NCBI GenBank assembly: GCA_047495785.1
Contig: JBLDXI010000021.1
Coordinates: 1,240,001-1,304,000 of the forward strand
DNA from: Lepidodermella squamata
Taxonomy: Eukaryota; Animalia; Gastrotricha
DNA: 64,000 nucleotides
Reading direction: 5' to 3'
In this document: piece by piece, positions 1 through 64,000 of the stretch
Position numbering within the stretch: the first letter of the stretch is position 1
Layout of the letters: each line of letters opens with the position of its first letter
Notes under the pieces: generated by a model
The model's database searches: none
Seen by the model: only the letters and a program-made list of their open reading frames with translations
What the model was told of the DNA's origin: nothing
Made by a program: the position numbers and the translations under genes

Positions 1-648
1 ATGAAGCGCCTGTTTTTCGCGTCCCCGCAGCCAATAAATTTCGACTGAGCCGCGGATTAACGCCGCGGATTACAGCAATTAAACTCGGCTTCCGCGATGC
101 GCGCGCGCGCGCTAGTTCTCATTTGCCAACTTGATCGCGCATCCGAGCGTGCGCGACACCTGCGCGCGCGAGACACCTGAATAGCCGCAAACGGCGGTGG
201 CGGTCAAGCGCTCAAATTGCCGAACGGGCGCGGCACTTTGAGAAGCCGCCGCCACCGCCACCGTTGTAGCCGGCCGACGTGTCAAGAAGCGGGCGGGCGT
301 TTTTGGCCAACGCCGCGCGTCTTCCGCGACCGCAAGGCGCTAATGGCCTCTCGACACGCAAACATACCAACGGTAGTAATAATAATAATACGACCCCGCG
401 ATTAATGATACAGGGCACAAATCATGTCCGTAAAAAAATGTGTCGATCAAAATGCACGCACATCTATCAAATGCTGACGTTTTAAATGCCATTATCATGA
501 CAGACTCGAGTTACTACAACTAGACAAGGCATATCAAGTGCTAATGATCTATGAGATGGCTGTTGTGATGTGTAATGTTATATGCTGCGAGAACGCGAAA
601 AGTGTGGCTAATGACTTTAATGAACAAAAAAAAGTTGTATGAACTCAC

Positions 649-1952
649 CTCCGAGTTGGTTTCGCATCCAAGGGTACACGCTCGAGCCAGCCATGGATGG
701 GTCGAATGACATGGACATGTCCCCGTCGCCATCTTCGTCGAAACTGTCCGCTTCTGACTTTTCGGCACTGCTTCCAGGCCGGCAATGAGATCGAGGCTGA
801 AATTAAAAATATTTAAAAATTGAGAAATAAAATGAAAAATTTAAATAAAACTCACATCTTGGAGATTGTCATGAGCCTGTTGAAGACCAGCTAGGGGTTG
901 AATTTTCGCCCCTGAAAGCTGACCAACTCGCCCCAAAGGTCCAGGTAAAGCTTGAGGAACTAAAATGAATAAAAATGTTGGTTAAATTTCGGAAATTTCA
1001 CGGTTTTAAAGAGCCTAAAATGTTGAGAAATCAAATAGAAGTAACTCACTTGATTGCTGCATCTGAGCTAGAATGTCATGTTCGGGTTGTTGGAACATTG
1101 GCTGAGCATACTGATGAATCGCCTGTTGCCTTTGCTGGTCTTCAACTGTTGGAAAGGCGCCTCCAAAAGGGTTGCTGTCGAACCCATTTTGATACATGGC
1201 AAACATCTAAAAACCAAGTAATGAAATAAAATTCCGCCTAATTATTTTTAAATTGTTATTTGCCTGTTGTGGAGGGTTATAGGTTGGCTTAGGAAGCGGC
1301 TGGGTTGCGGCCAGCATGCTAGGGAAAGATTGCTTGGCGGAAAGGTTGTTGTTGTTGTTGTTGTAATAAGGCTGATTGTTGTTGCTATTGGAGCCGGATC
1401 GGCCACTAGTATTAGCGTTTGGCGTTTGACTCGATGAGTAAAAATTGTTGTAAATCGCTGTGGCGGAATAGCCACCACCACCGCCGAAAGACGCCGATCG
1501 AATCGCGGCGCCAGGCGACAACTGCCCGCCATTCGACCCGCCACTACCTACTGGCTGCGGATCCGCCGCGCTCCCGGTAAATTGCGCCTGTTGGGCGGTT
1601 GTAAAAGCTGACAAGTCACCTAACTGCTGGTAGTTGGAAAAATTCGGCGCAATTTCTGCCACATTTTTCGGCGAAGGTACTGAGGGTGGCTAAAATAAGC
1701 ATAAATAAATTAACATTTAAGGCGGATTTTTAGTGAGTTGTAACTTACGACACTAGTTGAACCTGGGGATGCGACAACTTCGGCCGTTTGTTGGGTGACG
1801 ACAGCAGAGGCCTTGGGCGATGGCAGCTGTGAGGAAAGCGGGTAGAGCTGTGACGTCGGCGCGCTGATGGTAACGCCGCTGGCTGCCGATGTTAATGGAG
1901 CATTATAGTGGCCATTTTGCTGCTGCGGAAAATTTCCATAAAACGAAGCCAT
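649..1952 (-). CDS. Hox gene, central/Antp-like class; 5' part only (homeobox exon lies left of the window)
   Basis: Hand-spliced exons 1952-1749, 1689-1264, 1206-1050, 959-856 and 796-649 stay in one frame. N-terminus MASFYGNF resembles the Hox SSYF motif, and the body is N/Q/G/S-rich. The last exon ends SSVYPWMRNQLG and is followed by a phase-1 GT intron, the typical hexapeptide-intron layout (cf. Antp LYPWMRSQFG). No WFQNRR in 1-648. Confidence 0.85.
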
Positions 1953-2266
1953 TAGAGGACCGCCGGGGTAATTTAACAACTCGTCTAATTGCTTTCGGGC
2001 AGTTATTACCTAGGTGATGTAATGGGAAAGTTAAAATGTAATTATCGTTTTCACGGCAGCGGGCAATAACGATTATGGGCTGCAATAATGGAGCGCTGCG
2101 AAGATGATGGGACGGCGACAAAGAGATGGCCTATTACCTGCCTATAATGGCCTATAACGCTAATGGTAATACGTCGGCGGTTTTCTCAAGAAATAAATGT
2201 TGCTGCTGCTGCTGATGGTTTAATGTTTTATCACGCCGCCGCTATACGTTGAAGGTAGCAGCCCGC

Positions 2267-2293
2267 GTCACGTGACCGAGCCAACCGGCCAAT
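2267..2293. promoter_or_regulatory. Putative Hox proximal promoter: palindromic E-box GTCACGTGAC plus CCAAT box
   Basis: GTCACGTGAC at 2267-2276 and CCAATCAG from 2289, in a GC-rich island about 320 bp upstream of the Hox ATG. Confidence 0.45.
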
Positions 2294-3021
2294 CAGCGTG
2301 CGCCGGCGCCTGGCCGCTGCGTGAGAGTGGCTGGCGGCGGCGTGTGTGACAGCTGAACATTTTCTCGCCTCGCTGGGCCTAATAACGGTGAGCGCGCGCT
2401 GGAACGCCGCTGTCGGCGCGCCGCCGCCGCCGTGCGCTGCGCTCGCTCGGTACTGCGCCGATATGTGCCAATGTGCGTGCGCGCGCGATTTATTGCCATG
2501 CGAGCGGCGTGGCACTAATGGCCATTAACGCGGCCAATTGATCGGCGGCTCTTCTGTTGCGGGCTGCTGCTGGCAGCTTTTCCTCGTTGCCCAGCCGACA
2601 CTTGCTGCTGCTCTCTCTCTCAATACAACACGCACACGGCGTCGCCGAACTCAGCGTATAATAAATACGACAAAATTTTAAAGCCGAAAGAAACGCGCGA
2701 AAATTCAACCCTGAAATATTTAAAGGTGATCGGGGGTCGCTTTTTAATGTGAAGTGTATAATATTTCTCCTCCCCTGACTCAATAGACGCCGCCCTTTAG
2801 TCTATTTAACTATATTTTATTAAACGGTACTAATTTTTATGGTCGTTTTCGCTCATCGAAACTGCTGTTTTAGTGTGCAAAAAAACGATGAGGTTTGTTT
2901 GTCATCATTACTATATACCGTCGCGCGTACGCTTTATTATACGTTAAAGGGCGACAAAAGTTAAAAGGTAAATTGAAGAAAAGCACCTGGTGTTATCATT
3001 GATACGATACACCGCGCCTGC

Positions 3022-3045
3022 CTGTCACGCCGATTTGATTTATAG
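3022..3045. promoter_or_regulatory. Putative Meis + Pbx/Hox composite site
   Basis: CTGTCA (TGACAG on the minus strand) at 3022-3027, an 8-bp spacer, then TGATTTATAG at 3036-3045. Confidence 0.4.
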
Positions 3046-3812
3046 CCCTGCAGGTGAAAGAAAGGCTAGGTCTATGTTGATAATAATGTATTAATTAGCT
3101 GAAGAATTTGATAATTTCGGTGTCGATGATGATGATGATGATAGTAACGACCGAGGCACGCATCATTAGTCGTGATTATACCACAGTTCAGTGTCCCGTC
3201 TTGAAGAACCAAGAGGCGACTCTTTGTGTCGCATTACTACACTCGGCTGCCGAAGCAGCGTCGGCGACATATAACCTGTGTGGCTCGGTTTCATCCATCA
3301 GGGCAGGTGCCTGTTGGTATAATACCAGTGTATCATCATCGCTCATCATGCGCTCGCTGGCCATGTTTATAAAACACAACAAAAACACGCAGCGCAAGTC
3401 ACGACAGATGATAATCGCGGCAATAAAACTTGTGTTCCAGAAGCGAATCGGCGGGGTCATCATCATCCGCGTCTCCAATTCCAGGTATCATCGCCGCCGC
3501 CGCCGCCGCGTAACTGTACCGCGTCTGTGTCTCGCTTCAAGAATGATATATACCTGGTTTTGTCGTAAAATCTGCTCTTCAACTAATGGCCGTAGAACCT
3601 CTCTCAAGGCGTTCGTCATCACCCCCAACAAGAGCCGCGTATCATCATCGCTCATTTTTATTCTTTTCGCATAAATAAAAAAATGAAGACGCCGTGTCAC
3701 ATCGTGGCATTTTCCATAAATTACGCTCCAGGTTTCACTCGTTTTATATTGTATGGAAAATGACAGCCAGTGACACGCAAACGTCGAGAGTATAACATCG
3801 CTATATAGTTTT

Positions 3813-6800
3813 TTATTGCTGCTGACTTTTCACAGCCTGTTTGATCATCTCCTGCAGATTCTGCGCTCGTTGCGCGATCGGCATCGTGCGCGCCAACTGC
3901 GCCGTCGTCACCGTGACCGCCCGGTAGCCGAGCAGGCCGAACAGCCGCGCGTGCAGTTGCGCCAGGCCGTTCGGCTGCGTTTCCAGCAGCGTCTGCTCGC
4001 CGTATTCGCAGACTTTGATGCCGACTGGGATTGCGGAGGAGCCTTTCGTATCGCTCAAATGCGATTCGTTCGGCACCAGCTCACCCGCCTTGTCAACGTA
4101 GACCGTGAAGTCTACAAAATAAGAATGAAATTTATGAAAAATAACACAATTATTGAAAAATATAACCATGTAAAATTTGCTCAAAGTTCGAAATTATAAT
4201 TAAAAAATCGATTTTATCGCGAAATTAAAAACGTAGACTTAATTGCAAGATAACTCCAAGTTAACTCAAACAGACAAAATCGACCCAACTTGAAATCACT
4301 TGATTTTTCTCATTTTTCTCATTATTCTACTTGTCAAATTTAACGTTGAAGTTACTAATGATACATTTTTCAGTTGGACTTGAATAAATAAATTGAAAAA
4401 TCAGCAGCCTCACTTCCTATGAGCGATCTGGAGCTCAGGCAGCTTACACTTCCGCTAATGTAGTTCCACGTGAAACTGAACCTTTTCCACGCGGAGATTT
4501 AAAAGCGGCTGAAGATTCGATAAAAGCCACAGAATCGAATGGAAAAGTAGATGAACGAATTGCCCCTCTCTCTCTCTCTTAAAGGAGATTTTAATTAAAT
4601 TCCTTGTAAATTCTAGAATTTCTTTATACTTTTCTGCAAGATTTCTCCAAGTCCAAGTCTCTGACATGATGACATATCATTTGAAAATCGACGGAACTTA
4701 ACCTCAAAGTAAATAACCTCGAAGAAGCTCAACTGTCGCTGGATGGTCAGAGTAAAGCTCATTCCAACTTTCTTTACCATGAAACACCGGGCGTTTGTGA
4801 AATTGTAAAAGCACTCATGATCAACGCTCAGAGGCATCGTGGTCCACATGTCACTCTCACCAAGGCATCGCAGAACCTTCCGCCAGCGTCTGCTTCTTTC
4901 AGCAAGGCTTGACGAGACCGAAAATCTAGTCAATCTCCAACTCATGCTACGGCAAAATACCTTGACAGCCTCCCACGCAACCTTAGAACACTTGCCTAAT
5001 TACTGCTCGAGTACGGCCTTGTACTTAGAAGGGTAAAGGGCGACTTCCATTTTGATTTCAACAACACCAAGTTTTAATGAAGGGATTGATTGATCATCCC
5101 GAAACGGGGAAAACTTTTTTCATCCGACCAATGTCTTATTTCATCCGACAACCAAAAATGAGACTAAAACCTGCCGACTTGCATTTTCCTATTTTCGAAC
5201 AACCCAAAAATTGGCTTAATTTAGGGCGGGATGTTAATTCTGTCCAGCTGTAATGAATTTTTATGCCAATCGGTAAACAAAATTTGCTTTAATTCACTCA
5301 CCAATGCAAACCCCACCGTCGGTTGGCTTGTCCATAACGACATATTTCTTGACATCACAGAACGCCGCAAAGGTGTCGAGGCACAGCTCAAACTGCGGCC
5401 GGTCCGCCTTAATGCGGCAATCGCCACTTGGAATCGCCAGAATCTGACTAGGTTTCGCGGGTAATTTCGCCGAAATTGCCGCATGTTCGAGCCGAACAAG
5501 CTCGCGAATATTCGCCATTTGAAGCCGAACACGGCGCGTGGCAGGGTTTTTCAACTGACTAGGATCCGAGCCAGGGCTTTTCGCCACCAAATTTTTCACC
5601 AAGCTCTGAGCAAAATCTTCCGTAAACATTTTAGTCAACACCGACTCGAGATTCGGCATCGTTTTATCCTGACGCAACGCGAATACCGACCAGATTAATT
5701 TCAGCCAAAGCGATGAATCACTCGTTGATAAATCCAATAAATTTGTTGAAATCAACTCGGCAGCTGAAGGCACGTCCTTCGGGTACAACCCATTCACCCC
5801 AGCTGCGATGATAGCATCGGCTAATAACGATTTATTCTTCGATTCAATGCCAGATCGAATCAAATTCGCGAGCAGTTCTTCATCTCGAAGTTGAAGCGAT
5901 CCGACTGATTTGGTCAATGCGATTAAATTAGCCTGGCTAAATTCGCTGTAACGCTTCTTCACCACGCTAACAATGCCTTTCATCAACCGTTGCTCAGTTA
6001 CGTTCAGCTCCGAGCATGAGAATAAAACATTGAGTAGATGAACGGGTGATAGGTTTTCTAAACACCCTGGTTGGCGCATGTAATAAGCAATCGCCCTTAG
6101 CAACGGGGTGTGGCGGTGTTCAAGCCGGGTTTGAACGTAAAATGCCCTGTAGAGTTGTTTCGGGGTCAAACGGGAGATGCAGGCGACGAGCCGGTCGTTC
6201 AGCTCGCGGGCTGTTGTCGAATTTGGCACGGCAGCGCTCGATGGTGGGCTGAATTTGTAGAGGGCGAACAGTAGGTCGGCTGGTTTCGTGATTTCGGGCA
6301 ACCGGCTGCGAAGTAATTTCGTCAAATCGTCAGCTAGAACGGTTATCACAGACTGAGCCGGCTTCACTTTTCCAACGGAGCTCGCATCAAAGAGCTTGAC
6401 CAGCTGCAAAATAAAAAATGCTTGTATAGGTGCAGAATTCGAAAATAAAAAAATAAGCGCTATAAAATTTTCCCGAAATTATCGATTTTTAGAAAAAGTT
6501 GTATTCGGATTTTTTTAGGGACCCCGTCAGATTAATTAATAACTTTCGACTTGAGTTCGGCATGGGAATTCCTCTTAAAATTAACTAACTCCTCTTCAAA
6601 ATTGAAGGAAACTCTCCCTTATGACGGTGATTTTGAGCACGACATCAACTAAAAAATTCTTTCTGAAATTTCTTTTCTGCTTTTCTGAAATTTAAAAACG
6701 CTGATTCAAACGTCTGTTCTCAAGTTTCTTCAAACTTCAGCCAATTCAAAGGCGAACGTGAAACTCACGGACCTTTTGCGAATTAGCGCCTGAAATTATC

Positions 6801-9175
6801 AGTTCAAATTTACGCATTAAAAAAAATTAGGAAAATTTGCAGTAAATACAGCGTGTCCCATAAATAAATTTAACGCAAGCAAAGAAAATACACGGAAGAG
6901 TTCAGAAACTTCAAAATGAGAGAAATCCCATGGCCAGAAAAAAATTTATCCTGAGAATAGTAATCAGATATGTCACTTGTTAATGGGATTGAAGAAGTCC
7001 GGAGAAATTTGTTCCAACCTGATAAAATACCGAAAATTACCGAATCAGTTACCATCGGGGTTTTCCGGGTTTTATTCGGTAAAATTGTTACTTCTTCGGT
7101 TAAGTCGCGTGCAAAAGATGAAATATTCCCTCGGAAGTTTTAATTTAATAAAATTAGTTGAATTTCCTACAAAAAGTAGCCAATTAAAAAATAGTTGCCC
7201 AACTTCCGGGACACGCTAGGAAAATATTTTTTTTAACATCAAATTTACTTTTTTCAACATCAAATTACTTTTTCTATCATCAAACTATTTTTTCAACAGC
7301 AAACTTCAGAAATTATTATTTGATAGGGAAGAGTATGCTTTCATGATGAAGTTGTGGATTTCATGTGGTTACGACCTCGGGTGATGATAGCGGGGCCCAG
7401 GCTCGTGCCAATGAGCTAAGGTGATCATATCTAGAGGTGGAAACAGGTCGGGTTAACCGGCCGGTAAGCTGTAAGCTGACCGGTTGAGTCGGGTCACGAG
7501 TTGGGTATGGGTCGACTAGTTTCCAGCCGGTTGACCGGTAAACTGGGCTTTTCGGCATGAAAGAAAAACATATAGCGAATTTAACGCGGCTATTAGACTC
7601 CCGCGAATAGTTACGAGTAGCACGCGTAAGAGATGAAAGGACGCTATTATCAACAATCAGGGGTCTGCGCTAATCGATTATTGGATTTTTGGTGATTCAT
7701 AGTGGTTGAAAGACACTTTCAATTATAAAGAGACCTTGCAAACGGTGATTACAACACCTAAATTGTTATTGTCGCTACATGCGAAAGTCCGGCTACGAAC
7801 GACGTCAGTGCCGGGCAAAGTTGCTTCTCGACGGCGAGACATGGGTGCTGATGGCATATCCGGGGCGAAGCAGCGTCACAAGACCACTTCCCAACTAACG
7901 ACACCAGTCGAGAAGCGAATAGAGAAGTATTACAATAGAATAGACACATCCCCAGGGTACGAGTTGAAAATCTCCATCGACATTTATAATACCCGCCCTC
8001 AAGACAGGGAGCGCATGCGGCTTTTCAGTGCAGCGCAACGGCGTAAAACGTTCCCGCGGCTAAACCTTGAAGGGCCCTGGCTAATTTCACTCATTTGAAT
8101 CATTGTCTTCGCAAAAATGAGTATCGTGAAATTATTCGGACAAATTTTTACAAAATCAATTTTTTTTGGCCAAAAATCAAATATTTGTCCGTAACTTTGC
8201 AAAATTGCAGCTAACTCAATTTTCCATATTTTTATAAACGGGTTCGACAGCAATAAACTACATTGTTCGCCCAAATTTTCTGTTATTTTTCCGGACTGGT
8301 CATTATCAAGGGCTTTGATGAGTGTGGATCGCAAAAAATAACATATCAAAATTTGCTGTTGAAAAAAGTGTTTGATGATAGAAAAAGTAATTTGATGTTG
8401 AAAAAAGTAAATTTGATGTTGAATAAAATGTGACCCACACGCTATATCTCGCCGAACTTTGCTTAATTAAAATTTCAGAATTTTTCATAAATACCTAAGC
8501 TAATTTTTAGCCTCTGAAAATATTAGTTTGCCACATCTCACATTCTATAAAAGTAAGTTAAATCAGGCATGAGATTCCTCCAAGATAAATCAAAGCCAAT
8601 GCATTTTCAATTGCGTCTGAGTATGAATTTGGGATGTTTGTTATAAGAAAAATTACCCCTATAAGCTGGTTAATATCAGTTTTCGGCATAATAAATCGAA
8701 TTTGCCGTTCAACCGAAATCCAGATGCGGCTATCAGGCGGCAGGTTAAATTTCAAGCAAAACGCGCCAACGGTAGCCAACTGGTCGTAAGTTAGCATGTG
8801 CATGCTATCGTGAACCGGGGCCAGCAAGTCGTCGAGAAGTTTCGCCGAAAAAGGCCGTGCAGCATCGGTTGGAACCGGACCAGCCGGGGCTAAATCATTC
8901 GCTCGTCGCAACACAGATATCGCGTTATCCGCCGTTGTTGGCAGCATTTTCGACGTCGATCTAGCGAGTTCAGTCAAATTTTGACACGAAAAAACCGTCT
9001 GGCGAAACGTGTTATTAGGATTCCCGAACGGCCGTTTCGACTGCAAGTGCCAGTTGGTTGACGACTTCGGTTGAACATTCTGACTGGTCACCACCGTGGT
9101 ATTAGGCCGGTATTGAAACAGCCGGCCAGAAATTAGCGCCCTGGCACTCAAATACGCCGATTTTGATAAAGACAT
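3813..9175 (-). CDS. FAST kinase domain / RAP domain mitochondrial RNA-binding protein (FASTKD/TBRG4 family)
   Basis: Exon 1 from 9175 has an R/S-rich presequence-like N-terminus. The Leu-rich helical exon 6403-5302 (HTPLLRAIAY, LLNVLFSCSELN) splices in phase 1 to 4111-3813, giving GGVCIDFTVYVD...GLAQLHARLFGLLGYRAVTV (RAP-like). Splicing between about 8650 and 6404 is unresolved. Confidence 0.7.
6849..8446. mobile_element. Tc1/mariner-type MITE with an element inserted into its right terminal repeat
   Basis: TA-CAGCGTGTCCC at 6849-6859 is inverted at GGGACACGCTA 7208-7218. The terminus resumes as ACACGCTA-TA at 8437-8446. Confidence 0.45.
7219..8436. mobile_element. Non-autonomous DNA transposon with long modular TIRs and an 8-bp TSD
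   Basis: About 75-bp inverted repeats (about 7233-7304 vs 8349-8422) built of TCAACATCAAA-like modules. Flanked by the direct repeat ACACGCTA (7211-7218 and 8437-8444). Confidence 0.65.
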
Positions 9176-9613
9176 AATTAAAATCCACCTTAAAATAAGA
9201 GGCGAAAAATGTAACCATTTCTCACAAGTGTTTTATTTGATTGTATCTTTTTTACAAAATAAAGAAACCATAGCATCGGCAAGAATCAGCAAGAGGTGAA
9301 TAGACGAGAATGTCTTGCCACCACAAGAAACGAGGGATATTCGACAGCAAGCGTAGGAGACACAGGTATGAAGAATAGCAGTAGGAATAATAATAATTAG
9401 TAGTTAATACCACACGAAGTTTTTGTCATTGTTTTTCTTGAAAAATCAAATCGGCACCGCACCTTTAAAGACAGCAGAACTAGATATTTACACGAAAAAC
9501 GATATCATGATAACTCAGATCATCCGTGGCGTTATAGAAGTATACTTTACGTGGCGTCACTCGAGTTGCTTCAGAAGCACAACACAATAAGCTAAAATTG
9601 ATTATCGGAATTG

Positions 9614-11002
9614 CTATTCGCGAGGCGATTGCGGGATGTCGCTGTCTTGATTTTCACCCGACGACAAATTGTTGAGACTACTGCTAGCGGTTCCTGCTAG
9701 GTTCGTTTGAGAGCCGTTACGGCTCGATCGAAGGTTTGGCGCGTCGTTGCTCGCAGCAGCACCGTTTGGCATAGTCAAGTTTTGCGTAACCAGAGGAGCT
9801 CCAGGTTTCGATTTTTTAGCCGAGTTTAGAAACCCGCAATAAGCGCAACGGTACGCCAGGTATTCAAACTCTTCCCGAAGAGCCATTCCATTATGACTGT
9901 GACACTGGACACAAATCAATGCGTACCGATTTTCAACTCCGTCGCCTAAAAAAATTTACTTGAAAATTCCATCCTAATAATTCGTTATATTTTTACCCAA
10001 AACCCAATCGATCAATCGATCAGTTGTTGAGCGATTTTGCGGTAAAATCGGGCGAGGTAACCTGACATTAGGATAGGGCGGTGGAGCCATGTTTGGCGGG
10101 TGCATCTGAGGTGAGTTAATGGCAGAAGGTCCTGGCTGCTGTGGCCCGTCAGGAGATTGAACAGGCATCTGAGAGCTTGTTTGTTTCACAGCGTTCCCGT
10201 TTTGCTGTTGCCCACCGAGCGCCGGTGTCCTCCGATGGCGCAGATTACCCTGAGATGGACTAACATCTCGTTTATTGCTAGCAGCATCACTTTTGCCGCG
10301 ATTTTGTTGATTTCCGTTTTGTTGTTGGTTTTGGTTAGCATTTGCTTCGTTTCCGTCAATGAGAGCTCGCTGCTCGCCTTCGGCGGTATCTTTCAGTTTT
10401 TCGGGGAAGTACTTTTTCATCAGTTCAACAACTCGTTTATACGTTTCGGTATCCATTAGGTTTTTAAATATTTCCTCCCGCTCGCCCTCCAGCCGCTTCA
10501 ATTCGTCTTCCGCATGAGTTATCTGCCGCACGAAAAACCAGCGCAGAAACCGCCTGATAAGCACCATTCTACCAGGCAGAAAATTTGGCACTGCAAATGT
10601 ATTTATTGCGCATCAGTAGGTAACTTACAATAGCGGGCTGAGAATAAACGGCAGCGTATACAATAACCGACTATACCATTCATCGCCTGATATCGCCGCG
10701 CCCCAGTAGTACCAGCCAACAGCTGCGAAGAGGTATATAACACTCGAATAGAAAACCAAGCGAGCACCGATCCGACGCTCGAGATCGGTGGTCCGACTGC
10801 GTTTTTCCTGCAAACAACTTATTTGCTAAAAGGAAACAATACTTTAAGCCCGGAAATAAGAAAAAATAAACGGTTATTACATTGCTCAAGTTTTCCAAAA
10901 TAGCCTCGGTGGATTGTTTGCGCTATAAACACACGGAGACATGCAATTGAATAGAGAATAATTAAATTAACCAACCTTGAAAACGGAAGCAAGTAATCCC
11001 AT
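9614..11002 (-). CDS. LNPK: Lunapark, ER junction formation protein
   Basis: MGLLASVFK (myristoylation-type start), RKQSTEAILENL, two TM segments, METETYK-like motif, and the zinc finger GDGVENRYALICVQCHSHNGMALREEFEYLAYRCAYCGFLN. Five exons with GT-AG introns. Confidence 0.95.
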
Positions 11003-12380
11003 GACTAGCGCTTTGTCGGGTCGGAAATTAAAACATTAACTAAGCAAGTCAAGGAAATAATTTGCATCAAAGGATAAACAGCGTTGTCAGAATAAGTAAT
11101 GGCAAGATTTCGAACACTTCTGAATTCGAAACGAAGAGTAACAAAACGCGATATAGCCAATTTATCGTGAAGGTGATACAAAGGGAGAAAAGCTTGATGC
11201 CATGAATAGGCGTGTACTTGAAATGGGCGGATCATATAGCACAATGGATTATTATCACTTTAAAAGTTGAAAGTTTTTATGTTCGCTATGGATATTTGAG
11301 GTCGTTATAGTGGAAATGATGTAGGCCCAGGCATGGCTTATGTTCCAACAAATATAAAACAAGGGATTTGGTACAATATCAGATAAATGCTCGAAAACCG
11401 ATTATCTCAACAAAGCGACAATCGAACGATGGACATACTCAGTCGCCATTACTCAATGGTAGTCAAGGCAGAAGATATATCAAACTTCAAGCTGTGCAGC
11501 AGAACGCGTTTAGGTAATTGAGCCTATTCATTTGATGCTGTTGATCTCCTGAAACCGTTAACAACCAATTGAAAAGAGACGGCTAACCCAAGAAATTAGC
11601 CAATTAGCAAATAGATGCTTGCACTCATGAGCCTTTTGCCATGGTCATTGAGACATCATTTGGAGAAAGCTCCGAAGATGGCTGATGAGAAAACAGGAAT
11701 ACCAAAATGGCATATCTTATCTCATCTCTACATCCGCTTTGTATGTTGTATTTTGAGAGTTGCGAGGCTAGCAAATGAGACCGATTTGACGCCACTGCCC
11801 GCAGCCCGCAATGTATGTATTTGGAAAATACTCAGCCTTTAGAAATAGGAAACAATCTTCCATATTCACTTGAAAGGAAAAACATCGATTTGTTCAAGGG
11901 TAATTCTCATATTCTCTCTCTAGGATGCAAAAGATCATCGTTATCATATCGCAAATGAAGAAGCGATACAAATGCAAAGCCCTCGGACAACCAATGACCA
12001 CTGCCAATGCCTCCCAACTCACCAGCTTACAGAACTAACCGCCAGGGCCCGCGGTTTTCTGTCGGTTGGGGCTTCCTGCAGATCAGCACGGATCACAGCT
12101 GACTGATCGCGCGCAATTCGCGCTCATAAGTTGAAGGTCATAATAAAAAACTATAGTTTGAGTAAGTAAATTGAATTTTATTAGGTTTACATGAATTTTT
12201 GTTGGAAGTTATTGTTATATTTAGCCGCGGAAAACATAGAGAAGATCAAGTCCGGATCACCTTGATTCGCTTGCCATTAGCGATTGCGAACAATCGCCAT
12301 TACCATTTTTCAATTCTCGCCCCCATTGCATTGTCACACAGCATCGCTGTAGCATAGTGTATTATCTAAGAGTGGAGGGA

Positions 12381-12692
12381 GGCGCGGTGGCTCAGTTGGG
12401 TCGTTGATGAGCATCTGAGGGTATATCGCTCGGGACTCGGGACTGGGTTCAAGTCCTAGTAACGGAACCAGGATCGAGTCCCCTCGGCCCCGGGGTGGTT
12501 TTACCAATCCATCGCGTTACAAATTGGAAAGTTGAGAGGCTGGGAGTGCCAGCTAGCCTGCAACAGTCGTACTCCGTCACACGGAAATGTACATCTTATT
12601 CACTTACGATAAGACATTGGGTTAGAGTAAGTGGCAAGCCCTTCTAATCCTCAAAGTTCGATTTGAAAAATAAATTATTATCATTATTATTA
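12381..12692 (+). mobile_element. tRNA-derived SINE
   Basis: A box TGGCTCAGTTGG (12388-12399) and B box GGTTCAAGTCC (12446-12456). No cloverleaf, a unique body and a (TTA)n-like tail. The 3' boundary is approximate. Confidence 0.6.
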
Positions 12693-13988
12693 CAAGATGA
12701 CTGAGTAGATTGTAGATTCGCACACAATTTTACCGCAAAATTTATCTATTCAATGTGAGGTAGGACCTGATTTCTTTGGCAAGCGGACAATTAAAATTAA
12801 TAAATGACTTCCTCCTTCAATATCCGTTTATAGAATATTGTACGTGATTTGGCGCTATTTCGCTGCGAAGCTTTCAGAGGTCTGCGCTTCTAAAATTCTA
12901 TCAGCTACCTAGTAGAAATGAGCTAACCCGACTCGCTCGACGTTGTCGTGCCTGGCGATGATGAATTCAGTGGCTGCAATCACTGCTTATATAAGGTTTT
13001 CAAGGTCCAATGGTTTAAGGTTCTCTGTTGCAGAACCATCATTGCTACGGCAAGCCAGGGCAGTAATAGAAAGCACGTTCGCCGTCGCCATCATTTCAGT
13101 TCATGGTGAGCCGGCAAGTGTCATTTATTTTTTTTATTTTAAATGAATCCATTCATTTTGTTTATTTTTATTTTTCATTTTATTTCATTTTATTTTTATT
13201 TTCGGCTTGCTATCAATCGTATAGATTAGTAGCATTTGTCGGCGTCTCAGTTTAGATAATTAGAATTTGTTTTTATCGGATCGGATCAAGGTCGGTAATC
13301 TATATGCTTTGAATTTAGAAAGTGAACCCAATGACAATTTCATACGGTAGCTTAATCCACAGATTCCAAAAATTAACGAATCGTCCATTGCAGCAGTTGA
13401 TGTATTCATCCTCGGTTCCTTCATTCAAGACTGTATTCATCTTCGGTTCTTTCGGTTCCTTCGAATCATACGGTCAGGAAAATTGTTTCTGTATGACGTA
13501 GAATCCAAGCTTGCTTTTCTCCTGTACCTGCTAAAAACTCGGAGGTGAGCAGCTAAGCAGAATCGAGGCGGTTGATTTATTGTCAGTTAGATACCTTATG
13601 CCCTGAATTGCGTTGTAATACCCGATGAGAACTGGTAATTTAAAATTTGAAGTGTTCTTTCATCCATATTTTCAGGGCGGGACAAATTCATGATTCACCT
13701 TTCATTTTTTATTGCCACTATTCATCTTACAAAAAACGGTCGCAAAGCCATTTGAATCATGAACTATTATATTAACGATACCTCGTCACCAATTATTTTT
13801 CATAATTCATGTTTCATGTGGCGATTTTGTGCAACTTCTATAGGGCTCTAGAGGGTTCTAGGCCAACTCATCCTGATGAACGTTTCATGGACTTAACTCA
13901 TGTACTTCGTGCGATTGAACCTGTGCGAGGGCTCCTGGAAACGGAGCGGGTAACACCTCAAACGATTTTTTAGAAGAAACAACCTAGC

Positions 13989-14239
13989 ATTAAATGGAAA
14001 TCAATTCCCAGCCGTCACAGTTTCAACTTTTACGTCACTAGCTTCTTGACATTACATTTTGAGATGAGTTAATTGCGATTGCCTGAAACGGATTTTGCTC
14101 ATCCCTTGTCATTGCCTTCACATTGGCTACTGCTCAAAATCCGTTTCAGGCGACTGCAATTAACACACCCCAGTATTTAATGGTGACTAGTGACGCAAAT
14201 TGAAGCTGCGACGGCGACAAAATTGATTGCCATGTTAAT
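13989..14239. repeat. Long imperfect palindrome (hairpin MITE-like)
   Basis: Arms of about 105 bp. The inner GTTAATTGCGATTGCCTGAAACGGATTTTG pairs with CAAAATCCGTTTCAGGCGACTGCAATTAAC, and the outer GTCACTAG / CTAGTGAC and ATCAATT / AATTGAT also pair. Confidence 0.7.
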
Positions 14240-14881
14240 CTTCCGGCGATCTGGAAACGAACAGCGACAGATCATCTAGGGAAATATATTACGAGTGGGT
14301 GTTAATTCCCCTTTCGTTCCGGTTCTTTGTTTTTTTATCATTTTCGCTTTTTCTTGAATGAAAATAACCTGTTTTGACTAAACATTTTGTTAACGAGAAA
14401 ATCTCGACATTAGCACTAGTTTCCTGTTTCCGATGACATCGCTAACCTTCAGGTTATAGAAGAAAAGCTTCAAGTCAATATATTTTGTCAATATTATCGC
14501 GCATTTCTCAACTAGTTAGCTGCTAGTCAGCTGAAAGTTTCATTGCACGTCACTAAATCTTAGGTAAAGCGGAATAAAAAGCCTTTTTGCCTGCTTGAGA
14601 AATTCAAACTTTGGCTTCAAAGAGACTATTAACAGCAGACTCTATGCTGATAGCGAAGAAATCTTCTCAAGCGGGATTTTACCCATAAAAAGCGGGTATA
14701 ATATCAGCCAGATTGCGTTGGTATTCACGCACGGGAGAAATGGAGGCCATTTACCACTCCATTATCGCTGATATTTTCTGAAAATCTTCGTGGAAAGGCG
14801 GATTTCAGGGATTTTGAAACCGTCACATATCGATTTTATTGCTTAAGTTTGCTTTTTCTGAACTAGAATCAGCGATTATAA

Positions 14882-17130
14882 ATGACGTCTACCGATAAAG
14901 CCTCCGTGCGATTATTATTTTGGCCAAGCAACTACCCGACGATTAGCAGAATAAAAACTGGCGATTTGCACTCACAGCATCTTGCTGCATCCGATAACGC
15001 GCGTTTGTCTGATATTCTCGCGCCACGCCAAGACAATAATATGGATATGGAGAAGATGAAAGACCTGGCTTCGTCGCCAGGTGCGGCTTTGAAAGACAAA
15101 GTTTTATCCCTTTTCGATCGAGTTCGAAACGGCGAACAAGAGGATGATAGCGCCGGCATTTCGAAACAAAATTCCTTGAAAATTCTTGCGGCTAACGAAC
15201 AACTCCGCGGAACTTTTGCGAAGGGTGAGTCATATAAAACCTTATGGTCATTCTTTTACGTCGTATTTAATTCAAGATGTTGTATCGACTGAGCTTGACG
15301 CCAAGCTTTCAAAGGAGCTGTTAGAGGCCACGATGGTCCTATGTCACAGCTATTTGTGCACTGAGTACGATCGTAGCGAGAAGGTGATCAATTTCCGCCA
15401 CCCATCCATCCTGAGACAGGACATAGGCGATCTGTTGAAGATGGATGAGCCAAATCCTGTTGACGTAGCCCAGTTGCTACGGGAAATTGACGTCGTCTTA
15501 CGAAATTGCGTCCGAACCGGCCACCCGCGATTCTTCAATCAAATATCTAACGGAATCGATCTGGTTTCCCTGATTGGCGAATGGATTACAGCTACAGTGA
15601 ATACGAATATGTAAGCCTTGCACTATAATTATAAGCCTAACAGCTGACTTTTAACATTTTTCGAAAGGTTCACCTATGAAATCAGCCCTGTTTTCGTTCT
15701 TATGGAGGATGCAATGATTCGGACGATGCAGCAAATAGTAGGTTTTAATCCGGAAACCAGTGATGGAATTCTGGCACCAGGCGGTACCATTTCAAACCTC
15801 TACGCTGTTCTGGCTGCTAGACTGCGCGCTTGCCCGGAATTGCGACTCAAAGGTCTCAACGCTGGTCGTCCCTTGGTTTTATTCACATCCACCCACGTAA
15901 GCATAGAAACTCCTTAATTTCGATGAAATTGATAAATCAATTATTTAGAGCCACTACTCCGTCCATCGATCCGGCGTCATTGCAGGCTTGGGATTGGAGA
16001 ATGTAGTCGAGATCGGAACTGACAATCGCGGCAAGATGAACATCGCCGAATTGGAAGAGGCTATAAATCGCGCAAAGGAACAAGGCAAAATGCCATTTTT
16101 AGTTGTTGCTACCGCTGGTACTACTGTCCTTGGCGCCTTTGATCCTATCAGGAAAATAGCTGCAATCGCCAAGGCTAACAATATGTGGCTTCACGTTGAT
16201 GTAATTTTCCCGACTTTAACAAATTATTGGGTCTATTTATCGATTTTTGTAGGCAGCATGGGGAGGTGGAGCTTTGATCAGCGATAAGCACAAGTACCTT
16301 CTCGACGGAGTTGAATTGTAAGTAAAATTTCAATATTTTTTTCGCTCTAATTTGATTTCCAATTAATGCTCACAGGGCCGATTCAGTCACCTGGAATCCC
16401 CACAAAATGATGGGTGTTACCCTTCAATGTTCGGTTTTTCTGACAAGGGACAAGGTTAGGAATTTTCACTTTTTATCCTTACAATTTCTTATGTAAGTTC
16501 AATTTTTTAGACTGTTCTTTGCGAGATGAATGCCATGTCGGCGGAGTATCTGTTCCAACAAGACAAGCACTACGACGTCTCGTATGACACCGGTGACAAA
16601 TCGCTGCAGTGCGGGCGCCACAATGACATCTTCAAGTTTTGGCTAACATGGCGATCGAAAGGCCGCCAAGGATTCGCGGAAAAAATCGATGGCTTATTTG
16701 AGCTTGCCGCGTGAGTTTAAACATGACGCGTTTTTTTATTGATTATATTTTAATTAATTTTGCCTTCAGTTTTGCGCAAAGTGAGATTAAACGTCGCGAG
16801 ACCCATTTCCGTCTTTACCTGCCAGAAATCGAATGTCTGAACATTTGTTTCTGGTACATTCCTAAATGCTTATTGAAAGCTACCGGTTCAGTTCAGCCAC
16901 TTCCTTATCCCGATGATCCGGCTCTGCTCGATCGAGTCGCGCCTTTTATCAAGGCTAAAATGATGGAACGCGGTTACACTATGGTTGGATATCAGCCCTT
17001 GGATGAGAAGCCGAACTTCTTCCGCCTAATTATTTCCAGCAGCGCTGTAACCAAAGAGGACATTTTATTTTTGATCAACGAAATCGAAGAAATTGGAAGC
17101 AAGATCACCCTTAACGATCTTCAAGGCTAA
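14882..17130 (+). CDS. GAD: Glutamate decarboxylase (PLP-dependent group II decarboxylase)
   Basis: [55 protein letters not shown] lysine [27 protein letters not shown]. Eight exons. Start is 14882 or 15041. Confidence 0.92.
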
Positions 17131-17848
17131 ACATTTTGCTTGATGCGAGCATAATATTTGACAAGAATTCTAAACCCGTGTTTTAAGCCAAATTTTTCCA
17201 TTATTTAATTTGGTGTCGCATGTTATACCGGTGTCCCTTAATTTTACGGGTTTCACATTATCTCGGATACCTCTCGGCCATAACAATTTGTAGTTTTTCT
17301 ATAACGTGCCACCTGTCCCAAGTATTTGCTTCTACTCACCAATTTATTGTGTTATTCCAATAAAAGTAAAAGTTCCAGTTTGTGAGCGCGGCTCATCGTT
17401 ATTGATGAGTCATTAAATTTTGTTGGCAAAACTCGGCCGAGCGTTTAGAGCGTTTCCTAAACCAGGTTATATACCTTCATTTATGTTATTTTAGGGAAAG
17501 TAGCTAGGTAAATTGAGTCGCTGCGGGCAAGATGTGCGACGGCAATAAAAATAATATTTTTTCGCATCGCAGGTGTGCGATACCCAGCAGCAGCAGCTGG
17601 CAACAATGCGCGCAAAAATTGTATGGCAAATAAAAACGCGTTTCGAGCGTCTTTTTATTTTATACGCAAAACAGGCCTGTTTCGCCGCGGTCGAACAATG
17701 CGTCGTTTATTGTTGTTTTTACCTCTGAAAAATAACAGGCTGAAGCGGTTAAACAATGCCGCGGTTGTGTCATTCATCTGATGTGATGAACAGCCCGGCT
17801 AATAAAACGCTCCCTATTAACAGTTGAAACGTTTGATCATTTCGCGCA

Positions 17849-20358
17849 ATGAAACAAAAACACTACACTATTACTGTCATAGCTGCGCTGATTTCAGTTT
17901 TCATCCGTCAAATCGATGCGGCATTTTACAAATCGGGAGCCGCTGCTGATTGGTTAGCAGTTGGCAACAGCATTCCGTACTACGTTGATCCTAGTTAGTT
18001 CATGGATACATAAAGTGCCACCTTAAATATATCGTGGATTTTTTTAGATCTTAGTTCAGATGTTCAAGTCAATGTCGACACGACTCTGATCTACGTTTCA
18101 GGCCTAGTTCCTCGCCTCAATTTCGCGAAAACCTTAGTTGCAGCTAATGCTGTCATATCCTTCCAACTGGATAATACTCGAGCTGTGTAAGACTTACCAT
18201 GTTTTCAATTTCGCTTTTAAATTTGAAGTCTAACAGTTGCGAAGATGAGAATGTTCAAATCGGTAAAGTTTCCGGAGGGGTGACAAGAATTTATATTACC
18301 GAGACGAACTTGGCCGCGTGCGGTACAAAAGGCTGGATAATGCACTTACTACTTCATGCCCTTGGTTTTTACCACGAACACCAGCGACCGGATCGGGACA
18401 ACTACATTTACATCAATTACGCCAATAGCAAGGCAACTTCAGCGATGAAATCAGCCTTACTCGATGTTATCAGATCGACTTCAACCGTTGTTAGAGGAGC
18501 CTACGATCTAGCGTCGGTTACGCATTACGATTCGATAGCCACTGCCTATACTCTTAAGGTAGAAATCTTGCCTCAAATTTCATATTTTAAAAAGCAAACT
18601 TCGAATAGACGACTATAGTAGCTGTACCTCCCGAGCTGTATTCTCAGTTATCGTTTGGCCACGCTGTTAGTATTTACTACTCGAGCGATTCGGTACTTTC
18701 GATTGGAGATTTGGAAACTCTGAGGTTCCTATTTCCATCCACAATTGCGCCTCCCGTCTGTAAGACCGGAAATTCTTCTTTACCTTCACATTTTAAATTT
18801 TAAATTTTAATAGCCGGTGCCCAAGTTTGTCAAAACGGCGGTATTTGGTTGGACTGGTGTATTTGCAAGCCTGGCTTCACTGGGAGATATTGCCAAGACA
18901 GTAAGACATTTGAAAGGAATAATATCATAAAGATCAAGGATTCAATCAATTTTTCAGTATATTGCCCAAATAAATGTCAAAACGGTGGAACTTGCCAAAT
19001 TTCATCGGCTAATGGCTTGCCCAAGTGCTTATGTCAGACTGGTTTTAGCGGGAATTTCTGCGAAATTCGCGGCTCGAATAACACATGCAACTGCCCGTGG
19101 TGGAGTTTATGCGACACCACCTTATCTACCTGCATTTGCGATCCTTTCCCATATTACGGGCCAACATGCGCGAATCGAATTTCAGGCATAATTCCTTCAA
19201 CTAAAGCGCTTCCATCGCCAAGCACTTACCCAACGAGTTCATCTACTACGACGGTAACAAGTACCAGAGTTTCGACTACGAACGCCCCGGCGACCTGCGA
19301 CGGATCTTTAGTCGCTCGGCCGAGACCAATGACTACAACCAGCAGTTACATTTACCTTCGAATCGGGCTTAGTGACGTCACATTCCTGGCTGATTACGCT
19401 GATTTAGGCAGTTTTAATACCGTCGCCTTACAAGCCTTTCTTACCGAGACTTTACTCTATGATTTTCAAAGACACTCCAGCGCCTCTTTTCTATCGATTT
19501 TGCTGACCAATATTCTACCTGGGCCGTCGAGTTGTACTGTTGTTGATTTTCTCGCAAAATTCGGCCAGCCTTTGGGGCAGAATCAGGTGGCGAATATTGT
19601 TCAGGCAATATTTTTGAAGGAAAGGCTCAACGGCACGGCGACGAATAGAACGTGTAGGATCGGTTCGGTTTTCTACATCGATTCCGGTAATCGAGTGTTG
19701 AACGCAGCCTCGCCGTGCGCTGTCTACGAGGCTGAAAGGGTGTGTAAAAATGGCGGCAGTTGTTCGATTTCCGGCTCGGTGCCCGTTTGCAATTGCCCGA
19801 ATGGGAACTTCACAGGAGCTTATTGCGAGATTGCGATTCTTTCAGCCATCGACAACTCCTGGCCTACGCTTCAGATTATTTTAGTCACATTTGGCGCGAC
19901 TATCGTCTTGCTACTTTTCATCCTGCTCGTTGCGCTGATGAGGCAATATGTTGGGACAAATCCAGCTTGGTAAATATTAGTTAACCATGGGATAGACTGA
20001 AACATTGAAAAATCTTTTAATAGGTTGGCTCCAGTTGATCGAGATGCATTCGCTTTCGGCCATAGATGGTACGAAAATCGCCGATTGCCCGTGGAAGCTC
20101 ATCCTACTACCAATTATCTGGTCCCAGTTTTGACGCCTGCCGTAAGTATTTTGTAATATCATTGGAACAACAGAATTTTATTAATTTAATTTGAAAAAGA
20201 ATAAACAAATTCAGCCGTCAAACGTGAAGTTCAACAATCAACAAATGACGTCGAAAAAGGCCATCGTGCCAGCTCCGATCTTGCGCAACAAACCCGGCCA
20301 TCAACGCCCTGGTCAGATGACAAATGGAACGTTGAATAAATATATGCATAAATACTGA
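17849..20358 (+). CDS. Pseudo-astacin / 3xEGF / mucin / SEA-like / EGF / TM protein, copy A
   Basis: Signal peptide, [25 protein letters not shown] (18343-18375), YDLASVTHY, LSIGDLETL, EGF repeats, S/T stalk, SCTVVDF, EGF, TM (LQIILVTFGATIVLLLFILLVALM) and a cytoplasmic tail. Confidence 0.85.
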
Positions 20359-20790
20359 AAATCATCAAAAATAATTGTCATTTTTTGTAAAGCCTACAAG
20401 TATTACCTATAATAATAAAAATTGAATAATACATAACTAATAACTAATAATAGCAACCCAGGTCCCCTTTCCACACAAGTCTCGGGTCAACGGCCATGTC
20501 CTCATGATCACAAGACCTAGTCACCACCACATCCATTTACCCAAGGTCAATAGGTATGTCGCAGAGGCCAGTGCATGAACAGCGTCATGTTCCATTTATT
20601 CCTTTTAACTTCAGGCCGAAAGACGCAGAATTTTGAACCCATTCTTAGTCCACAAGCATAACCTATAAACTAATGTTTTTTCGGGATTTATCGTTGCCGG
20701 TTTAAGGAGGGTTTGTCCTCGTTCCGATTTTATCAAAATCACCACCCAGAAAGAAAATCTTCTTGAAAATTCTGTATAAAATCTAGGAAT

Positions 20791-23173
20791 ATGAATTCAC
20801 TAATTTTTAAGATTTTATTGATCGGCGCTTTGCTGACTGGTTAGAATTACCCTAGAAGTTTTCTCTATACCTAACAGTTTTTGTTATAGGGTTTGAGGCG
20901 GCACTTCAAAAAATCGGAACCGCTTGGGGTCCAGTCATTAGATATAACGTCGACCCGTGTAAAAATTTAGGATTTAGGAAAAAGTGTGAACTCCTTGCTC
21001 AATTTATTTGACAGATTTATCGTCTACAACGGAATCGACTATCAATACGGCTTTGACTCATATTACTTCGTTCGTTCCGGGAATTATCTTCGTCCGCGGA
21101 AATATCGCGCCCTATCTCAACTTTGTCAGAGGAACAGCCACAGCGACCACTGTATTGTACGCATTTAAACTCTATCATTAACAGCTAACCAATTGGCTTG
21201 ACAGTTGCGAGGATGAAAATGTCAAAATCGGCCCGACTGCTACCGTATTTGCCTGAAAATAAGCCCGGCTTATATTCGAGTACTATTTCAAAATTAAGGC
21301 GTTTTCAGCAAAATAAATTTAGAAGCCCGGGCTTCTAATATGGCCCCGGGCTTATAGCTAAGTACTTTGCATTTTTTGGCAGTAATAAGTCTGAAAATGA
21401 ACTTAATTCAATTCAAAAATCTTTATTTGTCATTTAAACCCAGCCCGTCGCTAGCAGGATATAATCACATTGGAAAACATCAAATGATATCAGGTGGCAT
21501 GTAAAACGGTGTGTAAAACGGTAACACATCCACCTGAGTCTTCGAACTTGTGAGAGCATGAGGCTCGGTAAGAAGACAGGGAGCGGCGTGCTTGATGTGA
21601 AAATCGTCCCATTATAATACATTTATATGAATTTCTGTGAAATTTATTGAAAATAAGTTCAAAATGATAATATTTATTGCATTAATTTGAATATATCGCC
21701 TCAGATTTTGATTTCGATTTTGGTACCGAAATTAAGGCCCACCCCGATATAGAAGCCCATGGGCTTGTGTTTGAGACCGGGCTTATTTTCAGGCAAATAC
21801 GGTACTGTCGGTACGGACATCGTAATCTACGAAGGTCTCACCACCTCGAACGGCATTAATCTGAAATGCAACTCGAAAGGCTGGATTCTCCATCTTGTAA
21901 CATTCATTGCATTCATTGCACAAATTCAATGAAAATGCGTTCTATCTCTCTGAAATTCCCATTATAGATCATGCATGCGCTTGGTTTTTACCACGAGCAC
22001 CAGCGTCAAGATCGTGATAGATACGTCTATGTAAACACTGGCAATTCTTTACTTTCAGAGGCAGCAACAAGTATGACAAAAGCTAAGATTTCGATGATTT
22101 TATTATTTATCTCCCATGTGTTAATAGCCGCTTTATTTTCACCGCAATCTGGCAAGAAATCTGGGAAATACGATTGGCAATCGATCACTTATTTCCATTA
22201 CAACGCCGGCGGGAAGGTCTCCGGTATCAAGCTGGTACGAACACCAGTTGTTTCTGCACCTTTAATATAACCCTTTGTAAAGATGACAACAGTTGCCGCT
22301 GTTCCACCAGAATATATCTCTTTGAAATCGTACGGCCACGCCACGAATCCAGACTACACCGATCATTCATCGCTATCGCGAGGGGACATTACAGCTCTAC
22401 AGGCGCTATTTCCGAGCGTCTCCGTACCAGCGCCAGGTAAATAATTTTTCGGTATTATCGGTTTCGGTACGTTGGTGAACAGTCGACCGCAAAAATTTTC
22501 GAATTCGCCTCATGAAATCGATCGATTAAGTTCGATGACTGGATAAAGGATAGGAAATGGCGTGATTCATCTACACGGCTCAGTTGGAATATAATCTAAA
22601 CGTCTTTTAGCTCCTCAGGTTTGTGCCAATGGTGGCACGTGGTATGGAAATTGGTGCTTATGCAAACAAGGTTATGCTGGTCGACTTTGCCAGGAAAGTA
22701 AGACTTTTCGATATTTTATTGCACGACAAATCAATCACCTATACTAAATTTTGCAGCTTACTGTATACAAGACTGTCAAAATAATGGATATTGCGCGATC
22801 AATTGCACATCAGGTCTTATGGGTTGTGTTTGCCCGCCCGGTTATTCTGGGTCAGCTTGTGAAATTGAGTCTATGAATGATTCCTGCCCAGGAGCTTGTC
22901 CGTGGTGGAGTGTTTGTGACGAGGATCTATCGACTTGCAACTGCGATCCCTATCCTTACCAGGGACCCACCTGCGCCGATCGTGAGTCCAATTGAAATTC
23001 CAATTGAAATTCAGAGTAATGAATGCATTATTACGATAGCCCTTTACGCTGTTCCTTCCACTTCGACTACGACATCGGCAACAACTTCGACCGCTCAAGC
23101 AAAAATGGCAAAAGACAGCCCGCAGCCTCCTTGGAAATTAACGTGGTTTCCACAGAATAAAAAAGATTCATAA
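20791..23173 (+). pseudogene. Pseudo-astacin/EGF copy B; MITE-disrupted and truncated before SEA/TM
   Basis: Exon-for-exon similar to copy C. A 560-bp MITE sits inside a coding exon at 21243. Homology to C stops after STSTTTSATTST (about 23092), with a stop at 23173. Confidence 0.8.
21243..21802. mobile_element. pogo/Tc2-like MITE
   Basis: Perfect 26-bp TIR CCGTATTTGCCTGAAAATAAGCCCGG and TA target duplication (21241-2, 21803-4). The equivalent site is empty in copy C (GGCCCGACTGCAACTGTCGGT). Confidence 0.92.
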
Positions 23174-23983
23174 AAATATTATACTAAAAATTAAAAAATT
23201 AAAATTAAAAAAAAAAGATTTGTAAAATCAAATGAATACAAAGATTCTCAATTACTAACCAACCCAATTTTTTTAGGATTATTATGCGTTGCATTGCATT
23301 AAACGGTAAAACTACCATTCCTGTCCTGAGTTCGCAGAATAAACCCGGTCAAACGCCTTGGTCGGAGTCAACAAATTAAAAGCTAAAAACAGAACGGCCA
23401 AAATGGAAAAATCATCAAAAATAATTGTCACTTTATGGTCACAAGAAAAAACTATATCAATACCTGTATTATCATCTGCGAAAAATAAACAACGTGGAAA
23501 AGAAATTACTGTATTTAACACTGGTTCTTAATTACCTGTGTAATCATAAAGGAAACGTTGTGTGTATGTGTTTCGGATTTTGTTTTTGTTTCGCCGTGAA
23601 ATTTCTTTTCTGCAGCTCAGAAAATACTCGCATTGTCTGCGGCGGCGCATAGCTGTATAGTAAAGCGTCTAATCGTTTGGCGTTGCGTCAATATACCGTA
23701 TGTCGCACAGGTCAGGTGCACGAACGACAGCGTCGTCTTGTTCTGTTTATTCGCTTTTAACTTCGGGCCGAGAGACGCAGCATGAAAAGAGGACGACGAC
23801 GACGACATTGAGCTTAAACACATCTCTCAGGCTGCAACGGAATGCACTATAATTTTGTTACAATTATAATACCCTAAGGTTTCACCTATGACAGTCGCTA
23901 TAAGACTCACCTTTTGCGTCGAAATATCAAAAGAAAATCTCCTTTGAATATAACCTGATTATTGTGTACCAAATTTAGGAAAA

Positions 23984-26690
<2,707 letters not shown>

Positions 26691-27380
26691 TGGAATTCGT
26701 TGAAAATGTTCTCAAGAAGGCGTGGTCTCAGGCCAACACAATTGATAGTATAAAACGTTCTTTTATTTGCAAACAAATTTTCGTTCTGTGTTTCGTTTTG
26801 TTGTCAGAGGATTATATTCGAATACACAATAAAAAAAAGAAATCTTCCTTAATTTTGAAATATATAGGTGATGATCACGGTGACCTCTAATAGCGTTATG
26901 TGTGTTCTACGGCTGCGGTCGATTTTTAAACAAATTTTCAGTCGTACTAGTGCGAGGTAACAGAGAGCGACGCGATGAGCGCGTACGCATGAGATAAAAT
27001 TTGGCGGACAAATACGGGCCTATATAAAACACAGTGTGAGCGCAAAAGTGCGCGCGCGCGCTTCAACTGCGCGTTGAATTTATAATATTATACTTATTCT
27101 CTATGCGAACGGCCTTACCTTTACCAAACCAGCGAAACAACGTTGCAAACAACGGCTAGCTGAGGTATACATATTGCTGTCATTATTATTACAACACATC
27201 GCGTTGCAGCGCATGAAGAGTGTAATTTCGGTCGACGAGTCTCGTCTTCTGCTCCCCTCTAAAATGTAGACACAAACGAGTGAAACGCGCATTGACAGCG
27301 GCAAAAGCGGTGGTCGCAACACAACAATAGCAGGTTTTTAGAATTTAACGCTCGCAAGTCTGCTTTTTCCCGCAATAGCC

Positions 27381-30205
27381 ATGCGTTTGTTGGCAGCGAT
27401 CGCCACTTTCGTGACTCTGATCAGTTCAGGTGAGCTTAAATGAGCTAATTTTTCGGTAAATCCCAATAATTGTTCATTCAGGTAACGCGGCTTATGTCTT
27501 ATCTCAGTACCTCAATTACAACCCATGGACATCGCCGATTCAATATTATATTGACTATCGTAAGAATTTTCGCACTGTAATTTGTGGAAATTAATTTAAT
27601 TTATTCAGAGCTTTCGGCAAGAACCCAATACATCATACCGATCGTCTTGAATCAGCTCACAGTTCTTGTACCTCAGCTTCAGTTTTCGACCTATTCATCC
27701 TACAACTCTGTACCATTCCCGTATTTACGATTTATGCTGGACAACAATCCGAATCTTTTCTTGTAAATTCTTGAATAATTATTTTCACTTAATTTTGATT
27801 ATTTGATTCAATTTTCAGTTGCGAAAATGAGACTGTGGCAATAGGGCAGAACATGACCGGATTGGAAACTTACATTTTCATAGTACAAAATAACTACATC
27901 GATTGCGGAACGCAAGGCTGGATCTTGCATTTGCTACTCCATGCCTTGGGATTTCTTCACGAGCACCAACGGCCTGATAGAGGAAATTATATTTACATAA
28001 ATTCGGGACATCTAAATACAACAATACCTTACACGACTCAATTGGGTTTGTACATCGATTAGGGCTGAAGATGAAATTAAATGTATTGCAATTAAATGTT
28101 TAGAATTGCTGTTGAATGTCCGAAACTCAGGCACTTATATGCCCCTTAATGACCCGAAATACGATTTGGCTTCAATCATGCATTATCATCATTCAGCTTT
28201 CGCAGTCGGTTCTGGCCGGGTAATTTTTTTGAATTAATGAAAGAATTATTTTACATTATTTTTTGCAGTCGACAATAATGTCATTACCACCTGGATATTA
28301 TAGCTGGCTATCTTACGGCCATGGGACAAATATAGCAGATGGTTATTCGGCCTCCTCGGTTTTGTCTTCCAATGATTTGGCAACTCTTCACGCGCTATTC
28401 AAAGTTCCTCGGCCGACTCAGCTAGGTATATTGTGATTTATTACAAAATTTAACGAATTTATCGACTTTTGTACTCAAGTGGGTCAATTTTGTTTGAATG
28501 GAGGAACCTTCTACAATTGGTGCCTGTGCCCACCCGGTTTCGGCGGCCGATATTGCGAAACTGGTAAAATTTAGAGCTTCCCTAAAAAAATTCATTTTTC
28601 CATTGATTTCTTACAGCAACCTGCTACAGAACGTGTAGAAATGGTGGTTCGTGTTCCCTGAGTACTGGCTTACCTGTATGCACATGTCCGACTGGATATA
28701 CCGGGAATTATTGCGAAATAAGTGGGTGTATCCAAATTGAAAATGCGATTTTTGTAATGACTTTGGTTAATTTTAAGATTTAAGCACATCAATTGGGTGC
28801 AGCTCGATCGGCGGCTGTCCGTTCTGGTCACTCTGCTCAACAAGCACCGGCACGCCAGTCTGCAACTGTGAACCGTATCCATATCAAGGAGTTAACTGCA
28901 CAATTCGTAAAATTTGTCCTATAAATTCGGCAATTTTTATTTTTTGCCTGATAGCTTTTGTCTACATTCCGACTACCTCACCGGCTCCGACTACGACGAC
29001 TGTGGCAATAATACCGAATAACCAAACGGTTTCGCCGACTCGAACGTTCAGTGTAACAGCAACAACGCCGCAAGTGACAACCCCAGTCGCCTGCACCTTT
29101 GGCCTTGTCATTCCTACGGCTAAGCCCCGCCCATTTTCAACCTCAACGCTTTACCTACGCTTGGCTTTGACTGATATCTACTACCAGCCTGAATTCGCGA
29201 ATTTGAACAGCACAAATACAACGGCGCTGCAAGCTTTTCTGTGGCAAGTGTTACAGATCGATTTTACGACGCAATCTCGCGGCAAGTTTGTCTCAATTAG
29301 CATCGTTGGGGTGCAGCCGCCTTATTGGGGCGAGTCAACATTTTTCTGGAACCCATCGCAAATTATTGCTGGTAAATAATTTCATGTCCGATTTTCACTT
29401 ATGACTGACTATTATTCAGCTTTCGGATGTATCATCGTTGATTTTATGGCTGTGTTTTCGGTTCCTCTAAACCCGAAAGAACGGTCTCAGGTGTTAATGG
29501 TAGCCGCATCTTACGCACGATCTCAAACGCCTGTTTTCTACGCCCGATTTGGCGACGTTCCGCTCATGTCAACTCGAGTCAGCGGCGTCGGCTACATTTC
29601 CCAACAAAATCTCGTGCTTTCAGACATCTCGGCTTGCACAATCTACGCAGCAGAAGCCGCCTGTAAAAATGGCGGCCAGTGCATGTCGAGCGATGGAATT
29701 AATCCTTCTTGCCTGTAATTTTTTCCATTTTTTCTTTTAATTTTTCCAAAATTTCCAAAATTTGTTTTTTAATTTTTAGTTGTCTACCCTACTTTTCTGG
29801 TGACTGGTGCGAGTACAATGTGACAAGATTCGCTAGTCGCGCGTGGCCCAACTGGCTCATCGTATTCGTCAGCATAGGCTGCGGCATTTTCCTGTTATCA
29901 TTCGGCGTCATCCTGGTTTATTGTTTGAAACGTGGCGCCCATCGATTTACAAACCGAATCTGGTTCCCGCCGACGCGCTTCCAGATGCACGCGCCTCAAA
30001 TTCGAAGGCGCATGAGGCCGTTTCGCATGCCGCGATTCGTTGCGCAACCCGATGTTCCGGTAAGAAATTTGCCTGATTTAATGCCGATTTTTCATGTAAT
30101 TTTAACTTGCAGTTCCCGTATCCAAGAACTTCTGGCCAACAGCCAATCTTCGCAACTGCGGCTCCAGCTCAAATGCCTCCGCCGTTTGTAGTGAGAAAAC
30201 ATTGA
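27381..30205 (+). CDS. Pseudo-astacin / 3xEGF / mucin / SEA-like / EGF / TM protein, copy D
   Basis: MRLLAAIATFVTLISS signal peptide, HLLLHALGFLHEHQRPDR (27928-27960), YDLASIMHY, LSSNDLATL, EGFs, GCIIVDF, EGF, TM, and an Arg/Pro-rich tail. Confidence 0.85.
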
Positions 30206-30664
30206 AAAAAGCGATATTTCTGATAAAAAAATGCGACACATCATGACATATAAAAACTTCAAAAATAAAAAGCGTTAAGTGCACCTACAACAATTTTTTC
30301 CTGTGGGAGTCTGCGCATGTGTTATTTTTTTCATGGCCACTCGGCAAATTTGTGTGCGAGCAGCGGCCACGTTTCACGCAAAAAAGGCTGGCAATATGTA
30401 GCAGGGGTTGGTGTTATGATGATGATGGCGCCGATGTTTGTAAAATGACGACATTACACGCTGCGGCGAGTTTTTTGAATGACGAGATGTGTTTACAAAA
30501 TTTACAACCACCTTAAAAATTATACGCATGCTATATATGTTGTGCGGCTTTTCTCGCCGTGCTCCCCCTTTTTGGCGGTCAACATCCTTTGGGCTCGCTA
30601 TACATATATTACATTGAGAAAAATAGCATTCATATAAATTAAATTTGTAAATTTTATAAAGAAA

Positions 30665-31934
30665 ATGGCAACCCCGCCAGGTTTTACGTTGCCGACGGAT
30701 TATACAATTACGACTACAACAGCTGTACCATGTATCGTAATGGCAGCAGCCCAGCCAAAGGCGTTGAACTACAGCGATCGAACTCTTTACTTTCGAATGA
30801 CGCTGATAGATTTATACTTTTTAACAAACTACCTCGTTACAACCAACGTTGAAACTCAGCAGTTGAACTACTTCATTCAAGATTCGCTCAGATCCGACTA
30901 TCAAGCATTTTCGAATGGGAAGTTCCTTAATGTAACCATTGTTACAGTTCAGCATCCACTCTGGAACCGAACCTCGGCGTTCAATAAATACCCAGTCCAA
31001 CCTGGGCCTGGATGTTCGATTGTCGATTTTTACGCAAATTTCACTGGCAATTTAACTGCATTAGAGCGGTCGGCTGTTGTTCAAGCAACTTACGCAAGAT
31101 CGTTAGGTTCCAACAGAGGTCGCGGGCCTTTAACTGGCCGATATGGGTCGAATCCTCTAGCGCAAACAAAAGTTGGCGAGGTTTACTACATATCGCCGTT
31201 AAATCAAGGCATGACAAGCGATGAATGTGGAATTTTGAATTGTAAATACATTTCTATTCATAGTTTTGTCAGCGGCGTCGCCTTGCGTTGTATTTTCAAA
31301 CGAGAATACTTGCCGAAATGGAGCCTATTGCATAACAATCGACTATAGACCAGCTTGCAGGTTCGTAATTCATCAACCATCCTAATTTTTCTGGATTTTT
31401 CTGTTATTTTAAGGTGCATACCTGGATATGAGGGGCAGTTTTGCGAGAGAACCAGTGGAGTATTCGGATCGCCCGAATGGCCCGCTTATCAGATAGTGCT
31501 CGTCGCTATTGGTGCTTTGGCAGTTTTTGCGATCGTAGTTTTGGTCTTCTGCTGCTGTTTCATGCGAACACATCGATTGTAAGCCGCCTTGAGAAAAATT
31601 TGAAATCATTACAGCTGAGATTTTTCAGCGCCCCACCAGCGCGAAATTTCGATCTGGACGTAGCTCGTCATCCTCACTTGGCGCAAGCTTACTTGGACTT
31701 TCCTCTGCCCGTTTTACCGCCAAAGGTAAGACAATTTGAAAAAATTGAGCAGTGATTAAATTTGACATTCGTTTTGATGTTTAGGAATACTTTATGGTCC
31801 CAAAAAGCAAACTTCAAAAGCGGCCCATACCAGACGCTTATCGGCAACAAAAACGGGTGATGGCACGGCACCTGCAGGGTATCCCGAGCGTCCATTCCCA
31901 TCATCAACGTTATAATCAATATCCTCCAGTTTGA
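30665..31934 (+). CDS. Copy E: SEA-like / EGF / TM only (no signal peptide or astacin domain found)
   Basis: LYFRMTL, DSLRSDYQ, GCSIVDF, VLSAASPC, EGF, WPAYQIVLV TM with CCCF, and a tail. The frame is intact across five exons if one intron is GC-AG. Confidence 0.7.
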
Positions 31935-32233
31935 AGTAGGCGAACGTGCATTATTTGAAGGATTTTATTTTTTAAGTTAAACCGCAATTTTGTATAGGTA
32001 TTTTAGGTTCGTATTATATTACAAAAATAATTGGATCGGCGAGGACGACAAAATACTACCTCGTGAAACACAATTTTCTCTGAGTAAAGATTCTCATCCT
32101 CCGAAACTGACGGTGATGCACTCAAGTTTTGCATTATTTGGCGTTGATTTGTTGGAAAACTTGTTTGTTGAAGAATCATTCGATTTCCTCATTTTTCAAT
32201 AAAATGATCGCTGATCACATTTTGCTGAAATCA

Positions 32234-34346
32234 TCATTTGCCAAGAAAGGCTTCGGGCCGATAGATTATTGCATTCAACCAGTCGATGAAGGCGTCGACG
32301 CGCGTATAAACGCCATATTTCATCTGCAAACCGCATCCGTCGCCGTGAGATACCAGCCTGAAAACTTTCAAATTGTCATCTACCTTAAAATTTAAGAAAA
32401 ATAATTACCCTTCAACAACCCATCGCAATGCGACTCGGCTCATCGTTTGCGTTTCGCCCTTGGAATTTACAATTTTCTCTGTGACAGTGTACTGTTCTTG
32501 GCACATAAGGGGCCCTCCAGAGTCTCCGCCACATGAATCCCGCCCGCCTTGCAGATAGCCAGCGCAGATTTGCGTCGCGGTAAGTTGGTCCGAATACGCC
32601 TTACGACACGCTGTTCGGCTTACAATCGGCACTCGCACCTCGCGAGGCCGAGCTGATCCAGTTGGATAGTGCTCGGCTAATTTTCCCCATCTAAAAAAAA
32701 AGAGTAAAAAATAATTCGCACTAATTATCCCAATATCAAGTTCGAAATACCCAACAACGGTGCACATTGTGCCAGCTTTCAGACCTCCGCCAACCTCTGG
32801 GACAGCCCCATTTGCAGCAGCTACTCTTTCACGCTCCGGAGGCGGCAAACAAGCGGGTATGATGAATTTGGAATAATTCAAATTTCGATCGAGTAAGATT
32901 AGACCGATATCAGAGTCGAAGTCATCAGGGTTGTAGCTGGGATGAGCAAAGATTGCGGCTGGTCTCAGCGTAACTTCGCCTATTTAAATAGAAAATCATT
33001 GTTTCATATTCAAAAATAATTCTTAAAAATTAAAAAAAATTCCAGCTTAATAAAAAAGCGTTTTCTAGCTTACCTGGGTCATATCTGTCGAGAGCATGCT
33101 CGCCGACTCGTATTGCAGCGACACGATCGAGACAATGAGCTGCTGTGAGCACCCATTGGCTTCCAATCAGCGCCCCTCCGCAAAATTGCTCGCCCCTCCT
33201 GTTGACTAGCACCACCATCCACGGCCACTTGCCACGCGGAACAAGGCGGCCACCTATTATCCGTGGCTGTTTTTGCGGCATTGACAACAGCTCACTGACC
33301 CCGCATTGAAATTTAGTAATAGGAGCTGGGGTTGGCGGGGTTGATAGCGAGTAATTGCCAAATGTTGGAAATGTCGTAGTGAGCATTGATGGTATCACAG
33401 CTGGTGGCAGTTGTCCGATGTCATTCGCCGATTTCGCATCATCGCTCACAACAACGACATCGCCGTCGATCATCGGCGTGGTGATCGGTTTTTCTGAAAC
33501 TGTGCTAGCCGGGGTGGGGCGCGTTGTAGTCGACGAGGCGTCCAGACACATTGTTGGCCTGCACCGGCGGCGGTGCAGAAGAACGTAGTCGCCGCAAATC
33601 GAAGCCATCGAACACACCCGGGTTCGCATTTGTGCGCAAATTATTGTCGGTTTGTAGTTTGAGGCCGATGAATCTACCAACTCGCAGGGTGACCAAGCCG
33701 ACCACTGGCCGAAAAACGTGGCAAAGGCTGATGAATTAGCCGCCAGTTCAGCATCCGGAGCGGGGGTTGTAGTAGTTGTGGTAGTAGAGACATTACGAAG
33801 TAGAACATCGAAATCACCGTATCGGTAATTGTTCGCAGTTCTCAGTGTTATTTTCGGTGGCCTCCGCCTCTGCTTTCTGAATTCCGTGTCGTACATTAGC
33901 GGTTCTTCGATGTAAACAGGTGTTAATTGCCGCCATAATTTCGACGGCTTTCGGAACGCTGACAAACGGCCATCACTGCCGAAGCTTACGAAAGGTGTTG
34001 AGCCCCAATGCCGGGTGAGCACGGGCTTTTGGCTGCAAACTCGTATGGTTTCTTTCAGTGAGCAGGGTCGGTATCGACGGACAACAGAACGCTGTTTCGC
34101 GTAAGCTTTGTCCATGCAAACCTCTCGGGAACAGGTCATAGGCAGCTCGCAGCGCCTGCGTCGAAACCGGGTGCAAGTCGCCGCGTCACAGGCGCTCCAA
34201 GGCCCCCAGGACCATTTCACGGGGCACCGATTAGGCTTTGGGGTCGTGAATAATGAGAAGTCACCTTCAACGCCTTCCTCGTAATAACTTTCGACCAGGT
34301 GAAAGACACATAGAAACAAAACGAAAGTTTGCACAACAAACATCAT
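32234..34346 (-). CDS. Secreted trypsin-like S1 serine protease with two TSP1-like repeats
   Basis: Signal peptide, WSWGPWSAC and GQWSAWSPC, activation site R|IIGG, catalytic triad LTAAHC / DSDIGL / GDSGGP, Asp189 in RDSC, and KYGVYTRV. Confidence 0.92.
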
Positions 34347-35504
34347 CGGCAGCACCACGATTCCGGCAAGTGTGAGCAAAAAATTGCAATCTTCGTATAG
34401 GTATATTTTACAGCATATTTTGTCCTGGAGCAAATAAATCGTGCGTGCACCTTATTATTTGCCGTTTGCTGTGTTTTACAAATAATTGTGCGCGAAATAC
34501 AAATCCATCGATATCACCGTCAAGACGTGTGTGCCTTTTTCCGATATAGCAGTGACGTGCGGCCGAACATGATCTTCAGCCTTCTCAGTTGTCTTTCGCG
34601 CAGCTTAATGACAGCGAATCATGAGAGTCATGTTGCATTTTTACTATTGATCATCAAGTGCGCAATTGTCGCACTAAGCGAAAACAAGCCACTACTTCAA
34701 CCTTGCTGGCTGACCGGCGCGAGATCGCCATCGGCCCAGGCGCTTTCACATACCTGATGAGAGCTTCAAATTCGTGCATTTCGTGTCGAAATGTAGGTAC
34801 GTGTGAAAGCTGAAAATTTCCGAACGATAGGAAAATCAGAACAGCTGAGTTGAAGCTTGAGCAATGAAATCTAAGATTGCGAACTAACGCGGTTCCTTAA
34901 TTTTTGTTCACTCTAGGGCGTCGCAATGAGTTCATACTTGATGTAGATTTGCAAATTTGTAAATTGTGTCCCGTTCCTTGAAACCCACGGAATGGCTTGT
35001 GTTCATGGTAAATGGAGTTGTGAATTTGATCAGTGAATCAGTTGATCCAAGCGATGGTTGAAAGCAATGTGTCGAACTTAAAGTCACAAGGTGAAAGTAG
35101 TAAATCTCATCAAATTATAAACTTAATAATTTATAATCCTGTGTCTCAAAGGCAATGTTATAGTTTGTATATAACACAGTATACCAATAAAAGGTTTTCT
35201 CTCTCAACAGTAAAGAATCTCCAAAAACGATGACCAAAGATTCCTCTTTCCTTTTAATCAGCAATCAGCATGCGTGAATAAAAATTTGTGATAACATTTG
35301 AGTCTTAGATGACTTCATTTATGTATTTTGAAGCCGTGGACGGTTCGAACAACCTTCGAATATCCACTAAATCGGTGTTCGAAAAGCTTATTAATGAATT
35401 TTTATGCCAAATTACAGACTTTTATTTTCAGAAAATTCCGACGTTATAAAAAAATGAAAGCAGTAAAAATCAAGGCTCGGCAGGCCTTTGATTGCGAGCA
35501 GTTC

Positions 35505-36543
35505 TCAGAACTTTTTATTACGCCAATTCAAAGTGTCTTCGATCGAAAATTCGACATTGTCGTCATCGGATGATTCATCTTTCGGTTTGTTAACTGGTCT
35601 CGCCACTTCCATTTTTGATGACCCAGACTTCTTTATTGCTTCTCGCTTATTATGAAGAGCCTCCACTCTAGCCCATCGTTCCCTAAAAACGAGCAAAATT
35701 TTATATTGAATATCGAAAAGACTCGATTATTTACATTTCTTCGTCGATTTCGTCGACGTCCCGAGCGATTAAAAGACGGTCTTCATCTTCGTCGACGATA
35801 GCTCGAGAAACCTGTGTCTCTTTGGCTATTTCCTTTTGAAAATCAAGCCACTCATCTTCCAGCTTATCTGCTTTGACGTTCCGCGCTTTTGCATCACGCT
35901 TCGCATCGTCGAAGAAGCCTTCAGGCAAATTGCTTGTCGACTCGGCAGGCTCTTCTGCAACTTTCTCGACAGCTTTTTGCTTAGTTTGAACAACTGGCGC
36001 AGCGCCCGAATCGAAGAAATCCATAGGAAGACTGGTAGCAGCCGGCGCTGAGTCAGATTCGGCTGTCTTGCTCATTTTCGAGGGTGGTTCTTGAGATTTG
36101 TCAGAATCATTTGACTGCTCGTTGTGGTCATGCTCCATTTCATCCTCCGACGAAGAGTACTCTGGCTTTTTAAATGTTGTGGAAGCAGCAACTTGAGCCG
36201 TTTTCGCAGAAACTGGCGCTACGACATCTTCGCCTCGTTTCAATTTTTCGACGTTCTAAATAATTGACTTCAAGAATAAGAAACACAGTTCAAGGCAATG
36301 TCATACATCTTTGTGACTTTTTGAAAGTAAGTGAGCACTCCAGGCTGCTTCGTTTTTAATGGCAGTGAAACAAATGGCGCATGATAATTGGTCCAATTTA
36401 TTGTAGCGAGCGAGAGGATGTTCAACGCGTTTAGCACCGGTCAATTTCTTTTGAAGCACATTTTGTCGCATTAGTTGCCGAGTATCATCTGACTGACCCG
36501 ACCCAGGTTTCGCAGCACCGACTGAGAGCCGTTTTGTCGCCAT
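35505..36543 (-). CDS. ZNF830: Zinc finger protein 830 (CCDC16)
   Basis: HPLARYNKLDQLSCAICFTAIKNEAAWSAHLLSKSH, LPEGFFDD, DAKARNV, EWLDFQKEI, and C-terminal LNWRNK. Confidence 0.9.
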
Positions 36544-36755
36544 GGTTAGGTTAAAAAATCTAGAATTCAAGTCGAAAAGTAAATATCGAGCATTTTATCA
36601 CAACATAATCAATTGCAGCGAAAATGAGATCCCTTGTGGCACACAATATCACAAATTGGAACAACAAAATCAGATCATTATATTGGCAAATCACAAATAG
36701 CGACAGCGTTAAAATAATCAACAGACAAAACGAGATAAAAACAAGAACAGCAGCG

Positions 36756-37393
36756 TTAATCTTTCGATTCAGGAACAGGAACGCCGTCAATGTATAAATC
36801 GTGTTGAACACCATCACGCCGTTTCCCAGAACTAGACGCTCTTATAACAGCGCTTTTATTAGCCACCTGGAAATGAGTTTCGCTACCATTGTCGACAAAC
36901 TGGTACTGAATAATTCAAGGGCAAATTATTGACATCAAAAGTCCTATATCAACTGAACTTACAGCTGTTTCAGCAAGTTTTCCGTTGACGTAGACATCCA
37001 TGGAAACTTTCTCAAGCGTAATTCGGTAATTAACACCTTCAAAAGCTACGCACCACGAGCGTAGAATTTTTGATTGGTTCTCAGTGAATTTATCTAATGG
37101 TTTTCCATTGACCGTCAGCTGATAAGCGTATGCAAATCCGTCCGCTGGTTCAATGGTGATGACACATTTGGCGTCTCCAATTTTGAACTCTTCTTCGCCG
37201 ACCAATCGGAACATCCAGTCCGTTTTTAAAACTTCCTGAAATAGCTATGAATCAAAAGGCTCAAGGCAAAACGCAGGTTCCTTACTTTTCCATCGACGCG
37301 TACTAATCGCTTTCCAGTTGTAGTGCCATGTTCGAATTCCACCTTGTGGACCCCGTCCATCAACTTCACTTTCCAAACAGCGACTAAATCCAT
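36756..37393 (-). CDS. FAIM: Fas apoptotic inhibitory molecule 1
   Basis: MDLVAVWKVKLMDGVHKVEFEHGTTTGKR, DWMFRLVG, FAYAYQLTVNGKPL, FVDNGSETHF. Three coding exons. Confidence 0.95.
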
Positions 37394-39099
37394 TCGGAGT
37401 GTCGGGTTCCTAGAACAAAATCGTCAACAATTAGGCGAGCTTTAGAAATATTTGAAAAAAGAAACATGGAATTAAGAACTATCTACATCAGAAAGTCAAG
37501 CTAAAAAAAGCAGATGTTCCGCCCTGAACGACCAGGAGAAGGGCTCAAAACTTCGTCTCATCTCTCCGCGCGGGTGCCGCGGATCCAAATTAATCCCGCT
37601 TAAAATTGTCAACGATGTTTTTACACTAAATAACCAGAAAGACAATATTTACAAAAATGTATTAGTTTTATTGTTATTTTTGTTTGAGCGTCCTTAGTTG
37701 TTTCCAGGTTGACCCATTAGGCGCCTTACTACCGTTTCAATATTTGCACAATCAGCCGGTTGTTTACTTGAGTTGAAATCGATCTCGCCTATCGACGTAA
37801 AGATAAAAACTATCAACCACACCTATCAATGACTCATTCGATCATTATCAGGCCATTTCGACGACAGCGAAATAGCTTGCATTCGAGCAGGTAACGTGGT
37901 ACTTGACTACGAGCATCAGCTGATTGAGACCGTGAGGAAGCCTGGAAACTTCTAAACCACCTAATGCCGAGCAAGTAGAACAATGAAAGAGACAGCAAGA
38001 CAGCTGCTGAGCTGGCTGGAAGTTGAAATGCCTACCTTTGCATGATTGGAGAAAAAAGTCATCACTGACTCGGGGATTAAAAAGGCCCTCAAATCATCTA
38101 AAATAAAAAGCTCAAAATAGCTTTGGAAGACAAGAAAACTACTAGTAACGATGGGATCCTGCATTTTCAGCTTGAAATGGTCAGCCGTTTGAAGTCTCGC
38201 CTGGTCTCGCCTATGTCAAAGTATAAAATTGACCTTCAAAATCGATGAGTGGCTGTCTTGGATGACTGGCTGGAAGGTGGAAGGTGGCACATGCCCATTA
38301 AATTCAAGCATATAGTCTCTTACAGTTTACATTTTTTATATAAAGCCTTTCACCCACTTGTCCATGCGAGTTTACTGTTTACTCCGATCATGCTCCATTC
38401 GTTTGACCTTTATTCACAAGCTGACAAGCTCGACTTGAGAATTATGGTGTAGCTTTAGTGTGACACGAGCAACCCAATAATAGAGGCTTTATCGGCGGGA
38501 AACCGCTCATCCACGATCCACGGAAAACTCTTTACACTGGAGAACTCCATTTCCGGGAAATTTACGCGGGGGAGAGGCGAGATTATACGCACACGTGAGA
38601 AATTACTGTCTTCTGACTTCATGAATTAATTTGAGTATTGCATGAGTATGCATGTGTTGTATGTAAAGTGGATTAGATTACGACATGTATGGGATCACTT
38701 GCAGTTAGATGAAGACATCGATTATCCATTTTGAATATCAAACAAGCTTTCCTATGTAAAACATGGAACGAGTTTGTTAAACTCTGTCAACCTCGCAACA
38801 TTAAGTCAGATTTAACTTCAGGTATTCCGAAGGGGAACTGATAAATATCACTCAAGACCTTACGAGGGCCAATATGGCGCAACTTAGATAAGTTAACAGC
38901 TAAGAATTTACCGAGCGTCAGACTTTCAGCGCGTTGCTTTAAAATTCCGCGCCCGTATTATATTGTTATCGTAGTTAACATAGGAGTCGGTAGCACACCC
39001 TCTTTTGCTCTCTATCTGCCCTCCATTGCATAATGGTCAACTTGGCTGAGGCAAGGGACCTTGAATTAGAAACGAGCGTGAATGAAATCTCGCTTGCTA

Positions 39100-39785
39100 C
39101 ACTAGAAAAAATATGGTCCGAAATCAGGGGGTGCTCCATCTGAATTCAGGGGTAGGCCCTAAAATCAGGGGGTTGCAAAGTGATGTTTTTTCAGAGCTAT
39201 GAATTCATACTATACTAATTGAACATCTCCCGAATTAGGCGGTATGATATTAGGGGATGAATGATTGAATCAAAAACTTCAGAATTTTTGTAATATTTCA
39301 TGTGTGCATATGCTAATTAGGCACCGAGTCAGAGTCGTATTCATGAACGAAGGTCCACTCGCTGAAAAATTGGCATAGATTCACACGCGACAATCACTTA
39401 GATTCATGCAAGGAACTTGGTAATAGTGTTGGTTGGTAGTATCACTGGTTGCCGGGTAGTCCTGGGTGGAGAATCTCTGACCCATGTCCCCGGTTACCTT
39501 ATAGGGTCTCGGAGCCATCAGTTACCTTGATGTATACTTGAATTTTGAAAAATAAATATCATTTTAAAATTGAATATTGACAGATTTTTTTCAAAAATTG
39601 CATTAATTAATTGCCAAGGTCCGAATTTATGCCTATGAGAATAATTAATTTTGAACCCCTAAATTCGGACCTTACATAGTTAACCCCCCGAATTAGCAGG
39701 CCCCAGGGGTATGAATTCGGATGATAGAATTGCTTGTAAAGATCAATTATGCATCCCCCGAATTCGGACCATTTTTTTTCTTGTG
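39100..39785. mobile_element. CACTA/CMC-like non-autonomous transposon
   Basis: About 35-bp imperfect TIR: CACTAGAAAAAATATGGTCCGAAATCAGGGGG vs reverse-complement CACAAGAAAAAAAATGGTCCGAATTCGGGGG. TA on both flanks and subterminal CCGAATT / AGGGG repeats. Confidence 0.7.
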
Positions 39786-40193
39786 TATCTTGAGCCATCA
39801 ACAATAATGCACTTACTGATTTTGATTTTTTACAGTAGCTTGTCAGATTTTGTCACATACACACCTGAAAATACCACAACATTTTAGATAAATTTACATA
39901 AGATTTTGCTTTTTTTGGATCGTTTTGAAATCATATTGCGACAGCTTGCATTGAGTATGATGATGTATCATCTCATCCCAGCCAACACCTATTGAGGGAT
40001 GCAAAAAAATTGACGAGGGAAGCAAACTTATAACGGCCATTCATCTGACTTACGGATTCCATTGATAGTCAATTCTGCATAGCATTCAACAAATATATAA
40101 CAATCTAGATATTTTACACAAAAAATGTGTCGCGCATAGCGGCACTCGTCTTTCGTTACTACGTGATACCTTTCGTGACAATTCAAACAGGTT

Positions 40194-41691
40194 ATGAGCA
40201 GCGGCGGAGTAAAGCACGTATGTTTTTTTGCGATTGCTTGCCCATTTTTTAATTAATACAATATTTGCAGTGGAACTTTGACGAAATAGTGCGCAGAAAC
40301 ATCGCATCGTATTGGCCACGCCGAAATCAATTATTCGGAATTATAGGAGGTTGCTAAGAGTTGATTACTCCCTACACTTTTTTCACAATTTTTTTATCGT
40401 TAGCGCCTAAAACTACCGACTTCTCTCGTGACTTCTTGTATCCTGGCGACAAGCTAGTACACCTATCCGACTACAGAATGAAGGGATTTCCTGAGAATAA
40501 CTTTCGGTACCCGCGCGTTCCTTACGCAATGCGCGATAATTTCTTAGGTAAATTAGCATATAGAGGCAATGCTCTATTTCATTACCAAAACCCTGTTAAC
40601 ATGTATTCTTTATTGACCATTCCTCCAACTCGTTATGATGTAGACTACAAGCTGAAGCAACAGAATAATCGCTCTGATGGCTATCAGAACGAAGAAAGGC
40701 CAGATATGTGGGAGGCCGCTCCGTTCGATTTACAACAAGACGAAATCAATCAGTGGAAGGCTCTTCAAAAACGAAACGAAGCCGAGGAGCAGCTTAGAAA
40801 AAATATGGAACGACAAAAGATCCTTCGTTTACTTCAAGAAGAAGTCGAAGCTGAGCGTGTAAGTTTATTTACAAATTGATATAATATGATTTTTGCGATT
40901 TCTTTCTCAGGAGAAATATTGGCAGGCGAAGGAGCGTTTATCAGTTTTAGGGAATAGTAAACCTAGCCAATTTCCTCAGTTAGTTAGAGCTTCCTCGCCA
41001 GCTATGCGCCAACAATTTAACCCTCCGTCATTTTCGAAATCCGAACCAGCTCTATACAGCTCTCCTCCTCCTCCACCGCCATCCATGTTTCCGCCTATTA
41101 GGCAATCTGTTCAGTTCCACAACGACATGTCCCAGCAATCTTACAATTATCAAAATCAGCAGCAGCAGTATGAACCGCAGAATAGATGGGTTCCAGAGTA
41201 CAACGAAGTTCCGAACTACGATTATCAAGATGGCGGATCTCCAACGCCGTCTCAAAGCAAAGAAGAACAGACTCAAACTGAGCAGCCTTTAATACCAGCA
41301 ACGTAAGTAATTTTCCACCAACTCCGCTTCAAATTTACGTTATTTTTGTTAATTTCGCGCTAATTATTAGAAATAAACATACTATTCGTACTACAACTTA
41401 CAACTATGACAGTATAATGCCGATGGATCACAAGAAGCGTTACCTGGAGGAGTTGCGGCAAGCAGCGGAGGCGAGGCGGGAAAGGTGGCGACGAGAGCGA
41501 GAAGAAGCTCGGCAACCTTTCACCGACACTGTAACGATGATGGGGCGAGACAGGCCGGTAAGTTATTGGCTTGCCATTGAGTTTGCGGCCGATTTAATTT
41601 TTTTCCATAGCGCGTTGTGCCGCTTAACCCCGCGTTTCACACCCGAGCTACTGATGTCACTAGGCCTGGAATGTTTTTACAATTTTATTAG
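40194..41691 (+). CDS. Uncharacterised coiled-coil, Pro/Gln-rich protein
   Basis: Six exons splice in frame from MSSGGVKHWNFD to FLQFY*. Charged helices (EEQLRKNMERQK, KKRYLEELRQAAEARRERWRRERE). Family not recognised. Confidence 0.65.
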
Positions 41692-42051
41692 ACTTTTAAT
41701 ACTAGCGCTAAATAATTTTCCGGTGAATTTCGTTATTTTCCCGCACGTTTCTCTTAAACGTTGTGTTTTTACCTGATCTATCGAAATTGTAATAACTTTC
41801 CGCAAACCTGTGATTCCAATTTTTTCGACGTAATTTTGTATAAAAATAATGTAATGCCAAATGACATTATTTCGCGCACATTTATTTCTTGTTAAATGTT
41901 GATGCTGAATAAAACATATGGTGATGACAGTTTATATATCTATGTTTTAAAAGTCGGGGGATATGTAAGTATTTTGGTTTTAAGCAGCTGTTTAAATAGT
42001 TTGAACCTGAGCAGAAAGTCACGAGCTAGCTAAACAATTTGATGGCTTTCC

Positions 42052-43464
42052 ATGATTTTCGTGAGCATTGTTTTTGTCGCGTTTCTATCTTTAGCTAATG
42101 GCGAACCAGGGGCTCAATTTATGCCGGAAGAGGAAGCGTTGAAGCTGTATCTAGTTGATCGTTGCAGTTTGATTTCATCAAGCCGTCCTGTTATCAAGTT
42201 TCAAGAGCCATTGGTCATCACGGCCTCGATGATTCCGTACAGTTTTAGGAATCTAGACGATTCAAAGTTACAGTTAGACATTCGATTCAATGTCGACAAT
42301 TTTGAAGACATTTCTTGTTCAGATTTTCCTTACTGAGCGAATTCGATTTTGAGTGGCATCATCCATGCATTTATTGGGGTGAGAATTTATTAGGAAGGAC
42401 GAAGACCTATTTGAATGAAAATTTTAGGCGAGTCATCCGAGACGCGGAAATGGAGGAATATTTCGCGAATTCAAGATTCCGCCAGCAAATATTGGCTTCC
42501 GACTATAATGCACATTAACAGCTACAACGATTCTGATTTGTTTAAAGAGTAAAACAGAGCCTTCAACCTTACGGCAAATGATCTCTTTTTCCAGTATAGC
42601 ACCATCATCGCCGATATATTTCTATTCCAACGGGGATGTAGTTTGGCAAATCGTGACTATTATGACGTCAACTTGCACATTCAGGTAATTGTTTTGCCTC
42701 TTGTTTAGATTTATTCTAACAGCTTCCCTTAATTTAGGGTGGAGAAATGGCCGTTCGATCGTCAAATATGTTCGGTTAACTTGGAATTATTCGATGAAAC
42801 AGAAATAATGCAACTAAAATTGTCAAACACTGGAATTTACATGGCCAATAACTCGGAAAATTTTCTCGCTGACTCGTCTCCTTGGTCACTGGTCTCTTTC
42901 GACGCCAGTTCAATTGGAGTCACTTACAGCGCCTGGGAGGGCGTGGTATTTGATCGAATCGTCTTTAAATTTGTGTTCGATCGAAGGCATAATCAATACA
43001 TCATCAATTTAATGCTCCCTTGCACATGTTTAACGGTATGCCAGCTGGTTTCAGGCATGATACCGCCCAATGTTCCTGACAGATCGTCGTTTACAATCAC
43101 AGGTAATATGCCTTATATTCGGTTTTTAATAATAAAAAATGAACCTATTCCTTTTTCAGTTTTGATCGCTTTAGTTGTCATGTTGTCCCAAATAACGAAT
43201 ACAATACCGAAATCGGATGAAATTCCTTACATCACAATATTTCTCTTCGTTCAAATCGTTATCGGTGGCATTTTTTCAGTTTACGCTGTCATGGCCTGTG
43301 CGATAGCAAGCCATCCCTATTTTCAAAGACGGATGCGTTTGTGTTGCTTTCGCCGAATTTTCATGACGTACATACGCTTAGTTGATATATTTTTTTACTT
43401 GATCGCCATCGGTTTGTCTTGCTTTGTAAACTGTTGGTTACTCTACAAAATGACTGAGGTGTAA
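42052..43464 (+). CDS. Divergent Cys-loop ligand-gated ion channel subunit 1
   Basis: Signal peptide, SRPV, WLPTI, Cys-loop CTFRVEKWPFDRQIC (C-x13-C), M1 YIINLMLPC, M2 PDRSSFTITVLIAL, IPKSDEIPY, M3, a short loop and M4. Confidence 0.88.
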
Positions 43465-43577
43465 AACGCGGTGGCGCGAGTTTGATTAATCAGCAGCTGA
43501 ATAAATAACAAAAATTGGCGAAGCCGAGGTTATTTAAAAAATTACATTGCTACATCCATAATTTTACTCCTAAAACC

Positions 43578-45586
43578 ATGTGCACTTGGGTTATTGCATC
43601 GATCTCGCTGATATTTTTGTTCTCTTGTTGTGAAACTGGACCAACGACAAAATTTATTCCTGAGGAGGATGCTGTCAAGAGCTATGTAATTGAAAAATGC
43701 GCCCTCAAAACAAACTCTCGCCCCGTGTTGGAATTCAGTGACACTTTGTGGGTAAACTTGACTATGATTCCATACTCTTTCCGAGAACTCGTCGACAAAG
43801 ACCAGAAGTGAGTAATGATATTTCGGCCCAGATATGACAGAGAAATTTCTTAGGTTTTCTCTTCTGGCTGAACTCGACGTGGAGTGGCGCCATCCGTGCA
43901 TTTCATGGGGAAATGATCCGCAAACTAAGCAATGGGCGAATGTAACCCGTTTACATGACTACATGCACTTCTTTTGGCACCCAACTTTGCTTCACAATAA
44001 CGCCGATGTCGACGCTAACTTTATTGAGAGGTCATCTTTATCATCGATTTCCGTTGTTTCTCTTCAATTTTTATCACATTGGGATACAGCCAAGCTGACA
44101 ATACTCCGGTTTATTTCTATCAGGATGGAAAGACTACCTGGCAGATTATTTCTGTCTTCACATCTTTTTGCGATTTGAAGTAATTTTCATCGATTGACCA
44201 TCTGATTTTATGATCTCGTTCCGATGATTAGCCTTAAGAAATTTCCATTCGATTATCAGGTCAGTATACAATTTGATCGAATTTTTCGCCTATTATCTAA
44301 TCCACCCAGGAATGTCCTATTTTTGTCGAGTCTTTCCTGGAACGCCAGATGATATCAGTTCAGCTCGATGGAGCTGGGATCAGCCTTGAGGGCAATTCGA
44401 TAGAATTCACAAACCCAACAGAGATATGGTCTCTCGTCGAGGTAAAAGGTCAGGTTGACGTAGTGACATACTCAACTTACGCGAATGACTACGACCGCGC
44501 ATCTTTCACGTATATATTCAAGAGAAAATGCGACCTCTACGTCGTCAACCTGTTCTTACCCTGCCTTTGCCTCGCCATTCTTCAGTTCAGCTCAGTTTTC
44601 ATGCCACCGCATGTTCCAGATCGACCAACCTACAGTATGACAGGTAAGTAAACTACCGTAAAATGGGGTTACTTTTGCCAATGGGGTGACATTGGCATAT
44701 ATGGTTTTGCGATCGACTTTCAACTTTCAATCAATGAAATCTTTGCAAATTGACAAATTAACCCCTTCAACATGGATGGCGGAAAGCCAGTAGTGGAAAG
44801 GTTTAGGTAGCCAAAGACACCCAAACACATGCTGATGGGATGACTTCGGACTCGAGGGGGGGGGGGGGACCACTCAAATATCGAAACCTGAAGACCCCAT
44901 GAATGTGCTACCGTTGGATAGCCTGTAAGCTGAGTGGTTCGAAAATGACATGCGATATCGATTTTGATCGCATAGATTCTTTTGGTTAGTCACCCAAATT
45001 CTACCGGAAATCAAAATTATTCGAAACTATCCCCCTAACTTTACCTGTCATTTTCCACTCGATAATGAGTCGGATTGTACACAGCTAGACCTGGCTTTCC
45101 TTGGGCTATCCAGCGGTACCCTACTCATGAGGTCTACCATGAGAGTGGCCAGTCACTCCTTTTTGATATGTCAAGTCAACCCATTTTATGGTACTTGCTG
45201 CATCCACCTTAATAAAAAATTGTCCAATATTAGTTGTCCTGGCCTTCGCTATTATGCAAACAGGTGAGACATTGCTTTTTTCTGTGCAATTTTCAGGTAA
45301 AAACTTTGCAATTTTAGTGGTTGGAGATTCGATTCCGAAATCGAGTGAAATACCGTACATTACCATCTTGATGGCGATTCAAATTGTGCTCGGAATGGTA
45401 TCAACAGTTTATACGGTTATAGCCTGTGCCCTTGCTCGGGAGCGAAAATTTTCCCAGCGATACCGCATCGGCTACTCGAATATTAAGCTGGAATACATCC
45501 GCATCATTGACACTGTATTTTTCACCATCATCCTGCTGATCACTCTGATCACGGATGGCGTGATAGTTTACCTGATGACAAATTGA
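43578..45586 (+). CDS. Divergent Cys-loop ligand-gated ion channel subunit 2 (tandem paralogue)
   Basis: Cys-loop CDLNLKKFPFDYQEC, M1 YVVNLFLPC, M2 PDRPTYSMTVVLAF, IPKSSEIPY, and M4 IRIIDTVFF. Confidence 0.88.
44656..45191. mobile_element. pogo/Tc2-like MITE in a channel-gene intron
   Basis: TA-CCGTAAAATGGGGTTACTT vs reverse-complement TA-CCATAAAATGGGTTGACTT. Removing it leaves an intron of about 55 bp, the local norm. Confidence 0.75.
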
Positions 45587-46523
45587 AATAAAAAAACTCG
45601 TTTTTTTCGCGATTTCATCTTGCTTCATTTCGTCAAACGACAACGACAACCAAAAGAAAAACTACAAATAGAGCGCCACTTCGACGTAAAACAAAGACCG
45701 TGCGGGTTGTTGCCTGTTGAAATTACAACTACAGAAGAAGAAAAAAAGGATCGTTCTCAATCAAACACGTCAATCAAATTACAGAAGCTGTTGTCTCGCA
45801 ACGTCGTTTTAGAGAAGAGAATGACTCGTGTAAGTGTATCAAATACGGCGGCGATTGAGTGGTAGGTATAGGTACTGTTAAAAAGGCCCAGGTGTTGTTA
45901 CACGAAGATGTAAAAAACTAGGGTAATACTTTTCGAAACGTGTTTCACAGCTCACATCAGCTCTTTTAAGTATAACAAATTTTCTGCCGACTTTTCAAAT
46001 CATCATTTCTCAGCAAAAAATATGGACTGGTGATTTTTGGAAAACAAGACCATGTGCGTGTGTGTATTGCCAAAAGAAGCGCGACGACGCAGTCGGAGGA
46101 GACAGTCAACAATAAGAGAAGCGGAGCACCAAAAGCGTCGTGATTTACATTATAATAAGGAAAACTGGATCCGAAAAAAGGCCGAATAAGCAGTTCGAAA
46201 AAACACCTGGTATCGTTATTCTTATTTTTACATAAAAAAGGCGGCGACGCTCTTATTTGTTAACAAAAGATGAAAGCTGCCCTGTAAAAACTCATCGCAG
46301 TTACATAGCACAACGCAGCGTCATAGAACCAAAGCTGACAATACCCATTATTTAGTTATTACATGCGATTAACTTAAAAGAAATAAAAAAATTAGGACGA
46401 AATAAGACGAGCATAGCTTATACGGAGATTGTAACCGAAAAAAATACAATTTCCGTCATAATTTTTATCAGTAAAACAAAAAAGTTGGAATTTCGGGTAT
46501 AAAAAAGTCGATATTAGCCGTTG

Positions 46524-49500
46524 CTATCGGGTCAGGTTGGCCTGTTGAAGGAGGGCGGCAACAGCTGGCGATCGGGCGTAATCAGCCGGGGTGCGGTTGT
46601 CCTGATCGCGGGCCGTTGTATCGGCCTGGTGAAGCAACAGAAGTTGGACGAAAGCGAGCGAGTCGAGTTGAACAGCTACATGCAGGGCTGTCCGCCGGTC
46701 GGCTACGCTGTACGGCCGCGAGATTTCGGCGCCGGTGTTCGCGTTGTCCGGCGATGACAGCGAGTAAATGGCGGCGAGCAGGCGCCAGATATTTTCCGCT
46801 GCCACGGCGTCGATTAGCTGCTGGTGGACGGGGGCGGCGTTTTCGCCATGCGAGGTCGCTGCCAAATTTGCGGCGAAGTGGTGATGCTCGTATTTGGCTC
46901 TCACGAACCACTCACGCTCGTCACGTGTCGAATGTCGATTGGGCTTAGCACCTGGAAGGAAGAAAAATTCATCAAAAAATGGCAAAAATTTGCAAGCAGA
47001 TTCTTATACGAAATTGGACAAAAAACTAGTTTCAATGCTCAAGTTTCATTTTCCGGTGTTTTCATATCGAGATTTGAAATCACGTTGGCTGTGGAAGGGA
47101 ATCTTTCAACTGTTTACATAGAATCGATTCCCCTATAGCTATCGTGTTCACTAATTGTAAAAACATGTTTTCGTTCAACTTCACGGCAATTTTTGGCTTC
47201 CCAGACAGATTAATTAAGGTTGTTGTTTTCTCGCTATGCTTATATCCTGTAAGGAGTGTTTTGTAGTTTAGTTCAAGAGCACTGAGAATTGAAACAAACT
47301 GACAAAAATTCGAACCAATCCAAGCTTCGTAAAAAATTGAGGCGTCTATGAAAAATCATATTTTTGGCAAATTGGCGAATTGCCGGGCTGAAATTTTTGG
47401 TTAACGGATGAATTAGCCATTAGATTAGCCACAAAGAAATAAGTTTTCCCTATTTTTTACAAGTAATTAATAATAACAGAAACTGACGATGAGGAGTTGA
47501 ATCATACTGGATTCGGTTTGGAAGACATTTTTGCGAATTTGTTACTCAAAATGTATTAGGAATCCGATAAAATTTTACGCTCCACTACAAGGAAGACTCG
47601 ATATACCAAGACACGAGTATTCTCTTTTTTTCGTTTTTTCTGAAGGTCGAGTGCGCACTCTTTTTCTCGATTACGGTCAACAGGTTTCAGAATCGTTCAA
47701 ATTTTAGAAAAAAAATCCCGCCAAATGCAAAATTGCATGCTCCAACTTCCGTTTTTTTCAGTTTCAGTTCAGGTAAATTATCGTCAGTTTTTGGAATTTT
47801 TTCTTTGATATTTTTATTTTTATTTATTTTTTGGGCAACCCAGCGCAATAATTTAGTCTGGTTTCAAATTATACCTGGCTTTAATACTGCTTCTAACACA
47901 CTGTTCGCCATTTGATTTCCGATAGCGCACATTACAGCAACCAGTTCCGGCGGCCAGTCGTCGAGGTCGAGTGACTTCACACGCGAGACATGGACTCCGA
48001 GCTGACGATGCACCCCAGAGCAGTCGATACACACCACAACACCGGCGTTGTAGACCGCCCAGGCCGGTTCAGGGGCCGAACAGTCGGCGCAATTCGAGTT
48101 GCCGGGAACGCTGCGAATCGACCGGGCAGCGGCCGCATTGGCAGCCGCGGGTTGGCCACCCGGCCGGCCGGAGTCATTCGCCTGGAGGCAATTGACAATT
48201 TGCCGCTGAATCGCCGCAACCCACTCGTCACGTTCTTCCATGGTATTACAATCAAACACCCACTGTTTACCGTCGAGAGACACCAGCGAAAACTCAGTGT
48301 TTATGATATTCGCCCCACCGTCGCCATCGGCGTCAGTTTTCGCGCGCGATCTCCGCCCGCCCCGTTTCACCGGCTTGGAGGCGTCTTTCGACTGATCAAC
48401 AGGTGGTTTCTGCGGCAACTGCCCCGACATCTGCGAGTTCTGCAGCGGATTCGTCGAGTTCACCTGCGTTTGCTGCTGCGAGGTCGACAACTGGCTCGAG
48501 GTATCATCACCTGTCGATGACCCGGCCGGCAAACCGCCAGGCACCTTCACCGTACTATGCCGAAGAGTGATAACCTGAACAACACACAATTTGTAAGGCG
48601 AGCTTATTCACTTGATACGGGTATTACGTACCTTGCCATGCTCCCCGTCGAGATAGTCGTGCATGTTCGGATGGTAGATGATACGGCCGTCCGGTAGCAG
48701 GACGACGTACTTCTTCTTCCAGGTCTCGCGGCTGAGCGCGCTGCCGCTCTTGCCGCAGCGCTTATGCAGGACACCTTCCTTGGCCGGCACGACTCGACCG
48801 CCGCCTTTCGCGGCGCCGGCGCCACCGGCAGAACCCGTCACCGAGACGTCGCCGGCCTGCGCGTCCTTCTCGTCCTTGTTCGACCTCGAGAAGATGTTAG
48901 ACCGCCGCTTTGTTTTACGCTGCTGGTTCGGCGTATCGCCAGGTGGCTCGGCCGACTTTGCTTTGTCCTGAAATTGAGAGGGTAATGGCGTGATATAACG
49001 CGGCAATTGAGATCATACTAACCGGTGGAGAGCCTGAGCCGTCCTGGTTGTCCTTAACTGTTGATGTTGTCAGCTCTGACCTGTCGCCAATTTGTGTGCC
49101 GTCATTCTCCTGGCAATATAACAATAGAAATAATTTACTCAACATTTCTCACACAAGTGCGATAAACCAATTAATTTTGCATGCGAATCAATATCAATAG
49201 CTTGAATGAGAAAGAAAAACCCAGAAAAGTTATCTTCTGAAGTCAAGTGCAGTTGGTTTCTTTGATTAGCATAATATACATTATTGATCATAGCCCAAGG
49301 GGTAAATACCCGTTTGATCAATTTTCGTGCACTGAGAGAGAGATTTAACTACTTTCTCGTTGATTTGAAATTTTTCTCATCACTTTTTCAAGTCTTTACC
49401 GTGAAGCTGTTGGATTTGTGTAGATGCGATACGAGTTGGTGCATTAGCGACACCATGCCGGGTGCATTAGACGAGCCCTGCGATCCCGAGTCGCCGCCAG

Positions 49501-50974
49501 GACGCATGGAGCCCAGTGATTTACGACCGCCACTGCCGGCGGGAGTTTGCTGCGGCGGCATCTGCCTGCCGTTCTCTGCGTTATTGTAAGCCGCCCCGTT
49601 AGTACCATGCAGCGCAGAAGCTGAGGCTTGACGGTTTACCTAGCAATAAAAGCAGTTGTGTAGAAGTTGTAAATTAAACTAATCTCTCTATAATTACGTC
49701 GTAGTGTAATTCACTGGACGACATCTGCTGCGCGTGTCGGCTGATTATAGTCGGCACGGCGCCGGGCGGCATCGCTTTCTGGACGTTGGTCGACGACGGT
49801 GCTCCGCTCATTCCGGGCGGCGCGGGTGGTCGCGAGATGTGGTACGCGGAATTCGGCGGCAGCGTGGCTGACAACGAGGCCGTGCTATTGTTTCCAGCTT
49901 GTACTGGAGTAACAAAAATATTTACTCACAAAATGCGTGTCGAGTAAAATATTCAAACGCCTATTTACCACTTCGCTGCACTTCCACGGGATTATAGCGC
50001 TGCTGAACATATGCCACGGCCGTGCTGCCGTCCGCCGTTTTGTAGGGATGCTGCGCTTGCGGCGGAATCTGCTCCGGCGACTTTGCTGTAACTCGCGGTG
50101 CCGGAATGGGTTTTGCCGAAACAACGGGCGGAATCGAATTTTGCTGCACCAGCTGTTGCGTGAGGGCAGCGCTCACTTGCTGCGGATTATTGCCACCATG
50201 TAATAAACCGTGATTAGCGAGAAACTGGATAATCCGTTGACAAGCTATAGCGAAACCGAAGTGAATGTCAATAAAACTTTAATTTTGAAAAGCGTTACTT
50301 TCTAAAAAGACGCGATCCACATTGAGCCCGTAGACGGCACATGTTTCCAAAAATACATTAGTGTGTAAATCACTTGCAAGGCGACGAGCCCTTTTTTCAT
50401 CTATCACTCGAGGGCTTGTTTCAGTTATGCCGTCTTGAGTTCCAACAAGTACGGTCGGAAGTCCGGATATGTTGCGAAAATGTGACATTCGGGAATAAGC
50501 GGTCCAAACGAAGTCGAAAGTTGCTTCATTGTCGAGCGCAAATACAAAAATAACGGCGTCAGCCCAGTGAGTGAACTGCGCATCGGGCAAGCTTCCCTCG
50601 TCGCGAATTAATAACAGATAACAATGCCCATCAACTGTTACTTCCTTTTTGAATCGGCCTCCCTCGGGCGAGTCATCTTGCGAATAGGTGCCAGTGAGAT
50701 ATCTGTGTACCAGAGAAGATTTACCACTTCCCATTGCGCCAACAATTCCCAGCCTCAGCTCTTTCACTCCTCGACTTAACGTCCATTCTTGGCTGTTGAC
50801 GAATGAGTCTTCTATCGCGGCAACATGCTGGCGCATTTGGTCGACAAAATGACCCATTTCGGGGGGCAGCGCGTCTAGTATGTCGTAAACAGCGTAAATT
50901 CGTGGATGTACATTCTCAAAGCGATTAATTTCTTCTCTTATCGCTTGGAGAATATTAGTTCCCTTAAAGCTCAT
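46524..50974 (-). CDS. AGAP: ArfGAP with GTPase-like, PH and ankyrin domains (centaurin-gamma)
   Basis: [37 protein letters not shown], split PH domain (WKKKYVVL...ERDEWVAAI), ArfGAP CADC...CIDCSGVHR, and ankyrin RTALHVA. Confidence 0.95.
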
Positions 50975-52465
50975 TTAAACACCTAAATAAAAATTCAACA
51001 GCAATTGCAACATTGTATACGAACACAAGACAATTAATGGAAGAAATTCTCCATAACAACTCAATCAGGAGATTCTATTTCTAAGGTTGTATCTTCTATA
51101 ATAGACATCTTGAACAGAAAGTTACAACAATAAATTAAAAGCAATGCGCCGACGCAGTCGGTACATATCATAGCTTCAAATTAAATAAAACTCTAACTGG
51201 CCGAAAAATTCAACCTATGCAATAGTAAACGTTTAAGAACCAAAAGAATATTCAAAAACGTTACGACAATCGAATCGAAAATTATCAATAACATATGTCA
51301 GTCATCTTCTATCTTTCATCTTCTATTTACGGGTTTCAGTAATGAAAATGCATTCAATGGCAAGAAAAGAGAAATGCTCAACAAGCAAGAAATTTTCGCC
51401 AACTAATAGCATCATGAGATTGATATAAATGCATGATTGACAGGCGCATTAAAGTTACAGTTTACTCAAACCCGCCTACAATTACACCTAAATGGCAGAT
51501 TCAAGGGCACTCCTCGAACTAAAATATCTGGAATAAAAGGGGTAGCAATTGTTAGCCCATCTTGAATTGGTTGGCGATTGAAGAGAACAAAGAAACATAA
51601 GAGCGGCGCCTGCAATGACATGTGCGCAGGTGCATGAACGTGTATAAATGATAACTAGTTTGTAATACGAGCATGATATGACATACTCGTTTCCTATGGC
51701 TCGCCCTGTTTGGTACATTATACGCCCTTAACGCCTAGCGCATGATGTTTTCGAGACGCAGTTCGCGAGGCATTGTTCTGAAGATCGGCAAACAAAATCC
51801 CCCGAAACAAACTCATTCTAACCCTCTATTTCCCCCCTTTTGCATTCAAATTTTACTATAGTAGAAATTTCGTTAAATTATTAAACATTCAATTTTTAAA
51901 CGTTTTATAGATCTAAATTTTTATATAGGTGAGGAGTGTAAAATTTTCAATTTTTTAATCGCACGTTCCGCGGAATTTTGGCGGCGGTTCCTCGAACTCG
52001 GAAATCAGGGACATGACTGTGGTACACTGGCATACGGGAAACGGCCCATGCCTCTTAGATGTATGCCTTTCTAGTTGAATGTTAATAAGGGCTAACTTGT
52101 TTACCTTTGACCTTTGACTTCGATATTCGTAATAGGGCTAATATAGCTAACCATAGAGTTAGTGGGGTGGTGGAATCCGAAAGCGGAAATCTGAAATCAT
52201 AGTGATAACACTATTCCCATCTCAGCAGTATGTGCTTGTAAAGGATGAATGGTGCTTTTGTAATGCCTTCTAAATGCCCTCGGCGCCTCGTCGGACATAC
52301 CCACAATTGGTACCCCACAATTTCGACATCGCTACACGCCACTAAGGTTACAAAAAAATGTTTGCGCTTGTGTGACGAGAAGTCTTGAGATACAGTAGAT
52401 TTGCTGGGATATGTACATTTAACATTCTTGTTCATTGCGCGCTAATTTCTCCAGTAGGCTTTAAC

Positions 52466-53756
52466 ATGACGCAGAATTTCCAATACACCGATATGATCAA
52501 TCCTGGTCCAATTAGCAACCAGTCCGGTTTCGTGAAGCGGGACGTATCGGAATTGCTCAATCAGATAATGTCCATCAATGACCAAACCCTGGATGCGGCT
52601 CAAGCCAAGAAGCAAGCACTCGGATCTCATCGCTACCGGCATGTACTCTATCAGGTTATTCAATCTCAATAATGTCGGAACCGTCTTTTTAACATTTTTA
52701 TATTCCAGGTATTATGCGAAATCAAAGAAAAAACCGGATTGATGATTCGAACTACCGGTGATGAAGACTTACCCGATGCTCAACTTGTAAGGCTTAACAA
52801 TATGCTTTACGCTGAGGGTGTCGCTGGTCCCGACGGTCAGGCAGCGACTGCAGTTGCGCAGCAACAGCAGAGTCCTCCTGACTCAGCAATCGAACATGCC
52901 GATTATCGGGCAAAGCTGGCTGAAATTAGGAGAATTTACCATCAGGAGCTGGAGAAATATAAACAAGCGTGCAATGAATTCACGAGTCACGTGGTGAATT
53001 TACTCCGTGAACAGAGTCGCACCCGCCCTATCCGGCAGCAAGAAATTGACCGCATGGTTGCAATTATTCGAAAGAAGTTCCAAGCTATTGAAATTCAGTT
53101 GAAACAATCAACTTGCGAAGCCGTGATGATTTTACGGTCCAGATTTCTCGACGCGCGGAGAAAGCGTCGTAACTTCAGCAAGCAGGCGACAGAAGTATTG
53201 AACGAATATTTTTACTCTCATTTGTCGAACCCGTATCCCAGCGAAGAAGCGAAAGAAGAACTGGCGAGAAAATGTGGTATCACTGTTTCTCAAGTATCTA
53301 ACTGGTTCGGAAACAAGCGAATTCGTTACAAGAAAAATATCGGTAAAGCTCAAGAGGAGGCTAATTTGTACGCCGCAAGGAACGCTGCCGCTCAGCAAGG
53401 TGGATCAGTCATGACCCGGTCGCCATCCCCTGGCCTAGGAACTGGAACTCCAGTATCTAGTGATGACGAAGATGTGCACAGCGTTGGTGGTGAATTGGAT
53501 CCAGCTATTGCCGCTCGAATTACGAGTGTAGTCCCCTCTGACGTCTCTAGCGCTGTCGGTCTTGCCCCAATGTTTACTCTGAGTCATATGTATCATCTTT
53601 CTGGCTACAATCTTTCAGAACAAGATCAGGTAAGACTTTAATAATGTTGTTACTGTGATTCCTAATTCGAATTTTCAGAATGCTGCTCTTTTGCAACAAG
53701 TGCAATCAAGTTCGCTGCAGAACGGAGCCAACCCACAAGGCCACCAATCGCTATAA
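52466..53756 (+). CDS. PBX: PBX/extradenticle TALE homeodomain protein
   Basis: PBC-A ([18 protein letters not shown]), PBC-B ([28 protein letters not shown]), and homeodomain [37 protein letters not shown]...[12 protein letters not shown]. Confidence 0.97.
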
Positions 53757-54480
53757 GTGCCAGCCTCGCTAATACGAGTGATTCAGCTAGTTATATTATG
53801 AAATAATTACAACGAATGCTGTTATATATTTCAGCTGTCTTTTTCTCTTGTTTCCATTACAACTCGTGTTTAATAAGGAAAACAACGATTGGTTTTCTTT
53901 TCTTATTAATAATGATATGTCTTGTTGTTTCCGAATTGTGCGCCTGTCATTTTTATAACCATGAATGAGCTCAAAGCTCTATGCAGCCGTGCAACATACT
54001 TGCTCTAAACATATTGTTTCATTTATATATACTTCATCTATCTCAATTATCTCGAGTCTTATTTGTTAAGGTGGAGTCATGGTGATTTTTATCTACACTT
54101 GTCTACAATTTTTCTCGCTCCTCGAAAATAAGCCCAAGTATCTGATCTACGCTTCCTCTTCTTCGAGTCTCGTTTATACTATTCATCAGGCAATTTTTGC
54201 CATTTTTCCTGATTTGTGAGTGTTTTTATCGATAAAGAGTTTGCCATGATCGCCTGTGGCCTCCCTTGTTTTGTTTTACTATGATGACGATCATTGTTTT
54301 ATTGTGTCTTGTTGACCCACTGTCTTGTTTTATTCCTCGTCTCCGTCGCTAGCGATCCTGGTTTGTTTGGTTTGTGTTGGAGTTTATTAGCGAATACATT
54401 TTAAAACTGATAATTTACATCTTGCATTTCTTAATTTTAGGTATTATTATTTATATTATTTGTTTTCACCCTACTCAATT

Positions 54481-55158
54481 ATGGCTCAGGCCCCTAATCA
54501 AAGGAGGCTATCGTAAGCGGTTTTTTTATATGCAATATTTTGAATTTCACTGCCGGTTTTTAGGTCATCCGGTCAAAGTTTGTATTCAATTTTGGGGTTG
54601 GAGAAAACAGCGCAGCATGACGAAGTCCGAAAAGCATATAAGCAGATGGCGCTAAGGTTCCACCCAGACAAAAACTCAGGCGACCCCGAAGCTGCTGAAA
54701 AGTTCAAAGAAATCGGGAAAGCTGCCGCAATATTGTCAGACCCAACCAAACGGGCGTTATACGACCGATATGGCTCGGCTGGCATCTACCTAGCTGAACA
54801 ATTGGGCGACGATGCTGATGCGTTAGCGCCCTATCTGTTGTTGTCATCTCCAATTGCACGGTGTGTCTTAATCACGACTTGTATTCTTACCGGGTGCTTC
54901 TGTCTCGGGTGTTACTGTTGTTGTTGTTTCTGCAACTTTTGCTGCGGCAAGTGCAAGCCCAAGGCGATGCACCCCGACGGTGGCTTCCCGGACGAGCCGG
55001 ATGCGCGCGACTATGAGCGACTCGGAACCGGCGACAGCACGGCGACGACGCCGAGTGTGGAAGGTGCGCAGAACGCGACTCGCCAGCAGCCGGGCGCCGT
55101 CATCGATTCGCAGCCGCGGGCGCCCGACTTTGTCATGATGACCGGCTCAAGGCTATAA
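54481..55158 (+). CDS. DNAJC5: Cysteine string protein (DnaJ C5)
   Basis: MAQAPNQRRLSSSGQSLYSILG, J-domain with HPD, and cysteine string CYCCCCFCNFCCGKCKP. Confidence 0.95.
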
Positions 55159-56660
55159 CTGGCGGGTGAATGAGTGAGTGAATGAATGAAATGCAAATTG
55201 CGCACGCGTGTGCGAGAGGGAAGCGGTCTCCTATTTTATACTTCAACTATGCTACAAATAAATCTATTCAAGTCGACGCGTTCATAATGTAATTGATTTG
55301 TTGTTGTTTGCTGCTTCTATTATTTGGATTCTATTGGATTTGGATTCTATTATTGTGATTCGGATTTGTTTCAAGCGCCCGGGTCTAGTCTCCTCTCGAG
55401 TCTCAAATGAAATAGCCTTCCGCGAGACGTGACCACCGGGCGCTTGATGAATTATTCGTGTCGCTTGATTGTCCGGCCCCTTCTTCTTATTCGTGCTGAT
55501 GACTTTGATGACAATGAAATCAGAGGAATTTATTTACCTGATGTGATATTGAGAAACTGAAATTGTATCGGTGTTACGTTCGTGCTGGTTCTGCAATTGA
55601 GAAAAACACGATTACTTTCTATGCATTCCGTGCAGCTCTCTCCCGTTCATGTTTTTTCGTTATTTTCCCTCATGTTGAGCAGATACCTACCTTCAGGAGG
55701 ATCAAGTGCCTGGCAAATCGGGTTTCTGCTTCTTTTTTTGTTACCACACATTGTCTTTTTATATTGAATACGTCCATCGCACATTCTCTTGTTATAATAA
55801 CAGCTTTAATGAATGTTCGATTTTTTCCTGTCGATTATATGTTTTACTCTGCCGCGTTCTTTCTTCGATAATGAGAAGAGGAAAAAATCGCAGGTTGACA
55901 GCTGGTTGGTGCAAAAAATATGGATGAATTGAAAAAAACGGAATAAAAACCCGGAGGATTGGTGATTGCTCTTTTGTTTCGCGTGTTTATTATTCCACCA
56001 TATAGAATCATAGGCCTCGGATCGGCTTTCAGACTGCGCGCAGAAATGCATACCGGCGATATAGGATGTCAAAAACGCCGTCAGGGAATCATCGTAAGAA
56101 TATTCACATCGATCGGAGAGATAAAAAAAGAAAATACTATTATAAAAGGTACAACACAAAATTATTTTTTCAGTATTTATATAGAATCAACTTTCAATAA
56201 AAGACATCATGAATTTCTGAGTGTCATTTTTTTCAATAATTCGCGTCCAGCTCCTCTAACAATGCACAACGTCACTGATTGTCAGTTTCCGAAAACCTCC
56301 ACCAGAAAATAAAGGTTTAAGGGAGATTAAAACAGATATTATTATGGCGAAACTCAGAAAAGCAAGTTGTTAGCATTTCCTCACACGAATCAAAAGTTAC
56401 CGGAATTATTGCATTTTTCGGTTACCCTATGCGCAATCTGTTTAGGGGTTGGCACTCTACTGGTTTGAAACAATCAAATTGCAAATCAACCAAAAGCTCG
56501 AATAATTGTGTTACTAAGCCAACCCGATTCCTGTTACCTCAAACTAAGAGAAAGACGCCCATTTTGTTGGTAGTGACAATAATTATTATTATCCGCAATA
56601 AATAATAGCAACAATAAACACGCAGAAATTGTTTTCTGTGAAAACAGTGGGAACAGTCTA

Positions 56661-58853
56661 TCAGCTATGGTGATGGCGAACTTGTTCGATGACTACCCCA
56701 GCATGAGATGCAGCGGCGGCTCGAGAGGCGTCGAGCCAGTGACTTGTCTCGGGTATCGCCTTACCCTCGTAGGCGCGACTCGCCTCAGCCCGGGTATAGG
56801 CTGGCAGCAACTCGCTCGCTTCGGTGGGTAGATTTCTCAGGTAAACATACGCATCCGTCCCATAGCCGTCGATGCTTGCCAGCATAATATCGCCGTTGAA
56901 ATACCTCGCGTATAGCCTCGCCAATGGCAGACCGTAGCCGTAACCAGCCATAGGAACGACGTATCCTTCGTCAAACTCGCTCTCTTGACCAGGAATGACT
57001 GGAGTTTTCGCAGTTGTGAAGGCGTAATTGAAGACCATGTCGATTTTACTCCTCGGAATTCCACCGCCGCGATCTGAAACTCGAATGGTGATGTCATGCC
57101 GACCCTGGCAAATCACCGCTCGAATAGGTGCTAATTCTTTTTCGCTGAAAAATTGTAATTTTTAATAGAAATTTCAAGCAATCGAAGAAAACTACTTGTT
57201 TTGATAGGAATTTTCGCCTTTTTCAGTTTCAGCACGCATGGCATTTTTGATAAGTTCAAACAAAATGTGATGAATATGCGATGGAACATAAATGAGCGTG
57301 ACCGGTGAATCGGCAGGCTGTTTAACACCCATCTACAAATAACGAAAATAACGTAAAATTTTCAGACAAGCGAATTTACGAGAATATACCTTGTAAATTT
57401 CCAACTCGAGTTTCGGTGAGCAATTGTAGTTATTTTCGCATAACACTCTCGCATCTTCATACGCGTCATTTAAGGCGACTGTCACGTTGCAATTCGGATC
57501 AATACATCCGATGTTTTTCGTCTTTGAATTCGCTGGTTTCGGCGAGAAAAGTAAAACTGAAAAGAACGCGATTATTCTAATTATTATTCGTCAATTATCG
57601 GAAATTACTGTGTTGATGCTGGAGCATTCGAATGCTAATTTTCGACATGTAGAAGCGGTCCAGAAAATAGTGAATTTGTCGCTCGGTTGACGCGTCTAGG
57701 CCATGCTTGTCGCGCAGTTCCATTACACCACGCGCAATTACGGGAACAACATCGCTATAATGCAAAGTGTTTTTAAAACTTTCATCGCAAAATATCAGGT
57801 GTTGTTAAGACACATAAAATAAAAATGAGCATGTTAGTAATAAGGCTCAGCAAGCACACAACACGAAAAATACCTATGGCGGTTCAAGATGTTGGGCAGA
57901 AGTTCGCGAAATCTGAAATATAGGAAATTTAGGACTTGAAAGCTGAGATTTCTAGATATTCTAACCTTCTTAGAACCATGGGATCCTTCTCGTTTTCATT
58001 TTGAAACTGGACAACTTCCTTGAAACTGAGGACATACCAGTCTCGGACCATGCTGACATTTTTGTTTTCCTACGTTAAAACCAAGTTATTGCAATTTAAA
58101 TCGAAATATCAGTAACTTACCAGCAACTTTTTCGGCAAATGGTCCATTTCTTTGATCATATTACTGAGTCGGACGGGAATTTCGCCGCGAAGAAAGCAGA
58201 ACGCATCTTGTTCGGACGGTTTTTCGCCTGAAATGAATAAGAACAAAATTCAGAGGGGTTTGTTTTTGAAGAATATTAGAAATGCACACCAAAATCGAGT
58301 AAATTCTTAATAGACAGTGGCGAAGGTCGAAACGCCGCAAAATGTTCAATCATTTGCAGAACGGTACCCGCTGGCGCAGGAGGTGTTGTAAAATTGCACC
58401 TCTGCTTAGTATAACAACAACGATTGACCCCAAATTAGCAGGTCGAGTTTACTAAAACTTGCCATCAATACATCGAGGACACCACTAAACTTCTTTGACA
58501 ACACACAGCGTGACGTGAACCCTAACATTGTGACGCTAGGCGGCTGCCAGCAGTAAACAGGAAAATCCAAGTAAGTAGTTATTAAACAACTCAAACTAAT
58601 AATTGGCTAGCAACACAAAAGTGATCACACAAAGCTGAAACATACCAAATTCTAAATGCCGTTTCATGGAAACAGGGCGGGGTTTGAAATGGGAGTAGGT
58701 GTTAATAAGTGCTTCTATGTGCTCTCCAGACTGGCGTTTGTGATACGCATGTTCAAAGCGTCTTTGGATGGCATTTACGCTAGGTATTGCTTTGCGTAAA
58801 GCGAATCCGATGACGCTGCTGTTAGTCACATTCAAACTGGTTAACCAGCGCAT
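56661..58853 (-). CDS. PDK: Pyruvate dehydrogenase kinase, mitochondrial
   Basis: Presequence, FLRREIPVRLSNMIKE, FLDRFYMSKISIRMLQHQH, IGCIDP, FELIKNAMRA, VSDRGGGIP, MAGYGYGLPLARLYARYF, GYGTDA. Confidence 0.95.
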
Positions 58854-59982
58854 ATTTCAAGAGCAATCGTTATTGATGACAGGCAAGGTGCATATTCAGT
58901 GAGCTGTGACCTCTCAAATAAATTAATTTAAATCATCCTATAAGATAAAAAACAGCATTATTAACAAAGAGGAGATATAAACCTCACAACTTGTTTCCAC
59001 AGGATATGCAGGCTTCACACCTTATCGACTAGACAGCCAGACTCCAATTCACATTCAAAGCCACTAAACATTCAGGGAGCGCGTTACACACCCTAACAAA
59101 AAATTCGAGTAACGGCGAGGCATTATAACCACGAAGTTTTGACGCCTCCTTATCAACACCCTAAATAACATCTTAGCTCTCGAGTATATGTTATGTACAA
59201 CAATTACCGTGAGACGTATAAAACGGCAGATTACTGTTACGTAGGACGGCGTGTTTACGAAAACAGCTCTCTTAGTTTCTTAATATGGCTGGAGAAAAGC
59301 GTGTAAGAATGCTTCATTCGGGGCTTGGGCCCCATTTAGAACCTTTGGTCGCGCCTCGCGCCACTCGTCAAGCATGTCAAGTGTCAAGCTAACTAAACCT
59401 GATACTTGAAAATTAATTGGCATTCTCGACTCTCTCTAATTGATGTTTGAATTTGTTCGAATGGATGAAACTTCACTTACTATCTACTGGCGTTCAAACG
59501 CATGAAACAAGTAAAGAAAATGTGCACTACGATGGAATTGAGATTATACCAAATATATCCCTTCGCAGACATCAATGAGTTACCCAAGGTTACAGTAATG
59601 ACAATAAGTTTCAAGCGCATAAAGCACAAAATCAAGGGTATGAAATGGAAGTCCATTGCGACTTCATCTATGGAAACGAATTTACGTTTCCGGACTTTAA
59701 GTTAGAAAGAAACTTGATTAAATTAATTCAACCGGGAGCATGTCGTGAATATGCTAGTTCGTAATTAGGCATGTCAAGATAATAGACGATATGATCATCT
59801 TTTGTCGACAGCATTGGTAACATGCTAAAATGGATTCAGGCATGTAATTGAAAGAAGGCAGATAAGTAGTTGAACAGGAATAGGGAATAGCAACACTATT
59901 TTTATAAGTACAAAAAAAGCAATTGCAATCGTCCCAATGAGTTGGGGGACGTCTGGACTTCCGGACTTCAGGCTTCGGACTT

Positions 59983-60002
59983 TGACCTTTGACCTTTGAC
60001 CT
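59983..60002. promoter_or_regulatory. Triple TGACCT half-site (overlapping DR1 nuclear-receptor elements)
   Basis: TGACCT-T-TGACCT-T-TGACCT, roughly midway between the divergent PDK and PDSS1 starts. Confidence 0.35.
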
Positions 60003-61251
60003 GAAGGCTTTGCTCTTTGGCGAAATGCCAATCGGCTGGCAGATCAGACATCAGAATGGTCCTTGATCGAAAGATACCAACGCACAAATCGCGGCTCTAC
60101 CAATGATTTTTGAAGGTAAAGATTAAAGATTCTGAGATTAAAATACAGACATGAGTAACAACGAGGTGTTCCAAATCGAAGGAAAGCCAGGTCAAGTGAC
60201 GTAAGTATGAATTATGAATTTAAAGTAACAAGGTGCATCCACCAAGCCAACTTCTGGCTCTGGTTATCCAATATTCTAGCCCTTACTGAGTGATATGCCT
60301 AGCGAAATCTTACTAGTTCTCGAGGGAAGAAAAAGCTGCCCTGACTTTTGCAAAGGTTTCCTGAAGTGAACATTTCAGCCAATTTGGCGTAAGAAATCAG
60401 CGTGACTTCCGAAAGAATCTTTCATACTGACTGCTGGCTGCTGGCTGCTAGCCAGTATTTCAAAGGTATTACGGCAGGCGGTATTAGGGTCACCCAAGCT
60501 GGTATAACTGGCGGTGTGTCTCGGGCACTGTCCGAATCGAGAACGCTTTCCTTGCTCAACAATGTCTTTTGTCGTTAATTTTGTTTTCATGCCCTGAAAT
60601 ACTTTCCAACTATGACATTATTGCTCTTAATATGCTGGTAAAATTCGTGGGAGCTAAAATAATAATTCTCAAAATGAGAAAATCCGTCGCGAGGTTTTGG
60701 GTCAAACCAGGGCGGCCGCGTCGGCTTGAACCAGGCCGAAAGTCGAAAGTAGCTTTTCGCCAAACACGGTGTACGGTGTAAAGGTGAGGGATAAGGGATA
60801 AGGTGACATGCTGCAGTTGTTTCTATCTACTCCAAGTTTTAAGCTTAACCTTCGGATTCGGAAATTTCGCCCTGTTCACGTATAAAACAAGTTCCTTTGG
60901 CAATTCGCGAAGACTTCTTGACATTGGAAAACGGCAACACGAAACTGCTCCATCCTCTCCTCGAAAGTTATTAACTGTAGGGGGCAGCCTGTTTCCGCTT
61001 TCCGCTGCCTTTCAATTCCCTGAATTGAATATTTCGAAAGCTTCGGTGTGAAAGGTACGCCCATCTTTATCGCAAGTTCAAAGTAGGTAGATGTCCCCTT
61101 AGAGCACTAAACTGTGAAAGTAATGTTTGCTACAGTTACGGAAACAAGTTTATTTTTTCCTCCACGTTATTTCCATTCAGAGTGGTAGTATACTTATTCC
61201 CCTTCTCCCATGATTTTACATAAGCACTCCTGTTTCTTTATCTTATAGAAA

Positions 61252-62718
61252 ATGATAAGGTCATTTAAAAGATACATTTTCCCTGCAACAGCAGTCTATC
61301 GCAATCACAAATGCCTGATTAATCCGAGGCGATACCAATGGAACGTCGCAGAAGAGATTTCCGAAGTTGTTCCTAACGCGTTCAGATCACCGTTTTCGCT
61401 GGTTGAACATGATTTAAACAATATTCCAATCGCGATTGGTGAGGTAAAAATGGCTCAACGCTGCTTTGATAAGTCAACACTGATTCTAATGTACTTAAAT
61501 CTAGGAATTGACTATTGGCGACAAAAAGCTGGAGTTCGCTTCACGTTACCATTTTGACCAGCTAGGAAAATTATTTCGCCCCACCCTCGTACTGCTCATG
61601 GCTCGCTTGGTCAATGCTCAAATCAACACTAATAACCGATTGCAGAATGAAGCGTAGACAAGATTTTCTATATGTGATCATATCAACAGCCTATTTTTTA
61701 GACTATTCTCTCGCCAGTTCAGAGTGGCTATGATTGCAGAAATGATTCACACCGCAAGTCTTATACACGATGATATTTTGGATAGCTCTCCGGTGCGTCG
61801 GAATCAACCGACTTTACACTGCTCGGTTGGTCTAAAAACTGCTGTTCTTACTGGAGATTTCATTTTGTCTCGTGCGTCTCGTCTAATTGCTCGTTTAAAT
61901 AACTGTGCGGTGACTGAGATTCTTGCCCTTATACTGGAAGATCTTGTAGTTGGTAAGTAGAAGCAGATCATCTGGTTTTATTGGTTTTCATTATATTTCT
62001 GATTTTAGGCGAATTGATGCAAGCCAATGGCGCGGATGACAAAGCACAAGAGATATCGCCCAACGCCTTGTCTTCCGTCGATTTATCGACAATAAAACCT
62101 TCATGCCGTCATTTTTTCAGCCACTACCTCGAGCGGATATACTATAAAACCGCAAGTCTAATGGCGAACAGTTGCAAAGCTGTTGGAGTTGTCTCAGACT
62201 GCAACCCAGAGCTCGTTAAAGCTGCTTTTGAGATTGGTCGTGCAATTGGAATGGCCTTCCAAATTATGGACGATCTACTGGACATTACCAGTCAGCTCGA
62301 ACCTGATACGCTAGGAAAACCCGCTGGTGCTGATTTGAAACTTGGCTTGGCAACTGCTCCTGTATTATATGCTTCGATGGAGGTTGATATTTTGCATTAT
62401 TTATGTTGCTTAAAATGCAATTCTTGAATTTTGCAGCATCCGCAGCTTTTAGAATTAATCCGGCGGCGGTTCTCTCAAGAAGGCGATGTAAATACTGCTC
62501 TTTCAATGATTCATGAGGTATGACGCAACTTGATAATATTGTTTGGCGCTAACAGATAATTTGAAAATTTCTAGTCTGGGGCTATCGACAGGACTCGAAA
62601 ATTGGCCAACCAGCACGCCACTCATGCTGTTCAACTCCTTAATACCTCTTTTATAGACTCACCTTACCGAACTGCCCTATCGACCCTAGCGATGTTCGTG
62701 ATAGAACGCAATAAGTGA
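61252..62718 (+). CDS. PDSS1: Decaprenyl/polyprenyl diphosphate synthase subunit 1 (CoQ side chain)
   Basis: GKLFRP, AEMIHTASLIHDDILD (FARM), AVLTGDFIL, GELMQ, YYKTASL, AFQIMDDLLD (SARM), LGKPAGADLKLGLATAPVL. Confidence 0.92.
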
Positions 62719-63369
62719 CACGCGTAAACAAACAAAAACACATATAACAACTTTACCTATAAAACCAATGTTTGATGAAGTGCCGCTTCTTTCAAATCAA
62801 CACGGTTAGATTAATGTTCACCCGTCCACACGTTCATTTTTCTGAGATATGATCGATTGTATCCTTGTTGCTGTTTAATATTAGTTTCTTACATTGCTCT
62901 TATTCGACGTAAATGTTATTTTCTTCTGCGTCGGTGGTGAAAGCGATTCAACGGGCAAAGAAGATCGAAAACGATAATAAATACAAGATGAATTTGTTTG
63001 AGACTGACTTTTTCGAGATTAAACAAACAAAATACCAGAAAATAATCTAGTGCAAACAAAAAAATAATGATATGAAGACACGGAATCTCTATGAGTAAAC
63101 GCGCCAAAAGATCTAGCCGCCTGAATCACTGCTATCCCAGAAATTACTGGGCCGTTGTGTGACGACAATACCGGGTGAAGCACCGAAATCAGGCGTGGCT
63201 CCGAAGCTAGGCGAGCTGCCCAAACCAGCAGCCGCAACGAAACCACTAGGAGCAGGACTATTTCGGGCTATTCAACACCCAAAAATGTATAATTTTTCAT
63301 GTCTACCCGAGGTGAGATTACCTGGCTTACATGGCTGAGACGCAGTGCCAAAAGAAGCACTGCCACCGA

Positions 63370-64000
63370 ATTTATTTATTTATTTATTTATTTATTTATT
63401 GAGCATAAATCCCATTGTTGAGAGCTCGAAGTGTGAAAAGGGGCGAGTGAAAAAACAATTAGGCAGAGATACGGTGTCTAATCAAGCCGTTTCATAAGTC
63501 GCAACAATCAGTACACAACAATACAACAAATGTAGTAAAATAATCAACAATTTAAGAAGTGTTCGTAGACTATTTGTCGGCAGTCTTTTGCGCTCGCGCA
63601 AGCTTTGAGACCGCAGTCGCACGTTGGTAGAGTGCCGTCGTAATCGCCAATATCGATTGCTCGATGTTGTGAGCAATGGAAATTGACTGGCAGGGTGTTG
63701 AAAAAATTCGGGCCTCGATAGCTCAGGCTGGCCATTCCGAAATCGAGCCGCATCTTCGGTACCTGGAAGGTTAAGCGCGAGCTGCGAAGGCGACTTGGCT
63801 TGCTGACTGTAAATAAGTTAATAATGGCGTCAGGGGCTTCGCCAATTACGCATCGAAACATTAACGTAGCTAAGTGGACGTTGCGTTTTCCAGACAAGTC
63901 CAGCCAACCAAGCTCTTTCCGTAAAGGAGCTGCGTCGGCATTGTACGGCGCGTTCATGATGATACGAACGGCTCTGTCCTGAAGGCTTTGCATTCGATCT
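63370..64000 (-). mobile_element. 3' end of a CR1/L2-clade non-LTR retrotransposon (ORF2 C-terminus, 3' UTR, (TAAA)n tail)
   Basis: LQDRAVRII...LRKELGWLDL...LMFRC...APDAI...SLSYRGPNFFNTLP is the typical post-RT region. The (AATA)7 tail is at about 63371-63400. Runs off the window. Confidence 0.85.

Follow-up and report, generated by a model that had tools for sequence, protein, structure and literature searches.

Tandem astacin-like genes with a replaced general-base glutamate form a conserved, transcribed family in Lepidodermella squamata

The locus and its gene models

The window analyzed here is a 64,000-nucleotide stretch of Lepidodermella squamata DNA, in which positions 17849-31934 of the forward strand hold four tandem paralogues (A-D), each with an astacin catalytic domain, together with a partial copy (E) (Table 1). 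No extra family copies were found outside this interval within the 64,000-nt window. The introns of the spliced models built from the window are all of the GT-AG type and 48-73 nt long, with the exception of a single 174-nt intron in B, and the splice within the SEA domain of D is confirmed by the intron-free sequence of its orthologue D' in a distant relative. A first-pass annotation had described the locus as four tandem dead-astacin paralogues in which Leu replaces the catalytic Glu. The spliced models bear out this core observation, and they also reveal that the array of four was incomplete, a fifth copy (E) lying within the same interval. The architecture said to be shared by the copies (signal peptide, pseudo-astacin domain, EGFs, S/T stalk, SEA fold, EGF, transmembrane segment and tail) is present in A, C and D, to which the full order is limited. 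It does not extend to B, which ends past a short S/T stretch and misses SEA, EGF4 and transmembrane segment alike, so that the description of every copy as membrane-tethered is wrong for B.

Table 1. Genes and features of the astacin-like array (positions in the window)
Feature	Position	Strand	Basis or remark
Gene A, 8 exons, 705 aa, full architecture	17849..20358	+	Spliced model; exact-match X1 contig pieces
A astacin-like catalytic domain, residues 25-251, exons 1-4	17921..18755	+	Pfam Astacin, own profile
A zinc motif [19 protein letters not shown]	18343..18399	+	Leu TTA at 18346-18348
A SEA-fold domain, invariant Cys at predicted beta2-beta3 turn	19296..19712	+	AF2 model, Foldseek
A transmembrane segment	19860..19940	+	Hydropathy peak 3.1 over 19 residues
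Gene B, signal peptide, pseudo-astacin, EGFs, short S/T end	20791..23173	+	Spliced model
MITE, 563 bp, in B astacin exon	21241..21804		Perfect 28-nt terminal inverted repeats, likely TA target duplication
Gene C, 12 exons, 706 aa, full architecture	23984..26690	+	Spliced model
C SEA-fold domain, G-C-A-V-V-D at predicted beta2-beta3 turn	25642..26097	+	Alignment
Gene D, 13 exons, 726 aa, full architecture	27381..30205	+	Spliced model
Partial copy E (SEA fold, EGF, transmembrane segment, tail), 350 aa open over 5 exons	30665..31934	+	30206-30664 free of family remnants

B is a truncated, recently disrupted copy of the secreted type. The MITE in its astacin exon breaks the reading frame, the depth of X2 (a relative diverged by 3-4%) across the element is 3-7 times that of the flanks, and the dN/dS between B and C is 0.11-0.20. 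An X2 contig bridges the B site without the element, but its junction letters equal those of gene C, so that it may be C mapped across the B site and does not demonstrate a polymorphic insertion. For E, the astacin part, EGF1-3 and the signal peptide were not found, and the upstream interval 30206-30664 contains no family remnants and no signal-peptide exon. The 55-nt interruption of its frame best fits the paralogue alignment as a GC-AG intron (31209-31263); use of a GT donor would add 11 residues. E was also considered as an alternative 3' module of D and rejected, given that D has its own transmembrane segment, tail and stop, and that the sole AG acceptor just upstream of the E frame is in phase 0 and the pre-stalk exon of D ends in phase 1. 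E is a copy without a head, and a putative gene.

Domains of the encoded proteins

Astacin and EGF, as assigned in the first-pass annotation, are the only Pfam families matched on the exon products. The Astacin family matches exon 3 of A (E 1.8e-19), and the spliced products align with our own profile of 96 canonical astacin domains from residues 27-36 through the C-terminal limit of the catalytic domain, with E-values of 1e-25 to 1e-31 (2e-31 for residues 34-220 of A). The domain begins about 10 residues past the predicted signal peptide, leaving no room for the prodomain that forms part of the core astacin architecture (PMC9848320) and whose absence had been claimed. An astacin fold was modeled from the intron-free core of C', the orthologue of C in the distant relative, from about profile position 60 on, and the structural matches of this partial domain are exclusively members of the astacin family (23 at E<=1e-5).

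The general-base Glu is Leu in all four copies, and the codons differ, as previously asserted: the motif reads HLLLH in A (TTA), HL|IMH in B (CTT) and C (CTA) and HLLLH in D (TTG; motif at 27928-27942), with an intron falling between HL and IMH in B and C (24529-24576 in C). In a phmmer comparison with PDB chains, HLLLH of A aligns to HELMH of crayfish astacin. The proastacin structure PDB 3lq0 has Ala at the same position, a substitution reportedly made to hold the zymogen inactive. A-D retain the three zinc-binding His, as claimed, and with them the Gly and, within HEH, the family Glu; in astacins, E103 binds the mature N-terminus (PMC9848320). The family-specific ExxRxDRD signature following the third His reads [18 protein letters not shown] in A-C, for which the HEHQRxDRD reported in all copies stands, and not for D, where HEHQRPDRG ends in DRG. 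The Met-turns read SVTHY (A), SITYF (B), SITHF (C) and SIMHY (D), in agreement with the statement that only D preserves this element. The zinc-binding Tyr (Tyr149 equivalent) is Phe in B and C. The C64-C84 cysteine pair is kept, and the C42-C198 pair is absent from the A, C and D heads.

Three EGF-type modules lie between the head and the stalk, as had been proposed, although "EGF1" holds just four Cys. The stalk comprises about 35-45 residues (60-70% S/T/P), and the tail of A, C and D is 90-100 residues long, rich in Pro and Tyr, and contains conserved motifs. The domain between stalk and membrane had been called SEA-like. No exon product matches Pfam SEA (PF01390) at E<=0.1, and the designation holds through the predicted fold: the AF2 model of the A region (pLDDT 84, pTM 0.81) forms a beta-alpha-beta-beta-alpha-beta sandwich (E21-28, H43-63, E68-78, E84-92, H98-111, E125-131), for which the top six Foldseek matches in the PDB are all SEA domains (TM up to 0.69), the best being those of MUC16 and HAT. 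The structure predictions used here rest on a shallow alignment (6 sequences) or on a partial domain. At the predicted beta2-beta3 turn, where SEA domains have their G|S[VI]VV autoproteolytic site, G-C-x-[VI]-V-D is found in 6 of 7 sequences, with S-C in A, and a second invariant Cys lies upstream; instead of self-cleavage at the turn, the two cysteines could form a disulfide (C4-C83). Among other searches, a word-indexed search with the 374-aa exon of A gave no match, six C-terminal halves combined into a profile matched EGFs only among at most 8000 candidates, and a feature search of the ESM Atlas brought no usable match.

Conservation, expression and selection

Metagenome contigs of a far more distant relative carry a syntenic A'/C'/D' array with intact reading frames, and both the array and the Glu substitution are conserved there. 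The orthologous zinc motifs read HLILH (A'), HLVMH (C') and HFLMH (D'), with Phe in place of Leu in D', and the orthologue pairs display pN values of 0.15-0.45 and pS above 0.77. A PBX exon shows 90% identity to a metagenome protein and 60-80% identity to PBX proteins of molluscs, annelids and other lophotrochozoans. All seven sequences (A-D, A', C' and D') share the zinc ligands and HEH without exception, and six of them, all but D, have Thr for the Met-turn Met. This loss and the Tyr to Phe change in B and C suggest that the metal site may be weakened. The zinc ligands have stayed under selection over deep divergence although the general-base Glu, the Met-turn Met and the prodomain were lost, a pattern which argues that the zinc site itself serves a purpose other than hydrolysis. 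The three intact His, and a position that stays Leu or Phe with no free drift, could also suit heads that are still hydrolases, with another residue or the substrate giving the general base, or with a non-peptide substrate. We regard this as quite improbable: the missing Glu acts as general base/acid and is catalytically essential in astacins (PMC9848320), an active extracellular protease is expected to need a latency prodomain, which is absent here, and the Tyr149 equivalent is gone in B and C.

Amino acid identities between orthologues differ among domains. In C/C', SEA plus EGF4 (77%) is better conserved than the astacin core (59%), and E holds an open frame with the membrane-side part alone, as might be expected if the mucin-like chassis from stalk to tail were the functional core, as it is in transmembrane mucins, and the astacin fold served mainly as a cap or spacer without a specific ligand. 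However, in both A/A' (60% vs 35%) and D/D' (72% vs 60%) it is the astacin core that shows the higher identity, and the seven-fold invariance of zinc ligands and HEH would be needless for a mere spacer, making this explanation clearly unlikely.

Transcript evidence comes from a run of low depth that a tool guesses to be RNA, a guess backed by spliced joints; read mapping covered A and B. X1 contig pieces lie on the exons of A with 0 mismatches, one of them stopping exactly at the exon-4 donor (18759), and an X1 contig that joins exons of C reads CAC CTA ATC ATG CAT, identical to the spliced sequence of C. The residue encoded by transcripts had been set beforehand as a test of the substitution; the spliced contigs read His-Leu and thus encode Leu, not Glu. 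Between gene A and X2 there are 30 synonymous and 3 nonsynonymous (conservative) differences, and the 4 that fall within HLLLH are all synonymous. A, C and D are under purifying selection. Among the paralogues synonymous sites are saturated, with pN about 0.4, so that dN/dS is not available for the old paralogues or against L001.

The MITE in an exon of B, the missing 3' half of this copy and the missing 5' half of E are what a decaying pseudogene array would leave behind. As an account of the whole array this is very improbable, since the frames of A, C and D are intact over 8-13 exons, the X2 differences are strongly biased towards synonymous changes, the distant orthologues are intact and spliced transcripts are seen. 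These observations contradict decay for A, C and D; B may be a pseudogene, and E possibly so. The genomic cluster is supported as a conserved, selected and transcribed gene family rather than a product of decay.

Known systems and proposed function

A-D share with the astacins (MEROPS M12A, PF01400; crayfish astacin, hatching enzymes) the fold, the three His, the Gly, the family Glu, RxDR(D) and C64-C84, and their domain start matches the N-terminus of the mature enzyme. The known enzymes differ from A, C and D in having the general-base Glu, a prodomain and C42-C198, and no SEA/transmembrane chassis, and their Met-turn Met is mostly Thr in the present family. Meprins alpha and beta resemble A, C and D as type I membrane-anchored astacin domains with an EGF adjoining the membrane. 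Unlike these copies, meprins are active, zymogen-derived enzymes with MAM and TRAF domains, neither of which is matched by Pfam on the exon products, and they lack the S/T stalk and the SEA domain. To our knowledge, meprins are specific to vertebrates. The order of S/T-rich region, SEA, EGF and transmembrane segment is that of SEA-EGF-transmembrane mucins (MUC3/12/13/17 type), which differ by a long tandem-repeat PTS domain and by a G-S-V-V-V cleavage motif at the position that reads G-C-x-V/I-V here, and from which the astacin-fold head sets A, C and D apart. The closest functional analogy is provided by the inactive ADAMs (ADAM11/22/23, unc-71), which also anchor a dead metzincin head in the membrane by a transmembrane segment, along with EGF, and which use it to bind and not to cleave, as receptors or scaffolds (PMC11266112). 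These belong to M12B and have usually lost the zinc ligands while keeping Met-turn and prodomain, the reverse of the present family. Pfam gave no reprolysin-type, disintegrin or Cys-rich domain matches for A-D, whose head is astacin-type.

Neither the protein searches nor a 2023 survey of astacin architectures yielded this architecture. The survey nowhere mentions "SEA domain" or "mucin", and it counted intact-motif sequences only (PMC9848320), so that variants such as A-D were filtered out. Proteases with catalytically dead relatives are familiar in general, and dead metzincin receptors are established for ADAMs; we found no description of astacins in that role or of an astacin head on a SEA/transmembrane chassis.

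We propose, with a probability of roughly 65%, that A, C and D are type I surface glycoproteins whose astacin head most likely holds a ligand without cutting it. Removal of the signal peptide would turn a complete astacin-fold domain into the N-terminus of the protein. This head keeps the zinc-site residues (three His and mostly the Tyr), C64-C84 and the Glu clasping the mature N-terminus, and it has lost the general-base Glu, the prodomain, C42-C198 and usually the Met-turn Met; its cleft would hold the ligand uncut, as a permanent substrate trap. The EGF-type modules and the stalk would space it from the membrane; beyond the stalk follow the SEA-fold domain, EGF, transmembrane helix and tail, and the SEA module might mediate signaling or shedding. 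We infer that the pseudo-astacin head binds a ligand and, by analogy, that the A, C and D heads carry zinc and do not cleave proteins. A more elaborate reading, which we consider doubtful, would make them lineage-specific pseudoprotease receptors, a branch of a genome-wide radiation of pseudo-astacins that serve in recognition; their zinc-loaded, non-cutting cleft would take up peptides or ligands bearing Asp/Cys, and the SEA Cys, in place of Ser, would act as a self-cleavage nucleophile that releases or force-gates the head.

A conserved cleft and zinc site would also suit a decoy or regulator, and not a receptor, that competes at the cell surface for the substrates of active astacins or soaks up their protein inhibitors, tuning pericellular proteolysis. 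Astacin inhibitors such as fetuin-B block the zinc site. Inhibitors of this type have been co-crystallized with astacin and meprins, in structures that appear among the matches of the C' core model (PDB 6ht9, 7auw). The analysis turned up no inhibitor gene, the transmembrane anchor, the conserved tail motifs and the SEA module point to a role beyond passive sequestration, and we judge a decoy role unlikely.

The earlier proposal of a non-catalytic family is upheld in part, as regards its conservation and selection, the replaced Glu, the missing prodomain and the stalk/SEA/EGF/transmembrane chassis; the receptor or adhesion role that it envisaged is a putative one. The family is not unique in its Glu to Leu change. 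Uncharacterized proteins of tardigrades, moths, a tunicate and a jellyfish have the same substitution with the His ligands kept, in architectures that differ from A, C and D: Paramacrobiotus astacin-LRR-astacin proteins, tandem astacins of Chilo and Choristoneura, a Clavelina "astacin-like metalloprotease toxin 5" and a Sanderia MAM/TSP1 protein. A tree built on 174 astacin cores resolves the gene family as one clade with support 100, leaves these other HLxxH domains outside it, and requires at least 2-3 origins of Leu. If the ligand-holding reading holds, A, C and D constitute a concrete case of a protease fold turned into a binding module, and Glu to Leu would have opened the way to such modules repeatedly, across several animal phyla.

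Gene models and the astacin head

The window DNA is eukaryotic, and its introns are very short. Genes were modelled from the three reading frames, with GT-AG introns chosen so that the paralogous peptides stay in frame. Three tandem astacin-like copies (A, C and D) yielded complete models, with introns of 48-73 nt whose phases are common to the paralogues. A fourth copy, B, and a headless fifth, E, were also modelled, and tblastn with all five proteins uncovered no additional copies or remnants, either between these genes or in the rest of the window.

Features of the array in the window and on metagenome contig L001
Feature	Window	L001	Model
Gene A	17849-20358		8 exons, 705 aa, complete
Gene B	20791-23173		modelled
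Gene C	23984-26690		12 exons, 706 aa, complete
Gene D	27381-30205		13 exons, 726 aa, complete
Copy E	30665-31934		modelled, fifth copy
SEA-fold domains	19296-19712, 25642-26097, 29092-29631, 30731-31280	5618-6175, 10964-11551, 14089-14715	
Cytoplasmic tails	20024-20358, 26420-26690, 30113-30205, 31629-31934		
PLP-dependent decarboxylase copies	16711-17130	1415-3349, 7243-8741	

Pfam Astacin (PF01400) matched the core exons of A (E 1.8e-19), B (3.9e-09) and D (3.2e-10), the submission covering these three without those of C, and EGF was matched on the exons after the core exons. In a phmmer search of PDB chains with the A core, HLLLH aligns over HELMH of crayfish astacin. The three His, the Gly and the family Glu (HEH) are retained in A-D; RxDRD is present in A, B and C, and D ends DRG. 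The motif Leu is encoded by four different codons (TTA, CTT, CTA and TTG in A-D), as the first-pass annotation had read, and in B and C an intron interrupts the zinc motif between HL and IMH. The Met-turns read SVTHY (A), SITYF (B), SITHF (C) and SIMHY (D): A, B and C have Thr for Met, and B and C also have Phe in place of the zinc-binding Tyr. In astacins the motif Glu serves as general base/acid (PMC9848320), and residual catalysis by the Leu-bearing heads appears quite improbable.

A profile of our own, built from 96 canonical astacin domains drawn from database matches, aligns along the spliced proteins as far as the domain end (E 1e-25 to 1e-31), beginning at the conserved 'W..G.IPY' start, which falls at residues 27-36. 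This start is the counterpart of the mature N-terminus of astacin and lies only ~10 residues after the predicted signal-peptide end (…A|A…); the proteins therefore have no prodomain, as had been proposed, the core astacin architecture being signal peptide, prodomain and catalytic domain (PMC9848320). In the same alignment C42 and C198 are missing and the C64-C84 pair is present, C42-C198 and C64-C84 being the two astacin disulfides and E103 the residue that clasps the mature N-terminus (PMC9848320). The intron-free core of C', the orthologue of C on L001, was modelled with AF2 (63-row alignment, pLDDT 77); the model matches astacin-family structures only, with 23 at E<=1e-5, rmsd 2.4-5.3 Å and ~120-130 aligned columns.

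Stalk, SEA fold and membrane portion

The head is followed by a four-Cys EGF-like module, a canonical EGF, a six-Cys 'CxCPWW…CDPYPY' module and a stretch of 35-45 residues that is 60-70% S/T/P, and then by a domain of ~140-165 residues, a canonical EGF (EGF4), a strong TM helix and a Pro/Tyr-rich C-terminal tail of 75-100 residues. A mucin-like protein carrying the head as a mere cap is an improbable reading of this arrangement. The 140-165 residue domain, initially described as SEA-like, has no Pfam match. Its AF2 model, built from six family sequences (pLDDT 84, pTM 0.81), shows a beta-alpha-beta-beta-alpha-beta order, and the six PDB entries that match it best are all SEA domains, from MUC16 and the HAT transmembrane protease (probability 1.0, TM up to 0.69); the description is therefore correct at the fold level. 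The beta2-beta3 turn, the site of MUC1 self-cleavage (G|SVVV), reads G-C-x-V/I-V-D in six of seven sequences. Its Cys, at the position of the self-cleaving Ser in MUC1-type SEA domains, is invariant in all SEA-fold domains, as is a second Cys ~80-100 residues upstream, and could be a nucleophile or a disulfide partner. The tails are weakly conserved overall; a (Y/F)-x-V-P motif common to A, C, C' and E, and a PPPPY stretch also found in the C tail, may serve in sorting or as WW/SH3-type docking sites.

The membrane tethering and full architecture claimed for every copy do not extend to B, which terminates after a short S/T stretch and a unique 26-residue tail, without SEA, EGF4 or TM. Its astacin exon holds a 563-bp insertion (21241-21804) with perfect 28-nt terminal inverted repeats, a MITE probably flanked by a TA target duplication. 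No second copy lies in the window; depth over the element in X2, a public sequencing run, is 3-7x that of its flanks, which places it in a multi-copy family. The frame is intact once the MITE is taken out, and dN/dS between B and C is low (0.20 in the head, 0.11 in the EGFs), so B was under selection until recently. Copy E has an open frame across five exons encoding only SEA, EGF, TM and tail, and no head, signal peptide or in-phase splice route to D was found for it. It carries a 55-nt interruption (31209-31263) present in no paralogue, and paralogue alignment is restored only if this is spliced as a GC-AG intron; an alternative GT donor 33 nt downstream gives 11 extra residues.

Orthologues, transcription and selection

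When the A core exon was run exhaustively by phmmer against 1.84 billion representatives, two matches stood out: P0001 (59% identity, HLILH) and P0009 (HLVMH, with the same EGF modules after it). They share a metagenome contig, L001, present in three samples. Its gene order, syntenic with the window, is a PLP-dependent decarboxylase, A', a second decarboxylase, C' and D'. The decarboxylase thus adjoins the array in both species, with the window exon directly upstream of A and the second L001 copy between A' and C'. The orthologues carry HLILH and SATHY (A'), HLVMH and SITHY (C') and HFLMH and SVTHY (D'), and all three retain the SEA fold with G-C-x-V-V, EGF4 and TM. Between orthologues the heads are 59-72% identical and the SEA plus EGF4 regions 35-77%, with pS 0.77-0.98 and pN 0.15-0.46. 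It follows that the array, its architecture and the lost Glu are older than a deep species split. Four introns in the astacin-to-EGF1 span of C (24399-25191) are absent from C' (L001 9947-10501), and several in D (28104-28563) from D' (L001 13325-13903); since some of their positions and phases are common to C and D, this points to intron loss in the L001 relative.

Transcription and constraint were assessed by mapping two public runs, X1 and X2, on window 17840-23839. X1, a presumed RNA run supported as such by spliced joints, has low depth, a sequence identical to the window, and coverage on exons and not on intergenic bins. The exon-4 donor of A is precisely where one piece ends, and another covers the A HLLLH with 0 mismatches. 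Two contigs skip the intron of 71 nt within the B motif; in one of them the letters CCTA at the joint identify it as the exact spliced sequence of C (CAC CTA|ATC ATG CAT). Transcripts are therefore spliced as modelled, and the Leu proposed from genomic sequence is what they encode in place of Glu. X2 is DNA, 3-4% diverged from the window; of 33 exonic differences listed for gene A, 30 are synonymous and three conservative (T/S, S/T, I/V), and all four within HLLLH are synonymous. Comparison of A, C, D and E with one another gives saturated synonymous sites (pS ~0.75-0.85) and a pN of ~0.4 in head, EGF and SEA regions; judged by these sequence comparisons, the duplicates are old and constrained, and decay of the array is extremely unlikely.

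Other HLxxH astacins and proposed function

The Leu substitution holds for every astacin-bearing copy (A-D) and is not unique to them, for HLxxH domains occur in tardigrade, moth, Clavelina and jellyfish proteins among the best 150 matches. Five large Paramacrobiotus metropolitanus proteins (P0007, P0015, P0022, P0034, P0060) join an active HExxH astacin, leucine-rich repeats and a second, HLxxH astacin, an independent pseudo-astacin architecture; the moth matches are tandem astacins and the jellyfish match is a MAM/TSP1 protein. All are unnamed or annotated 'uncharacterized'. A FastTree phylogeny built from 174 astacin cores groups the window copies with A' and C' in a single clade (support 100). 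The other HLxxH proteins fall outside it, and the tree requires at least 2-3 origins of Leu.

Dead astacins as such have precedent, since MEROPS includes non-peptidase homologues in its family M12A. Literature searches on astacin pseudoproteases, inactive/HExxH astacins and astacins with SEA, EGF or transmembrane parts returned no description of such a protein. A pseudopeptidase review names dead ADAMs, and no astacin, among M12 pseudopeptidases (PMC11266112), and the 2023 astacin survey was limited to sequences whose motif is intact and has no mention of SEA domains or mucins (PMC9848320). In the literature searched, neither this architecture nor a functional study was found.

The pattern of losses and retained features fits a surface binding protein, not a protease. 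The family has lost the general base and the latency device and relaxed the Met-turn, has kept zinc ligands, N-terminal clasp and fold under selection, and carries a membrane anchor with a conserved tail; the cleft and metal of such a surface protein would then be used for binding instead of cutting. ADAM22/23, surface proteins with a dead head, would be analogous in principle. It is conceivable but unlikely that the heads act as decoys towards the substrates or the inhibitors of active astacins.

Two other genes were noted in the window. The neighbouring gene (32405-34433, - strand) encodes a trypsin-like serine protease (GDSGGP exon) whose protease part is preceded by a long S/T-rich N-terminal exon with Cys/Trp-rich motifs. 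A PBX/extradenticle homeobox exon at 52739-53641 matches a metagenome protein at 90% identity and the PBX proteins of molluscs and annelids at 60-80%, lophotrochozoan PBX being closest.
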